Source: Thalassobaculaceae bacterium
GTDB taxonomy: Bacteria > Pseudomonadota > Alphaproteobacteria > Thalassobaculales > Thalassobaculaceae
Assembly (NCBI GenBank): GCA_965228875.1
Contig: OZ245843.1
Location: 1,904,616-1,968,615 of the forward strand
Length of the DNA stretch: 64,000 bases
Direction of reading: 5' to 3'
Shown: positions 1 to 64,000 of the stretch, piece after piece
Position numbering within the stretch: position 1 is the stretch's first letter
Layout: each line of letters opens with the position of its first letter
Notes under the pieces: model-generated
What the model saw: only the letters and a program-made list of their open reading frames with translations
Database searches by the model: none
Told to the model about the DNA's origin: nothing
Position numbers and translations under genes: made by a program

Positions 1-102
1 GCTTCCATGACCAAGGAGCAGCTGGAGAACCGTCCGGAGTACGACGCCTCGCGGTTCGTCTCCGTGGCGATCGACGCGACCGGTTCGATCACCACGCAGT
101 AA
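1..102 (+). CDS. 3' end of a gene entering the window, possibly a PRC-barrel protein
   Basis: Frame 1 reads ASMTKEQLENRPEYDASRFVSVAIDATGSITTQ*; TKEQLE..PEY resembles PRC-barrel C-termini; a terminator follows. Confidence 0.45.
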   Translation, partial: ASMTKEQLENRPEYDASRFVSVAIDATGSITTQ

Positions 103-125
103 GCGCGACGCTTCCTCAACACGTC

Positions 126-157
126 GACGGCCGCCCTACGGGGCGGCCGTCTCTTTT
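126..157 (+). terminator. Rho-independent terminator
   Basis: GACGGCCGCCC-TACG-GGGCGGCCGTC perfect 11-bp stem followed by TCTTTT, between convergent genes. Confidence 0.8.
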
Positions 158-177
158 CGTGTGCGACGATGCGCCGA

Positions 178-804
178 TCAGGCGTCGGCCGGGATCTCCA
201 TGCCGCGCTGGACCGCCGGACGCGCCATCAGCGCGTCGAACCAGCGCTTGACGTTCGGATAGTCGGCCAGGTCGACCTTCTGCCACTCGTAGCGCGCGAC
301 CCAGGGCAGGATGGCGATGTCGGCGATCGAGTACTCATTGTTGGCGACGTAGTCGACGCCTTCCAGACGCGCGTTCAGCACGCCGTAGAGCCGGCGGCAC
401 TCCTTACCGTAGCGCTCCTTGCCGTAGGGCACGTCGACCTTGGCGGCCCGCTCGAAATGGTGGACCTGACCGAAGATCGGGCCGATGCCGCCCATCTGCC
501 ACATCAGCCACTGGATCACCTCGTAGCGCCGGGCCGTGTCCTTCGGCATCAGCTTGCCCGACTTCTCGGCGAGGTACATCAGGATCGCGCCGGATTCGAT
601 GACCGTGTAGGGCTTGCCCTCCGGTCCCTCGGTATCGACGATCGCCGGAATCTTGGAGTTCGGATTGACGGCGATGTACTCCGGGGTGAACTGCACATCC
701 TGGCCGATCGGGATCGGGTAGACGTTGTAGGGCAGGCCGATCTCCTCGAGCATGATCGACGCCTTGCGCCCGTTCGAGGTCTTCCAGGTGTAGAGTTCGA
801 TCAT
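178..804 (-). CDS. Glutathione S-transferase, YfcG/Nu-class-like
   Basis: MIELYTWKTSNGRK, NPNSKIPAIVD, ESGAIL, YSIADIA motifs; ATG at 804 chosen over the upstream extension in the ORF track. Confidence 0.9.
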   Translation of the reverse strand: MIELYTWKTSNGRKASIMLEEIGLPYNVYPIPIGQDVQFTPEYIAVNPNSKIPAIVDTEGPEGKPYTVIESGAILMYLAEKSGKLMPKDTARRYEVIQWLMWQMGGIGPIFGQVHHFERAAKVDVPYGKERYGKECRRLYGVLNARLEGVDYVANNEYSIADIAILPWVARYEWQKVDLADYPNVKRWFDALMARPAVQRGMEIPADA

Positions 805-1097
805 CGGGTCAGTCCCCCCTGTTGAAACGTCGGCCGCCACACGCCAGCCGTTGGCGAGGACCCTAGAATAGATCACGATCGGATGGAAACATCCGATCGT
901 GTGAATTTGCTCTGTCTGTAATGACTTAGAGAGCGGTTCACGGATCGGATCAATCTGATCTCAGTCGTTCGCGCTCCCGTCGAGAGCCGCTGCACATCCG
1001 GCACCTGCCACACCCGAGGCCGGACGGGGCGGACAAGCCGCCGACTGCCTGCTAGACCCGGCACGCAAGCAACCCGGCGTCAATCGGAGACCCGCCC

Positions 1098-1433
1098 GTG
1101 ATCGCCAACTACCTCTTCCTGTTCGTGGCCATCGTCGCTGAAGTCGTCGGCACGACCGCCCTCGCCCGTTCGGACGGCTTCACCCGCCTGACGCCCAGCC
1201 TCATCACCGTGGTCAGCTACGCTGTCGCCTTCTACTGCCTCTCCATCCCGATCCGGGTCATGCCCACCGGCGTGGTCTATGCGATCTGGTCGGGGATGGG
1301 CATCGTCCTGATCAGTTTCGTCGCCTGGTTCTGGTACCGGCAGACCCTCGACTTCGCCGCCCTGCTCGGTCTCGGCTTCATCGTGACCGGCGTCATCATC
1401 GTCAATGTCTTCTCGAAGTCCGTGAGCCACTGA
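1098..1433 (+). CDS. SMR family (EmrE/Qac-type) small multidrug transporter
   Basis: 111 aa, four hydrophobic helices, AIVAEVVGTT with the conserved Glu, YAIWSGMG. Confidence 0.9.
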   Translation: MIANYLFLFVAIVAEVVGTTALARSDGFTRLTPSLITVVSYAVAFYCLSIPIRVMPTGVVYAIWSGMGIVLISFVAWFWYRQTLDFAALLGLGFIVTGVIIVNVFSKSVSH

Positions 1434-1455
1434 GCGTGGGATGCGCTGAAACCTC

Positions 1456-1929
1456 TCAGATCTCGAAGTCGAACCCCTGGAGGATCATCTCGACGCCGCC
1501 GTCCTTGCCGGCCAGGGGCATGTCGATGGATTCGGCGGCGACATACGGCCTCAGCGAGTGGGCCATGTTTCCGAACATCCGCAGGGGACGACGTTCGCCG
1601 ATCACCCGAACGAAGTGCTGACGCAGGCGCTCCCAGTAGACAGGCTCGTAGACCTCGTCGAGGTAGTTTCCCGTCTCGTCGCGCCCCACAGCCGTCGTCA
1701 CACGCGTGCCCAGAAGCCGGAAACGCAGGCGAAAGGGCGTCGGTTCGACGTCGAGGAGCACGACCCGACCACCAAACCCCATGAGTTCTTCGGCTGAGAG
1801 ATCACTGCGCCTCGGCACGTCGTCGCCGTCACGACGGCTCTCCCAAAGTGCCAGCAGCCGTTGGAGTTCCGGCGACCGCAGCGTGTTGGTCTCATCGATC
1901 TGCCACCAGCCGTCCAGCGGTATCGGCAT
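1456..1929 (-). CDS. Standalone PAS domain protein (PAS_5-like)
   Basis: LLALWESRR..VPRRSDL, FRLLGTRV..VGRDETG pattern typical of alphaproteobacterial PAS_5 proteins. Confidence 0.7.
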   Translation of the reverse strand: MPIPLDGWWQIDETNTLRSPELQRLLALWESRRDGDDVPRRSDLSAEELMGFGGRVVLLDVEPTPFRLRFRLLGTRVTTAVGRDETGNYLDEVYEPVYWERLRQHFVRVIGERRPLRMFGNMAHSLRPYVAAESIDMPLAGKDGGVEMILQGFDFEI

Positions 1930-2055
1930 CCCCTACCCCCCTGCGACCCTCGACAGGCGAACCAGACAGCGGAGATCACAGGTCAGACAACGGAAAGATT
2001 CAAGTGTCCTGATCGAACGAACCGGGCCCCGCACACCGATCCCGGGCGATCACCT

Positions 2056-3045
2056 TCACCGTCGAGTAAGCGTGATCGTGCTCTTTGACGCGTCCCAACC
2101 GACCCGGACTCGATCGCAGCCGCCGTCGTCGATCGCGAGGACGTCCGGGCTCTCGAAGCCCAGCGACGCCGCCGGAAAGCACAGGGAGGTCTGTTCGTCC
2201 GAGGCGACGGGGAGGTCCCAACTGCGCAGCCGGCCGTCCTCCTCCATCACCAGGTGATAGGTGGTCTCCTTCGTGTCCCAGTCCCGGCTGTAGCCGCCGA
2301 CCCACTGCTCCTCCCGGCCGTCTCCGGTCAGATCCCCGCGGGCGATGGCGTGCCCCATCCAGTCGGCGCGCGGCCATCGCAGGATCACCGCGCTCAGCAG
2401 CGCGCCGGCCCGCCGGTCGGCGACTGCGGGCGCATAGGCCTCGAGCACCGATTGCGGAACCGCCGGCCAATCCCCCGGGTCGACGTACTCGCCGTCGCAT
2501 TCGAACTTGGCTCGGTATTCGACGACCCGGACGACGGGCGCGCTGACGTCATAGACAACCCCTTCCCCGCAATCGCCGACGCCCCGGCCCTTGTAGTGCA
2601 GCGAGACCCGTCCGCCGTCGGCCAGGTCGGCCCAGCCCGTGAGCCAGGGATGATAGGCGAGATAGGGCCAGGGCGTTCCCTCGCTCTCCCGCCATGTCGG
2701 GAAGGCCAGCAGGGTCTGGAGCCAGTCGCCGTCTCGCCGCTCCAAGCGCAACGCGACATCGGTCGCCTGATAGGCGTGGTGCTCGCACGTGACCAGGGCG
2801 ACCCATACCCCCGCCGACACCGGCGCGATCCAGATGTTCTCGTAGGCCGCGACCTGGAACTCCTCGCGGGAGATCCGGCAGGGTTCGGGAATATGCAGGC
2901 CGTCGGCGGCGAGCACGTCCGCCGTCGGTGCATCCTCCATCGCCCGATCCGACAGAGCCGGCGCCGTCGTCAGAACCGCCGCGACGGCAAAGGCAAGGCG
3001 GCGGCCCCACACGGAGGCCGCCGCCGAGATGTCGCCGATGCGCAA
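2056..3045 (-). CDS. Secreted protein with a DUF1176-like domain; start uncertain
   Basis: Signal-peptide-like N-terminus; C..HAYQ and YKGRGVGDCG...C.G...WP motifs resemble DUF1176. Confidence 0.55.
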   Translation of the reverse strand: MRIGDISAAASVWGRRLAFAVAAVLTTAPALSDRAMEDAPTADVLAADGLHIPEPCRISREEFQVAAYENIWIAPVSAGVWVALVTCEHHAYQATDVALRLERRDGDWLQTLLAFPTWRESEGTPWPYLAYHPWLTGWADLADGGRVSLHYKGRGVGDCGEGVVYDVSAPVVRVVEYRAKFECDGEYVDPGDWPAVPQSVLEAYAPAVADRRAGALLSAVILRWPRADWMGHAIARGDLTGDGREEQWVGGYSRDWDTKETTYHLVMEEDGRLRSWDLPVASDEQTSLCFPAASLGFESPDVLAIDDGGCDRVRVGWDASKSTITLTRR

Positions 3046-3049
3046 GCGC

Positions 3050-5386
3050 CTACGCCGCCTGCTGCTTGGCCCCGTTGATCAGGGACCACAGGACCTGCGG
3101 GGTTGCCGGCATGTCGATATGGGTGACGCCGGTGGTGGCGTGCAGGGCATCCACCAGAGCGCTGATCACCGCCGGCGGGGCACCGATGGCGCCGGCCTCG
3201 CCCGACCCCTTGATGCCGAGCGGGTTGGTGGTGCACCGCACGTTGTGGACGTTGAAGTCGAACATCGGCACCAGATCGGCGCGCGGCATGCCGTAGTCCA
3301 TGAACGAGCCGGTGACGAGCTGCCCCGAGTCCGCGTCGTAAACCGTGTGCTCGGTCAGCGCCTGGCCGACACCCTGGACGATGCCGCCATGGACCTGGCC
3401 GGCGAGCATCAGCGGATTGATGGTCTCGCCGAAGTCGTCGACGATGGTGTAGCGCTCGATGGCGACGTCGCCGGTCTGCGGATCGACCTCCAGCTCCACC
3501 ACATGGCAGCCGTTCGGATAGGTCGCGGCCTCCGGCGTGCGCTGATGGGTCTCGTCGAGACCCGGCGTCATGCCCTCCTCCAGGTTCGCCGGGTCCTTCG
3601 CCGCCCTGGCGACCTCGACGATGGTCATCGACTTGTCGGTGCCGGCGACGGTGAAGGTGCCGTCGGCGAACTCGATGTCGGCCGCCGCCGCCTCCATGGC
3701 GTTGGCGGCGATCTTCTTGCCCTTCTCGACGATCTGACGGCCCGCCAGCAGCACCGCCGCGCCGCCGACCGGCACCGAACGCGACCCGCCGGTCATGCCA
3801 GGCGGCACGTCGTCGGTGTCGCCCTGGATCACCTTGATGGAATCCCCCTCGACGCCGATCGTGTCGGACAGGATCTGGGCGTAGGCGGTCTCGTGGCCCT
3901 GGCCGTTCGACTGGGTGCCGATGCGGATCTCAACCTTGCCCTCGTCGGTGAAGCGCACGTCCGCCGTCTCCGGGCTGCCGCCGCCGCACTTCTCGATGTA
4001 ATAGCCCATGCCGATACCCCGCAGCTTGCCACGGGCCGCCGCCTCCCTGCGACGCTCCTCGAACGTCGCCCAGTCGGACTTCGCCATGCACTCTTCCATG
4101 AGCGTCTGGAACTCGCCGCTGTCGTACACGTTGCCGAGCGGCGTTGTGTAGGGCATGGCCTCCGGCGGGATGAAGTTGCGCCGCCGCACCTCGTCCGGCG
4201 TCAGGCCCATCTCCTGGCCGACGACGTCGACCACCCGCTCGATCAGATAGGCGGCCTCCGGCCGGCCGGCGCCGCGATAGGCGTCGGTCGGCGTGGTGTT
4301 GTTCAGAACGCCGAGGACATTCACGTAGATCGCCGGCACCTTGTAGACGCCCGACAGCATATGGGTGCCCGCGTTGGTCGGAATGAAGGCGCCCATGTGG
4401 TGCAGATAGCCGCCGAGGGCCGCGAAGGTCTTCACCCGCAGGGCCTGGATGACGCCCTCGGCGTCCACCGCCGCCTCGGCGTAGGAGATGTTGTCGCGAC
4501 CCTGGGCGTCGGTCATGAACGCGTCGGACCGCTCGGGGTTGTAGCGCACCGCCGCCTTCAGCTTGCGCGAGGCCCAGGTGCACAGCGCCTGTTCGGGATA
4601 GAGAAAGATCTTCATGCCGAAACCGCCGCCGACATCGGTGGTGCGGCAGCGCAGCTTCGCCGGGTCGATCTTCAGCACCTTCTCGGCCAGCAGCGTCTGG
4701 AAAACGTGCGGACCCTGGGTCGACGACCAGAGGGTCGAGCGGTCGGTGTCGGCATGGTACTCGGCGACGACCGGACGGACCTCCATGGAGTTGACGACGA
4801 TGCGATTGTTGACGACGCGGACCTCGACCTTCTTGTGGGCGGCGTCGAACGCGGCATCGACGGCGGCCTTGTCGCCGCTCTCCCAGTCGAAGGCGATATT
4901 GTTGGGGATATGGTCGAAGAGCTGCGGCGCGCCGGCGGCGGTCGCGCCCTCGGTGTCGACCGTGGCCTCAAGCTCGTCGTAGTCGACCTCGATCAGTTCG
5001 GCGGCATCGCGCGCCTGCACCGCGGTCTCGGCCACGACGAAGGCGACCGGCTCGCCGACGTGGCGCACCTTGCCGACCGCCAGGATCGGCCGGGGGGTGT
5101 CGGCGCGCGGGGTGCCGTCCCGGTTGGTGACCGGCGGCACGCACGGCAGGTCGCCGAGATCGTCGGCCTTCACGTCCTCCCCGGTGTACACGGCGATGAC
5201 GCCGGGCGCGTCCTTGGCAGCCGAGGTGTCGATGCTCGCGATCGTCGCGTGCGCCACCGGCGAGCGCAGGACGTACGCCGCCAGCGCGCCCTCGACCTGG
5301 ATATCGTCGGTGTACGTCCCGGTGCCCTTGAGCAGCCGGTTGTCCTCCACGCGCTTCACGCCTTGTCCGATTGCGAACTTCACCAT
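3050..5386 (-). CDS. Xanthine dehydrogenase family molybdopterin subunit (CoxL form II-like)
   Basis: IGQGVKRVEDNRLLKG, DVGGGFGMK, AYRGAGRPEA, GQGHETAY, GIKGSGEAG. Confidence 0.9.
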   Translation of the reverse strand: MVKFAIGQGVKRVEDNRLLKGTGTYTDDIQVEGALAAYVLRSPVAHATIASIDTSAAKDAPGVIAVYTGEDVKADDLGDLPCVPPVTNRDGTPRADTPRPILAVGKVRHVGEPVAFVVAETAVQARDAAELIEVDYDELEATVDTEGATAAGAPQLFDHIPNNIAFDWESGDKAAVDAAFDAAHKKVEVRVVNNRIVVNSMEVRPVVAEYHADTDRSTLWSSTQGPHVFQTLLAEKVLKIDPAKLRCRTTDVGGGFGMKIFLYPEQALCTWASRKLKAAVRYNPERSDAFMTDAQGRDNISYAEAAVDAEGVIQALRVKTFAALGGYLHHMGAFIPTNAGTHMLSGVYKVPAIYVNVLGVLNNTTPTDAYRGAGRPEAAYLIERVVDVVGQEMGLTPDEVRRRNFIPPEAMPYTTPLGNVYDSGEFQTLMEECMAKSDWATFEERRREAAARGKLRGIGMGYYIEKCGGGSPETADVRFTDEGKVEIRIGTQSNGQGHETAYAQILSDTIGVEGDSIKVIQGDTDDVPPGMTGGSRSVPVGGAAVLLAGRQIVEKGKKIAANAMEAAAADIEFADGTFTVAGTDKSMTIVEVARAAKDPANLEEGMTPGLDETHQRTPEAATYPNGCHVVELEVDPQTGDVAIERYTIVDDFGETINPLMLAGQVHGGIVQGVGQALTEHTVYDADSGQLVTGSFMDYGMPRADLVPMFDFNVHNVRCTTNPLGIKGSGEAGAIGAPPAVISALVDALHATTGVTHIDMPATPQVLWSLINGAKQQAA

Positions 5387-5566
5387 GTCGCCAGTCTCCG
5401 CTGCACATTGGTCTGAAGGGCCGGCCCGGCGGGCAACGCAACCCGAGTTGTCGATCTGCTCGATAGTGCCGAAACGCCCATCGAAGCGCGGGCGCATGGT
5501 AGAAACCTCGCCCCCTCGCGCTCAAGGCCGAATTCGGCTAGCAATGAGGTAGATGCACTACACCGG

Positions 5567-6511
5567 ATGACCATCCCCGTGTCCACCTCGACCTCCGGCC
5601 CCGCGGCCCCGGACTCGCCACAAGGCTCGTCCGCGGGCTCGTCGACACCGCTCGCCATCGCGCTGCTGGCGCTGCTCGCCGTGTTCTGGGGGGCGAACTG
5701 GCCGATCATGAAACTTGGCCTCGCCGAGATTCCACCCTGGGTATTCCGCGCCTCGGCGAGCACCGTCGCCGGCCTCGGACTGTTCGCCGTCGCACTCATC
5801 GGCGGCCACAGCCTGAAGATTCCGCGGACCATGTGGCGGCCCCTGGTCCTTTCGGCGCTGCTCAACATGAGCCTGTGGAACATCCTGGTCCTCTATGGAA
5901 TCGACCTGATGGACGCCGGACGGGCCGGCATCCTCGCCTACACCATGCCGCTCTGGGCGACCCTGATGGGCGCGCTGATCATGAAGGAGCGGCTCGGTAT
6001 CCGCGCGATCGCCGGCCTCGGCCTCGGACTGGCGGGCATGGCCCTGCTCTTCTCGGTCGACGCCCAGGCGCTGTCGGGACCGCCGCTCGGCCCGCTGCTC
6101 GTTGTCGCCGCCGCGTTCTGCTGGGGCACCGGAACCGTGGTGGTGAAGAACGCCGGCTTCACCCAGCCGGTCACCGTGGTCTGCGGCTGGCAGCACCTGA
6201 TCGGCACCCTGCCCGTGGCGGTGATCGCGATCGTCTGGGATGTCCACAACATCGAAGAGGTGACGCTCTGGCCGGCGCTGGCGGTGGTCTACAACATGAC
6301 CATCACCGGCATCCTCTGCTACTGGGCCTACTTCAAGGTGGTGTCGCTGCTGCCGGTCGTCGCGTCGACCGTGGGTACGCTGATGGTCCCGGTGATCGGC
6401 GTGTTCTTCAACGCCCTGATCTTCGGCGTGCAGCCGCAATGGGTCGACTACGGCGCGCTGGTCTGCGTCGTGGCGGCGGTGTTCCTGGTCATGACCCGGC
6501 GCGGGCGTTAA
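5567..6511 (+). CDS. DMT/EamA family transporter
   Basis: FWGANWPIMK, about ten hydrophobic segments, two EamA halves. Confidence 0.85.
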   Translation: MTIPVSTSTSGPAAPDSPQGSSAGSSTPLAIALLALLAVFWGANWPIMKLGLAEIPPWVFRASASTVAGLGLFAVALIGGHSLKIPRTMWRPLVLSALLNMSLWNILVLYGIDLMDAGRAGILAYTMPLWATLMGALIMKERLGIRAIAGLGLGLAGMALLFSVDAQALSGPPLGPLLVVAAAFCWGTGTVVVKNAGFTQPVTVVCGWQHLIGTLPVAVIAIVWDVHNIEEVTLWPALAVVYNMTITGILCYWAYFKVVSLLPVVASTVGTLMVPVIGVFFNALIFGVQPQWVDYGALVCVVAAVFLVMTRRGR

Positions 6512-7836
6512 CCGATCAGCACCACGTTCAATCCGGTCAGCACCGTCATCGTGAAGATGAAGAACAGCCCCGCGTAGATCAGGTTGGGGCCCAGGGCCAG
6601 GCTCAGCGCGCGCACGCCGAACATCCTGCCCGCCGTCACCACCGACAGCGAGCTGATCGAGTTCATCGCCCCCATGCCCCAGCCGAACATCATCGCCGTC
6701 ATCAGCGGCAGGTCGGCGACGGGAAGGTCGCTCGTGGTCACCGCCACCATCATGACCGTACCGGTGATCATCGGGTGCACACCGATCAGGGCGAACAGGA
6801 TCATGGAGCCGGCCACCGCGGCGAACACGGTCCAGGCCGGCAGGTGGGCCGCGATCCACGGGGCCATCACCTCCAGGATCGGCGGCGCGGTCTCGGCCAG
6901 CGTTCCCAGCACCAGCGCCGCCGAAACGATGGCGAGATCGTCTCCCATGGTCGCCATCGACGCGCGCGTCTCCTCGTAGACCGCGGCGATCCGGTGCGGT
7001 TTCTGGGCGATGTGAAGGGCGCAGAGCGCCGGCATGACCATCAGGACGGCGCCGAGGGTGCTGATCGGAAAGAGCTGCGAGGCGGTGATGACCAGTCCGG
7101 CCACCGCCGCCATGAGCAGACCGATGGGCGCCAGGCAGTTGAGGCCCCGGCGCACCGCGTCGATGCTCAGCGGGCGGGCGAAGATCAGCAGCGAAATGGT
7201 CAGTCCGCAGGCCGCCATCGATCCGCCGAGCGCGAAGACCTGCCAGACCGGTACCGCCGGCAGGTAGGTGTAGGCGACCGCGAATCCGACGAAGAACGGC
7301 GAGTACAGCGCCACCGTGTTCATGCCGCGCAGGGTCGCCAGCGCCGAGGCCTTGCGATGCCCCTGCGGCGCGTCGTCCGGGACAACGGAGGCCATCAGCG
7401 CGAACGCTCCGGTGTTCAGCACCGCACCGAAGGCATGGGCGCCGAACAGCAGGCCGATACCGGACAACCGCGCCGGCAGCGAGGCGATCCTGTGCTGGGC
7501 CGTGCGCACCGCCGGCAGCCCCCGGGCCACCGCCCGGGTCATCGCCAAGGTCGGCAGCAGACCGGCGAAGATCAGCGTGCGGTCGAATCCGCGCAGCAGT
7601 TCGCCGGCATCGGCACCGCTCCACAACAGAGCGCCGGCGATCGCGGCGATCAGCGCGAACACGCCAAGCGTCTCCCGCCGGGCATCGAGCAGCGACAGCA
7701 CGACGAACAGGGCGAGCCCCCCCGCGGCCGCGGTATGCAGCCAGCCGAGATCGACCCAGAGGAGGACGAGTGCCGACAGCCAGATCGCCAGGAGGGCGGG
7801 CGGCCGCCAGCGCCGGTTCAGAGCGGAGATTGTCAT
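6508..7836 (-). CDS. Polytopic membrane protein, probable secondary transporter
   Basis: About 440 aa with many TM segments and YSPFFVGFAVA; ATG at 7836 chosen. Confidence 0.6.
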   Translation of the reverse strand: MTISALNRRWRPPALLAIWLSALVLLWVDLGWLHTAAAGGLALFVVLSLLDARRETLGVFALIAAIAGALLWSGADAGELLRGFDRTLIFAGLLPTLAMTRAVARGLPAVRTAQHRIASLPARLSGIGLLFGAHAFGAVLNTGAFALMASVVPDDAPQGHRKASALATLRGMNTVALYSPFFVGFAVAYTYLPAVPVWQVFALGGSMAACGLTISLLIFARPLSIDAVRRGLNCLAPIGLLMAAVAGLVITASQLFPISTLGAVLMVMPALCALHIAQKPHRIAAVYEETRASMATMGDDLAIVSAALVLGTLAETAPPILEVMAPWIAAHLPAWTVFAAVAGSMILFALIGVHPMITGTVMMVAVTTSDLPVADLPLMTAMMFGWGMGAMNSISSLSVVTAGRMFGVRALSLALGPNLIYAGLFFIFTMTVLTGLNVVLIG

Positions 7837-7936
7837 CGCCCGAACGGTTGCGCAAAGTCGTTGCCAAGGCAACGGACGAACGCGCCCTCCAGGGGCCGGC
7901 GCGAAAACACGACTCAAAACACGGGGAGGAACGGGT

Positions 7937-8731
7937 ATGGCGGGACGGTTGTCAGGAAAGCGTGCGCTGGTGATGGGTGCCGGGTCGTCGGGGCCGGGCT
8001 GGGGCAACGGCAAGGCGACCGCTGTTCTGTTCGCCCGCGAGGGCGCGCGCGTCGTCTGCGCCGACGTCAATGCCGAGGCGGCGACCGAGACGGCGGCGCT
8101 GATCGAAGCCGAGGGCGGCATCGCGATCGCCGAGGCCTGCGACGTCACCGTGTCGGATCAGGTAGCGGCGGTGGTGGACCGGATGGTCGGGCGCTGGGAC
8201 GGGATCGACATCCTCCACAACAATGTCGGCATCGCCAAGATGGGCGGCCCGGTCGAACTGTCGGAGACGGACTGGCACCGGGTCATGGACGTGAACCTGA
8301 CCGGCGTCTTCCTTACCTGCAAGCATGTCCTGCCGCACATGCTCGCGGCCGGACGCGGGGCGATCGTCAACGTTTCCTCGGTCGCCGGCGCCCGCTACGT
8401 CGGCTACCCCTATTCCAGCTACTACGCCTCCAAGGGCGGCCTGAACCAGATGACGGTGGGTCTCGCATTGCAGTACGCGGCCCAGGGCATCCGTGCCAAC
8501 GCGATCATGCCAGGGCTGATGGACACGCCCCTGATCCGCACCCAGATCGCCGGTCAGTACGCCGATGTCGACGACATGATCCGCCAACGTGATGCCAAGT
8601 CGCCGACCGGCAAGATGGGGGACGCCTGGGATGTCGCCTACGCCGCGCTGTTCCTGGCCAGCGACGAGGCGAAGTACGTCAATGGCGTCTGCCTGCCGGT
8701 CGATGGCGGGCACCACATGAAGATCGGCTGA
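7937..8731 (+). CDS. SDR family oxidoreductase
   Basis: GAGSSGPGWGNG, NNVG, YYASK (YxxxK); RBS GGAGG upstream of ATG 7937. Confidence 0.9.
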   Translation: MAGRLSGKRALVMGAGSSGPGWGNGKATAVLFAREGARVVCADVNAEAATETAALIEAEGGIAIAEACDVTVSDQVAAVVDRMVGRWDGIDILHNNVGIAKMGGPVELSETDWHRVMDVNLTGVFLTCKHVLPHMLAAGRGAIVNVSSVAGARYVGYPYSSYYASKGGLNQMTVGLALQYAAQGIRANAIMPGLMDTPLIRTQIAGQYADVDDMIRQRDAKSPTGKMGDAWDVAYAALFLASDEAKYVNGVCLPVDGGHHMKIG

Positions 8732-8740
8732 CCATCCAGG

Positions 8741-9094
8741 TCAGGCGAGTGTCGCCGCCACGTCCCGGAGTGTCCCCTCGACCGCCTGCGACAGTCCCGC
8801 GCCGCGCACGAACACCACGCCCGCGTGATCCGGATTGGGGATGACGTGGCTCACCATCGCGCTGTTGATGAGCACGTCGAAAGGCTGCGGCGACACCGCG
8901 CGGAACCTGCGGAACGCGGCGCCGAGCATGGCTTCGACCGTCGCGAGGTCCTCCGCCACCTGGACCGACAGACGTTGCGGCAGGATCAGCAACGCGCCCG
9001 ACCCATCGGCGCCGGGCTTCGCGGAGAACGCCGCGTCCGCGTTCACGAAGACCGTGCCATAGGGGGCCGGTGCGGAAAACTCGATCAGCGCCAT
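8741..9094 (-). CDS. Small hypothetical protein with two tandem FlbD-like repeats
   Basis: Strong RBS GGAGGAGG; the two ~58-aa halves resemble each other. Confidence 0.6.
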   Translation of the reverse strand: MALIEFSAPAPYGTVFVNADAAFSAKPGADGSGALLILPQRLSVQVAEDLATVEAMLGAAFRRFRAVSPQPFDVLINSAMVSHVIPNPDHAGVVFVRGAGLSQAVEGTLRDVAATLA

Positions 9095-9255
9095 TGTCCA
9101 CCTCCTCCGGATCCGGACGTGCATCCGTCGTTAGACTGACGCTCCACGCCGCCGGACGTCAACCATGGCGCGTACGAAGCCAAAACACTCTATGCCTTTC
9201 CGTCTGACCGGGATCGGAACGGCGGGGCCTCGGTCGATATGTGATCGGGTTTATT

Positions 9256-9265
9256 TGTATATACA
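9256..9265. promoter_or_regulatory. HutC operator upstream of hutH
   Basis: Perfect palindrome TGTATATACA in an AT-rich patch about 80 bp upstream of hutH; fits the known HutC box. Confidence 0.8.
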
Positions 9266-9344
9266 TAATGAGTGAAACATCCTAGCATCGTCGGGCGATG
9301 CAACCGGTGGCGGATCGCCCGCGCCGTGCCGAAGGAGGGTGGTC

Positions 9345-10868
9345 ATGAGCATCACGCTGGTTCCAGGCGAGGCGGTCCTCGAGACATTGGAGCGGATCTG
9401 GCGCAGCGACGCTCCCGTCTCGCTCGACGACTCAGCCCGGCCCGGTGTGGAGGCGGCAGCCAACCTCGTGCGCAGGGCGGCCTCCGAGGACACGGCGGTC
9501 TATGGGGTGAACACCGGGTTCGGAAAGCTCGCCTCGGTCAAGATCAGGCCGGAGGACACCGCCACCCTGCAGCGCAACCTGATCCTCAGCCACTGCTGCG
9601 GCGTCGGCTCCACGCTCGACCCGGCGACGACCCGGCTGATGATGGCGCTCAAGCTTCTGTCGCTCGGGCGCGGCGCCTCGGGCGTGCCGTGGAGCACCGT
9701 GCAGCTCATCCAGGACATGCTCGCAGCCGGCGTCCTGCCGGTGATCCCGGATCAGGGGTCGGTCGGCGCCTCAGGCGATCTCGCCCCCCTCGCCCACATG
9801 GCCGCGGCGATGATCGGCGAAGGCCGCGCCGTCCACCGCGATCAGGATCTCCCGGCAGCAGAGGCCCTGAGACGAGCCGGGCTGAAGCCGATCGTTCTCG
9901 GCCCCAAGGAAGGGCTGGCGCTGATCAACGGAACGCAGTTCTCCACCGCAAACGCGCTTGCCGCCCTGTTCGAGGCTTGGCGCAACGCCAGAGGCGCCGT
10001 CGTCTCGTCGGCCCTGTCGACCGATGCCATCATGGGCTCCACCGCGCCGCTGGTCGACGCCATCCACACGCTGCGCGGCCACCGCGGCCAGATCGACGTC
10101 GCCCGGGCGCAGGCTCATCTGATGGCCGGCAGCGAGATCCGCGAGAGCCATCGCGAGAACGATACCCGCGTCCAGGATCCCTACTGCATCCGTTGCCAGG
10201 CCCAGGTGACCGGCGCCGCCGTCGACCTGCTCCGCTTCGCCGGACACACGCTGCAGGTCGAAGCCAACGCGGTGACCGACAACCCGCTGGTTCTGGTCGC
10301 GGAGGAACTGATCGTCTCCGGCGGCAACTTCCATGCCGAGCCGGTCGGCTTCGCCGCCGACCAGATCGCGCTGGCTGTCGCCGAGATCGGCGCCATCGCT
10401 CAGCGCCGCGTGGCGCTGATGGTCGACCCGACACTCAGCTTCGACCTGCCGCCCTTCCTCACCCCCGATCCGGGGCTGAATTCCGGGCTGATGATCGCCG
10501 AGGTCACCACCGCCGCGCTGATGAGCGAGAACAAGCATCTCGCCAATCCCTGCACGACGGACTCGACCCCGACCTCCGCCAACCAGGAGGATCATGTGAG
10601 CATGGCGGCCCACGGGGCGCGGCGGCTGCGCAAGATGAACGCCAACCTCAACGTCATCCTCGGCGTCGAGCTCATGTGCGCCGCCCAGGGGATCGAGTTC
10701 CGCGCACCGCTGAAGACCAGCCCGGCCCTGCAGCGGGCCATGGAGCGGATCCGCGCCCGCGTCCCCGCCATCGCCGAGGACCGGATGCTGGCGCCCGACA
10801 TCGAGGCCGCCGCCGCCCTGATCGCCGACGGGGACCTGACCGGCGACGTGAACCTGTCCATCGCCTGA
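9345..10868 (+). CDS. hutH: Histidine ammonia-lyase
   Basis: [20 protein letters not shown] (ASG MIO motif), [18 protein letters not shown]. Confidence 0.97.
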
Positions 10869-10897
10869 CGCTCCAACCGACCGCCCGGAGGTGTGCC

Positions 10898-12565
10898 TTG
10901 ACCGACCAGCGCCACAACGCCCGCGACATCTATCCCGACACCGGCCCCGAGATCACCGCCAGGAGCTGGCTGACCGAGGCGCCGATGCGGATGCTGATGA
11001 ACAACCTGCATCCCGACGTGGCCGAGAACCCGCACGAGCTGGTGGTCTATGGCGGCATCGGCCGAGCGGCGCGGACGTGGGAGGATTTCGACCGCATCGT
11101 CGCCAGCCTGAAAAGCCTGGAGGACGACGAGACCCTGCTGGTGCAGTCGGGCAAGCCGGTCGGCGTCTTCCGCACTCACGCTGACGCGCCCCGCGTGCTG
11201 ATCGCCAACTCCAACATCGTGCCCCACTGGGCGAGCTGGGATCACTTCAACGAGCTCGATCGCAAGGGGCTCATGATGTACGGCCAGATGACGGCCGGAT
11301 CCTGGATCTACATCGGGTCCCAGGGGATCGTGCAGGGCACCTACGAGACCTTCGCCGAGGCCGGGCGCCAGCACTATGGCGGCGACCTGACCGGCAAGTG
11401 GATTCTGACCGCCGGGCTCGGTGGCATGGGCGGGGCGCAGCCTCTGGCCGCCGTCTTCGCCGGGGCCTGCTGCCTCGCGGTGGAATGCGACGAGACGCGC
11501 GCCGATTTCCGCCTGCGTACCCGCTATGTCGATGAAAAGACTCACTCGCTCGACGAGGCGCTGGCGATGATCGAGCGCTGGACCCAGGCCGGCGAGGCCA
11601 AGTCGGTCGCGCTGATCGGCAACGCCGCCGACGTCTTCCCCGAGCTGGTGAAGCGCGGGGTCAAGCCGGACATCGTCACCGACCAGACCAGCGCCCACGA
11701 CCCGGTCAACGGCTACCTGCCCAAGGGCTGGAGCGTTGCCGAATGGCGGTCCAAGCGCGAGACCGCCCCGAAAGAGGTTGAGAAGGCAGCCCGCGCCTCG
11801 ATGAAGGAACACGTCGCGGCGATGGTCGATTTCTGGAACGCCGGCGTGCCGACCCTCGACTATGGCAACAACATCCGCCAGGTGGCGCTGGAGGAAGGGC
11901 TGGAGAACGCCTTCGCCTTCCCCGGCTTCGTCCCGGCCTATATCCGCCCGCTGTTCTGCCGCGGCATCGGCCCGTTCCGTTGGTGCGCGCTGTCCGGCGA
12001 CCCGGAGGACATCTACCGGACCGACGCCAAGGTGAAGGAGTTGGTGGACGACCCGCACCTGCACCAGTGGCTCGACATGGCGCGGGAGCGGATCAGCTTC
12101 CAGGGTCTGCCGGCGCGGATCTGCTGGGTCGGCCTCGGCGTGCGCCACAAGCTCGGCCTCGCCTTCAACGAGATGGTGCGCTCCGGCGAGCTCAAGGCGC
12201 CGGTGGTGATCGGCCGCGACCACCTGGACAGCGGCTCGGTCGCCAGCCCGAACCGCGAGACCGAGGCGATGAAGGACGGCAGCGACGCGGTGTCGGACTG
12301 GCCGCTGCTGAACGCCCTGCTCAACACCGCCTCGGGCGCGACCTGGGTCAGCTTGCATCACGGCGGCGGGGTCGGCATCGGCTTCAGCCAGCATGCCGGC
12401 ATGGTGATCTGCTGCGACGGGACGGAAGCGGCGGACCGGCGGCTTGAGCGGGTGCTGTGGAACGATCCGGCGACCGGCGTGATGCGCCATGCCGATGCGG
12501 GCTACGAGATCGCCGTCGACTGCGCCCGGGAGCATCAGCTCAACCTGCCGGGGATCCTGGGATAG
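10898..12565 (+). CDS. hutU: Urocanate hydratase
   Basis: TTG start after [46 protein letters not shown]. Confidence 0.97.
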
Positions 12566-12573
12566 CCGGAGCC

Positions 12574-12627
12574 TCACTCCCCGACCTGGTGCCGGGGAGT
12601 GACAGAAGGAGGGGCGTGACAGAAGGA
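12574..12627. repeat. Hairpin plus 12-bp direct repeat between convergent hutU and hutC
   Basis: TCACTCCCCG...CGGGGAGTGA stem; GTGACAGAAGGA at 12599 and 12616. Confidence 0.55.
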
Positions 12628-12631
12628 ACGG

Positions 12632-13333
12632 TCAGCGCCGCTCCGACCTGAGCGAGAACAGCGCGCCCGGATGCAGCATCTCCACCCGGGTGATGGCGTT
12701 GGGCCCCAGCCGCGACACCCGCTCGAGCCTCAGCAGCGCCGTGCCCTCAGGAACCTCCAGCGCCGACGCCGCCCGCGCGTCGGCGGCGATCGCCGAAATC
12801 TCGTGGTCGACGCCCGAATAGGGCACCGTCTCCAGCAGCCACTGATTGGCGCTGACCGTCGAGAAGTCGACATCGAGCGCGCCCGGTACCTGGTCCAGAC
12901 TGATCCAGCGGATCTCGTGCTGGAACACGCGGCCATCCGCCCAGTGCCGGCACACGACGTTCAGCTGGCGTTCGGCGCGTCCGCAGCCAAGCGCATCAGC
13001 GACGGGGCCCGACGGCACCGCGTGGCGGCGGCTCAACAGTTCGTATCTATAGGAGAACCCGCGGCCCTCGATCTCCTCTCGGATCGAGGGGATGCGGATC
13101 AGCACGCCGCCGCCGTCGCGGTTCGCAACCAGGGTTCCGGCCCGGCGACGACGGACCACCAGCCCCTCATCCGCCAGTTCCCGCAGCGCGCGGTGCGCGG
13201 TCAGCCGCGAGCAGTTGAAGTCGGCGGCGAGCTGTTCCTCGCCGGGGACCTTCTCGCCGGCGAGCAGCTCACCGGACTCGATGCGCGCCCGGAGCGCGTC
13301 CTTCACAACCTGATAGATCGGCGCATCGGCCAC
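12632..13333 (-). CDS. hutC: HutC-type GntR/UTRA transcriptional repressor
   Basis: PIYQVVK..I.SG, PGEEQLA..F.CSRLTAHRAL HTH plus a UTRA domain; next to hutHU; GTG start at 13333. Confidence 0.85.
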   Translation of the reverse strand: MADAPIYQVVKDALRARIESGELLAGEKVPGEEQLAADFNCSRLTAHRALRELADEGLVVRRRRAGTLVANRDGGGVLIRIPSIREEIEGRGFSYRYELLSRRHAVPSGPVADALGCGRAERQLNVVCRHWADGRVFQHEIRWISLDQVPGALDVDFSTVSANQWLLETVPYSGVDHEISAIAADARAASALEVPEGTALLRLERVSRLGPNAITRVEMLHPGALFSLRSERR

Positions 13334-13339
13334 GGCATA

Positions 13340-13349
13340 TGTCTTTACA
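13340..13349. promoter_or_regulatory. Degenerate HutC box, probably autoregulatory
   Basis: TGTCTTTACA, 8/10 match to the hutH operator, immediately upstream of the hutC start. Confidence 0.55.
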
Positions 13350-13477
13350 AATCGTTCCCAGCACCCTGTATAGGCGGACGCGTCCGGCGGCGCAAAGCCA
13401 CTCCGGCAACCCGCCCCGTGCACGGGACTGGTCCGCGGGATGGGACGGATCCGGACACGCTTGGAGGCCGAGACCGG

Positions 13478-14275
13478 ATGCGGCGCGTCTTTCACATCTC
13501 GCACACCACGGCCTACACCTTCGACCGGATGGTGTCCGGCCTCGATGTCGTGGCCCGACTACGGCCGCCCCGCCTGGGTGCCCAGGACCCCGTCCACACG
13601 CAGATCATCGTCTCCCCCGATACCGACGGACGACGGCAGGACGACACCGACCGGCTCGCCATCTCCGGCCCGCTGGACCGGCTGACCGTGACGGCTCAGT
13701 CGACGGTTGCCCACGACCCGGAGCGACCGGGCACGCAGCCGCCACCGCCCGGCGAAGGCGAGCCGGCGGCGGAGGAGCAGGCCGGTCACCCGCTGATCGT
13801 CGCCTGGTCGCGCGAGACGCTACCCGACACGGTGCCGACCCCGGACGACATCCGCCGGTTCGTCGACCGTCTTCGTCGGGATTTCATCTTCGATGCTGCG
13901 GCGACGACGCGGACGTCATCCCTGCTTGAATTCTTCACCGGCTGCCGCGGCGTGTGCGAGGACTTCGCTCGCCTTACGATTGCCTGCCTGCGGGCGCGAG
14001 GGGTTCCGGTTCGCCATGTCGTCGGCTACCTGCTGCCGCACCCGGATCAGGACGCGACCTTCGGGCGCCACGCCCATGCCTGGGTTTCGGTCTGGTATCC
14101 CGGCACCGGCTGGATTGATGTCGACCCGACCACCGGCCTCGCCGTGCCCGAGCACCACGTCACCCTGGTCCGTGGCTACGACCGCGACGACACCCTGCCC
14201 GTATCGGGTCGTCTCGCCCATGGGGAGAGCGCGGGGCAACGGGTCGCCGTCGATGTGTCCATCGTCAGTGCGTGA
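13478..14275 (+). CDS. Transglutaminase-like (papain-fold) protein
   Basis: N-terminal ISHTTAYTF; catalytic triad motifs GVCEDFA, HAWV, WIDVDPT. Confidence 0.85.
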   Translation: MRRVFHISHTTAYTFDRMVSGLDVVARLRPPRLGAQDPVHTQIIVSPDTDGRRQDDTDRLAISGPLDRLTVTAQSTVAHDPERPGTQPPPPGEGEPAAEEQAGHPLIVAWSRETLPDTVPTPDDIRRFVDRLRRDFIFDAAATTRTSSLLEFFTGCRGVCEDFARLTIACLRARGVPVRHVVGYLLPHPDQDATFGRHAHAWVSVWYPGTGWIDVDPTTGLAVPEHHVTLVRGYDRDDTLPVSGRLAHGESAGQRVAVDVSIVSA

Positions 14276-14356
14276 CGTCGAGAGGAGAACCGGCGACACT
14301 GTGCCTGGTGGAGAACGGAGGGACGGCGCTTAAGCGGGGCGGCCTGGAGCGGGTGT

Positions 14357-16894
14357 ATGGCGAACGAACTGATCGAGACACTGGCCCTGACGGTCGATGG
14401 CATGGCGGACGATACGTTCCGCCCGTTTCGGGTATCCGGTGTCGACGAAATCTCGCAGCTCTTTCGTTTCGAGATCGACGTCGTGTCCGACGACCCGAGC
14501 CTGGACGACACCCTGATCTTCGGGCGCACCGCGACCCTGGAGATGGGCCGCCAGGACAGGTCGGCGACGATCTACGGACAGATCACGTCGTTCCAGCAGG
14601 GGATCGCGACGGAGCGCGGACAGTTCGTCTACAAGGCAGTCCTGATGCCCCGTCTGCAGCGGCTGGCGATGAGCCGGCAGAACCAGATCCACGGCACCTC
14701 GACGGACGTGTCGGTCGTCGACGTGATCCGCGACGAACTGACGGGCGACGGCCTGAAGGGTCCCGGAAGCGCGATCGCCGGCCGCCTGACCGCGACGGAC
14801 TTCGAACTGCGCCTGAACCGGAGCTACCCGGTACGCGACTACATCGTGCAGTACGACGAGACGGATCTGAACTTCATCTGCCGGCTGGCCGAGAGCCAGG
14901 GCATCTTCTTCTTCTTCGACCATTCCTCCGGCAAGGACGTGATCGTCTTCGGCGACAACCGGGTCGCCTTCACCCCGCCGGCCGCCAACGAGACCCTGAC
15001 GTACAGACGGACCGGCGGCCTGGTCGAGTTCGGCGAGGAGGTGGTGCGCGACTTCACGCGGGTCGCCCGGCCGCTTCCGGCGCGCATGGTCCTGCGGGAC
15101 TACAACTACCGTCTGCCCCATGTCTCGCTGACGGCCGAGGCGCCGATCGACCCGAACGGCCATGGCGTCATCGTCGAGTATGGCGACCACTTCCGCACGC
15201 CCGAGGAAGGGGCTCAACTGGCGCGCATCCGGGCAGAGGAGATCAAGGCCCAGGGCGTGGTCTTCCAGGGTGTGAGCGACTGCATCGGTCTCTCGGCGGG
15301 CGATCTGTTCCAACTGGCCGACCATTTCCGCGACGACTTCAACGCGCGCTACGTCATCACCCGGATCACGCATACCGCCACGATGCCGGTCGAGGGTCTG
15401 TCGGACCTCGACGGCGGCGCGCGGGAGGCCAGCTACTCGAACGCCTTCGAGTGCATCCCCAATTCGGTCGAATACCGGCCGCCGCGCCGCACCCCGAAAC
15501 CGGTCATGGCGGGCCTGTCGAACGCGACCGTCGATGCCGAGGGAACCGGCAACCGGGCGGAGATCGACACCCAGGGTCGCTACAAGGTGCGCCAGAGCTT
15601 CGACCTGCGCGGAGAGGCGGACGGCAAGGCCTCGCTCTATGTCCGCAAGGCCGAACCCTACGGCGGTGCCGATTCCGGCATGCACCTGCCGCTGCTGAAG
15701 AACACCGAGGTGATCCTGGCCTGCGTCAACGGCGATCCGAACCGGCCGATCATCGTCGGTGCGGTCCCCAACGCCCGCAACCGCAGCGTCGTCACCCAGA
15801 AGGAGCAGACCTCCAACCGCATCCGCACGACCTCGGGCATCGTGCTGCAGATGGACGACGGGACGGGATCCGCGACGGGCAGCGGCGGCACGGCCGGTTC
15901 CGGCGCCGTCCTCGCGCCGCAGACGATCCTGGAGGGGCCGCCGGCGGCCGAGGGAAACGGCGACCTGACGGCGGCGCGGGCGCACGACTCGGGGTCGACG
16001 TCCAACGACACCCGCCTGTTCATGACCGTGACCGGCGGCAGCGAGAGCTATTATTCGGACGACAACTATCTGCGCTTCGGCGCCAGCCGGGATTCGGGAG
16101 AGTCGTCCTATGTCGCCGACTTCACCAGCGTGTCCGACGGCTTCCTGCTCTATACGCCGAGCGACTGGAACTCGCTGATAAGGGGATCGTGCTATACGCG
16201 GGTGAACGGCGACCTGCGCGCCGCCGGCAATACAGTCAATCACGTGGCCGAGACCTCCATGGGCCTCGCCGCGCAGTCCCTGGGCATCAGCGTATCCTCG
16301 GCGTCGCCCGACGTGAGTACGGCCGCCGGCTCGTCAGCCGACGCCGGCCAGTTGTCCATCACGACCGACGCCAACATGAACGAGTCAATCGGCGGCGACC
16401 TCAACCAGACGGTCGCCGGCAACGTGAACCAGGATATTCTCGGCGACAACAGCAGTTCCACCGGCGGGTCGACCTGGGAGATCACCACGGGCAACTCCCA
16501 GGAAGTCTACATGGGCAACCAGGTCAGCGTGACCCTCGGCGCCTCCGAGGAGATCACCCTGTCCAATGCCATCGGCGTGACGGTCGGCTCGACCATCGAT
16601 CTGGCGCTCGCCCTGGTCGTGGATCTCAGCATAGGCCTTCGCATCACCTACGAGGGGTCGATCAACGTCCTGGTGAACGACGGCGGCAAGGTCGGCCTCA
16701 AACTGTCCTACGAGGCCGAATACAGCGTCCTTGGCGCCACCGCGACCGAGGTGGAAGCGGAGGCCAAGACCGTCGAGGCGTCCTCCAAGACGGTGGAAGC
16801 ATCGACATCGACCGTCACCGCCAAGGCACCGTCGGTCGAGGCGAAGACCCAGTCGGTGTCGGCCGAAGTACCCGGAATCAAGGTCACGCTGTAG
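14357..16894 (+). CDS. vgrG: T6SS spike protein VgrG with extended C-terminus
   Basis: EISQLFRFEI, QYDETDLNFICRLAESQGIFFFF, LRDYNYRLP, IDTQGRYKV, GDPNRPII; gp5-like beta repeats at the C-terminus. Confidence 0.95.
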   Translation: MANELIETLALTVDGMADDTFRPFRVSGVDEISQLFRFEIDVVSDDPSLDDTLIFGRTATLEMGRQDRSATIYGQITSFQQGIATERGQFVYKAVLMPRLQRLAMSRQNQIHGTSTDVSVVDVIRDELTGDGLKGPGSAIAGRLTATDFELRLNRSYPVRDYIVQYDETDLNFICRLAESQGIFFFFDHSSGKDVIVFGDNRVAFTPPAANETLTYRRTGGLVEFGEEVVRDFTRVARPLPARMVLRDYNYRLPHVSLTAEAPIDPNGHGVIVEYGDHFRTPEEGAQLARIRAEEIKAQGVVFQGVSDCIGLSAGDLFQLADHFRDDFNARYVITRITHTATMPVEGLSDLDGGAREASYSNAFECIPNSVEYRPPRRTPKPVMAGLSNATVDAEGTGNRAEIDTQGRYKVRQSFDLRGEADGKASLYVRKAEPYGGADSGMHLPLLKNTEVILACVNGDPNRPIIVGAVPNARNRSVVTQKEQTSNRIRTTSGIVLQMDDGTGSATGSGGTAGSGAVLAPQTILEGPPAAEGNGDLTAARAHDSGSTSNDTRLFMTVTGGSESYYSDDNYLRFGASRDSGESSYVADFTSVSDGFLLYTPSDWNSLIRGSCYTRVNGDLRAAGNTVNHVAETSMGLAAQSLGISVSSASPDVSTAAGSSADAGQLSITTDANMNESIGGDLNQTVAGNVNQDILGDNSSSTGGSTWEITTGNSQEVYMGNQVSVTLGASEEITLSNAIGVTVGSTIDLALALVVDLSIGLRITYEGSINVLVNDGGKVGLKLSYEAEYSVLGATATEVEAEAKTVEASSKTVEASTSTVTAKAPSVEAKTQSVSAEVPGIKVTL

Positions 16895-17057
16895 GACCGC
16901 CCCGGTATACCGCCCCGACATGCCGCCCCATGCGATCGACCGCCTTGGGCCGGGCGGACCATCCAGGCAGCGCCTTGCCACCCTGGCGGCGCCTTGAAAG
17001 TGGCGGCCTAAGAGAGGAAACTCGGCGTACGCGGCCGAAAACCGGCATGGGATCTGG

Positions 17058-17693
17058 ATGACGATGACGCGACGCCGCCCGCAACCGACCGTGACACTGG
17101 TCGCCGCCGATGCGCCGCCGCCCTCGCCGGCGCTGCTCACGGCGACCGTCGCCGCGGTGACCGAGGACTCCCTGTTCCTGCGACTGGACGACGGACGCGC
17201 CGAACCGGGCTGGCGCACCGCCGGATGCCTGCTCGAGCCGAGCGACGGGGACCTCGTGCTCTGCACGGAAATCGACGGGGCGATCGCTGTTCTGACCGTC
17301 CTACGCCGCGCCGGAGGCGGCGAGGCCGCGGTCTCCGTCCCCGGCGCCGCCAGCATGGCCCTCACCCAGGACGTCCTCGCGGTACGCACCGGCGAGCTTG
17401 AGGTCGACGCGGCCAGCGTGACCGTGCGCTCGGCCTCCTCCCGCCTGCTCGGCAAGGCCGTCACCGTGATCGCCGACGGTCTGGAAACGGTCGCCAATAC
17501 CCTGCGGCGGGTCGTCCAGCAGGATATAAGCTCGGCGGTGGACAGCGTGCGCGTGGTCGAGAACACAGACACGCTGAAGGCGAGACACCTCACCTACGAG
17601 GCCGGTCAGACCATGGCATTGCGCTCCCACGTCACGGTGATCGACGCCAGCGGCGACGTCCGCGTCAACGGCGAGCGGATCAGTCTAGGCTGA
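17058..17693 (+). CDS. DUF3540 family T6SS accessory protein (TagC-like)
   Basis: AGCLLEPSDGDLVL and terminal VRVNGERISLG motifs; directly follows vgrG. Confidence 0.8.
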   Translation: MTMTRRRPQPTVTLVAADAPPPSPALLTATVAAVTEDSLFLRLDDGRAEPGWRTAGCLLEPSDGDLVLCTEIDGAIAVLTVLRRAGGGEAAVSVPGAASMALTQDVLAVRTGELEVDAASVTVRSASSRLLGKAVTVIADGLETVANTLRRVVQQDISSAVDSVRVVENTDTLKARHLTYEAGQTMALRSHVTVIDASGDVRVNGERISLG

Positions 17694-17694
17694 C

Positions 17695-19596
17695 ATGTCG
17701 ACCCCGGCCCAGAGCGACCCCGCGGAGATTGCCGCACGCCACCTGAACGCCGGACGGTTCGCCGCGGCGCAGGCGCTCTACAACGACATGCTGGCCCGCA
17801 ACCCGTCCGATCCCCGCGCGATCGGCGGGCTGGGCGCCATCGCGCTGCAGTCCGGCGATGCCAGCCGCGCGATGGCCCTGTTCGCCGAGGCAAGCAGGAT
17901 CGCCCCGCGCGACGCCCAGACCGCCCTGAACCTCGGTGTCGCCTACCAGGCACAGGGTAAGCGGGAAGAGGCGGAGCTGTGCTTTCGACGCGCCGTCGAG
18001 CTGGACGACACCCTCCCCTCGGCCCATGGCAACCTGGCCGCCCTGCTCGCCGCTAGGGGGGAACGCGAGGCGGCGGCCCGCAGTCTGGCCCGGGCGATCG
18101 ACCTTGCGCCCAACTCGCCGGAGTTCCGCTACAACCACGCCAACCTGATGCTGTCGGCGGGAGCCCACGGCGCCGCGATCCGTGGTTATGAGGATGCCCT
18201 TGCCCTCGACCCGGATCACGTCGCCTCGCGCAACAACCTCGCCCTGGCCCTGAAACAGACCGGCGATCTGAAAGGCGCGGTCCATCATCTGACCGAAGCC
18301 CGGATGCGCGAGCCGGGACATCCCGAGATTCAGATCAACCTGGCGGACACGCTGTCCCGTCTCGACCGCCACGAAGAGGCGATCGCCCTGGCCAGGAACG
18401 CGGCGACGCTGTCGCCGGCCAACGCGCTGCTGCGCTCGGGATATGGCGTCGTCCTGATGAACGCCGGCCGCCTGGACGAAGCCCTGCGCGAACTGAGCGC
18501 CGCGGTGAAGGCGGCACCACGAGATCCGACCGCGCCGCTGCATATGGTTTCTCTCCTGCGCCGCCAGGACCGGCTGGACGCCGCCCTCACCGCCGCGCGG
18601 CGCGCAGCGGGACTGAGCGAGCGGCCGGGGGTCGCGCACCTCGCCGAGGGTGAGATCCTGCTCGCTCTCGGGCGGTTCGAGGAGGCGTGGAGCGCCATCG
18701 ACCGGGTGGCGGCCGCCTCGCCGACGGACGGCATCCTCGCCACCCCGTTCGATCCTGCCTCCCTGTCGGGGCAGCGGCTGCGGGTCGTTGTGCTGGAGCC
18801 GTCCTCGCTGTTCTTCGCGGCCCGCCTTCTGCCCGACGTGGCCCGGGCCTGCGTGGCTGTCGAGGTGATCTGTCCGCCCACGCTCGAACGGATCGCGGCG
18901 TGTATTCCAGGCGTGGCGACGGTCACCGCCCGGGCGACCATCGACCTCGACGCCTTGAGACGGGCGGGCGAGCCGCTGTGTCTGGCCAACGACCTGCCGC
19001 GCCTGTTGCGGGCGACACCCGATCACGGCCCCGATGACGGCCCCGACTATGGCCCCGACTATGGCCCAGACTATGGCCCAGACTATGGCGATGCGCGTCC
19101 GGCCATCGTTCTTCCCGACACGGCCGCGGAACGGTACCGGTCCCGGCTGGAGGCCACAACGGGGCCGAAGGTCGGCCTGTGGTGGGAATCGGGATCCGGC
19201 ATTCTGGACCCGAACCCACCGTTCGAAGCCGTCGGCGGCACGCCGGTCATCCTGCAGATCGGCGCCCCCCGCCGCGCCCTCGGCGATCCGCGTCGGCCGG
19301 CGATCGATCTGTCCGATGCGATCGGCGACTTTCACGACCTGGCGGCCGCGATCTCCCTGCTCGATGGCGTTGTGACCGTCGACGGGCCGGTCGCCCACCT
19401 GGCCGCGGCGATGGGCAGGCGTGTCTGGGTCCTGGTCGGTGTCGACCGCCCCTGGGTCTGGCGCGGACCGGCGGACCGGCCCTGGTGGTACCCGTCCGCC
19501 AGGCCGATCCTGCAGGCGCCGGACGGGTCCTGGCAGTCGGCGGTCGCGGCGCTGGGGGCGGCCACGTCGGCAGCCGTCGAGGAGGCTCGGCCCTGA
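17695..19596 (+). CDS. TPR-repeat protein with a C-terminal GT9-like glycosyltransferase domain (degenerate)
   Basis: Many TPRs (LNLGVAY, HGNLAALL, NNLALAL); KVGLWW, DFHDLAAAISLLDGVVTVDGPVAHLAAAMG, PWWYPS. Confidence 0.8.
   Translation: MSTPAQSDPAEIAARHLNAGRFAAAQALYNDMLARNPSDPRAIGGLGAIALQSGDASRAMALFAEASRIAPRDAQTALNLGVAYQAQGKREEAELCFRRAVELDDTLPSAHGNLAALLAARGEREAAARSLARAIDLAPNSPEFRYNHANLMLSAGAHGAAIRGYEDALALDPDHVASRNNLALALKQTGDLKGAVHHLTEARMREPGHPEIQINLADTLSRLDRHEEAIALARNAATLSPANALLRSGYGVVLMNAGRLDEALRELSAAVKAAPRDPTAPLHMVSLLRRQDRLDAALTAARRAAGLSERPGVAHLAEGEILLALGRFEEAWSAIDRVAAASPTDGILATPFDPASLSGQRLRVVVLEPSSLFFAARLLPDVARACVAVEVICPPTLERIAACIPGVATVTARATIDLDALRRAGEPLCLANDLPRLLRATPDHGPDDGPDYGPDYGPDYGPDYGDARPAIVLPDTAAERYRSRLEATTGPKVGLWWESGSGILDPNPPFEAVGGTPVILQIGAPRRALGDPRRPAIDLSDAIGDFHDLAAAISLLDGVVTVDGPVAHLAAAMGRRVWVLVGVDRPWVWRGPADRPWWYPSARPILQAPDGSWQSAVAALGAATSAAVEEARP
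19018..19089 (+). repeat. In-frame 12-bp tandem repeat, 6 copies, encoding PD(H/D/Y)G
   Basis: CCCGATCACGGC CCCGATGACGGC CCCGACTATGGC x2 CCAGACTATGGC x2. Confidence 0.9.
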
Positions 19597-19961
19597 TGCT
19601 GACCGAATACGACTGGTATCCGCCGTTGGACGACCTGCCCGAGGCGGGCGTCCTCCTCCTCGGTGGCATCCGCCCGCTGATCCCAGGCGTTGTCGAGCAT
19701 ATCCGGACCGGCAGGACAGATGTCACGCCGGAAGTCGGTGGGGACGCCGATCTCGGCGCCGGTCTCGGGCGTTGCCGGTTCACCCTGCGCAGCACCGGTG
19801 CGCGCTCCACCCTGCACGGCCCCCGCGAGGCACTGTCCTTCGACTTCAGGGGGAATGCGACGATCGCGGGCAGATCCCAGGCGTTTGCCGGTCGGTGCAC
19901 CGTCGATGTGCAGACGTCCGCCATCCTCGACCTGCGTCTCTCGACCCCCGTGGAGGTCTGA
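19596..19961 (+). CDS. Hypothetical protein, 121 aa
   Basis: ATG overlaps the upstream stop (TGATG) with RBS GGAGG; MLTEYDWYPPLDDLPE... Confidence 0.7.
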   Translation: MLTEYDWYPPLDDLPEAGVLLLGGIRPLIPGVVEHIRTGRTDVTPEVGGDADLGAGLGRCRFTLRSTGARSTLHGPREALSFDFRGNATIAGRSQAFAGRCTVDVQTSAILDLRLSTPVEV

Positions 19962-19972
19962 CGCCTCCACCG

Positions 19973-20371
19973 TCAGCTGATGATGAGCACCGACAGCTGG
20001 CTCGGCGAAAGAGTCGCGCCGACCATGTTCGGGCTCAACCCGTTGGCGCCGGTCATCGCCAGCATCTTGGTCGCCGGCGCGACGCCGGTGAAGACCTTGA
20101 CCGAACCGAGCAGGGTCGAGTGCGGCCCCATGGTCATGCCCGACGCCACACCGAGGAGCAGTCCCGCATTGTCGCCCATGGAAACGGTGCCGTAGGTGAG
20201 CTGGTTGTGGGCGTTCATCACGCTGATGAACTGATTGTAGACGGTCGGAACCGCCACCGAGGTGAGTGCGATATTGGGATAGGGAAGCGGCACGACCGCC
20301 GGCCCCACCGTGGTGTTGCAGCAGTCGGGAAAGGCGAAGTTGACCGCCGGGCTCTGGGTGCTGGCGAACAT
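19973..20371 (-). CDS. DUF4150 (PAAR-like, PIPY-motif) spike-tip protein
   Basis: FAFPDCCNT..VVPLPYPNIA..SMGDNAG..GVASG..PSQLSVLI; RBS AGGAGG. Confidence 0.9.
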   Translation of the reverse strand: MFASTQSPAVNFAFPDCCNTTVGPAVVPLPYPNIALTSVAVPTVYNQFISVMNAHNQLTYGTVSMGDNAGLLLGVASGMTMGPHSTLLGSVKVFTGVAPATKMLAMTGANGLSPNMVGATLSPSQLSVLIIS

Positions 20372-20384
20372 GCGCGGTCCTCCT

Positions 20385-21476
20385 TCAGACCTGCCTGGGC
20401 CGTCGGGCCCTGAGCTGGCGCTCGGCCACGACGGCATCGTAGTTCTCGGCCAGGGCCAGCCGGTCGTTGGTGCCGTAGCGCTGAGCCGCCAGGGCATCCC
20501 ACAGAACACCGGTCTCGGTGGCGCCGTGCAGATCCAGGCGATAGACGCCCGCGCCCCGGAAGTCGGCGCCGGTGAGATCGGCATGGGCCGCGACGGCGGT
20601 GGTGAGATCGGCGCGCCGGAACGTCGCCGCCTGCGCCTTGGCCCCCTTGAGGAACGCCTGCTCCATCAGACAGCCATCGAAACGCGCCCCCGCTATGTCG
20701 CTGCCCTGCATGATCGCGAAACGGAGGTCGGCTCCGGAGAAATCGGCACCCCGGGCGTCGGCGTCGGCGAACAGCGTGTTGGCCGCCGAAGCACGGACCA
20801 GGCTGGCTCCCTCCATCCTGGCCTGCATGAAGGAGGCGAACGACAGGTTCGCATCGGTCAGGTCGACCCGGGTCAGGTCCGCGCCCTGGAAATTGCAGTT
20901 GGTCAGGCTGCGGCCGGAGAAGTCCATGCCCGACAGGTTGGCGTTCACGAACAGCACCTTGTCGAACCGCGTCCGCTCGAACCCGCAGGACCGCAGGTCG
21001 GCATCGGCCAAGGCCATCGTTGACAGCTCGGCGTCGCTGAAATCGGCGCCGTCCACCGGACACTCGATGACGGCGAACTTGAACAGCTTCGCGCCGGCGA
21101 GGCGGACGTGCGACAGGTCGCTCTGGACGATCGTCACCTGGCTCATGCCGGCCGCCGACCAGTCGCCGCCGGTGACGGGCGACCGGATGACGCTCGTCAT
21201 CTCCAGCGACGCGCCAGACAGGGAAAGGCGGCTGCCCTCGCACTCGACCAGCGAGACCTTGTTCAGCGACGCGCCGGCCAGCGTCGCCCCGCCCAGCCTG
21301 CACCGTACGAACTGGACGTCCGACAGTGTCGCGCCGGACAGATCGGCTCCGGTCAGGTCGCACTCGATCAGCATGCCGCCGGGCAGGGAGCGGCCCGCCA
21401 GCGCCACGCCGCGCAGGTCCTCCCGCAGGATCTGGGCGCCGGCGTCGGCGGCTTCGAGCAGCTCTTCAGGTGACAC
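20385..21476 (-). CDS. Pentapeptide-repeat protein (TagB-like)
   Basis: Almost entirely A(D/N)L/Fxx repeats; overlaps the stop of the upstream DUF2169 gene. Confidence 0.85.
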   Translation of the reverse strand: MSPEELLEAADAGAQILREDLRGVALAGRSLPGGMLIECDLTGADLSGATLSDVQFVRCRLGGATLAGASLNKVSLVECEGSRLSLSGASLEMTSVIRSPVTGGDWSAAGMSQVTIVQSDLSHVRLAGAKLFKFAVIECPVDGADFSDAELSTMALADADLRSCGFERTRFDKVLFVNANLSGMDFSGRSLTNCNFQGADLTRVDLTDANLSFASFMQARMEGASLVRASAANTLFADADARGADFSGADLRFAIMQGSDIAGARFDGCLMEQAFLKGAKAQAATFRRADLTTAVAAHADLTGADFRGAGVYRLDLHGATETGVLWDALAAQRYGTNDRLALAENYDAVVAERQLRARRPRQV

Positions 21477-24400
21477 GGCCGGGCCTCGCAAAAACGGTCC
21501 GGTTCAGATTGGCGCCCGTCAGGTCGCAGAATGCCAGATCCGCCTCGTCCAGATTGGCCGAGAACAGGTTCGCCCGGCGCAGGCTGGCATGGCCGAGCCT
21601 CACACGCCGGGCCTGTGCCTCGAACAGGTTGGCGGCGGCGAGGTCGGCCCGCTCCAGGGTGGCGAAGGAAAGGTTGGCACGCTTGAACGAGGCGCGCGGC
21701 AGGAGCGCGTCGGTCAGGTCAGCCTCTCCCAGATCGCTCTCGTCGAGCCGGGCCGAGGAGAAGTCCGCCCCCACCAGGCTCGCCTGCCGCCAGCCGGAGC
21801 GCGGGGCGACCAGGTCGCGGAACCGGCCGCCATCGAACCGCACACCGCCGATCATCGCGCAGTCGGCCAGTTCGGCCTCGGTGAAGTCGGCGTTGTCCGC
21901 GGTGACCGAGACCATCAGGCATTTGCTCATCCGGGCCTTGCGTGCCGACAGACCGGCGAGATCGATCTCGATGAACATGGTGCGCGTCAGTCGGGCACCG
22001 TCGAGCACGACGCCCTTCAGCTCCGACTGGATGAACATCAGTCCCTCCATCTCCGCCCCTGAGAGATCCGCCCCGTTCAGGGTCGCGGAGAGCACCTGGG
22101 TTCCGGAGAAGCGGGCGCCTGAAAGCACCGCATCGCTGAGATCCGCCGACATCAGCCGGACGTCGCGCAGATCGGCCCGTGCGAAGACTGCCCCGCGGGC
22201 GCCGACGCCTGACAGGTTCGCGCCGGTCAGGATGGCCCCGGTCAGGTCGGCGCCGCCCAAGCGAGCGCCGGTGAGGACCGCCGAACCGAGGTTCGACGCC
22301 GTGAGCCGGGCGCCGGTCAGGTCAGCCTGCTCGAGCTTGACGCCGCGCAGATCGAGGCCCGACAGATCGGCACCGACAAGGCTCGCTCCGGCGAGATCGC
22401 GGCCGGCAAGCGACTCCCCTCGTCCTCTGAGCTCCAGAACCAACGCGCCGAGGTCGAGGGAGACCGCCTGCGCCATGTCCGTCAGGGGAAAAATCGCCGC
22501 CGGACTGAGAAGCCGCGCCTTGCCGAGTCCCTCGTCGACCTTCTCCGCCGCGTCCGCCAGTTCGAGCCTGGCCTTGTCGACACCGTCATCCAGACCGGCG
22601 GACGGTTCCACAGTCGCCGCGACGCCCATCATATGGGCGGCGAACGGCGATTTCCCGGCCACCTCTCTCAGCGCGTCTCCCGCCTGCTCCATCGCCATCC
22701 GCCCGTCGCCGGAACCGCCCGGCGGCGGTGCATCGCCGGAGAGGCCGCCGGCGATCGCCGCCAGGAACGCCTCCGGATCCTCGATGTCGACCGGCCCGGT
22801 CGCGGAATCGGATGTCGGTGGGGCATTCAGCTTGGCGGCAAGGTCCGGCACCTGCGAACCGGGCGGGGCGCCGTCCAGGGAGGCGGTCAGCGCATCGGCG
22901 GACAGCTTGTCGAGTTCGGTGCGGGCCGGCGCCAGCAGGCTGCCCTCGGGCAGACCGAGCGCCCGGGCCCGGGCCAGCATGATCTCGGTCTCGATATCGC
23001 CCCCATCTCCGGCCTCATCGAGGGAGTCGATGGCCGCCCTCAGCGCGTCCATCTTCTCGTCCGGCAGGCCCTGGGCGATCTCCTCGAGGACCTCGTCGCC
23101 CGAGCGCATTCCCGCTTCGAGTTCGGGCATCGATGGAACCGACGGGTCGGGGCCGGACAGGTCGGGGGCGTTCGCGCCGGGGAGCGCAGCCCCGGCCGGC
23201 GCCATCTTCGCCATGGCGCCGGCGACCGACTGCGCCGCCGACGCGAGTTTCGCCGCCTTCGCGGCCGGGATCAGTCCCTTGGTCTGCCGCTGAACCCGGT
23301 CCAGCCAGGCGGCGGTATCGCCAAGGGCCTGCGTCTTCGCGGTATTGAGCCGGCCCATCGCATAGGCTTCGATGTCCTTCGCCGCCTTGACGACGCCCGC
23401 CACGTCGACCTCCATCCGAGACAGGGCCTGAGGCGTGATGACCGGTACCTTGACGGGCAGCGGTGGCGGCTTGGGGATCGCCACGGAAGGCGGCGGCGGC
23501 AGACCGGCTGCCCTGAACGCACCCAGGATCGCCAGCTCCGCCCGCTTCTCGCGCTTCCGCTCGGCCTCGGCTTCGGCCGCAGCCTCCTCCTGCGCCCGCT
23601 CGGCGACCTGATCCGCGGTCAGATCCGGACGCAGCGGTTTCTCGTCGAAGAACTTGAGCGCGGCGGTCTTCGAGTCGGTCCGCTCGCGAAACGCCGCAAT
23701 GTAGTGCTCCACCGATCGCGGCTGCTCACCCATCCGCTCGTAGACCAGCATGGTGTCCCGGACGTCCAGCCCGTCGATGTCGCGGATCTCGCAGCCGCCG
23801 CGGTAGATCACGACCCCCTTGAGCAGTGAGGGAAACAACCAGACGGTCTCGCAGCGCAGGGAGATCTCGCGGAACTCGGTCTCACCCCCATTCGCGCCGC
23901 CGGCCAGTCTTTCCTTCGCGAGGTTGAGGAAGGCCCGCGCCCGCATACCCGGCAGTCGGCTGCGGATAATCTGATGCTCCGGGTGCATGTTGGTGACCCG
24001 GATCGCTTCATCGCCGCGCAGGTAGCCGGCGAACCGCTGGTCCGGTGCCGCGTTATGATAGAAGGACCAGTCGAAATCGAGCGGATGCCCGGGAAACTGG
24101 TCGCGAATGTAGGAGTGGTCGACCGTGCCGGCGTGTCTGGTCCGCGCGGGATGGTCGATCGCCAGTGGGCGCAGTCCAGCCGGCTCGGGCCGGTCGCCGA
24201 TCGCCAGGATGAGAGCGTCCGGGTGCTCGACGTTGGGAAGCGGCGCCGGGCGGCCCTCGCGGATCGCCGTTTCCGCGCCCGCGCCCCTGCCCGCCGGGTT
24301 CGCCGCGACGCCGTCGCCGCCGAACGCGTTCTCCCATGTCAGCGGCATCCGCGCGAACGCGGCGGGCCTGGAGAACACGGGACCTTTGTCCGTGTGCATC

Positions 24401-24723
24401 CACTCTCGATCGCCGAAAACCGCCAGGCGCTTGGCGACCGCGCCCAGTTGAACGTCGACGATGCACTGATGCACCGTGTCGCCTGCGGGGGCGCAGGCAT
24501 CTCCGGCGACCAGGAGTTCGCCGGCCGGCTTCGGCATGCAGAGATCAAGCATGTCGTTGCCGAGGGCCGGCGCCACGGTCGACCACATCTCGGTCTCCAG
24601 TCCGAAATCGTCCGGCGCGAGCAGATCGAAGTACCCCAGGGCCGCCGCGAAGTAATAAACTTTTGGTGGCTGGCGATGCGTCCGCGCAAGAAGCCCCATT
24701 CGCAGCGGCTTCACGATCGACAT
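21466..24723 (-). CDS. DUF2169 plus pentapeptide-repeat protein (TagAB-like T6SS adaptor)
   Basis: LDLCMPKPAGELLVAG, VFGDREW, WENAFGG, FYHNAAPDQ, NMHPEH, ETVWLFP; C-terminal pentapeptide repeats. Confidence 0.9.
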   Translation of the reverse strand: MSIVKPLRMGLLARTHRQPPKVYYFAAALGYFDLLAPDDFGLETEMWSTVAPALGNDMLDLCMPKPAGELLVAGDACAPAGDTVHQCIVDVQLGAVAKRLAVFGDREWMHTDKGPVFSRPAAFARMPLTWENAFGGDGVAANPAGRGAGAETAIREGRPAPLPNVEHPDALILAIGDRPEPAGLRPLAIDHPARTRHAGTVDHSYIRDQFPGHPLDFDWSFYHNAAPDQRFAGYLRGDEAIRVTNMHPEHQIIRSRLPGMRARAFLNLAKERLAGGANGGETEFREISLRCETVWLFPSLLKGVVIYRGGCEIRDIDGLDVRDTMLVYERMGEQPRSVEHYIAAFRERTDSKTAALKFFDEKPLRPDLTADQVAERAQEEAAAEAEAERKREKRAELAILGAFRAAGLPPPPSVAIPKPPPLPVKVPVITPQALSRMEVDVAGVVKAAKDIEAYAMGRLNTAKTQALGDTAAWLDRVQRQTKGLIPAAKAAKLASAAQSVAGAMAKMAPAGAALPGANAPDLSGPDPSVPSMPELEAGMRSGDEVLEEIAQGLPDEKMDALRAAIDSLDEAGDGGDIETEIMLARARALGLPEGSLLAPARTELDKLSADALTASLDGAPPGSQVPDLAAKLNAPPTSDSATGPVDIEDPEAFLAAIAGGLSGDAPPPGGSGDGRMAMEQAGDALREVAGKSPFAAHMMGVAATVEPSAGLDDGVDKARLELADAAEKVDEGLGKARLLSPAAIFPLTDMAQAVSLDLGALVLELRGRGESLAGRDLAGASLVGADLSGLDLRGVKLEQADLTGARLTASNLGSAVLTGARLGGADLTGAILTGANLSGVGARGAVFARADLRDVRLMSADLSDAVLSGARFSGTQVLSATLNGADLSGAEMEGLMFIQSELKGVVLDGARLTRTMFIEIDLAGLSARKARMSKCLMVSVTADNADFTEAELADCAMIGGVRFDGGRFRDLVAPRSGWRQASLVGADFSSARLDESDLGEADLTDALLPRASFKRANLSFATLERADLAAANLFEAQARRVRLGHASLRRANLFSANLDEADLAFCDLTGANLNRTVFARPGRVT

Positions 24724-24984
24724 TGCGGACTTCCAGGCGTCATCGCGTTCATGGCGGGTTTAAAGCTACACCAGGGTTTCACATTAGGTACGAGAATAAT
24801 TTGAACTTTAGGGTGCCGAATGCTTGCCGGTCTATCGAGCGAGTTGCCATAGTATTGCCGCTTGCAATGCCCCGTATGAACAGGCACACCGCACTATAAG
24901 AGGGTGCCCATCGCCGAGTCGAACATCGACAACCACCTATTGTAATCATGGCGCGCGAGCGCAACGACAAGGAAGGGATCAGAT

Positions 24985-25491
24985 ATGCCGACGCCAGCTT
25001 ATATGACCATCGAGGGTGCCAATCAGGGTGACATCTCCTCCGGTGCGATGTCTGCCGACTCCGTCGGTACGCTCTCCGTCTCCAGCCAGGAGAACACGAT
25101 CCAGATCCAGCAGTTCGAGCTGGGCGTGACGATCCCGACCGATCCGCAGAGCGGCCAGCCCACCGGCCGACGCATGCATCACGGCGCGACGATCGTGAAG
25201 TACATGGACAAGGCCTCGCCGATGCTGCTGCAGGCGATCGCGACCGGCGAGCAGCTGACCAAGGTGGCGATCTCCTTCTACCGCACCTCGACCACCGGTT
25301 CGCAGGAGAAGTACTACACGGTCGAGCTCGAGGAGGCGACGCTGGTCGGCCTGCGGCCGTATTTCCAGAATGCTCTCGATCCTGACAGCTCGAATTACGC
25401 GCACATGGAAGAGCTGAAGGTCACCTACAAGCGGATCACGGTGACACACGAGGTCGCCGGCACGTCGGGTAGCGACAGCTGGGACGACTGA
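24985..25491 (+). CDS. hcp: T6SS tube protein Hcp
   Basis: MPTPAYMTIEG..QG.I, PTDPQSGQPTGRRMH, DKASPML, HMEEL.V.YKRI. Confidence 0.97.
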   Translation: MPTPAYMTIEGANQGDISSGAMSADSVGTLSVSSQENTIQIQQFELGVTIPTDPQSGQPTGRRMHHGATIVKYMDKASPMLLQAIATGEQLTKVAISFYRTSTTGSQEKYYTVELEEATLVGLRPYFQNALDPDSSNYAHMEELKVTYKRITVTHEVAGTSGSDSWDD

Positions 25492-25510
25492 TCCCCCATT
25501 ATCACGGACG

Positions 25511-25543
25511 AAACGGCGGCGATCCGAAAGGTCGCCGCCGTTT
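25511..25543. terminator. Bidirectional terminator between hcp and tssH
   Basis: AAACGGCGGCGA...TCGCCGCCGTTT stem-loop. Confidence 0.7.
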
Positions 25544-25623
25544 GCATTTCAGGATCGCATTGCCGCAACGGCCGCCGCGCGTTCCCGTCGGACGAAACGC
25601 CCGCGCGCCACTTCCGACCCGCT

Positions 25624-28380
25624 CTACTGCGCCGCCACGTCGAACGTGTAGGTGAAATCGCCGTTCTCGCCGATGTCGATCGTCAGCCCGGTCAGGGTCT
25701 GATCGCCGCCGAGTTGCGTGAGGATTTCGGTCGAGATCTGCGGCAGCAGGGTCCGGTTGATGATGTGGTCGACGTTGCGGGCGCCGGTCTCGACTTCGGT
25801 GCACCGGGCGGCGATCTGCTCGACGACCGCATCGGTATAGGCGAACGCCATCTTCTGGCTCGCCGCCATGCGCTTGCCGACCCGGTCGAGCTTGAGGCGG
25901 GCGATCCCCTGCATCACCTCGCCCGCCAGGGGATAGAACGGGACAATCTGCATGCGGGCCAGCAGCGCCGGCTTGAAGTGTCGGCTCAGCTGCGGACGGA
26001 TCGCCTCCGTCAGTTCCTCGATGCTCGGCTTGGGGTCGCGCAGCCCCATCTCGGTGATGATGTCGGTCGCCAGGTTTGACGTCAGAAATACGATCGTGTT
26101 CTTGAAGTTGATTTCGCGTCCTTCCCCATCCGACAGGGTGCCCTTGTCGAACACCTGGTAGAACAGGTTCATGACCTCGAGATCGGCCTTCTCGACCTCG
26201 TCCAGCAGCACGACGGAGTACGGCCGTTGCCGCACGGCCTCGGTCAGCACGCCGCCCTCGCCGTAGCCGACATAGCCCGGCGGCGAACCTACGAGCCGAG
26301 AGACCGTGTGCTTCTCCTGGAACTCCGACATGTTGATCGAGACCATGAACCGCTCGCCGCCGAACAGTTCATCGGCGACCGCCGTCGCGGTCTCGGTCTT
26401 GCCGACGCCCGAGGAGCCGACGAACAGGAACACGCCCATCGGCTGGTCGGGATTGTTGAGCCCGGCCTTGGCCGCCCGAATGCCCTCATCCAGCGCATGG
26501 ATGGCGTGGTCCTGGCCCTTGATCCGCTGTTTCATCTTCTCGGAGAAGCTCAGGACCTGCGCCGCCTCGTCGCGGACCATCGATCCGAGCGGGATTCCTG
26601 TCCACTCGGAGATGGCCTGCGCGACGGCATCCGCGGTGACCTCGTAGTACACCAGCGGGCTTCCGGACTGCAGCGCCGTCAGTTCCGTCCGCGCTTGGCC
26701 CAGTTCCTCCCAGAGCGCCTCGGTATCGGCCGACGCCGCGGAGTCCACGTCCGGGTCGAGCACCGGCTCGTCCGCCGCGGCGGCGTCCTGGCTCTCGGAG
26801 GTGAGTTCCTTCGCGTCCTCCGGGTCTCCGCCGGCGTCATCGTTGGCGGCGTTGATCCGCTGGCGCAGGTCGATGATGCGGTCGACCAGGGCCTTCTCGT
26901 TCCGCCAGCGCTCGGTGATCGCGTCGAGTTCGCTCTCGAGCCCGGCGATCTTCTCCTCCAGTTCCGGCACTCGCTCGTCGCCGTCACGGTTGTCGGAGGC
27001 GACGTCGCGGTTGATCGCGTCCAGTTCGCGCCGAAGCGTGGCGATCCGCCGCTCGATATCGTCGACGGCGTTGGGCTTGGAGGAGATGCTGAGCTTCACC
27101 CGCGAGGAGGCCGTATCGAGAACGTCGACCGCCTTGTCCGGAAGCTGCCGCCCGGAAATGTAGCGCGCCGAGAGCCGGGCCGCCGCGTCCACCGCATCGT
27201 CGCGGATGTAGACACCGTGCGCCTTCTCGTAGATCCCCCGGATCCCGCGGATGATGGTGATCGCATCCTCCGGCGACGGCTCGTCCAGCTTGACCAGTTG
27301 GAAGCGCCGGGCGAGTGCCGGATCCTTCTCGAAGTACTTCTTGTATTCCGTCCAGGTGGTGGCGGCGATGGTGCGCAGTTCGCCGCGGGCCAGCGCCGGC
27401 TTGAGCAGGTTGGCCGCGTCGCCGCCGCCTGCGGCGCCGCCGGCCCCGATCAGGGTGTGGGCCTCGTCGATGAACATGATGATCGGCTTGGGCGACGCCT
27501 TCACCTCCTCGATCACGCCCTTCAGGCGGTTCTCGAACTCGCCCTTCACCCCGGCCCCGGCCTGCAACAGGCCGAGGTCGAGGCTGTAGAGCTCGACACC
27601 CTTGAGGAAGTCGGGCACGTCGCCTTCGGTGATCTTCAGCGCCAGCCCCTCGATGATCGCGGTCTTGCCGACGCCGGGCTCGCCGACGGCAATCGGATTG
27701 TTCTTCCGCCGCCGGCCGAGAATGTCGATCATCTGCCGCATTTCCTGATCGCGGGCAAAGACCGGGTCGATCTTTCCGGCGCGGGCTTCCATGGTGAAGT
27801 TGATGCAGAACCGCCCGAGCGCGCTGTCCTCCGACGCGCCGGCGTCGCCGCCTTCTCCGCCACCGCTCGTGGATGGGGCGGCCGAGACGCCAAGCCCGCC
27901 CGCCTCCTCGCGCGAACCGGATACGATGTCCTGCAACGAGCGCCGCAGTTCCTCGGCGTTCACCGCCTCCATCGCGTCGATATAGGTGCCATTGCCGAGC
28001 CGCGCGCGATCCGCCATCAGGCTGGCGATCAGCGCGCCGGAGCGGATCTGCCCCAGCCCGTGCTCGACCGAGGACAGCAGCCAGGCGTTGGAGAACCATT
28101 CGATCAGCAGCGGCGAAAACACCGGCCGGCCGGCATTTCCGGTCTTCAACCCCTCGACATCTCGGGTCAGCGACCGCTTCACCGCCCCCGGCTCGACCCC
28201 GTAATGGCGCAGGATCGTCTGGAAGTCGCGCTCGGTGTCGTCGATCATCGCCAGCAGGACGTGCTCGATCGTCACTTCGTAGTTGGACCGCGATACGCAG
28301 AGCCCCGCCGCGGTCTCCAGCGACTTCTTGCAGTAGGCATTGAACCGCTGCAGCAGCGGCTTCAGCTCGACATTGATCAT
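25624..28380 (-). CDS. tssH: T6SS ATPase ClpV
   Basis: Two AAA+ modules ([16 protein letters not shown]), RRRKNNPI, ClpV-type N-terminus. Confidence 0.96.
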
Positions 28381-28444
28381 TCCTCGGCCCTCCTCCTCGC
28401 ACGCGCCGGCCGGTCCCGGCCCGCGACAGGATCATCGACTCCAC

Positions 28445-29479
28445 CTACCGCGCGCCTACGAAGGCGACGGTATTGTCCGGCCGATCCGGCCGTCCGAGCC
28501 ATGCTGTATGTCCAAGCGCCTTGTCATCTCCGAGTGTCCAGGCGGGCGCCGCGCTCGGACGGATCGTCAGCATCACATCGTAGATCAGGTGGTCGCGCAG
28601 GACCCGCCGGATCAGGTGGTCGAGCGCCCGGCGCCACGGAGCCCCGGGCAGGAGCGCGACGAACCCGTCGAGATCCAGCGGGCCGAACCAGACACGGAAC
28701 TTGCCGCAGATATCCGGCACGTGGGCGCCCAGTACCGCATCCCGGGACAGCGCCGAGTTGTTCGCCCCCAGCTGCCAGCGCTGCTCCTCGACGATCGTCG
28801 CCCGGCGCGGCACCCACTCCTCCACCGTCGCCCGCACTCCCGGCAGTGCGTCCTCGAGAATACGCTCCAGCACGCTGGCGGAGTGGCAGAACAGCCCGAC
28901 AGAGGCCGCGTTGGCGAGAACGCTGCGCTTGGACAACACCGCCCTGTCATCCATGCCGGCGCCGTCGACCAGGTCGAGCGCACCGGCAACGCTGCCGACG
29001 AGGCGGGTGATCTCGTCCCGTCCATCCTCACGGAAAACCTGGGCATGGCGGTATCGACGCCAGATCCGGTAGATCAGACCGATCATCCGGTTGTTGAACA
29101 CGTCGAGGAACCCGCGCAGGGCGTCGCTGTCGACCGCGTTGGACACGATCGCCTCGTTCACCGTCGGAGGCAGTGGCGAACTGGGTCCGTAGAGGCCGAG
29201 AAATGTGGTCTCGATCTCGACGCGGACAGTCTCCTCTCCGTCCGGTCCGACCGTCGTCCGGCGCCGGACGGCGGAGATGTCGCTCGGCGCGAAAGCCATG
29301 CTGGCATCGGCGGTGAAGCGGACGACCTCGCGCGACGCCGGACCGTTCTCGCCGACCGAAACCGGCGCGCGTAACGCGCGCTCGACCAGCGACACGGCCT
29401 GGAAAAACGCGTACCGATGGCCGGTCCGCTCCAGCGCGTCGGTCAGAGGCCCGGTCGTGTCCCGGTTCGTATCGGCCAC
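28445..29479 (-). CDS. tssG: T6SS baseplate subunit TssG
   Basis: YAFFQAV.LVE, FLGLYGPSSPLP, FLDVFNNR; overlaps the end of tssF as is typical. Confidence 0.93.
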   Translation of the reverse strand: MADTNRDTTGPLTDALERTGHRYAFFQAVSLVERALRAPVSVGENGPASREVVRFTADASMAFAPSDISAVRRRTTVGPDGEETVRVEIETTFLGLYGPSSPLPPTVNEAIVSNAVDSDALRGFLDVFNNRMIGLIYRIWRRYRHAQVFREDGRDEITRLVGSVAGALDLVDGAGMDDRAVLSKRSVLANAASVGLFCHSASVLERILEDALPGVRATVEEWVPRRATIVEEQRWQLGANNSALSRDAVLGAHVPDICGKFRVWFGPLDLDGFVALLPGAPWRRALDHLIRRVLRDHLIYDVMLTIRPSAAPAWTLGDDKALGHTAWLGRPDRPDNTVAFVGAR

Positions 29480-31191
29480 TGGTACACCACGTTGCGTTCA
29501 CTGCCGCGCACCCGAAACCGGTGGACGGCGTTGACGTTGGCAAAGAGATCGAGGAACCGGTTCAGCACCGTGCCGAACAGGAACACCTCGCCTTCGCCGC
29601 CGAATTTGCTTTCCTCGAGCGTCACCTGGATGTCGGTGCCGCGCACCGGGTACCCCCGGAGGATCCAGTCCATCGACTTGGCCGTTACCGCCTCGATCCC
29701 ATCCACCATCAGGTCGAGGCGACGGCGTTCCTGGGCGTCGAAATGGGCACGGAAATGATAGGTCGAGATCAGCACGCGGATCGCATCCACGGTGAGCAGC
29801 GACCCGAAATTCAATGCCATGTTGGAGATCAGCGGCCACAGAAGGCCGACGCCGATCGGCGGCGGAATCTGAGGCGAGATCGCCTGGATGTTGCGGAATC
29901 GAACATAACTCGGCGTGCTGCTGGTCGGCTGGTCCAGGTGGCCGGCGACGATGTGCTCGGCCAGTCGACCGTTCGTCGCGGTGACGGCAAGGGAGACGGT
30001 CTCGGCCTCGGGGACCACTTCGCCGCCATCGTCGCGGACGAACGACACGTAGGTGTCGACGCTGTGGCCGGCGACCGCCGGACGGCGGCGCACCGAATAG
30101 TAGACCGCCTTCTCGTTGCCGAGCAGCGACCGGAACGCCTCGAACGGATGATAGGCGATCCGGGCACCCCGGCCCTGGACCCAGCCGGAGGCCTGGCGAA
30201 CCGAATGGACGTCGAGCGGCCCTCCGGTGGCGTCACGCGCGGTGAGCCGATACTCGGTCTTGCGCTGGTCGACCGTGATCGGGTCCGCGTCCGCCTCGAA
30301 CAGGTTCACCGCCGGGACGCAGTTGAGCCGGATGCTGTCGTTGTTCAGGCCGGACGCAAGGCCGAACGGCTGATCCAGTTCGAACACGATGGTGAGCGCC
30401 GTGCCAGTGAACGCTGCGGTCGGTCCGAGACCGTCGAGCTCGACGAACATGAACTTGTCGGGAAAGGCGAAGTATTCCTGCAGCAACGGAAACCCCGGTG
30501 CCACGCCGGAGGGAACCGGCACGATCGACTGATCCGGCTCCAGGCCGACCGGGCGCAGCCGGCCGCCCGGCAGCGTGAACGAGTGGCCCGCCCCGTCCTT
30601 GACGACGACCCTCCGACAGTGTCGCAGCAGCGACAGATACGCCAGCCGCGCGGCCGACGAGCCCCGCTCCCCGAGGAGGTAGAACTGCAGGCGCTCGAGC
30701 CGGAGGTCCGACGGCATGACGTCCGCGTACAGGCGGATGCCGAGCTCGATGTAGCCCGACCGCGACGTGTTCTCGACCCGTACCGCTTCGACCCTGGCCG
30801 CCACCAGCGACAGATCGAAGCCAGTGCGGAACCGGCAACTGGTCCCGTCGACCGGGCGCGACGCGATCTCCACGCCGGCCGGAACGGACCGCTCCTCGGC
30901 GCCGGCCTCCGCCAGCGGTTCGAACTGGACCACGGTCATCGCCGGAATGGGGCGCAGGAAATGCGGCCACATGAGCTGGAGCAGCGAGTGGGTCAGTTCC
31001 GGCAACTCGTCGTCGAGCTTCTGCCGCAGACGCCCGGAGAGGAACGCAAATCCCTCCAGGAGCCGCTCCACGTCCGGGTCGGAACTTTCCCGCGACAGGA
31101 ACGGTGCCAGGTTGGGATTCTCGGCGGCGAACTCCGCACCGAGCTCGCGCAGGTAGGCGAGTTCGTCCTGGTAGTACTTGTTGAAGCTCAT
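29443..31191 (-). CDS. tssF: T6SS baseplate subunit TssF
   Basis: YYQDELAYLRELG.EFA, DPDVERLLEGFAFL, LLQEYFAFPDKF. Confidence 0.96.
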   Translation of the reverse strand: MSFNKYYQDELAYLRELGAEFAAENPNLAPFLSRESSDPDVERLLEGFAFLSGRLRQKLDDELPELTHSLLQLMWPHFLRPIPAMTVVQFEPLAEAGAEERSVPAGVEIASRPVDGTSCRFRTGFDLSLVAARVEAVRVENTSRSGYIELGIRLYADVMPSDLRLERLQFYLLGERGSSAARLAYLSLLRHCRRVVVKDGAGHSFTLPGGRLRPVGLEPDQSIVPVPSGVAPGFPLLQEYFAFPDKFMFVELDGLGPTAAFTGTALTIVFELDQPFGLASGLNNDSIRLNCVPAVNLFEADADPITVDQRKTEYRLTARDATGGPLDVHSVRQASGWVQGRGARIAYHPFEAFRSLLGNEKAVYYSVRRRPAVAGHSVDTYVSFVRDDGGEVVPEAETVSLAVTATNGRLAEHIVAGHLDQPTSSTPSYVRFRNIQAISPQIPPPIGVGLLWPLISNMALNFGSLLTVDAIRVLISTYHFRAHFDAQERRRLDLMVDGIEAVTAKSMDWILRGYPVRGTDIQVTLEESKFGGEGEVFLFGTVLNRFLDLFANVNAVHRFRVRGSERNVVYQWPIRTGTRPGL

Positions 31192-31595
31192 CGCACGCTC
31201 ACCGAGCCGTCGGCACCGAGCACCGTCTCGAACGCGACCCGCTCCTGACCGTCCGGCATCGTCAGTTCGGCGGAGATATTGAAGAACAGGCTGAGCGGGC
31301 GATCCGGGTCGGGCACATGACGGACGCTGACCTTCTTCAGGCGCGGCTCGAACGACTCGATCTGGTTCTTTATGGCCCTGGAGATCGCAGGCACGGCGGC
31401 CGGGAACTGGATCACCAGATCATTGAAATCGGGCAGACCGTAATCCGGGCGCGTGGGAACCGCGCCCGCACGGACGTTGAAGATCTCCCGCAGGTGCGCG
31501 AGCACGGACTCCATTTGCCTCGCGGTATCGAACCCCGTGGTGCTCCGGATCGGACCCGGGTCGAGGAGCCTTTGAAACAGCGTCTGCTCAAGCAT
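31188..31595 (-). CDS. tssE: T6SS baseplate subunit TssE (gp25-like)
   Basis: PDYGLPDF, I..FEPRL. Confidence 0.93.
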   Translation of the reverse strand: MLEQTLFQRLLDPGPIRSTTGFDTARQMESVLAHLREIFNVRAGAVPTRPDYGLPDFNDLVIQFPAAVPAISRAIKNQIESFEPRLKKVSVRHVPDPDRPLSLFFNISAELTMPDGQERVAFETVLGADGSVSVR

Positions 31596-31648
31596 GGCTC
31601 CCCGTCAGGTCGATCGCCCGGCCGCGTCCCGCCCGCCGCCGTTCGGCG

Positions 31649-33136
31649 TCAGGACTTGTCCAGCTTGCCGCGCAGCGACAGCGTGAAATCCGCTCCCATG
31701 TACTTGAAGTGCGGCTGCACAGCCATGTTGACGCGATACCAGCCGGGCTCGCCTTCGACGTCCTCGACGTTGATCTCGGCCTTGCGAAGCGGACGGCGAC
31801 TGCGCACGTCGGCCGACGGGTTCTCCTGGTCGGACACGTACTGCCGGATCCAGTTGTTGAGCTCCGTCTGCAGCTCTCCCCGGTTCTTCCAGCTGCCGAT
31901 GTTCTCGCGCTGCAGCACCTTCACGTAGTGCGCCAGGCGGTTGATGATAAACATGTACGGAAGCTGCGTGCCGAGCCTGTAGTTGGTTTCGGCATCCTTG
32001 CCTTCCGGCGTGTTGCCGAAATACTTCGGCTTCTGCACCGAATTGGCCGAGAAGAACGCGGCGTTGTCGCTGCCCTTGCGCAGGGTGAGCGCGATGAAGC
32101 CCTGTTCCGCCATCTCGTACTCGCGGCGGTCGGAGATCATGACATCGGTCGGCGACTTGGTCTCGATCTGCCCCATCGACTCGAACTGGTGCATGGTCAT
32201 GTCCTCGACCGCACCGCCTCCCTGCGGGCCGATGATATTCGGAGCCCACCGGTACTTGGCGAAGCTTTCGGACAACCGTGTCGCCAGTGCGAACGCCGTA
32301 TTGCCCCAGAGGTAGTTGTCGGTCTTCCCGTCGGCCTCTTCATTGTAATTGAAGGCCTTAACCGGGTTTGATTCCTGATTGTACGGCGACCGCAGCATGA
32401 AGCGTGGCGCCGTCAGGCCGAAATAGCGGGCATCCTCGGAATCCCGGAACGAGTTCCACTTCGCGTATTGCGGGCCTTCGAAGATCGATTGCAGATCCTT
32501 GAGCCCCGCCAGTTGCTCCCATTTCTCGATGCCGAACATCTTGGGCGCGGCAGCGGCGAGGAACGGCGCATGGGCCATGGAGCCGACCGCCGACACATCG
32601 CGCATCAGCTGGATGTCCTTCGCCCCGGCATCGAAATCGTAATTCCCGATCATCACGCCGACGGGCTCACCGCCGAACTGGCCGTACTCCTCGACGTAGA
32701 TGTGCTTGTAGAGGCCGGACTTGACGATCTCAGGAGCGTCCTCGAAATCCTCCATCAGATCCTGCTTGGAGACGTTGAGGATCTCGACCTTGATGTTCTG
32801 ACGGAAATCCGTCTTGTCGACCATGTACTTCAGGCTGCGCCAGGAGGACTCCATCTTCTGGACGTCCTCGTGATGCATGATCTCGTCGAGTTGGGCACTA
32901 AGCCGCTTGTCGATCTCGCCGACCATCTGGTCGACGATCGACGCCTGGATCTTCTCCCCGGCGCGCTGCGACTTCACGAGCTCGGCGATGAATGCCTGCA
33001 CGCCCTGGCGGGCGACATCGTATCCGTCGTCCGCCGGCGCCATCTTGGTTTCGTTCATGATCTGATCGAGGAGCGAGAGTTCCTCGGTCTGAGCTTCAGC
33101 GCCCTGAGCGCCGGATTCCGTCTGCGTATCGGCCAC
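31649..33136 (-). CDS. tssC: T6SS sheath large subunit TssC
   Basis: EEYGQFGGEP, YLWGN, GPQGGG, RLAHYVKVLQRENIGSW. Confidence 0.97.
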   Translation of the reverse strand: MADTQTESGAQGAEAQTEELSLLDQIMNETKMAPADDGYDVARQGVQAFIAELVKSQRAGEKIQASIVDQMVGEIDKRLSAQLDEIMHHEDVQKMESSWRSLKYMVDKTDFRQNIKVEILNVSKQDLMEDFEDAPEIVKSGLYKHIYVEEYGQFGGEPVGVMIGNYDFDAGAKDIQLMRDVSAVGSMAHAPFLAAAAPKMFGIEKWEQLAGLKDLQSIFEGPQYAKWNSFRDSEDARYFGLTAPRFMLRSPYNQESNPVKAFNYNEEADGKTDNYLWGNTAFALATRLSESFAKYRWAPNIIGPQGGGAVEDMTMHQFESMGQIETKSPTDVMISDRREYEMAEQGFIALTLRKGSDNAAFFSANSVQKPKYFGNTPEGKDAETNYRLGTQLPYMFIINRLAHYVKVLQRENIGSWKNRGELQTELNNWIRQYVSDQENPSADVRSRRPLRKAEINVEDVEGEPGWYRVNMAVQPHFKYMGADFTLSLRGKLDKS

Positions 33137-33160
33137 GGCCAGTCCTCCTCAGCGTGCGCT

Positions 33161-33658
33161 CTACTCGCTTGCGTCCTTGTCCAGGCCGAGCTCGGCCAAC
33201 AGCTTGGACTTCGCCCCCTCGTCATCCAGGATCCCCTGGATCGCCTTGCGGAAAGCCGGAACGTTCCCCAGGGGTCCCTTGAGGGCCATGAGCGCCTGCC
33301 GCAGTTCGAGCAGCTTGCGCAGTTCCGGCACCTGATTGACGACTTGCTCCGGCTCGAAGTCCTTCAGCGTGTCGAACTTGAGGCTTACCGGCATCACGGC
33401 GTCCTCGTCGTCGGACATCGTGTCCTTGACGTTGAGATCCAGCGACAGTTTCTGCGCCTTCATCACGTCGTTGAAGCTGTCCTTGTCGACCCTGATCCGC
33501 TCACGCTCCTCAAGCGGCGTGTCGTCGGGACGCATGGTGAAGTCGCCGAGAACGACCTGCTTGAACGGCAGTTCGATCTCCTCCTTCGCGTCTCCCGTCG
33601 CAGGGCGGTACCGGATATTGACCCGCTCCTTCGGCGCGACCGAACCTTCACTTGCCAT
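33161..33658 (-). CDS. tssB: T6SS sheath small subunit TssB
   Basis: SVAPKERVNI, ELPFK..VLGDF, DFEPEQVV.QVPEL. Confidence 0.97.
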   Translation of the reverse strand: MASEGSVAPKERVNIRYRPATGDAKEEIELPFKQVVLGDFTMRPDDTPLEERERIRVDKDSFNDVMKAQKLSLDLNVKDTMSDDEDAVMPVSLKFDTLKDFEPEQVVNQVPELRKLLELRQALMALKGPLGNVPAFRKAIQGILDDEGAKSKLLAELGLDKDASE

Positions 33659-33708
33659 GTCTCAAGCCTCCCAGCAATTCAGGGGTGAGTGTACCAGAAA
33701 TCGGTCTA

Positions 33709-35433
33709 TCAACCCCTCATGATCCCCAACGCCGCCACCATATTCAAGCGGTACAACCTTGCCGCCAATTCCGCCGTTAACCGATTCACCTGATCCTCGA
33801 CAAGAATATCCTCCGCCCCGCCGCGTTTCAGGCTCTGGAGCCGCAGCGTCGTCAGCCGTTCCGCCAGCGCCGGCTCCCAGGTATCGAGATCGACCGCCCG
33901 GTGCCGCTCCTCCAGCGCCGTCAGCATCTGATAGGCTGGACCGGCCAAGCCCATCGACAGGCACAGGTCCGCCTTCGCCAGATCCCAGAGCAGGCCGGCG
34001 CGGCCGCCGCCGGCGCCGCGCGCGCCTCTAGTGAGCAGTTCCGCCGCCTCGTCCTGCTTGCCGTTGGCGGCCAGCCCGCGCGCCTCGGACAGGGCCGAGC
34101 CCACCCCGCCATCGTCCGCCGCGTCGCCGACATCGCCGCCGCCACCGCTCTTGAGCACGGTCTCCTTCAGCCACAGCCGCGTCTGATCGTCCGCGAACGG
34201 CCTACCGCCCTGGAATTTGAACTCGAGAAGCCGCGGGAACCGTCCGAGGAAGGCCGCCACCTCGGCGACGACCGTCGACCGCGCTGCCTCCTGTCCCATC
34301 GCGCCCAGGGCGTTGGCGACATGGCGGTGCGGATCCAGCCAGAACATCCGGTCCTCGGTCGCCGCCTCGCAGGCCGCGACCGCCTCCGCGTGATTGTCGG
34401 CCGCCACCAGGGCATCGATCGCCGACGCGACGCCACCGTTGGGCGCCGGCAATTCCGTCACGCCGGCCTTGTCGGGCGGCAATGCGACAACCTGCAGCCA
34501 GATGGCCGACCGGTGCACGCCGTAGGCGCGGGGATCGGCCGGATCCGCGGCCCGCAGGCTGCGCGCGAAACCCAGCATCGTCGATCGGAACGCGCTGATC
34601 GCCCGGTCGAGTTCGGGGCCGGGAGAGGACGGCAACTGCGGCGGCGCACCGACGGCAGCCGGCGCCACCGAAGGGGAAGACGGCTGCGGGGCGGCGGGCC
34701 CGGCCGCCTGCGCCGGCGGTTCTGCCACCGCTGCAGGAGCCGCGGCAGGCGGAACAACCTCCTGAACCACAGCCTCGGCGGTCGGTGGAGCGTCGGCTTC
34801 CGTCTCCGTCGGCTCTTCCGGAGCCGGATCGGTCGCGGCAGCCGCTTCCTCCGCCTGACGGCGCTGATCGACGATATATTGGGCATCCTGCCGCTTGGCC
34901 CGCAACGGACGAAGCAGGTCGCCGAGATTGGCCTGGGTTTTCTCTGCCTTCTCGTCCAGAAGACGGTCGACATCCTCGGCCATCGTCAGGACCAGCAGCA
35001 CATCCTCGGCGTTGCCGGCATCGACCTCCAGGTCGTCCAACTGCGGGCCGAAACGCTCCGCAAGCCAGTCTACGGCCCCCACCCGCGCGCGTTCGCGCCG
35101 GGGTGGCGGGAAGCCGGAGTCCCAGAAAGTCTCAACCATCCTCGCGATCACGCCCAGACCGACGGCAAGACCGCGGAGCCCCTCTTCCCGGCCCAAGGCA
35201 TACGCGAAATAGGCCGCCACCAGATAGTCTTTCGTGCGGTCCCGCAGCAGGCCCTGGCTGAGATCGGTGACCTTGCGCCAGTCGACGGCGGTCGGCCCGT
35301 CGACGTCCATTTTCGAGACTTCCGCCGACAGGGTTTCGTACGCGGCATCTTCCCGCGCGTTCTCACCGGCCGGCTCGTCTCCGGGGACCGGATCGCTGCC
35401 GAGGCTCAGCCTGGGATCGTCGAGGTCGGCCAT
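33709..35433 (-). CDS. tssA: T6SS TssA (ImpA_N plus VasJ-like, long form)
   Basis: PVPGDEPAG, DW..V, TKDYLVAAY, FWLDPHR, FADDQTRLW; ATG at 35433. Confidence 0.9.
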   Translation of the reverse strand: MADLDDPRLSLGSDPVPGDEPAGENAREDAAYETLSAEVSKMDVDGPTAVDWRKVTDLSQGLLRDRTKDYLVAAYFAYALGREEGLRGLAVGLGVIARMVETFWDSGFPPPRRERARVGAVDWLAERFGPQLDDLEVDAGNAEDVLLVLTMAEDVDRLLDEKAEKTQANLGDLLRPLRAKRQDAQYIVDQRRQAEEAAAATDPAPEEPTETEADAPPTAEAVVQEVVPPAAAPAAVAEPPAQAAGPAAPQPSSPSVAPAAVGAPPQLPSSPGPELDRAISAFRSTMLGFARSLRAADPADPRAYGVHRSAIWLQVVALPPDKAGVTELPAPNGGVASAIDALVAADNHAEAVAACEAATEDRMFWLDPHRHVANALGAMGQEAARSTVVAEVAAFLGRFPRLLEFKFQGGRPFADDQTRLWLKETVLKSGGGGDVGDAADDGGVGSALSEARGLAANGKQDEAAELLTRGARGAGGGRAGLLWDLAKADLCLSMGLAGPAYQMLTALEERHRAVDLDTWEPALAERLTTLRLQSLKRGGAEDILVEDQVNRLTAELAARLYRLNMVAALGIMRG

Positions 35434-35513
35434 CTGTCTAATCGGTTTCCGTGTAGAGCGGCGCTCGCAGGCCCGCCTGAAAGGCGAACCGTCGGGAGCA
35501 TCGCCGACCTGTC

Positions 35514-35541
35514 GGTTTGAGGCAATGCCATTGTCCAAACC
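35514..35541. promoter_or_regulatory. Imperfect palindrome in the divergent T6SS promoter region
   Basis: GGTTTG-A-GGCAATG-C-CATTGTC-CAAACC. Confidence 0.4.
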
Positions 35542-35592
35542 CCGCGCATTCGGTGTAGGCTGCGACGCGTATCGACGGCGGGTGGAAACGCG

Positions 35593-37374
35593 ATGTCAGA
35601 CGATCCCAATCTGGTGAGCGCACAGTTCGGCAGCGGGCGGACATCCGCAAGGCCGTTGCGTCGCGTGCCGTTTCGCATTGTCGTTCTCGGCGATTTCGGG
35701 TTGTCCTCGGAACGCCTGCACGGGTTCGACGAACAGGAGCCGGACGAGGCGCTGGCCGCCGCCGCGCCCCACCTCGATCTTGCGGTTGCCGATCGCCTCA
35801 CGGGCGCCGACCGGCCGCTCGGTCTGACCCTGGCATTTCGCGCGCTGCGCGATTTCACACCCTCCCGGCTCATCGAGGCGGTTCCGGATCTGTCCCGCGC
35901 GTTGGCCGTCCGCGATCGGCTCCGCAAGGGGATGCCGGCGGAGGAGGCCTTCGCCGATATGCCGGCGCTCGCCGATCACGGTGCGCCGCCGGACAAGACG
36001 ACGCCCTCCCCGGAGGCGCCGGCTCCGGCGCCGCCACCCTCGGAACCGTCGGTGGCGCCACGTCCGGCAGCGGACGACGAAGACCCCCTCGACAGACTGT
36101 TCGACATGGTGGACAGCGGAACCGCCGGCCCGCCTCCCGCAGCGCCGTCGAACGCGACCGACAACGCGGCCAGTCGGGCGGTGTCCGCCTTCATCGGCTC
36201 GATGGGTGGCCGCAGGTCGGCGACAAGTCCCGGAGAGACCGCCGCCACGGCCGTGGCACGGGTCGAACGGCGGATCGCCGATCAGGTGGCCGACATTCTC
36301 GACACGCCGGAGTTCCGTTCGCTGGAGACCGCATGGCAGGGCCTGCGGTTCCTGCTGCGCCGGTGCGACCGCCGCGCACAGTGCTTCGTCCATGCGATCA
36401 GTGCGCCCCGCGACGAGGCGGTCGCGGCCGCCCGCGCCCTGCTGGTCGACGGCGCCGACCGACAGCCCGCCGGCATCGGTCTGATCGTTGCAGCCTACGA
36501 CTACGGCTCCGGCCCCGGGGAGATCGCCCGGCTTCAGGAACTCGCCGAGTTGGCGGAGGAGATCCAGGTTCCTGCCGTTGCCAGCAGCACACCCGATTTT
36601 CTCCATGGCGATACCGATCTCGCCAGACGGCGCGATCCCGAGACGTTGCTTCAGGATGCCGCCTATGGGCCGTGGAACAGTCTTCGCGCGAAGCCCGCCG
36701 CGCGCTGGCTGGGGGTTACGGTCAACCGCTTCCGACTACGCGACGGGCACGACCTCGGCGACGCCCGGCGGTTTGCGTTCGAGAATGGGACGGTTGCCGG
36801 AACGCCGCTGGAGGCGGGCGGCGCCTGGCTGGTCGCGGCGGTTGCCGCCGAAAGCGCCGCCGAGAGCGGATGGCCGAGCGACATGACCGGTGCGGACCGG
36901 GCCATCGACGGCCTGCCGCTGTACGGCGATCCCGAGACCGACAGCAACCTGTTCGCCGTCTCCCAGCCCCTGCGCCCGGATGCCGCCGCCAGCCTGGCGA
37001 ATGCGGGGCTTATCGCCCTTGTCGGCCAGGCGAACCGAGACATTGCCCGGGTGGTCAGGGTTGCGAGCGTCCACAGCCGTCGGGCCGATCCGAGCGGCGA
37101 TCTGCCACGCGAAGGTACTTTCGACTACCAGCTTCTGGTGTCGCGGCTGATTCGACAGATCGAAGGCAATGCGGATCTGATCTTCGCCACCGGAACGCCG
37201 GAGGGGATTCGCGACGCGATGGACGCCTTCCTGCGCAGTCTGCTCGGCGCCAGCGCACAGATCCGGGTCACGATTGACACCGACGACCGGGGCGAACGGG
37301 TCCTCACGCTCGACATCGTCACCGGGCATAGCCTGCTCGACGGTGCTTCGGTCCACCTGGATCTGCCGGTCTGA
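35593..37374 (+). CDS. Fused TssB-TssC sheath paralogue
   Basis: N-terminal PFRIVVLGDF...DFTPSRLIEAVPDL (TssB-like), then QVADILDTPEFRSLETAWQGLRFL and WNSLRAKPAARWLGVTVNRFRLR (TssC-like). Confidence 0.85.
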   Translation: MSDDPNLVSAQFGSGRTSARPLRRVPFRIVVLGDFGLSSERLHGFDEQEPDEALAAAAPHLDLAVADRLTGADRPLGLTLAFRALRDFTPSRLIEAVPDLSRALAVRDRLRKGMPAEEAFADMPALADHGAPPDKTTPSPEAPAPAPPPSEPSVAPRPAADDEDPLDRLFDMVDSGTAGPPPAAPSNATDNAASRAVSAFIGSMGGRRSATSPGETAATAVARVERRIADQVADILDTPEFRSLETAWQGLRFLLRRCDRRAQCFVHAISAPRDEAVAAARALLVDGADRQPAGIGLIVAAYDYGSGPGEIARLQELAELAEEIQVPAVASSTPDFLHGDTDLARRRDPETLLQDAAYGPWNSLRAKPAARWLGVTVNRFRLRDGHDLGDARRFAFENGTVAGTPLEAGGAWLVAAVAAESAAESGWPSDMTGADRAIDGLPLYGDPETDSNLFAVSQPLRPDAAASLANAGLIALVGQANRDIARVVRVASVHSRRADPSGDLPREGTFDYQLLVSRLIRQIEGNADLIFATGTPEGIRDAMDAFLRSLLGASAQIRVTIDTDDRGERVLTLDIVTGHSLLDGASVHLDLPV

Positions 37375-37498
37375 TGGCGGCCGACCGCCGGCGTCGACAC
37401 CGACCCATCCGGCCCTTGACGTTCGGTCCCGAAACCCGTTCCAAATGGCACCGGGGAGAAGGCAGGGGCGTGACCACGTCGGGCCCTCGGAGGAGCGA

Positions 37499-38891
37499 AT
37501 GCGCCTAGTGCTGGAGGTCACGAGTTTCCAGAAGGCCCTGATGGGCGGCGGAAGCCGGCACGAATTCGACGAGCGGGGCGGACTGATCGGCCGCGGAAGA
37601 CGCAGCGACTGGGTCCTGCCGGACCCGGACCGGTATGTCTCGGGCACCCATGCCGAGATCTCCCACGATGGAGAGCGGTTCTATATCATTGATGTCAGCA
37701 CCAACGGTCTGTTCCTGAACGACGCGAGCGTACCGCTGGGACGCGGCGGGCGTTGGCCGGTGTCGGACGGCGACCGCATGGCGCTCGGCGATTTCGAGAT
37801 TGTCGCCCGCATCGAAGAAGACGCCGCCGACGCGCGCGTCGCGGACACTCCGCTTCCGGTATCCCGGCCAACGGCACCGCCCCCACCGACATCGGCCCAG
37901 GTCTCGGCCGTGGATATCGACAGTCTGCTTGATGCCGAGCCGGCACCGCCACCTCCGCCGCCGAAACCTCTACCGGCAGAACTGCCGCCCGAATTCGCTG
38001 CAGCGCCGGAACCGCGACCAACGGCTTCCGTCCCTCCTACGCCCCCCCCCACCAACGCCGGATCCGGTTTCCGGACCGCCGCCGTCGGCCGTCGTCCCGC
38101 CGCCACCGCCGCGGCTGACCCCGCGCCCATCGACCGGCCACGATGGCGCGCCGGCCCTCCCACCAGTCCTCGACGCGGAGATCGAGCCGGCGACCGGGCC
38201 ACGGGAACATCCGGCGGTTGGCGAACCGGACACGGCCGCATCCCCCTCGCCGGTCCCGGAGGCTGTCCCGGAGGCGGACGACGCTCCATCCGCGCCGCGG
38301 GAACCGGAACGGGGGGCGGCCGACGGCCCCGCGTCCGAGCCGGCCGCCGTTGCCGACCATGCGGCGGCCATCGCCGAGATGGATCTCGACGACCTGATCG
38401 GTCCCTTGGCGGGCACAGCCGAAATTCCCTCCGCCTCTGAAAGGCCGGCATCCGTGATATCGGCGATCCCCCCGCCGATCCCACCGCCGCCGCCCGTCCT
38501 GCCGAAAGCCGGGCCGGCGCTGCCCCCGGTTCCCGGTTCAGTCGTCGCGCCGGCACCGGAAACCCCGTCGGCCCCGCCCGTTCCCGACGATATCGACGAC
38601 CTGCTCGGCGAACCGTTCGACGCTCCGCCCGACGTCGGCGCCGTCGAGGCGACAGCGGAGGCAGCCACCGAGCCCCCATCCGCAACAACGGCGTCGGGAC
38701 GTCTGGCGCCGGGACGTCTGGCGCTGGGGCGGCTGGCACCGGACCGGATAGCGGCCGGCGCCGACCTGCCCGAGGGATTGGACGAAACCGAACGCAAGGC
38801 CAGGCTTTGGGATGAATTCACCCGCGTGTATAATGACTTGCGGGAGGATGACCTGGATCCCGACACAACGACAGGTAGGCGCGAGCAATGA
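37499..38891 (+). pseudogene. tagH: T6SS FHA protein TagH/Fha, frameshifted, most plausibly at the C9 run 38042-38050
   Basis: FHA domain (IGRG..SDWVLPDPDRYVSGTHA, DVSTNG) in the frame of 37499; Pro-rich region and KARLWDEF end in the +1 frame, whose stop overlaps the tssJ ATG. Confidence 0.8.
38697..38741 (+). repeat. 15-bp tandem repeat, 3 copies (GRLAP/GRLAL/GRLAP)
   Basis: GGACGTCTGGCGCCG GGACGTCTGGCGCTG GGGCGGCTGGCACCG. Confidence 0.65.
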
Positions 38892-39415
38892 CCGTTTCGG
38901 ATCGTGCGGCGACGTACGCGGCGACACTCGGCCGGCTTCGGTCGTTGCTGTTCGTCGTCGTTTCGACGGTCGTGCTCGCCGCATGCTCCGGAAGTTCCGC
39001 ACCGGACCCGACATCGGCCGGCCTGACCGTGCAGGCGACGGCGCGAATCAACCCGAACTCCCAGGGCCAGCCGTCGCCGGTCGTACTTCGGATCTACGAG
39101 CTCAAGGCAACGTCGGTATTCGACACGGCCGAGTTCTCGCAGCTCTTCTACAACGACCAGGCGACGCTCGGCGGCGACATGCTGAACCGCCGGGAGCTGG
39201 AACTGGCCCCCGGTCAGACCGTCGAGCGCACCGACACGCTGAGTTCGGAAACCAGGTTCCTGGGGTTCGTCGCCGGTTATCGCGACCTGTCCAATGCCAC
39301 GTGGCGGGCCCGGGTTCCGGTCGAGTCCGAGACCGACAATGCGATCCTGGTCACCGTCGACGCTCTGTCGATCAACAGCAAGATCATCGAGAGTTCGTGG
39401 TGGAACATTTTCTGA
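38888..39415 (+). CDS. tssJ: T6SS lipoprotein TssJ
   Basis: Lipobox LAAC; INPN..GQPSPVVLRIYELK; VAGYRD..WR. Confidence 0.93.
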   Translation: MTVSDRAATYAATLGRLRSLLFVVVSTVVLAACSGSSAPDPTSAGLTVQATARINPNSQGQPSPVVLRIYELKATSVFDTAEFSQLFYNDQATLGGDMLNRRELELAPGQTVERTDTLSSETRFLGFVAGYRDLSNATWRARVPVESETDNAILVTVDALSINSKIIESSWWNIF

Positions 39416-39478
39416 CCTGTCCGCATCCGCGCTTGCGGACAGCTTTCGCCGAATGAAGCAACAGACCGACGGGCCGCA

Positions 39479-40810
39479 ATGACCAGTACAAAGCCGCTGT
39501 GGTTCGAAGGCATGTTCATGCGGCCGCAGCACTTCCAGCAGAACGACCGGCACTGGGCGGCCCGCCTGGAGGACCGCCTCGCCGGTCTGACGGCCTACGG
39601 CTGGGGACTTCGCGCCATCGCCCTGGACGAGAACATGTTCTCGCTCGGAAAACTGAGCGTGACCGCGGTCTCGGCCGTCCTGCCCGACGGAACGCCGATA
39701 GACGCCCCCAAGGGCGCCGATCTTCCGCCCATGCGCGAGGCGGGCCGCGACAGCGCAGGGCGAACCATTTTGCTGGCGCTCCCGGCGATACGCGGCGACG
39801 AGCCCGACGTCGCCCTCGAACAGCTTCGTTCCACCGTGGCGCGCTTCAATGTCGCCACCGAAGCGGTCCGGGATTCGACCGCGGCGGACAGCGAACCGAT
39901 CGACATGCGCGTCGGCCGCCCGGCACTGCACCTTGTGATCGAAGGCGAGGAACTGGACGACATGATCGCCCTTCCGATCGCCCGCATTCGCGCGATCACG
40001 CCGAGCGGCGGAATCGAGCTCGACGGCGACTTCCTGCCACCATCCCTGACCTGCACGGCCGACCCGGGGTTCGGGGGCTTCCTGAGCGAGATCGAGGCCC
40101 TGCTGAGACGGCGCGGCGAAACCCTCGCCGCGCAGGTCGACCCCTCCCGTGCGGAGGGACTGTCCGACCTCCTGGATTTCCTGCTGCTGCAGACCGTGAA
40201 CCGGAACGAACCGCTGTTCCGCCACCTGGCGCGGGTCGAGCACCTGCATCCCGAGCGGGCCTTCGCCGCCGCTCTGTCCCTCGCCGGGGAACTGGCGACC
40301 TTCATGCCGGACCGCCGGCCGGAGACCTTTCCCGACTACGACCACGGTCGCCCGGCGACCTGTTTTCCGCCGCTGCTCGACACCATCCGTCAGGCGCTCA
40401 GCGTGGTCTCCGAGCGGCCGGCCGTCCAACTGCCGATCGAGGAGCGGAAGTACGGAATCCGGATCTCCATGATCGGCGACCGCACGCTGCTGGACACCGC
40501 GCGGTTCGTCCTGCTGGTGCGCGCCGATGTCCCGACCGACCAACTGATCCGCACGATGCCGAACCAGATCAAGATCGGCCCCGTCGAAGAGATCCGCAAC
40601 CTGGTCAGCGTCCAGTTACCGGGTATCGCGCTCAAGGCGCTTCCTGTCGCGCCGCGGGCGATCCCCTACTACAGCGGCGCCGCATACTTCGAGCTCGACT
40701 CGCGATCGGAGTTCTGGCCCAAGATGGCCACGTCGGTGGCGTTCGCGTTCCATGTCGCGGGCGAGTATCCTGGGCTCAGGTTCGAGTTCTGGGCCATCAG
40801 GGAAGCCTGA
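39479..40810 (+). CDS. tssK: T6SS baseplate subunit TssK
   Basis: WFEGMFMRPQHFQQ, HPERAF, YDH, KIGPVE, EFWAIR. Confidence 0.96.
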   Translation: MTSTKPLWFEGMFMRPQHFQQNDRHWAARLEDRLAGLTAYGWGLRAIALDENMFSLGKLSVTAVSAVLPDGTPIDAPKGADLPPMREAGRDSAGRTILLALPAIRGDEPDVALEQLRSTVARFNVATEAVRDSTAADSEPIDMRVGRPALHLVIEGEELDDMIALPIARIRAITPSGGIELDGDFLPPSLTCTADPGFGGFLSEIEALLRRRGETLAAQVDPSRAEGLSDLLDFLLLQTVNRNEPLFRHLARVEHLHPERAFAAALSLAGELATFMPDRRPETFPDYDHGRPATCFPPLLDTIRQALSVVSERPAVQLPIEERKYGIRISMIGDRTLLDTARFVLLVRADVPTDQLIRTMPNQIKIGPVEEIRNLVSVQLPGIALKALPVAPRAIPYYSGAAYFELDSRSEFWPKMATSVAFAFHVAGEYPGLRFEFWAIREA

Positions 40811-40813
40811 CCC

Positions 40814-41731
40814 GTGCGGCAACCGAGCGGCAGTCCACCGGCGATCGACGACGAGCCGACCGCGATCCATATGCGATCGGGAGGCGTGACGACGCCTCTT
40901 GTCGGAGCGGCGGCAGCACCTCTGGGTCAGGCAAGGCCGACGGCGGCGGCAGCCGCGCGGACGACACCGAGCCCCTCGTCATCGGAGGCAGGCGCCGAGT
41001 TGCGCGCCTATCAGGCGCCGCTGGCGGGCTTCGGAAATCCCTATCTGGCCGCCGCCGCGCCGCTGCTCGACCTGATCGTTGAGATCCACGCCACCCAGGC
41101 GCACCCGGACGTCGCCGGCCTGCGCGCCCAGATCACCGAGCAGGTCCGCGGCTTCGAACGCCGCGCCCTCGAAGCCGGGGCGGTTCCCGACTACGTCCAG
41201 GCGGCCCGATACGCGCTGTGCAGTGCGCTCGACGAAGCCGTGCTGACCACCGACTGGGGGGCCGAGAGTGCCTGGAGCCAGCAGAGCCTGCTCAGTCAGT
41301 TCCACAACGACGTCTGGGGCGGCGAGAAGGTCTTCGAGATGCTCGACGAGCTTCGCCGAACACCGCGCGGCGCGACCGACGTTGTGGAACTGATCGCCTT
41401 CCTGATCGGGCTCGGCTTCGAGGGCCGATACCGGGTCATGTCCGGCGGCGGGGCGCAGCTTGAGGATCTCAGGCGCGAGGTGTTCCGTCAGATCCGCATC
41501 GAGCGCACGCAACGCCCGACCGACCTGTCCAACGGAAACCATGGGCGGGTGGCGGGCCGCGGCCTTCGCCGCTACGTGCCGGTCTGGGTGGTGGCGGCGG
41601 CCTGCGCCCTGATCCTCACGCTGAGCTTCTTCTACTTCGAGGAGAAGTTTCACACCAAGCTCCAGCCCCTGCTTGGCCGGCTCGACGCCCTCATCCATGA
41701 CCCGATGAATGCGACGGGGGGCGGCGGCTGA
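40814..41731 (+). CDS. tssL: T6SS TssL/DotU, without an OmpA domain
   Basis: ARYALCSALDEAVL, LLSQFHNDVWGGEKVF, LGFEGRY; C-terminal TM. Confidence 0.93.
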   Translation: MRQPSGSPPAIDDEPTAIHMRSGGVTTPLVGAAAAPLGQARPTAAAAARTTPSPSSSEAGAELRAYQAPLAGFGNPYLAAAAPLLDLIVEIHATQAHPDVAGLRAQITEQVRGFERRALEAGAVPDYVQAARYALCSALDEAVLTTDWGAESAWSQQSLLSQFHNDVWGGEKVFEMLDELRRTPRGATDVVELIAFLIGLGFEGRYRVMSGGGAQLEDLRREVFRQIRIERTQRPTDLSNGNHGRVAGRGLRRYVPVWVVAAACALILTLSFFYFEEKFHTKLQPLLGRLDALIHDPMNATGGGG

Positions 41732-41733
41732 CG

Positions 41734-44700
41734 ATGCGCGTCCTGCTCTCGATCCTCTCCTTCCTCGGCTCGCGGATGTTCCTGTCCTTCCTGGGCGTGG
41801 TCGCGATCGCACTGCTGGTCTGGTACCTGGGACCGCGACTTGCCGTTGGCGGCTCCGCTCCGCTCGAAGGGGAGTCGGCGCGCATTGCCGTCATCGCCGG
41901 CATCGTGCTGCTCTGGTTGTTCAGCGAGGCCTTCAGGCGCTGGCGGTTGCGCTGGCTGAACCGCCGGATGATCGCCAGCCTGGCCGAGAGCCGGACCCTC
42001 ACCACACTCACCGACAGCCGGAACGACGAGGAAGCGGAGATTATCCGCCAGCGCTTCGAGCACGCGCTGGAGGTGCTGCAGGCGCGCACGGTCAGCGGAC
42101 GCAGCGGCGGCCGCTATCTGTACGACCTCCCCTGGTACGTCCTGATCGGCCCCCCCGGTTCCGGCAAGACCACGGTGTTGAGCAATTCGGGTCTGGAGTT
42201 CCCGCTGGCGAACGAACTCGGCGTCGAGATGATCGAGGGGTTCGGCGGGACACGGACATGCGACTGGTGGTTCACGGAGGATGCCGTCTTCATCGACACC
42301 GCCGGCCGGTACACGACCCAGAACATCAATCCGGAATCCGACCGGGCGGCCTGGCAGACCTTCCTTGAGACCCTGAAGGAGCATCGGGCCCGACGCCCGG
42401 TGAACGGGATCATCGTCTCGGTCGGGCTGGACCATCTGCTAGCCGGTGACGCGGACGGCACCAACCCGGCGGACGCGATCAAGGCCCGGATCCAGGAACT
42501 GATGAGCACGTTCCGTACCCGACTGCCGATCTACGTGTTCATCAACAAGTGCGACCTGATCGCCGGCTTCAGCGAATTCTTCGACGACCTGGGCGGCGAG
42601 GATCGCGAGCAGGTCTTCGGCATCACGCTCGCCCCCACGAAGGCCGGGAGTTCGACGCGCGCGCTCCAGGAGTTCTCCGAGGAGTACGACGCGCTGGTGC
42701 AGCGCCTCGCCAACCGACTCGACATGCGGCTGGACGAGGAGCGGCGCCCCGAGGATCGCCGCGCGCTGTTCGCCTTTCCACAGCAGATGGCCGGCCTGAA
42801 ACGCCGCTTCGACCGGTTCCTGTCGGATGTCTTCCGCCCGAGCCGATATTCCACCCAGCCGCTGCTGCGCGGCGTCTACTTCACCAGCGGCATGCAGGAA
42901 GGCGTCCCGGTCGACGGATTGATGGCCGCCCATGCCGGCGCCTACGGCCTGAACCCGGCTGTGCCGGCCCCGCAGGAAACCGGAGAGCAAAGCTACTTCA
43001 TAACCCGTATTCTGCGCGACGTCGTCTTTCCCGAGCAGCATCTGGCGGGGACCGACAGGCAGTTGGAGCGGCGGCTCGCCGTCTATCACCTCACCGCCTA
43101 TGCCCTGCTGCTGCTGATCACCGCCGGTTTCATCGGCGGCTGGTGGTACTCGGTGCAGCGCGGCGATCCGATGATCGCGGCGGAGAATGCCCGCCTCGAC
43201 CGGTTCGAGGAGAAGCGCGAGGCGTACAAGCTGTCGCCGAACATCGAGACCGCGACCGAGGCGATGCTGGAGCTGGAGCCCGACACCAACCAGGGGACGA
43301 TCCCCGATCTGGTGCTCGACGTGATGGAGAACTTCGGTCTGCTCGCACAGGTGCATGTGGAGCCGCGGATCAACGACGCCTTCGCCAGCGCCGCCAAGGC
43401 CATTCTGGTTTCGGCCATGACGCGCGACATCGCCGGCAATCTGTCCGCCGCGGTGCGTCGCAACGACGACCCGGAGACGATCCGCCGCCTTCTGACGCTC
43501 TACCTCGGGATGAGCGACCCGGCGATGTACGACCGGAACCGGCTGGAAAACTGGGCGGCGCAGACGACCAAACAACTCTATCCGCTCGAGCCGCTGAAAC
43601 AGAGCACGGCCAACGCCGCCTTCGGGCAAACGTTCTCCACCTGGCCCGGCCCGCAGAGGATCAACCAGAACCTGGTGCAGCAGGCCCGCGGCGTCCTGTT
43701 CTCGATGCCGCCGGCCAGCCAGGTCTACTCCCAACTCAAGGGGATCGCGTTCCAGTCCGGGGTTCCGCCGGTGTCGATGCAGACCCTTCTCGGCATCCGC
43801 GACAGCCAGCTCTTCGTCTACCGCCGCGCCCAGGGCGAACGTGCACCGACCATCCCCAACCTCTTCACCGCCGACGGTTTCTACAACCTGTTCATCAAGC
43901 GGACGCCGGCGCTGATCTCGGCCGCCGCCCAGGATGATCCACTGTCCGGGCGCACCGGCGGCGAGGCCGAGGACGACACGCGGCAGGTGATCGCCCAGGT
44001 CACCAAGGACTACACGATCGACTACATCGCGACCTGGAACGAGTTCCTCGACGGGATTCACCTGCGCCCGTTCCGCAACGTCCAGGACGCGAATAACGTG
44101 CTGGAGACCCTGTCCGGCAACGGCTCGCCGCTGACGACCCTCGTCAACGCGGTCGCCAACAACACGATCCTGCCGCTCTCCCGAATGAGCGATCCGAGCC
44201 AGCTCCCGACCCAGGCCGCCGGCTCCAGCGGTTCCGGCGGGTTCGCCGGTCTCGGAAGCCTGACCGGTGGTTCGGCCGCCGCCGGGGTCGCCGCCGGGGC
44301 CGCCAACGCCTCCGCATCGGCGCAGAACACGGCGGCACAGGAAGCCCTGTCGCAGCTTGGACCGTTCTCGCGCTGGCCGGGAACGGCGATCTCCGAGCCG
44401 TTCCAGCCCTTGCAGGATCTCGTCGTCTCGCGGAACAACCGTCAGCCAGGGATCAATGCCGTCCACCAGGCGATCGTCGACCTCTACAGCGCCGTCAACC
44501 TGATCGCCACGGCCCCGGATGTCGGCAAGGCCGCCTTCGACGAGGTGAAGAGCCGGATCGACGATCCACGCAACAGCGTCATCACGGCGGCTTCGACCGC
44601 CGCGGTATCGCAACCTAGCCCGGTTCAGGACGTGCTGAGCGACGTCGCCCGCGAGACCTGGAGCGTGCTGCTGGCCGAGGCGCAGACCTATCTGAACGCC

Positions 44701-45387
44701 CAGTGGCAGCAGAGCGTGGTACCGGAGTGCCGGCGGGCGATCTTTCAGCGCTACCCGGCCTACCGGGACGCCAGGGCCGAGACCGCGGTGAGCGACTTCG
44801 CCAAGTTCTTCTCGCCGACCGGAACCATGGCGACGTTCTTTTCGACCTACCTCGATCCCTTCGTCGACACATCGGCGACACCGTGGAGGACCCGGCAGGT
44901 CGACGGGAAGGGTCTGCAGATCTCCGACCAGACGCTCCAGGCCTTCGCCGACGCGCGGGTGATCGCCGACGCCTTCTTCCCGAACAACGCGCCGACGCCG
45001 ACGGTGTCCTTCACGCTGACGCCTAGCTTCCTCGACACCGCCGCAGCCCGGGTCGCCATCGACGCCAACGGGTCGGTCTTCACCTACCGGCATGAGCGGC
45101 CGCGCGATCTGCACCTGTCCTGGCCGGGCGCCGGCGGCAGCGACAAGGTCACGGTCACCCTGACCGATCTGAACGGCGCGTCGAGCAGCTACGCGGCGAA
45201 CGGACCCTGGGCCTGGTTCAGGCTGTTCGACCACTTCGGGCTGAAGTCGACCGGACTGGACGACAAGTACGAGTTGCCGATCGCGCTCAAGTCCATGCAG
45301 GCCCGTTTCCAGATGAGTGCGTCCAGCGTGGTGAACCCGTTCGACCTGCCTGCCCTGTCCGGCTTCCGCTGCGGCGGCGACCTGTAG
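41734..45387 (+). CDS. tssM: T6SS membrane subunit TssM/IcmF
   Basis: LYDLPWYVLIGPPGSGKTT, CDWWF, IDTAGRY, LRGVYFTSG, GPWAWFRL. Confidence 0.96.
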   Translation: MRVLLSILSFLGSRMFLSFLGVVAIALLVWYLGPRLAVGGSAPLEGESARIAVIAGIVLLWLFSEAFRRWRLRWLNRRMIASLAESRTLTTLTDSRNDEEAEIIRQRFEHALEVLQARTVSGRSGGRYLYDLPWYVLIGPPGSGKTTVLSNSGLEFPLANELGVEMIEGFGGTRTCDWWFTEDAVFIDTAGRYTTQNINPESDRAAWQTFLETLKEHRARRPVNGIIVSVGLDHLLAGDADGTNPADAIKARIQELMSTFRTRLPIYVFINKCDLIAGFSEFFDDLGGEDREQVFGITLAPTKAGSSTRALQEFSEEYDALVQRLANRLDMRLDEERRPEDRRALFAFPQQMAGLKRRFDRFLSDVFRPSRYSTQPLLRGVYFTSGMQEGVPVDGLMAAHAGAYGLNPAVPAPQETGEQSYFITRILRDVVFPEQHLAGTDRQLERRLAVYHLTAYALLLLITAGFIGGWWYSVQRGDPMIAAENARLDRFEEKREAYKLSPNIETATEAMLELEPDTNQGTIPDLVLDVMENFGLLAQVHVEPRINDAFASAAKAILVSAMTRDIAGNLSAAVRRNDDPETIRRLLTLYLGMSDPAMYDRNRLENWAAQTTKQLYPLEPLKQSTANAAFGQTFSTWPGPQRINQNLVQQARGVLFSMPPASQVYSQLKGIAFQSGVPPVSMQTLLGIRDSQLFVYRRAQGERAPTIPNLFTADGFYNLFIKRTPALISAAAQDDPLSGRTGGEAEDDTRQVIAQVTKDYTIDYIATWNEFLDGIHLRPFRNVQDANNVLETLSGNGSPLTTLVNAVANNTILPLSRMSDPSQLPTQAAGSSGSGGFAGLGSLTGGSAAAGVAAGAANASASAQNTAAQEALSQLGPFSRWPGTAISEPFQPLQDLVVSRNNRQPGINAVHQAIVDLYSAVNLIATAPDVGKAAFDEVKSRIDDPRNSVITAASTAAVSQPSPVQDVLSDVARETWSVLLAEAQTYLNAQWQQSVVPECRRAIFQRYPAYRDARAETAVSDFAKFFSPTGTMATFFSTYLDPFVDTSATPWRTRQVDGKGLQISDQTLQAFADARVIADAFFPNNAPTPTVSFTLTPSFLDTAAARVAIDANGSVFTYRHERPRDLHLSWPGAGGSDKVTVTLTDLNGASSSYAANGPWAWFRLFDHFGLKSTGLDDKYELPIALKSMQARFQMSASSVVNPFDLPALSGFRCGGDL

Positions 45388-45413
45388 GCCGGCGGTCAGG
45401 GGAGGAGACCGAG

Positions 45414-46148
45414 GTGACCGGGTTTCTGGGCAAACTGCCGACGGTCGGCGATTTCGTGTCCCGCGGTGTGCCGACCGTGCTCGAGACCACGTGGATGGAC
45501 CTGACGGACAGCGCCTTCGCCCTTGGCGCACGGCGCGGCGGCGCCGACTGGTACGAGACATGCCAGGACGCCGCACCACTCTGCTTCGCCCTGGCTCCCG
45601 GCGCCTTGGGCACCGCCGCATGGATAGGCCTCCTGCGGCCGAGCCTGGACAGTTTCGGACGCAGCTACCCCTTCACCGTCCTGGCCCAGGTGCCGGAGGG
45701 TGTGCCGCTCCTCGCGGTGCCGACGCGCCTTGCCCGCTGGTTCGCCAGGGTCGACATCGCCGTGCTGTCGGCGATGGAAGGGTCCCTGACGGTGGACCGC
45801 CTGGGCGCCGTGCTTGCCGAGATCGGCGCGACGCCGCCGCAACCGGGGCCACCGTCACAGCCCGTTCGGCTTCAATTCGGCCGCGAATCAGTTCAGGGTT
45901 GGCGCGGTCCGGTCGGACTCGGCGACGATGCCGGCACGATCGCGTGGTACGAGATGCTGTTGTCGGAAATCCTGTGCGAGGAGGCGACGCCGACGCTGTG
46001 GTGGCAGTTGGCGGCAGGGGGCGCGTCGACGCCGAGCGCGCTGCTTCGGACCATGCCGGACGCATCCGCGTTCCGGTCTTTCCTCGCCGGCGAGTGGCCT
46101 CGGAACGACAGCCCGGCCGCAACCGACGCGGCGGAGGGACCGGCGTGA
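45414..46148 (+). CDS. tagF: T6SS post-translational repressor TagF
   Basis: GFLGKLPTVGDFV, PSLDSFGRSYPF. Confidence 0.9.
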   Translation: MTGFLGKLPTVGDFVSRGVPTVLETTWMDLTDSAFALGARRGGADWYETCQDAAPLCFALAPGALGTAAWIGLLRPSLDSFGRSYPFTVLAQVPEGVPLLAVPTRLARWFARVDIAVLSAMEGSLTVDRLGAVLAEIGATPPQPGPPSQPVRLQFGRESVQGWRGPVGLGDDAGTIAWYEMLLSEILCEEATPTLWWQLAAGGASTPSALLRTMPDASAFRSFLAGEWPRNDSPAATDAAEGPA

Positions 46149-46909
46149 CCGTCTGGCATCAGCTCGCCTGGAGGTCCGCCGGCCAGTCGCGCCGCGGCCC
46201 GCGACGGGAGGTCAACGAGGACGCGTTTCTCGACGCCGGGGAGCGCGGTCTCTGGGTCGTCGCCGACGGGATGGGCGGACACACCGCCGGCGATCTGGCG
46301 AGCGACGGGATCTGCCGGGAACTCGGGGCACTCGACCTGTATCCGACGATCAACGAATCCATCGCCCGCATCGAGACCGCCCTGCGCCGGGTGAATGTCG
46401 GGCTGCGTTCCGAGGCCCGGTCGCGTGGATCGGACGTCCTCATCGGCTCGACCTTCGCCGCCCTGCTGATCCGGGGGCGCCACGCGGTGTGTCTGTGGAG
46501 CGGCGACAGCCGCGCCTATCTTGCCCGCGGCGACACCCTCTACCAGCTTACCCGCGATCACAAACTGGTCGAGGACCTGGTCTGCTCCGGCGAGATCCAG
46601 GCCGAAGACGCCGCCCGCCATCCGCACCGCCATGTCGTCACCCGGGCGATCGGGGCGGACGACACCGTGCATATCGATCTGAACCACGTCACCCTGGCCG
46701 ACGGTGACCGGCTGCTCCTGTGTACTGACGGGCTGTCGGACTGCCTCACGCCACAGATCATCGCCGACACCTTGCGGGACGACCCGCGGGACAGCGTGCA
46801 CAGGCTGCTCGATGCCGGCGATCTGCGCGGACGCAAGGACGATGCGACGGCGGTCGCCATCGCCATCGTCGGCGAGGCCGCCGCGGATGATCGGACCACC
46901 GCGCCATGA
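46145..46909 (+). CDS. pppA: PP2C-family Ser/Thr phosphatase
   Basis: REVNEDA, VADGMGGH, GDSRAY, LLCTDGL, DDAT; GTG start overlaps the tagF stop. Confidence 0.9.
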   Translation: MTVWHQLAWRSAGQSRRGPRREVNEDAFLDAGERGLWVVADGMGGHTAGDLASDGICRELGALDLYPTINESIARIETALRRVNVGLRSEARSRGSDVLIGSTFAALLIRGRHAVCLWSGDSRAYLARGDTLYQLTRDHKLVEDLVCSGEIQAEDAARHPHRHVVTRAIGADDTVHIDLNHVTLADGDRLLLCTDGLSDCLTPQIIADTLRDDPRDSVHRLLDAGDLRGRKDDATAVAIAIVGEAAADDRTTAP

Positions 46910-48753
46910 GCATTCCCCGCGACGAAACGCGGGACATCGCGATTCCGGCGGCCCCCGATCCGTTCGCCGGCCGCCTGCGCGCCGCGGTGATCGCGCTCGC
47001 CGCCAATCCGGGCGACGACCGCACGCGCAGGAGCCTGGCGGCCATGCTCGGATACGGTCCGGGCGCGCGCAGCGCGTTCGACGGCATCGTCGCCGAACTC
47101 GCCGAAAGGCAGGCGATCGACCGCCGCGCCGCCGTCATGCTGCGGGCCCTGGCCACCCGCGTGCGAAAGCTGGAGACCGTCGACGACCGCACCCTGATCG
47201 TCAACGCCCTCAGCGCCGAAGCGTCCGCCGACGACGAGAGCACGGTCGTCTACAGCCATGGGGAGGACGCCGAGGCCCCGGAGCCCGAGACGGCGCATCG
47301 GGCACCGGGCGAAGGCGATCTGATCGACGGCCGGTTCGAGCTCGGCACCCTGATCGGCGTCGGCGGCATGGCGGTGGTGTTCCACGCCCACGACCGTCGG
47401 GCCGACCGCGAGGTCGCCGTGAAACTGCTCAAGGACGCCTTTCTCGATACCGCGGCGGCGTTCGAGGCGTTCACCCGGGAGGCGAAGCGCACGGCAGCCA
47501 TCGACGATCCCGGCGTCGTCCGGATCCTGGCGTCGGGTCGTCATGAGGGACGGCCCTACACGGTGATGGAGTACCTCGACGGGACACCGCTCAGCCGCAT
47601 GCTGAAAGCGCGCGAAGGCCGGGCCGTCACCTGGGCGCGCACCCTGGATTTCGTGACCGCCGTCGGCCGCAGCCTCGCCGCCGCCCATGCGAGGAACATC
47701 GTTCACTGCGACCTGAAACCGAGCAACCTGTTCCTACTCGCCGACGGCTCCTGGAAGGTGCTGGATTTCGGCGTGGCCCAGGAGTTCCGGGGGTCGGGAT
47801 CCGACCAGTCACCGCGCGAGAAGCCTACGGAACCGGCGATCGAGGCGCTGACCCCCGCCTATGCCAGCCAGGAGCAGCTGCGCCACATGGCGCCCGATCC
47901 GCGCGACGACATCTTTTCGCTGGCCGTGATCACCTACGAGATGCTGACCGGCCTGCACCCGTTCGACCGGTTGCCGGCGGATCAGGCCCGGGCCCGTCGC
48001 CTGCAGCCGCCGCGTCCCGAGGATCTCCCGGCAAGGGCCTGGAAGACCCTGCGACGAGGCCTCGCCTTCGAGCGGGACAGCCGGCCCAAGTCGATGGCCG
48101 CTTTCCTGCGCGGCCTGCGCAAGCCGCGACCGGTCCTGCCGTTCGTCGTCCTCGCCCTGCTGCTCGCGATCGGTGGCGCCGTCGCGCTGCGCCCTGACCT
48201 CGCCCAGCGCGTCGCGCGCGATGTCGGTGCCGGGGGTCATGCCGGCATGGCGTATCTCGAGGACGATCAGCGGTTCCTTCAGGCTGTGCTGGACCTGCGC
48301 GCCGGCGACGGTCCCCTCGGGGCACCGATCATCGCCGCCACCCGACCGCTGATCGAGGACCGGATCCGCCGCCTCGCCCAGGTCGATTCCGAGACGCCGA
48401 CGGAGCGCCTGCGGCTCGCGAACTGGGCGACCCGCGTGGGCCAGACCCTGTTCCCCGGCGACGCAACGATCCATCAGATCGCCGAGCGACCGTTCAACCT
48501 GCTGCTGCTGGACCTGGCGGACCGGCTCGGCCGCGACGATCCCCTGCCTCCGGCCGTTCTCGCTGACGAGGTCGTTCTGCTGCGGGCCAGCGATCCGCAG
48601 TCGTATGCCGGGGTCGAGGACGTGATCGTCGACCTGATCCTGGAGCGGTTGCGCAAGCTGGACGACCCGACGGCGGTCCGGGAACTGATCGCGACGGCCC
48701 GGACGCTGTTCCCGCAGGAATCCTGGGTCGAGCCGGCGCCGCCGGCGCGATGA
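46906..48753 (+). CDS. ppkA: Membrane-bound Hanks-type Ser/Thr kinase
   Basis: IGVGGMA, VAVK, HCDLKPSN, DFG, TPAYAS; TM segment after the kinase domain; T6SS context. Confidence 0.85.
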   Translation: MSIPRDETRDIAIPAAPDPFAGRLRAAVIALAANPGDDRTRRSLAAMLGYGPGARSAFDGIVAELAERQAIDRRAAVMLRALATRVRKLETVDDRTLIVNALSAEASADDESTVVYSHGEDAEAPEPETAHRAPGEGDLIDGRFELGTLIGVGGMAVVFHAHDRRADREVAVKLLKDAFLDTAAAFEAFTREAKRTAAIDDPGVVRILASGRHEGRPYTVMEYLDGTPLSRMLKAREGRAVTWARTLDFVTAVGRSLAAAHARNIVHCDLKPSNLFLLADGSWKVLDFGVAQEFRGSGSDQSPREKPTEPAIEALTPAYASQEQLRHMAPDPRDDIFSLAVITYEMLTGLHPFDRLPADQARARRLQPPRPEDLPARAWKTLRRGLAFERDSRPKSMAAFLRGLRKPRPVLPFVVLALLLAIGGAVALRPDLAQRVARDVGAGGHAGMAYLEDDQRFLQAVLDLRAGDGPLGAPIIAATRPLIEDRIRRLAQVDSETPTERLRLANWATRVGQTLFPGDATIHQIAERPFNLLLLDLADRLGRDDPLPPAVLADEVVLLRASDPQSYAGVEDVIVDLILERLRKLDDPTAVRELIATARTLFPQESWVEPAPPAR

Positions 48754-49175
48754 CCGCGCACCCGCCCTTCACCGATCCGGCGGTCGAGGAGGCGTTCGCC
48801 CGGTCGCCGGCCGGGGTGAGGACTGCACTGCTGAACCTGCGCCGGCTGATCCTGGAAACCGCAGCGGACCTTCCAGAGGTCGGCCCGGTCGTCGAGACGC
48901 TCAAATGGGGCCAGCCCGCCTACCTGCCGAAACGCCCGCGGATCGGCACCACCTTGCGCATCGGCGCCCTCACGGGTCGGAACGACGGGGTGGCGCTGTT
49001 CTTCCACTGCCAGAGCCGGCTGGGGGAGGTGTACCGCGAGCGTTACGGCGACACGCTGACCGTCGTCGGCGACCGGTCGATCGAGTTGGAGGCGGACGGC
49101 GCATTGCCGCGCGAGGCGCTGAAGCATTGCATCGCGCTGGCGCTGACCTATCACCTGCGCAAGCGGACCAGGTAA
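48750..49175 (+). CDS. DUF1801 (YdhG-like) protein
   Basis: LRRLI, ETLKWGQPAY, LFFHCQS, ALTYH; ATGA overlap with ppkA. Confidence 0.8.
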   Translation: MTAHPPFTDPAVEEAFARSPAGVRTALLNLRRLILETAADLPEVGPVVETLKWGQPAYLPKRPRIGTTLRIGALTGRNDGVALFFHCQSRLGEVYRERYGDTLTVVGDRSIELEADGALPREALKHCIALALTYHLRKRTR

Positions 49176-49200
49176 CCAGTCCCAGTCGCCACACTGCTCC

Positions 49201-49303
49201 CCCCGGGTCCCGGCTCAAGGCCGCGAGGTCGATGAGGAGGCAAGCCCCGCCCCCCCCCCCGACTTCCCGGACACGCCCGCAGGGCTGATCCGGGACCCAG
49301 GGG
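49201..49303. repeat. REP-like palindromic element containing a C11 run
   Basis: GGGTCCCGG...CCGGGACCC inverted pair; CGGCTCAAGGCCG core also resembles the element at 56847-56940. Confidence 0.5.
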
Positions 49304-49321
49304 TGGACCTCGGCAGGACCG

Positions 49322-50049
<728 letters not shown>

Positions 50050-50053
<4 letters not shown>

Positions 50054-50820
50054 TCGGTTTCCTCCCCGCCCCACTCCTCTTCCCCCAGATAGGCGCTGCG
50101 CACCTCCGGATCGGCGCGGATGTCCGCCGGCGTCCCTTCCGCGATCACCCGGCCGTAGACCAGGACCGAGATCGTGTCGGCCAGCGCGAACACCGCGGTC
50201 ATGTCGTGCTCCACCAGGACGATGGTAAAGCGGCCCCGAAGCCCTTCCAGCGTCGCGGTCAGCCTCGCCGTCTCCTCGTGAGTGGTGCCGGCCATCGGCT
50301 CGTCCAGGAGCAGCACCTTCGGATCGGTCGCCAGCGCCATGGCGATCTCGAGGCGGCGCTTTTCACCGTGACTCAGCGCGCCGGCCGGGATCGCCGCCCG
50401 GTCGGCCAGCCCGACGGTCTCCAGGCAGGCCATCGCCCGCTCGACCAGGGCGGCCTCGCCCGCAACCCGGGCCAGGAACCGGAAACTGTGCCCGGCATGG
50501 GCCTGGGCGGCGACCGCCACGTTGTCCAGGGTGGAGAAGCCCGGCAGCACGTTGGTGATCTGAAAGGAGCGCGCCAGACCCAGATGGGAGCGCCTGTGGA
50601 CGGGCAGAGAGGTGATCTCCCGACCCTCAAGAAAGATATGGCCGGCGTCCGGCGAGAGCTGGCCGCCGATCTGGTTTATCAGCGTGGTCTTACCTGCCCC
50701 GTTCGGACCGATAATCGCATGGATCGCACCGGGAGAAACGGCAAGGTCCACGCCGTCCGTGACGGCCAGGGCGCCGAAACTTTTCCTCAGGCCGCGGAGA
50801 TTCAGAACCGGGTCAGCCAC
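50050..50820 (-). CDS. HAAT ABC transporter ATPase (LivG-like)
   Basis: GPNGAGKTT, LSHGEKRRLE, LLDEPMAG, AYLG. Confidence 0.93.
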
Positions 50821-51763
50821 CGCCCGCCCCCCGCGAGAAGGCGCGGGCGAGGCCGCCGCGCGCGTACAGCACGATCAGGATCAGGATCGGACCGAAAATC
50901 ACCCGCCAGTGCTCGGTGAAACCGGCCAGCACGTCCTCCATCGCCAGATAGGCGACGGCGCCGAGCACCGCGCCATGGAGCGTCCCCATTCCGCCGAGCA
51001 CGACCATGATGATCAGGTCGCCCGACCGCTGCCACGACATGTAGGCCGGGCTGACGAACTCGGCGTGGTTGGCCAGCAGCGCGCCAGCGAGCCCGGCCAT
51101 CATCCCGGCCATCACGTAGGCCACGAGCTGGTGGCGGTAGGGATCGAAGCCGACCGCCGCCATGCGCTCCCGGTTCTCGCGCACGCCGGCGATCACCCGA
51201 CCGAACCGGCTCCCGGTCATCCGGCCGGCGAACCACCAGCACAGGGCGAGGCAGGCCAGCACGAAAAAATACAGCGACCGGTCGTCTTCCAGCAGCGGCT
51301 GGCCCAGCAGCTCGCTGCGCCCCCAGATGGTGAGGCCATCGTCCCCGCCATAGGCCGACAGGCTGGAGGCGGTGTAGTAGGCCATCTGTCCGAAGGCGAG
51401 GGTGATCATGATGAAGTAGACACCGCGGGTGCGCAGGCTGATGGCACCGGTGACCAGCGCGAACAGTCCCGCCGCCGCCATCGCCAGCGGCAGGGTCAAC
51501 GCCCCTTCCCACAGGTTGTGCTCGGCCGAGATCCCGACGGCATAGGCGCCGATGCCGATGAAGGCGGCGTGGCCGAAGCTGACCATCGCGCCGTAGCCCA
51601 GGATCAGGTCGAGGCTGAGGGCGGCGATGGCATAGATCATCACCCGGCTGGCGACGATGGTGAGGTAACCGTGATCCGTCGCGTCCGCGACCGGCGGCAG
51701 CGCGGCGAAGGCGATCAGCAGGAGGCCGGTGATCAGCCGCCCCCGCGTCAGCACGCGGGGCAT
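50813..51763 (-). CDS. HAAT ABC permease (LivM-like)
   Basis: GYGAMVSFGHAAF, GVYFIMITLAF, VVLGGMG. Confidence 0.92.
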   Translation of the reverse strand: MPRVLTRGRLITGLLLIAFAALPPVADATDHGYLTIVASRVMIYAIAALSLDLILGYGAMVSFGHAAFIGIGAYAVGISAEHNLWEGALTLPLAMAAAGLFALVTGAISLRTRGVYFIMITLAFGQMAYYTASSLSAYGGDDGLTIWGRSELLGQPLLEDDRSLYFFVLACLALCWWFAGRMTGSRFGRVIAGVRENRERMAAVGFDPYRHQLVAYVMAGMMAGLAGALLANHAEFVSPAYMSWQRSGDLIIMVVLGGMGTLHGAVLGAVAYLAMEDVLAGFTEHWRVIFGPILILIVLYARGGLARAFSRGAGGG

Positions 51764-52690
51764 CTACGACCTGCCCTGCGCCGGGAACAGCCCGGTCGGC
51801 CGGAAGAACAGCACCCCCGCCATCAGCACGTAGATCAGCATCGAGGCGATCGCCGGGCCGACCTGGTTGGCGGCCGAGGGTTCGAGGAACGCCTTGAAGA
51901 TGTCGGTCATGAAGGAGCGGCCGAGCGTGTCGACGAGTCCGACGATCAGCGCCGCCAGGAACGCGCCGCGGATCGAGCCGATGCCGCCGATGACGATCAC
52001 GACGAAGGCGAGGATCAGCACGCCGTCGCCCATCCCCGGCTCCACCGACAGGATCGGGCCGGCCATGATCCCGGCGAAGCCCGCCAGCATGGCGCCGAAA
52101 CCGAAGACGATCATGAACAGCCGCCGCACGTCGATGCCCAGCGCCGACAGCATCGCCGGATTGGCGGCCCCGGCGCGGATGAGCATGCCGACGCGGGTGC
52201 GCGTCACCACTACCCAGAGCCCCAGCGCGCAGGCCAGACCCGCGACGATCAGCGCGATCCGGTAGATCGGGTAGCCGAAACCCTCCATGACCGGGATCGT
52301 TCCCTGCAGGATCTCCGGTCCCGGATAGCTCAGCGGCGCCGCCCCCCAGACGATCCGAACGCCCTCGTTCAGGAACAGGATGACGCCGAAGGTGGCGAGC
52401 ACCTGGTCCAGATGGTCGCGGTCGTAGAAGTGCCGGAACACCAGCACCTCGAGCAGCAGCCCCAGCACCAGGGCGGCCACGAGCGCCAGAACCACCGTGG
52501 CGAAGAAGTTTCCGGTCAGCGTGTAGAAGGTGACGGCCAGATAGGCGCCCAGCATGTACTGCACGCCGTGCGCCAGGTTGATGAAGTCCATCACCCCGAA
52601 CACCAGCGTCAGCCCTGCCGCCACCAGGAACAGCAGCACCCCGAGCTGCAATCCGTTCAACACCTGCACCGCGAACAGCGTCGCCGTCAT
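51764..52690 (-). CDS. HAAT ABC permease (LivH-like)
   Basis: LNGLQLG..GLTLVFGVMDFINLAHG, VIGGIGS. Confidence 0.92.
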   Translation of the reverse strand: MTATLFAVQVLNGLQLGVLLFLVAAGLTLVFGVMDFINLAHGVQYMLGAYLAVTFYTLTGNFFATVVLALVAALVLGLLLEVLVFRHFYDRDHLDQVLATFGVILFLNEGVRIVWGAAPLSYPGPEILQGTIPVMEGFGYPIYRIALIVAGLACALGLWVVVTRTRVGMLIRAGAANPAMLSALGIDVRRLFMIVFGFGAMLAGFAGIMAGPILSVEPGMGDGVLILAFVVIVIGGIGSIRGAFLAALIVGLVDTLGRSFMTDIFKAFLEPSAANQVGPAIASMLIYVLMAGVLFFRPTGLFPAQGRS

Positions 52691-52730
52691 GCTCCCCCAG
52701 CACCCTCGGTAAGTTCAGGCTTCCCCGTAT

Positions 52731-52764
52731 AACAGAAACGGGCGGAACCCGAAGGCTCCGCCCG
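52731..52764 (-). terminator. Stem-loop after the substrate-binding protein gene (attenuator or mRNA stabiliser)
   Basis: Minus strand GGGCGGAGCC-TTCG-GGTTCCGCCC followed by GTTTCTGTT. Confidence 0.6.
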
Positions 52765-52784
52765 CCCGTCGCGGCCGCGGCCGG

Positions 52785-53966
52785 TCACTTCATGCGGCAG
52801 TCCTTGGCGTGGTTGTCGCCGTAGTCGTCGAACACCTTCTCCACCGGCGTGGTGTAGTAGGAGCCGTCATCGCCCTTGACTGCCTTGACCAGATAGAAGT
52901 CCTGGATCGGGAAGTGGTTGTTGTTGTAGCGGAAATCGCCGCGCACCGAGGCGAAATCGGCATTCTTGAGGGCGGCGATCACCGCCTTCTTGTCGCTCAG
53001 GTCGCCGCCGACCGCCGCGACCGCGCTGTCGATCAACTGCGCGGCATCGTAGCCCTGGCTGGAATACAGCGACGGCAGCGAGCCGTACTTCGCCTTGTAG
53101 GCGGCCACGAACTTCTTGTTGGCGGCATTGTCCAGGTCGGGCGTCCACTGCGAGGCCGAGAACAGGCCGAGGGCCGCGTCCTTGGTCGCCGGCAGGGTGG
53201 TGCCGTCGACGGTGAAGGCCGACAGGAAGGTGACCTTTTCGGCGAGGCCGGCCTGATTGAACTGGCGCACCAGGTTCACGCCCATGCCGCCCGGCATGAA
53301 GGTGAACAGCGCGTCGGAGCCGGACGCCGCGATCTTCGCCAGTTCCGCGGAGAAATCGAGGTTGCCGAGCTTGGTGTAGACCTCGTCCGCCACCTCGCCT
53401 TTGTAGTAGCGCTTGAAGCCGTTGATGCTGTCCTTGCCCGCCTGGTAGTTGGGGGCCATCAGGAACACCTTCTTGAAGCCCTTGTCCTGGGCGTACTTGC
53501 CCATGACCTCGTGGATCTGGTCGTTCTGCCAGGAGGTCGAGAAGAAGTACTCGTTGCAGGCCCGGCCGGCGAAGGTCGAGGTGCCGGCATTGGCGCCGAT
53601 CAGGAACGTCTCGCTCTCGGTCACCGGACGGAACACCGCCTGCAGGATGTTCGAGAACACGACGCCGGCGACGAAGTCGACCTTGTCGCGCTCCAGCAGT
53701 TCCTTGGCCTTGGTCAGCGCCACGTCGGGCTTCAGTTCGTCGTCGACGACCGTCAGCGAGACCTCACGGCCGCCGAGCTTGCCGCCGTTCTCCTCGACGA
53801 AGAGCTGGAAGCCGTCGCGGATGTGCTTGCCCAGCACCGCCGGCGGGCCGGACAGCGTGACCAGCATGCCGACCTTCAACGGTTCCGCCGCCTGCGCGCT
53901 CCCGAACGCCCCGGCCACCGCCATTCCGGCAGCCAGCGCGGCCGCCACGAATCCCCTACGCATCAT
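52785..53966 (-). CDS. HAAT ABC substrate-binding protein, possibly for aromatic acids
   Basis: Signal peptide; KLGG..V..VDDELKPD, APNYQAGKD, FMPGGMG, NNHFPIQDFY. Confidence 0.9.
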   Translation of the reverse strand: MMRRGFVAAALAAGMAVAGAFGSAQAAEPLKVGMLVTLSGPPAVLGKHIRDGFQLFVEENGGKLGGREVSLTVVDDELKPDVALTKAKELLERDKVDFVAGVVFSNILQAVFRPVTESETFLIGANAGTSTFAGRACNEYFFSTSWQNDQIHEVMGKYAQDKGFKKVFLMAPNYQAGKDSINGFKRYYKGEVADEVYTKLGNLDFSAELAKIAASGSDALFTFMPGGMGVNLVRQFNQAGLAEKVTFLSAFTVDGTTLPATKDAALGLFSASQWTPDLDNAANKKFVAAYKAKYGSLPSLYSSQGYDAAQLIDSAVAAVGGDLSDKKAVIAALKNADFASVRGDFRYNNNHFPIQDFYLVKAVKGDDGSYYTTPVEKVFDDYGDNHAKDCRMK

Positions 53967-54092
53967 ACCTCTCCCTTCCGGTTCCCTGTTCCAGCCTGCG
54001 CTCGGCGCCCGAAGCGCCCCGACCGGCCTTGGCCGCCGGTTTCGCGGGGCAGAATGCCCGGCTCGGGCGCGGTTTCCAAGCCCGAGGCGACT

Positions 54093-54566
54093 CTACCGGT
54101 AAGGCTGGTCGAGAATGTCCGGCATCAGGCCGGGGATCACCAGCCGGTGTCCCCCCATTCCGCCGCAGCGTCCCTCGTGCACCGAGGCGGCGGTCGCGTC
54201 CAGCGGAACCGAGTAGACGCACATCGCCAAGCGGCAGCGGCTTTCGCCGTCCGGACCGTCGGCGAGCGGCTGGTAAAGGCTGGCGCGCACCGCCTCGAAG
54301 GTGTCATCGCGGTGATCCAGAACGTCGGCGAACAGTGACGAGGCGATCTCGAAGCGGCCCCAGTCCCACTCCTCCGCCATGGCGACCTGCAGGCCGTCCG
54401 TACCGCCGGTCAGGCCCTGCGCGACGAGCCTCGCCGGGCAAAGCTCGAGCGCCCGCTGGCGATAGGTGTCGACCAGATCGCCGGATCGCCAGCGCGACCA
54501 GAGGCCGGCGACCACCACCGCGAGGGCGACGGCGATGATCAGGGAGCGGTACCAGGTCAGTTCCAT
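54093..54566 (-). CDS. Hypothetical membrane-anchored protein
   Basis: N-terminal TM helix, four Cys; co-oriented and directly downstream of hemN. Confidence 0.55.
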   Translation of the reverse strand: MELTWYRSLIIAVALAVVVAGLWSRWRSGDLVDTYRQRALELCPARLVAQGLTGGTDGLQVAMAEEWDWGRFEIASSLFADVLDHRDDTFEAVRASLYQPLADGPDGESRCRLAMCVYSVPLDATAASVHEGRCGGMGGHRLVIPGLMPDILDQPYR

Positions 54567-54597
54567 TCGGCGAGGGTAGCGCCATCGCCGTGCGCCG

Positions 54598-55941
54598 TCA
54601 CACCGCCGCGCTGTGCCTGCCGGCCGCCGGCGTCAGCTCCGGATCGAAACAGGCCGCCAGCGTTCGCCAGTACCGACGCCCGGCCCGGGTCGCGGCAATC
54701 CGCCAGCCGTCGACCTCCACCAGCCGGTCCTCGATCAGCGGCGTCAGCCGGTCTCGGGCATCGGCGAGCCGGTCGGCATCCTGTCCCAGATCGTCGGCAA
54801 CGCGCGCCACGTCGACGGCGCCGTCGCACAGGACCCGCTCGATCACCGCGCGCCGCAGCCGGTCCACCTCGGTCACCGCGACGCCTCGAGCCGTCGGCAT
54901 TCGCTCGCCATCGACCGCATCGCTCCAGTCCCTGATGTTCGGGAAGGTCTGGGCATAACCGGCCGGCAGGGCCGAGATCGCCGAGGGGCCGAAGCCGAGC
55001 AGTGTCGCCGCCGGGTCGTCTGTGTAGCCCTGGAAGTTCCGCCGCAGCCGGCCTTCCCGCGCCGCAACCGCAAGTCCGTCCCGCGGCAACGCGAAGTGGT
55101 CGATGCCGATCGCCTGATAGCCGTCGGACACGAGTTGTTCCTCCACCGCCTCCGCCTGGGCGAAACGCGCCTCGGCGTCCGGCAGCAGGGCGGCGTCGAT
55201 CGCGCTCTGATGCTTCTTGAACCATGGCACGTGGGCGTAACCGAACACCGCGACCCGGTCGACGCCGAGGGAGCGGACCACGTCGGCGGAGCGCCGGACA
55301 TGATCCTCCGTCTGCCCCGGCAACCCGTACATCAGGTCGGCATTAATGCTGTCGATGCCGGCTTCGCGCAGGGCGGCGATCTTCTCCGCCACCAGATCCG
55401 TCGGCTGGATCCGGTTGATGGCGCGCTGCACCTGCGGATCGACGTCCTGCACGCCGAGGCTGGCCCGGTTCACCCCGCCCGCCGCCATCGTGGCCACATG
55501 CGCATCGTCCAGGGTCCGGGGATCGATCTCCACGGCGATCTCGGCGTCGGGCGCCAGCACGAACGATGTCCGCAGGGCCCGCAAGACCGCGGCGAACGCC
55601 TCCGGCGACATCATGGTCGGCGTACCGCCGCCGAAATGAACCGCACGGACGGGTCCCGCGTGGACGACACGCTTCGCCACGGCGGCGATCTCGTCGAGCA
55701 ACCGGTCGACAAACCGGTCGACGCGCGATCGGTCGTTGGCGACGCTGGTGTGGCAGCCGCAATACCAGCAGAGCCGCTCGCAGAAAGGGACGTGGAGGTA
55801 CAGCGAGAGCGGTTCGCCGTCGGGGATCTGGTCCAACCACCAGGCATGCACGTCGCCGTCGATACCGTCGTGAAACCGGTTGGCCGGCGGATAGCTGGTG
55901 TAGCGCGGCAGGGCGGCGGTCGCGTGTCGCTGCAGGAACAT
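54598..55941 (-). CDS. hemN: Oxygen-independent coproporphyrinogen III oxidase
   Basis: PRYTSYP, LYLHVPFCERLCWYCGC, HFGGGTPT, RNFQGY. Confidence 0.95.
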   Translation of the reverse strand: MFLQRHATAALPRYTSYPPANRFHDGIDGDVHAWWLDQIPDGEPLSLYLHVPFCERLCWYCGCHTSVANDRSRVDRFVDRLLDEIAAVAKRVVHAGPVRAVHFGGGTPTMMSPEAFAAVLRALRTSFVLAPDAEIAVEIDPRTLDDAHVATMAAGGVNRASLGVQDVDPQVQRAINRIQPTDLVAEKIAALREAGIDSINADLMYGLPGQTEDHVRRSADVVRSLGVDRVAVFGYAHVPWFKKHQSAIDAALLPDAEARFAQAEAVEEQLVSDGYQAIGIDHFALPRDGLAVAAREGRLRRNFQGYTDDPAATLLGFGPSAISALPAGYAQTFPNIRDWSDAVDGERMPTARGVAVTEVDRLRRAVIERVLCDGAVDVARVADDLGQDADRLADARDRLTPLIEDRLVEVDGWRIAATRAGRRYWRTLAACFDPELTPAAGRHSAAV

Positions 55942-55997
55942 GGGCGGTTCACCTCCGGTTATCGCCGCCTTCCTCGCATCCGCGTTCCGTCGCCGCC

Positions 55998-56011
55998 TTG
56001 ATGCAGGTCAA
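55998..56011. promoter_or_regulatory. FNR/FixK box upstream of hemN
   Basis: TTGAT-GCAG-GTCAA, one mismatch to TTGAT-N4-ATCAA; 57-70 bp upstream of hemN. Confidence 0.75.
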
Positions 56012-56079
56012 TTCGGGGCTCCCCCCGGCGTGCCGATCCCCTACTCTGGAAAAAACCGAACAGTAGCAGGGAGGCTCCG

Positions 56080-56823
56080 ATGCCTGACACGCCCGCCACC
56101 GCCGTCATCTCCGGCGCCGGACAGAATATCGGCCGCGCCATCGCCACCGCGCTCGCCCGCGACGGCTTCGACATCGTGGTCAACGGTCGCGCCAACCGCG
56201 AGGCCTGCGAGGCCGCCGCGCGCGAGGTGGAGGCCCTCGGCCGCAAGGCGCTGGTCGTCATGGGGGGTGTCGGGCGATCGGCCGAAGTCGCCGACATGAA
56301 GGGCGCGGTGGATGCGGCGATGCCGCCCGTCGCCATCGTCGTCAACAACGCCGCCATTCGACCGCAGAAACCGTTCCTGGACATGACGGACGACGACTGG
56401 CACCGGGTGATGGATACCGACCTGAACAGCGCCTTCTACCTGTGCCGCGCGTTCTGCGGCGCCATGGTCGAGCGCGGTTGGGGCCGGGTGGTCAACCTGA
56501 CCGGAATGAACGCGATCCACGGCTATGCCGGCCGCGCCCCGGTCTCCGCCGCCAAGCACGGTCTGTGGGGTCTGACCAAGGCGCTGGCCAAGGAGTTCGG
56601 CCCCCAGGGCGTGACGGTCAACGCGATCTCGCCGGGTCCGATCGACACCGAGCACAGCGACAGCGCGATGACCCACCACATCAAGAACCAGCTCGATCGC
56701 ATCCCGGTCGGCCGTCTCGGCCAGCCCGAGGACATCGCCGCGCTGACCGCCTTCCTGTGCTCGGATTCGGGCGGCTTCATCAACGGCCAGATGATCGCCA
56801 GCAACGGCGGGACGCAGACGTAA
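56080..56823 (+). CDS. SDR family oxidoreductase
   Basis: [19 protein letters not shown]; catalytic Tyr absent (VSAAK). Confidence 0.85.
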
Positions 56824-56846
56824 GGACGCTGACAGGCGCCCGAGCG

Positions 56847-56940
56847 CCCCGGCCCTGAGCCGGAGCCCAGCCCCACGCACGAGCGCTGAAGGATTGCCGA
56901 CCCAGGCCCGTCGCGCCGGGTCCCAGTTCAGGGCCAGGAA
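56847..56940. repeat. Degenerate REP-like inverted pair
   Basis: CCGGCCCTGAGCCGG...CCGGGTCCCAGTTCAGGGCC resembles the 49201 element. Confidence 0.45.
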
Positions 56941-57106
56941 GTCGACGGGATTGAACGAGCCCACCCTTCTCGTTCCGGTCGATCGAAGAGAGAACCGAGA
57001 TCCCTTTCCGCGTGGCATCGGTACCAGGCCGCACCGACGCGGTCCCGGGATCACGGAGGCAATGAGAAATCCTTGCACCGCGGCTCGCCCCATGGCATCC
57101 GGCGGC

Positions 57107-58801
57107 ATGGCCGAGCGCAACGATCACAGTGACACCTACGACTACATCATCGTCGGCGCAGGATCGGCGGGCTGCGTACTCGCCAACCGGCTGACCGCCG
57201 ATGGCCGGAACAGCGTGCTTCTGCTGGAGGGTGGCGGCAGCGACCGGTCGATCTTCGTGGACATGCCGACCGCGCTGTCGATCCCGATGAACATGCCCCG
57301 CTTCAACTGGTTTTTCGAGAGCGAGCCGGAGCCGGGACTCGACGGCCGGCGCCTGCACTGCCCGCGCGGCAAGGGGCTGGGCGGATCGTCGTCGATCAAC
57401 GGCATGGTGTACGTCCGGGGCCACGCCCGAGACTTCGACCAGTGGGTCGAACACGGCGCCGCCGGTTGGGGCTATGCCGATGTGTTGCCCTACTTCAAGC
57501 GGGCGGAGAACTGGGAAGGCGGCAGCGACGCCTACCGCGGTGGCGACGGGCCGCTGGCGACGTCGAACGGCAACCACATGCGCAATCCCCTGTACAGGGC
57601 CTTCATCGAGGCGGGCGTGCAGGCGGGCTACGGGGCCACCGACGACTACAACGGCCGGCGCCAGGAGGGGTTCGGCCCCATGCACATGACGGTGCGCGAC
57701 GGCCTGCGCTGGTCGGCCGCGCGCGGCTATCTGCGGCCGGCCCTGGGCCGATCAAACCTGCGGGTCATCAAGCACGCGCTGAGCGACCGGGTGCTGATCG
57801 AGGACGGCCGGGCCGTCGGCGTCGCCTATTCCTCGCGCGGCATCTCGCGCGAGGCGCGGGCCCGGCGCGAGGTGATCCTGGCCGCCGGCTCGGTCGGCTC
57901 GCCGACCATCCTGCAACGCTCCGGCATCGGCCCGGGCGATGCGCTGAAGCGCCACGGGATCGCGGTGATCGCGGATCGGCCGGGCGTCGGCGGCAACCTG
58001 CAGGATCATCTGGAGGTCTATTTCCAGTTCCGCTGCACCCAACCGCTCAGCCTGAACCGGCACCTGTCGCTCTGGCGCAAGGGACTGATCGGTGCGCGCT
58101 GGCTGCTGTTCCGCGACGGACTGGGCGCGACCAACCATTTCGAGTCCTGCGCCTTCATCCGCTCCAGGGCCGGGCTCGAGTGGCCGGACATTCAGTATCA
58201 TTTTCTGCCCGGGGCCATGCGCTACGACGGCAACGCCGCGTTCGACGGCGACGGTTTCCAGGTCCATGTCGGGCCGAACAAGCCGAAGAGCCGCGGGCGG
58301 ATCGACATCGCCGACGCCGACCCGGCGAGCAAGCCCAGGATCCTGTTCAACTACCTGCAGGAGGCCGAGGACGTCGAGGACTGGCGCCGGGTCGTACGCC
58401 TGACCCGCGAGATCATCCGCCAGCCGGCCATGGACCCGTATCGGGGCGATGAGATCCAGCCCGGCGACGCCGTCACCAGCGACGAGGAAATCGACGCCTG
58501 GGTCCGCGCCAACGTGGAGAGCGCCTACCACCCGTCCTGCACCTGCCCGATGGGCGATCCGGACGCCGCCGGCACGGTGCTGCGCCCGGACCTCACGGTG
58601 ATCGGTGTCGAGGGCCTGCGCGTCGCCGACAGCTCGATCTTCCCGACCATCCCCAACGGTAACCTGAACGCGCCGACGATCATGGTGGCGGAAAAGGCCG
58701 CCGACCTGATTCTCGGGCGTCCGGCACCGGCGCGGGATAACGCCGAGGTCTGGATCGCCCCGGACTGGCAGACCGCCCAGCGCGAGTCCCAGGCGGGGTA
58801 G
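57107..58801 (+). CDS. betA: Choline dehydrogenase (GMC oxidoreductase)
   Basis: [58 protein letters not shown]. Confidence 0.85.
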
Positions 58802-58919
58802 GCCCAGCCCTTTCTGGATCGCGGATACTCCTTCGGAGTTCCCGGATCCGGGTGAAGTGCTCTTCCGCCGCCGTTCCTTCGCGTCCTACACTCGCCAAAA
58901 ACCGAGTGAGGAAACAGCA

Positions 58920-60545
58920 ATGGCCGCCCCGGATTCCCCCTGGGACTACATCATCGTCGGCGCCGGCTCGGCCGGCTGCGTGCTCGCCAACCGGCTGAGC
59001 GCGAACCCGGCCAATCGGGTGCTTCTGCTGGAGGCCGGACGCAAAGACGACAGCCCCTACATCCCGATCCCCGTCGGCTTCTACAAGCTGCTGTCGAGCA
59101 AGACCTACAACTGGGGCTTCTGGACAGAGCCGGAGGAAGGAACCGGCAACCGCGCCATCGCCACGCCGCGCGGCAAGACACTCGGAGGATCGTCCTCGAT
59201 CAACGGCCTGCTCTACGTGCGCGGCCAGCCGCTGGATTTCGATACCTGGGCCCAGTTCGGCAACCGCGGCTGGAGCTACGAGTCGGTGCTGCCGTACTTC
59301 CGCAAGTCGGAAACCTTCGTCGATGGCGGCGACGAGAGCCGCGGGACCGACGGCGAACTGGCGGTGACCACGACGACCGAGAAACACGAACTGCTGGATG
59401 CCTTCATCGATGCCGCCGCGGCGGCCGGCTACCCTCGCAACCCGGACTACAACAACGGCAACCAGGAAGGGTTCGGCTACTACCAGCTGACCATGCGGAA
59501 CGGAAAACGGGCGAGCACGGCGCGGGCGTTCCTGCACCCGATCGCTTCGCGTCCGAACCTGAAGGTGGAGACCAACGCCTTCGCGTCCGGTGTGATCCTG
59601 GAAGGCCGGCGCGCCGTCGGCGTACGCTACACCGTCGGTGGACACCCCCGCGAAGCCCGGGCGTCGGGCGAGGTGGTGCTCGCCGCGGGAGCGGTGCAGT
59701 CACCGCAACTCCTGGAGCTGTCCGGCATCGGCCAGGGCGCCTTGCTGTCAGAACACGGTATCCCGGTGGTCCAGGACCTTGCCGGTGTCGGCGAGAACTA
59801 CCGCGACCACTACGGAACCCGCATGCGGTGGCGGGTGACCAAGCCGATCACCCTGAACCAGCTCACCCGCGGCCTGCCCTTCGTGCGCGAACTGGCCCGC
59901 TACGCATTGTTCGGCCAGGGGATCCTGACCTACGGCGCCGGCGCGATCCACGGGTTCGTCAAGACCCGCCGGGACATGGACTCGCCCGACGTGCAGTTCC
60001 ACCTGGCCCATGCAAGCTACGCCGACCCGGCGACCCGCAAGCTGGAGAAGGAGCCGGGCATGACGCTTGCGGTCTGCCAGCTGCGGCCGGAAAGCCAGGG
60101 CACGATCCACATCAAGGCATCGGACCCGGCCACGCCGCCGGCGATCGTCGGCAACTACCTCTCCAACCCGATCGACGTCGACGCCATCGTCGAGGGCATG
60201 AAGATCGGCCGGCGGATCGCAGAGGCCGCGCCGCTGGCCCCCTATCGCGGCCAGGAGCTGACGCCCGGCGCCGACTGCGACAGTGACGCCGAGCTGGAGC
60301 GGTTCGCTCGGGAAACCGGCCAGACCCTCTACCACCCCATCGGCACAGCGAAAATGGGACCGTCCGGCGACCGCATGGCGGTGGTCGACGATCGGTTGCG
60401 GGTGCACGGCATCGACGCGCTGCGCGTGATCGACGCCTCGATCATGCCGACCCTGGTCTCCGGCAACACCAACGCCGCGACCATCATGATCGCCGAGAAG
60501 GGAGCCGCGATGATGCTGGAGGATGCGAAGGCGCCGGCCGCCTGA
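58920..60545 (+). CDS. Second GMC family oxidoreductase
   Basis: [44 protein letters not shown]. Confidence 0.9.
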
Positions 60546-60564
60546 CGCCGGCGGCCGCGCGCCC

Positions 60565-61143
60565 CTACTCCGCCGCCTCGCCGGTGGCGACGCCGCTCGA
60601 GAGCATGTCGGTCATCGCGCTGTCCTCGACACCGATCTGCAGCACGTCGTTGAACCGGTTGAAGAAGCCGCACAGCGCGATGCGCAGGGTCAGTTCGACG
60701 ACCTGCTCCTCCGAGAAATGCGCGCGCAGTTCCTCGAAGGTCGCGTCGCGGACCCGGTGGAAGTCGTTCGTGACCTTCACGGCGTAGTCCCGCACCAGGT
60801 GGTCGACCGCGTCGAACCCGGGAACGGTCTCGTCCAGGATGTGCTCGACGGACTCGCTGGCCACGCCCTGCTCGACCAGGCGCGGGGCATGGTGGATGAC
60901 GCAGTACTCGCAGGCGTTCAGCTTGGAAACCACCACCAGCGCGATCTCGAGGTAGCGCTTGGGCAGAATCGCCTCGTCCGCGAAATCGAGCAGCAGCCCC
61001 ATGATGTGCTTCAGCGCCGGTGGGCGGTGGGCGAACACCTTCACCTGATTCAGGAACGGACCGTACTCGCGAGCGAACCGCTCGTAGACCGGCCGGACAT
61101 CCTCGGGCACCTCGTCGACTTCGACATCGCGGACGCGCGCCAT
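60565..61143 (-). CDS. Carboxymuconolactone decarboxylase/AhpD-like protein
   Basis: [18 protein letters not shown] (CxxC), FFNRFND; RBS GAGGAG. Confidence 0.85.
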
Positions 61144-61167
61144 GCGTATTCTCCTCAACCCGTTGGT

Positions 61168-61200
61168 TTGTATACAATAATCGAACAGTGCTGCATACAA
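61168..61200. promoter_or_regulatory. Two GntR/FadR-type operator boxes
   Basis: TTGTATACAA (61168-61177, palindrome) and CTGCATACAA (61191-61200) in the divergent CMD/TRAP region. Confidence 0.6.
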
Positions 61201-61389
61201 TACCCCGGCAGTTGGCCACAGGACGGGGCGTCGGGCAATGGCCGGAACGGGAAGGGTCCGGTACCGCAACGGGTTATGCCCCGAACGACTCCCTTTGACC
61301 TGCCCTCACCGTTCGTGTTGACTCCCCCCAGTCCTAACCGCCGGTCAACAGGCGCGGCGACACTTTGGAAGGTTGAGGAGGCTTTTGGA

Positions 61390-62460
61390 ATGGGCAAGAC
61401 CCTGACTGCGATTGGCGCTGCGGTGCTCTCGATCGGCCTGATGGCCGGTCCGGCGGCGGCCGAACTGGACACGATGAACCTCAAGGTGGTCGGCACCTGG
61501 GGCAACTTGTCGAACTGGAAGGTGAACGAGGGTCCGTTCTGGAATGACACCATGCCGAGCGCTTCCGGCGGCAAGGTGACCGCCGACGCGGTGCCGCAGA
61601 CCGACGTCGGCATCAAGGGTTTCGAGGTCATGCGCATGCTGAAGATCGGCGTGTTCGACGTGGCCCATGGCGTCGTCGGCTACATCGCCGGCGAGGACCC
61701 GGTCGCCGAGGGCATCGACCTGGCGGGCGTCATTCAGAACTGGGATGACGCAAAGGCGTCGATGGACGCCTATCGCCCGATCATTGCCAAGCGCTTCGAG
61801 GAGACCTATGGCGCCAAGCTTCTGGCGCTGTACCCGTTCCCGAGCCAGATGCTGTGGTGCAACGCCGAGATCAACAGCGCGGCCGACCTGGCCGGCAAGA
61901 AGGTGCGCGTCTACACCACCTCCATGGGCGACCTGACCGAAGGTCTCGGCGGCACCTCGGTGACCATCGCCTTCGCCGAGGTCGTCCCGGCCCTCGAGAA
62001 GAAGGTCGTCGACTGCGGCATCACCGGGACGATGCCCGCCTATCAGGCCAAGTGGTGGCAGGTGGCGACCCATGCCTACCTGATGAAGGTCGGCTACACC
62101 GCGACCTTCGCGGCGATGAACCTGAACACCTGGAACCGGATGAACGACGAGACCAAGGCCTTCGTCGAGAAGCAGTTCGCCGAGTTCGAGGCGTCGTCCT
62201 GGGCCAACACCATGGCCGAGGATGAGATGGGGATCATCTGCAACACCGGCGTCGGCGGCACCTGCACCGAAGGCGATGCCGGCGGCATGAAGAAGGTCGA
62301 GCCGAACGCCGATGACGACGCCAAGCGCAAGGAAGTGCTGGAGACCGTCGTGCTGAAGCGGTGGGCCGAGCGCTGCGCCGAGAAGTTCGGCGAGCAGTGC
62401 ATCGACGACTGGAACGCGACGATCGGCAAGATCGCCGGCGTCACGGCTCCGAAGCCGTAA
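61390..62460 (+). CDS. dctP: TRAP transporter substrate-binding protein
   Basis: Signal peptide; DLAGKKVR, FAEVVPALEK.VVDCGITG. Confidence 0.9.
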   Translation: MGKTLTAIGAAVLSIGLMAGPAAAELDTMNLKVVGTWGNLSNWKVNEGPFWNDTMPSASGGKVTADAVPQTDVGIKGFEVMRMLKIGVFDVAHGVVGYIAGEDPVAEGIDLAGVIQNWDDAKASMDAYRPIIAKRFEETYGAKLLALYPFPSQMLWCNAEINSAADLAGKKVRVYTTSMGDLTEGLGGTSVTIAFAEVVPALEKKVVDCGITGTMPAYQAKWWQVATHAYLMKVGYTATFAAMNLNTWNRMNDETKAFVEKQFAEFEASSWANTMAEDEMGIICNTGVGGTCTEGDAGGMKKVEPNADDDAKRKEVLETVVLKRWAERCAEKFGEQCIDDWNATIGKIAGVTAPKP

Positions 62461-62475
62461 CATCCGCGTCCCTCG

Positions 62476-62515
62476 GGAGGCGGCTCCAGCATCGGACGGT
62501 GCCGGGGCCGCCTCC
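62476..62515 (+). other. Intergenic GC-rich stem-loop after dctP
   Basis: GGAGGCGGCTCC...GGGGCCGCCTCC; probable mRNA stabiliser. Confidence 0.5.
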
Positions 62516-62547
62516 TCCCAATGGCTGATCGCCGAAGGACCGGAGCG

Positions 62548-63123
62548 GTGCTCGACAGTCTCTTGAAAGCGAATTTCCGCATCTCGCAACTGCTGGTGTG
62601 GATCGGCGGCGTCGCCCTCATTGGGGCGGCCATCATGGTCACCGTGGACGTGATCCTGCGCGACCTGTTCCTGGTCACGCTCGGCGGCGCGGACGAGATA
62701 TCGGGGTACGTCTTCGCGGTCTCGACGGCCTTCGCCCTGCCGTACGCGCTGCTGCAACGGGCCAACGTGCGGATCGACGCGCTCTATATTCCCCTGCCCG
62801 TTCGCCTGCGCTCGGTGCTCGACCTGGTCGCCCTGCTGGCCCTGGCGGTGTTCTTCTTTCCGCTGACCTGGCGGGTCTGGCTGATGCTGGTCGACAGCTA
62901 CACTTTCTGGACCAAGTCCATCACGCCGCTGCAGACCCCGGTCGCCGTTCCCCAGACCCTGTGGTTCGGCGGATTGCTGCTGTTCTGCATCACCATCGTC
63001 CTGGTCTTTCTCGTCGCCCTGACCCGGCTGCTGCGCCGCGACTATGCCGGCGTGCACGACGTCGCAGGCGTGCCGACCCTCGACGAGGAGATGGAGAGCA
63101 GCGGCGGCCCCCATGCCGGTTGA
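62548..63123 (+). CDS. dctQ: TRAP transporter small permease
   Basis: DVILR..GADEISGY, NVRID; four TMs; start could be 62521. Confidence 0.85.
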   Translation: MLDSLLKANFRISQLLVWIGGVALIGAAIMVTVDVILRDLFLVTLGGADEISGYVFAVSTAFALPYALLQRANVRIDALYIPLPVRLRSVLDLVALLALAVFFFPLTWRVWLMLVDSYTFWTKSITPLQTPVAVPQTLWFGGLLLFCITIVLVFLVALTRLLRRDYAGVHDVAGVPTLDEEMESSGGPHAG

Positions 63124-63150
63124 GCGGCGCCCCCTAGGAGACTGACCGAC

Positions 63151-64000
63151 ATGCTCGGCACCACGCTGATCATACTTCTCGTGCTGATCGCCTTGAGCGT
63201 GCCCATCGCGGCGGCCCTCGGCACCCTCGGCCTGGCGCTCGATCAGCTCTATTCCGGCGGCTTTCTGTGGCGGGGGCTGGCCGACAACGCCTGGCAGACC
63301 TCCATCGAATTCCTGCTGGTCGCCATCCCGATGTTCGTCCTGCTCGGCGAGATCCTGCTGCGGGCCGGCATCGCCCAGCGGATGTACGCCGCCCTGGTGC
63401 AGTGGCTGTCCTGGTTGCCGGGCGGACTGATGCATTCCAATGTCGGCGCCTGCGCGATGTTCGCGGCGACCTCCGGCTCGAGCGTTGCGACGGCGGCGAC
63501 GATCGGGACCGTCGCCCTGCCGGAGGTCGAGAAACGCGGCTACAACGAGCGGCTATTCCTCGGCACCCTGGCCGCCGGCGGCACCCTGGGCATCCTCATC
63601 CCGCCGTCGATCAACCTGATCGTCTACGGCCTCCTGACCGACACGTCGGTGCCGGAGCTCTATCTCGCCGGGTTCATTCCGGGACTGATCCTGGCCGGCC
63701 TGTTCATGCTCACCGTCGTGCTCTTCTGTATCTTCCGACCGAGCCTGGACGGCGACCATGTCGAGACCTCGTGGGCGAACCGCATCCGCGTTCTGCCCGA
63801 CCTGCTGCCGCCGCTCGGCATCTTCCTGGTCGTCGTCGGCTCGATCTATGCCGGCCTCGCCACACCGACCGAGGCCGCGTCCCTCGGCGTCGTCGCCGCG
63901 CTGATCCTCGCCGCCTGCTACCGCAGCCTTTCGATCTCGATGCTCCGCGAGGCGATCGAGGGAACCATGCGCACCACCGCGATGGTGATGCTTATCATCA
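63151..64000 (+). CDS. dctM: TRAP transporter large permease, runs off the window
   Basis: ATG at 63151 after AGGAG; AIPMFVLLGEIL, SGSSVATAA, GGTLGILIPPS, TPTEAA (not in the ORF track because there is no stop in the window). Confidence 0.9.
   Translation, partial: MLGTTLIILLVLIALSVPIAAALGTLGLALDQLYSGGFLWRGLADNAWQTSIEFLLVAIPMFVLLGEILLRAGIAQRMYAALVQWLSWLPGGLMHSNVGACAMFAATSGSSVATAATIGTVALPEVEKRGYNERLFLGTLAAGGTLGILIPPSINLIVYGLLTDTSVPELYLAGFIPGLILAGLFMLTVVLFCIFRPSLDGDHVETSWANRIRVLPDLLPPLGIFLVVVGSIYAGLATPTEAASLGVVAALILAACYRSLSISMLREAIEGTMRTTAMVMLII

Follow-up and report, generated by a model that had tools for sequence, protein, structure and literature searches.

Why should a T6SS gene cluster that already encodes the two separate subunits of its sheath encode both of them a second time, joined on a single chain? 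This question is raised by an open reading frame at positions 35593..37374 on the + strand of the window (the whole stretch of 64,000 nucleotides of Thalassobaculaceae DNA that was analysed). The frame is open over 593 aa plus stop, and its product (P0001) had been proposed from the sequence to be a second, fused sheath protein beside a canonical split pair. The split pair is indeed found on the opposite strand, with TssB at 33161..33658 (- strand; VipA, 185 bits) and TssC at 31649..33136 (- strand; VipB 435 bits plus VipB_2 155 bits, with an LLDQIM motif at the N-terminus).

P0001 was compared with profiles for TssB (PF05591, TIGR03358), TssC (PF05943, TIGR03355) and VipB_2 (PF18945). The search with VipA and VipB profiles, by which the original prediction had proposed to check the fusion, gave matches above both Pfam cut-offs. 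T6SS_VipA scored 46.7 bits (cut-off 24), with residues 24-111 on profile positions 25-121 of 155, and VipB scored 99.8 bits (cut-off 27) in two stretches, the better of which places residues 295-493 on positions 91-300 of 301. Positions 122-155, i.e. the C-terminal third of the profile for VipA, were unmatched in this Pfam search, and the gpW/gp25-like VipB_2 profile gave no match in P0001 even at E<=1. Both NCBIfam equivalog models stayed below their cut-offs, at 40.7 bits for TssB (TIGR03358, cut-off 97.25) and 95.9 bits for TssC (TIGR03355, cut-off 271.5). By BLASTP, P0001 aligned with the TssB of its own cluster over 95 aa (32% identity, E 3e-11) and with the TssC over 340 aa (21% identity, E 6e-16). 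These alignments recovered both N-terminal similarities to TssB that had been noted by eye, as well as the QVADIL... and WNSLRAK... matches to TssC. The pairing of DPLDRLFD with LSLLDQIM and that of the terminal strands were missing from BLASTP and appeared when a profile of 146 family members was used. This profile aligned with residues 3-469 of 473 of a solved VipB (E 2e-104) and with residues 17-154 of 164 of a solved TssB (E 3.5e-27). A frameshifted or mis-joined tssB and tssC was considered as an artefact and rejected, since homologues share this single frame and a separate canonical pair exists as well. Thus, the frame at 35593-37374 encodes a diverged single-chain TssB-TssC paralogue.

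The N-terminal TssB/VipA-like module comprises residues 1-128 (35593..35976, + strand), as delimited by the VipA profile match, BLASTP and the structural model; it begins with a stretch of weak conservation, after which come a strand at residues 27-33 and helices at 85-122. The Pro-rich linker of the original prediction corresponds to residues 129-214 (35977..36234, + strand), which are predicted to be disordered, with a pLDDT mostly below 60. In the 146 members, linker lengths are 19-47 and 6-50 residues and the median Pro fraction is 0.18. The linker of P0001 is also rich in Thr and Ser. Embedded in the linker is a conserved short helix with an LDRLF-type motif (residues 164-174; 36082..36114, + strand), which aligns to the start of VipB. 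The TssC/VipB-like body, delimited by Pfam, BLASTP, profile alignment and model, extends over residues 215-593 (36235..37371, + strand). It ends in a diverged helix-plus-three-strand domain, for which profile alignment and model indicate homology to that of TssC despite the missing VipB_2 match.

An AF2 model of P0001 computed from the 146-sequence alignment reached a pLDDT of 88.2 and a pTM of 0.85 and superseded a poor one from nine sequences (pLDDT 51; residues 287-510 unmodelled). In Foldseek, compared with solved protomers, the model has the contractile-sheath fold: the top match was 5urw_1B (E 2.5e-18, TM 0.73), ranks 1-9 were all T6SS sheath chains (E 2.5e-18 to 2.9e-13), and pyocin, phage and eCIS sheaths followed. 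About 480 ordered residues, i.e. the whole sheath body, are modelled with high confidence, and core motifs are conserved. P0001 thus has end-to-end homology and a common fold with canonical TssB and TssC (5urw, 5mxn, 3j9g) but differs from them in being one chain with a disordered linker, in the unmatched C-terminal part of TssB and in the absence of VipB_2. Such a full-length protomer fold would suit a second bulk sheath protein, either as a co-polymer along the whole TssBC sheath or as an alternative sheath formed in certain conditions. For several reasons given below we regard this as improbable. One of them is the loss of conserved canonical blocks and of the VipB_2 signature. VipB_2 was matched in none of 20 scanned family members, compared with both canonical TssC proteins and all four fused main sheaths (see below) that were scanned. 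The most conserved block in the family, a central EaaWRGLxFL-type motif, is also the most conserved in canonical TssC. To judge from these alignments, P0001 retains the body of a sheath protomer and no longer has the canonical signatures of lattice and domain 3.

As had been proposed, the fused ORF heads the fha-tssJKLM operon rather than the sheath operon. The run on the + strand continues with an FHA-domain protein (Fha/TagH by domain match; 37274..38440), TssJ (38888..39415), TssK (39479..40810), TssL (40814..41731), TssM (41734..45387), a PP2C phosphatase (45491..46909) and a Ser/Thr kinase (46906..48753), the last two belonging to the threonine phosphorylation pathway. The Fha frame as called overlaps the stop of the fused ORF; its true start is probably near 37380, because the match in locus L014 begins at residue 37. 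No terminator-like site was found between the two genes. On the - strand lie ClpV (25624..28380), TssG (28445..29479), TssF (29443..31191) and TssE (31188..31595), and Hcp is encoded at 24985..25491 on the + strand. TagJ was not found among the scanned ORFs. P0001 is encoded with low-abundance membrane and baseplate parts and not with hcp and tssBC, which argues against a bulk sheath protein.

This arrangement recurs outside the window. The fused ORF is also first in an operon of Fha and TssJKLM in loci L014 and L077. An FHA gene directly follows the family member in the window, L014, L077, L008, L013 and L019 and lies two genes upstream of it in L054, L060 and L064. Genes of the phosphorylation pathway were detected by tblastn at 11 of 22 family loci and at 7 of 38 other sheath loci, a comparison between related loci that does not amount to a statistical test. 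Synteny is heterogeneous, however, which speaks against the adaptor reading proposed below: of 24 family loci, 10 lack genes for FHA proteins, kinases and phosphatases within about 6 kb, these neighbour counts being based on heuristic GC3-filtered ORF picking, which missed or over-extended some genes. The family genes of L015, L020 and L025 are located away from any T6SS gene.

A further neighbour is TssA (ImpA_N and VasJ domain matches; 33709..35538, - strand), which is divergent from the fused ORF. Read by eye, its start is likelier at ATG 35432, which would leave about 160 bp of shared upstream region. Divergent pairing of tssA with the family gene occurs in the window, L014, L077, L008 and L013, and tssA is near in L026. 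This would fit a cap, terminator or length regulator of the distal end acting with TssA, a single ring of paralogue subunits then terminating or stabilising the sheath as it grows. Strands that are kept next to altered lattice motifs would likewise suit strand exchange on one face only. However, tssA is absent from the vicinity of many family loci, the N- and C-terminal strand regions are both retained with no evident one-sided loss, and the linkage to genes for Fha, kinase and phosphatase argues for initiation rather than termination. We therefore consider a role at the distal end quite unlikely.

Family size was determined by an exhaustive protein search, as a word-based homologue search yielded only 12 proteins and understated the family. 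It yielded 2226 representatives at E<=1e-3, and 112 of these remained when the threshold was E<=1e-30. Among the best 150 of the 2226 matches, 140 are single chains of 540-690 aa; these 150 score at least 113.7 bits, compared with 73.6 bits for the TssC of the same cluster with the same query. Record titles assign family members to Pseudomonadota, Myxococcota, Planctomycetota, Sumerlaeia/BRC1, Eisenbacteria and KSB1, so that six phyla at the least are represented. The proposed survey of co-occurrence revealed a canonical sheath gene (TssC) alongside the family member in 18 of 20 genomes examined, which again speaks against a bulk sheath function. A search for related loci gave 58, of which 20 (21 counting L045) contain a family member and the remainder are ordinary sheath loci. 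In 72,556 plasmid records, some of which presumably carry rhizobial imp clusters, tblastn of P0001 detected no family member; 18 weak partial matches were obtained, with a tssC annotation under only one of them. The best explanation of these results is that the fused paralogues of about 600 aa form a large and probably old family that accompanies the canonical T6SS sheath and does not replace it.

In a FastTree phylogeny of 132 TssC-part sequences, 53 tips of canonical TssC group in one clade (support 0.889) that includes no family member; the position of the family outside this clade is a further point against a bulk sheath protein. The mean terminal branch length is 0.60 in the family and 0.24 in canonical TssC. 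The tree is effectively unrooted, and if the root is placed among the family members, these become paraphyletic to canonical TssC. The family could therefore be ancestral rather than a derived helper, and may preserve the single-chain form that gave rise to split TssB and TssC.

The difference in rate is also seen within the cluster. Between the window and L014, the fused ORF is 61% identical, TssC 94% and TssB 95%; for L077 the values are 29%, 74% and 79%, and for L044 they are 35% for the fused ORF and 74% for TssC. No other gene of the cluster shows an identity as low as that of the fused ORF in any of these comparisons, so that, judged by identity, the fused ORF is the fastest-evolving gene of the cluster, as a redundant or weakly used gene would likewise be. 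An orthologue identity of 29-61% compared with 74-94% for the main sheath is difficult to reconcile with a bulk sheath protein. Being the most diverged gene of the cluster, the fused ORF might instead be a decaying or functionless tssB-tssC duplicate. Against this, the frames are intact in every family locus covered in full (L030 and L045 end at contig edges), the best 150 matches are mostly full length, the position is kept in L077 at 29% identity, the structural model is confident, and conserved W, G and R columns persist in the family alignments. Absent or decaying homologues had been named as what would refute the original prediction; the homologues are many, full length and without stops, and we regard decay as highly improbable.

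The linker helix is the sole block for which conservation is higher in the family (0.52) than in canonical TssC (0.46). Position 169 is L or I in 144 of 146 members and position 173 is V in 129 of 146. In the profile alignment the helix takes the position at which TssC/VipB has its N-terminal ClpV-binding helix, which in V. cholerae-type systems carries an LLDEII motif and docks into a groove of the ClpV N-domain, as described in PMC4239648. With its LLDQIM-containing TssC, the cluster of the window falls into the class without TagJ and with an LLDEII-type TssC motif (PMC4239648). The ClpV of the window has Leu at position 6 in a positional reading of its N-terminus.

In canonical sheaths, the C-terminal part of TssB packs with TssC's N-terminal helix. 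This part is unmatched in P0001, and the helix sits in a linker of low pLDDT. The conservation and putative exposure of the helix, together with the class of the cluster, would agree with a ClpV-directed factor outside the lattice, soluble or bound to Fha, whose helix recruits, parks or titrates ClpV and which thereby would tune sheath recycling or hold ClpV near assembly sites. For mere display of a peptide, however, the retained sheath body of about 480 ordered residues would be superfluous. Furthermore, the family motif departs from LLDEII by an Arg at the Glu position, which may misfit the ClpV groove. A prediction, run without controls, of the complex of ClpV 1-170 with P0001 140-262 gave a score of 0.25 and a mark of 0.32 and speaks neither for nor against binding. 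We consider a purely ClpV-directed factor unlikely.

The original prediction had been framed by a contrast of T6SS sheaths as split with phage, pyocin and eCIS sheaths as the single-chain ones. This contrast proved too strong, as in each of the two other T6SS clusters of the same genome a fused TssB-TssC with VipA, VipB and VipB_2 is the only sheath gene detected (L072, 11231-13162; L074, 13827-16289). To this extent a fused chain could serve as a bulk sheath. Further fused main sheaths are present in L038 and L052. Like P0001, all four are single chains with a TssB part followed by a TssC part; they score 294-361 bits with VipB and 115-132 bits with VipB_2, fall inside the canonical clade, are followed by hcp and tssF/G, and are each the only sheath gene detected in their cluster. 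They are independent fusions of ordinary sheath genes outside the P0001 family. Unfused second TssC genes (L065, L067, L070) also fall inside the canonical clade.

The literature on fused TssB-TssC paralogues yielded only TssCL and TssC40 as related cases. According to PMC9515649, TssCL was described in silico in 2022 as a fused gene beside split tssB and tssC in roseobacter T6SS1, which further weakens the premise of split-only T6SS sheaths. That text gives it about 1,684 aa, two VipA domains, one VipB domain and a very long spacer, and reports it only from roseobacters and a few Alphaproteobacteria. The name was found in no literature outside that paper. As described there, TssCL resembles P0001 in that its cluster also contains tssB and tssC as separate genes. 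Unlike TssCL, P0001 is a protein of 593 aa with a single VipA-like and a single VipB-like region and heads the fha operon, and its lineage spans at least six phyla. A TssCL-like frame of 1723 aa (L076) has VipA in two stretches plus VipB, without VipB_2, and scores 185 bits against the family profile, of which positions 10-497 are covered; in the tree its module groups with L078 beside the canonical clade and not with P0001.

TssC40 (Atu4340)/ImpD of Agrobacterium and Rhizobium is, in the portion of PMC3702570 consulted, a second TssC homologue in a cluster with Fha, PpkA and PppA that is not redundant with TssC41 for Hcp secretion. It thus resembles P0001 as an extra sheath-like paralogue in a cluster with Fha, kinase and phosphatase; as described in that portion, TssC40 adjoins tssB-tssC41 in the sheath operon, whereas P0001 heads the fha operon. 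TssW (PMC12607579) was also considered as a relative and was rejected, being an outer-membrane protein that is not sheath-like. By fold, P0001 is related only distantly to the eCIS sheaths (6rao_E, 9qgp, 6j0n; TM 0.3-0.56), which belong to a different family and serve as an analogy only. eCIS have several sheath paralogues (Afp2/3/4, Pvc2/3/4), one of which is confined to the baseplate-proximal ring.

Taken together, we tentatively favour the reading that P0001 is a sub-stoichiometric structural adaptor at the sheath end, linked to Fha and ClpV, and not bulk sheath; as such it would be a functional family member. A low-copy, non-bulk role is favoured by the fast evolution, the loss of canonical lattice motifs and the operon position; low copy number, docking at the sheath end and contact with Fha or ClpV are what we infer. 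P0001 would attach by sheath-type strand exchange to one end of the TssBC sheath, in all likelihood the baseplate-proximal one. During initiation it would act together with Fha and the threonine phosphorylation pathway, and its conserved amphipathic linker helix would be permanently accessible to ClpV. The second, shorter fused paralogue that adjoins the family member in Eisenbacteria and Planctomycetota loci is not predicted by the adaptor reading. More doubtful is the wider view that the fused paralogues are a distinct ancient T6SS class that would seat or nucleate the first ring under the control of Fha and threonine phosphorylation while exposing a ClpV-docking helix.

Natural fused TssB-TssC genes are of two sorts, main sheaths and a separate accessory family, and current annotation calls both alike 'sheath large subunit'. 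The accessory family is widespread yet uncharacterised, although a fused gene beside the split pair was already known from TssCL (PMC9515649). A sheath-shaped, non-bulk protein encoded with Fha and the membrane complex is a candidate link between phosphorylation signalling and sheath polymerisation. If the initiator reading is true, many T6SSs would have a specialised initiator sheath protein, as eCIS do.

As the original prediction had it, the open frame at 35593-37374 on the plus strand encodes a single chain of 593 amino acids resembling both TssB and TssC. Both Pfam cut-offs were passed: T6SS_VipA matched residues 24-111 (46.7 bits against a cut-off of 24, profile positions 25-121 of 155) and VipB matched in two stretches (99.8 bits against 27); VipB_2 was absent in the same scan. 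The NCBIfam equivalogs for the small and the large sheath subunit scored far under their cut-offs (40.7 against 97.25 and 95.9 against 271.5 bits, respectively). BLASTP aligned the protein with its own cluster's TssB (32% over 95 amino acids, E 3e-11) and TssC (21% over 340 amino acids, E 6e-16), recovering most of the matches originally made by eye. A profile of 146 family members, i.e. accessory fused paralogues of this kind, covered residues 3-469 of 473 of solved VipB (E 2e-104) and residues 17-154 of 164 of solved TssB (E 3.5e-27).

With a 9-sequence alignment the AlphaFold2 model was poor, and the alignment of 146 sequences was used instead (pLDDT 88.2, pTM 0.85). Residues 27-128 (TssB-like) and 215-593 (TssC-like) are predicted with confidence; residues 129-214 form a low-confidence linker with two short predicted helices, 166-170 and 192-203. 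The top nine Foldseek matches in the PDB were T6SS sheath chains (5urw_1B: E 2.5e-18, TM 0.73 on the target), followed by pyocin, phage and eCIS sheaths.

An exhaustive HMMER search returned 2226 representatives at E<=1e-3, 914 at E<=1e-10 and 112 at E<=1e-30. The weakest of the best 150 matches scored 113.7 bits, as compared to 73.6 bits for the TssC region of the window's own cluster with the same query; thus, these 150 represent the paralogue family and not ordinary TssC. Of them, 140 are 540-690 amino acids long, and in most a single aligned stretch runs from about residue 10-50 to about 590. Their database names are "type VI secretion system contractile sheath large subunit", ImpC or hypothetical. 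Going by record titles, the family extends beyond a Thalassobaculaceae member with 61% identity and the gene order of the window to Stellaceae, Acidiferrobacterales, Myxococcota, Planctomycetota, Sumerlaeia/BRC1, Eisenbacteria and KSB1, and NCBI names add Hyphomicrobiales. Close relatives hold few: among 41 genomes (the window's own, G000, and 40 relatives), full-length matches occur in G000, G004 (63%) and G012 (two copies, 38% and 36%) only. Of 401 genomes sampled evenly across the class, 79 gave a match to the sheath; a high-scoring unbroken family member occurs in G000 only, with divergent ones in G064 and G104.

Canonical TssC is encoded at the same locus as the family member in the window and in the related loci L014, L077, L026 and L044, and adjoins one of the two copies in G012. 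Where T6SS core genes were missing nearby, whole genomes were searched: all five such genomes contain TssF, and four of the five a canonical VipB (411-446 bits, frame of about 500 amino acids). Ten further family genomes yielded a VipB_2-bearing frame of 492-515 amino acids in eight cases. The paralogue is conserved, predicted to be folded and, in 18 of 20 genomes, accompanied by a canonical sheath gene; none was found in G044 and G434, two metagenome bins of unknown completeness. In Eisenbacteria and Planctomycetota a second, shorter fused paralogue lies beside the family member (pairs of about 600 and 450-650 amino acids, in Eisenbacteria at L018 9479-12789, L021 9452-13732 and L034 9662-13357 and in Planctomycetota at L058 8430-11740), and neither member of these four pairs bears VipB_2. 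The relatives checked (G432, G433, G435) encode a canonical VipB_2-bearing TssC elsewhere in the genome and thus have three sheath-like genes each.

The paralogue evolves fast. In all three cluster comparisons the fused frame ranked last in identity among the cluster genes. Between the window and L014 it is 61% identical, as compared to 94% for TssC, 95% for TssB, 91% for ClpV, 87% for TssE, 84% for TssF and TssK, 78% for TssM, 77% for TssG and TssJ, 73% for TssL and 64% for the phosphatase. The values for L077, with identical gene order, are 29% against 74% (TssC), 79% (TssB) and 37-52% (others); those for L044, which begins within tssC so that TssB is not comparable, are 35% against 74% (TssC). 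A FastTree phylogeny of the TssC part (132 sequences: all sheath-like frames of the loci and every third of 145 family representatives) placed canonical TssC in one clade of 53 tips (support 0.889) without any family member, with mean terminal branches of 0.24 inside and 0.60 outside. Since the tree has no outgroup, and the family is paraphyletic to canonical TssC if rooted within itself, this gives a split without direction. VipB_2 was matched by none of 20 family members, as compared to both canonical TssC scanned and all four fused main sheaths. In 15-column blocks of the shared profile, conservation in the family is below canonical in all but one; the strongly conserved canonical blocks not kept include a GQFGG-type block, a C-terminal-domain helix and the C-terminal strand motif. 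The canonical lattice signatures are lost, and a role as bulk sheath, for which the predicted sheath fold would speak, is improbable. That the gene is a decaying copy is hardly credible, diverged as it is, given its conservation across genomes.

The original prediction of a diverged single-chain paralogue beside a split pair, heading the membrane-complex operon, stands; its premise, which sets normally split T6SS sheaths against the single chains of phage, pyocin and eCIS sheaths, is too strong. Two other T6SS clusters of the same genome each encode a fused TssB-TssC, of 643 amino acids (L072 11231-13162, plus strand; contig 1 near 4.436 Mb; VipB 294 bits) and of up to 820 with a long Ala/Lys/Glu-rich spacer (L074 13827-16289, minus strand; contig 1 near 4.534 Mb; VipB 361 bits). 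Both match VipA and VipB_2, fall within the canonical clade and have hcp and tssF/G downstream; separate tssB or tssC genes were not detected near either of them. By these features they qualify as natural single-chain main sheaths. Small alphaproteobacterial genomes (0.6-2 Mb), too, often encode an unbroken fused frame, of 650-690 amino acids (G155, G374, G152, G225, G387, G039, G260, G420, G119, G358 and G228). Single-chain T6SS sheaths thus exist and may be usual in some lineages. Extra sheath paralogues are known from roseobacter TssCL (about 1,684 amino acids with two VipA domains and one VipB domain, encoded next to split tssB/tssC and described in silico; PMC9515649) and Agrobacterium TssC40, a non-redundant additional TssC homologue (PMC3702570); no other paper was found to use the name TssCL. 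A 1723-residue frame in G122 (L076 13941-19109, plus strand) fits the TssCL type, with an N-terminal VipA, about 900 residues of repetitive spacer and a VipA-like plus VipB-like module; the family profile matched over positions 10-497. Its cluster also holds separate TssB, TssC, TssF, TssG and ClpV, and it groups apart from the window protein in the tree.

In the window, the minus strand carries genes for a DUF2169-pentapeptide protein, ClpV, TssG, TssF, TssE, TssC, TssB and TssA, and the plus strand, in order, Hcp, the fused frame, an FHA protein, TssJ, TssK, TssL, TssM, a PP2C phosphatase and a Ser/Thr kinase. We take this to be the Pseudomonas aeruginosa H1-T6SS layout with one additional gene heading the fha operon. 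The FHA frame (388 amino acids from a TTG at 37274, plus strand) abuts or overlaps the stop of the fused frame, with no terminator-like site between them; it has an FHA domain only and no Pfam match to T6SS_FHA_C. The paralogue is encoded with low-abundance initiation parts. On the other side tssA probably starts at an ATG at 35432, as read by eye, which would leave a divergent upstream region of about 160 bp. A distal cap acting with TssA would suit this neighbour, less so the initiation operon, and is quite unlikely.

Several neighbouring frames were recorded in addition. A 363-residue frame without a Pfam match (37800-38891) overlaps the 3' half of the FHA frame in another frame and fills the gap to tssJ. 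The phosphatase (45491-46909) has about 230 residues without a Pfam match before its phosphatase domain; as L044 has a separate TagF gene at the matching position, this part is possibly TagF-like. The DUF2169 protein (21466-24723, minus strand, 1085 amino acids, many pentapeptide repeats) adjoins hcp, and L019, L029 and L034 have similar genes close to the family member.

The Fha, kinase and phosphatase context turned out not to be uniform. An FHA gene directly follows the family member in the window, L014, L077, L008, L013 and L019; in L016, L024 and L044 it is PP2C and kinase genes that come after it, and L017, L033, L054 and L060 have kinase genes no more than about 6 kb away. In tblastn searches with the window's own Fha, PppA and PpkA, 11 of 22 family loci matched one or more of the three, as compared to 7 of 38 other sheath loci, one of the latter (L045) holding a truncated family member. 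None of the three gene types was seen in 10 of 24 family loci, and in L015, L020 and L025 the family member stands apart from T6SS genes. These neighbour data come from heuristic gene picking in loci that are not independent of one another. In three Myxococcota loci the order is Fha, a conserved gene of 363-398 amino acids without a Pfam match (L054 8772-9878, L060 8297-9385, L064 1719-2912) and the family member. In Sumerlaeia/BRC1 (L016 1544-12363, L024 321-11367), distant from the same genome's T6SS core genes, the family member precedes an unknown protein of 739-825 amino acids, a PP2C and a protein with two kinase domains, about 1,660 amino acids long.

The one block better conserved in the family than in canonical sheaths (0.52 against 0.46) spans columns 166-180, which correspond to residues 162-176 in the window protein. 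In the 146 linkers, which are Pro-rich, the flanks of the helix vary (19-47 and 6-50 residues) and the helix is conserved: L, V or I at position 166 (136 members), D at 167 (101), L or I at 169 (144), L, F, M or I at 170 (144), M or L at 172 (133) and V at 173 (129). Profile alignment matches it with the extreme N-terminus of VipB, whose LLDEII-motif helix docks in the ClpV N-domain groove in Vibrio cholerae-type systems; systems of the other class have charged groove residues and TagJ (PMC4239648). Because its TssC has an LLDQIM motif, its ClpV has Leu at position 6 by eye, and no TagJ was seen among the window ORFs scanned, the window cluster resembles the direct-binding class. In the family helix, Arg stands in place of the Glu of LLDEII. 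A ClpV-helix-like motif in a predicted disordered linker is the best-kept private feature of the family. It would suit a purely ClpV-directed factor, a reading that is unlikely.

Overall, this family is much wider than the extra sheath paralogues described earlier, and is uncharacterised. As it is a conserved, fast-evolving paralogue with its lattice signatures lost, an initiation-operon position and a ClpV-helix-like motif, we tentatively favour a sub-stoichiometric adaptor, although at less than even confidence. A link to Fha is plausible because Fha is an assembly scaffold recruiting T6SS parts, as stated in a paper that does not deal with this protein (PMC12607579). In the favoured reading the protein would dock at a sheath end and may be tied there to both Fha and ClpV.
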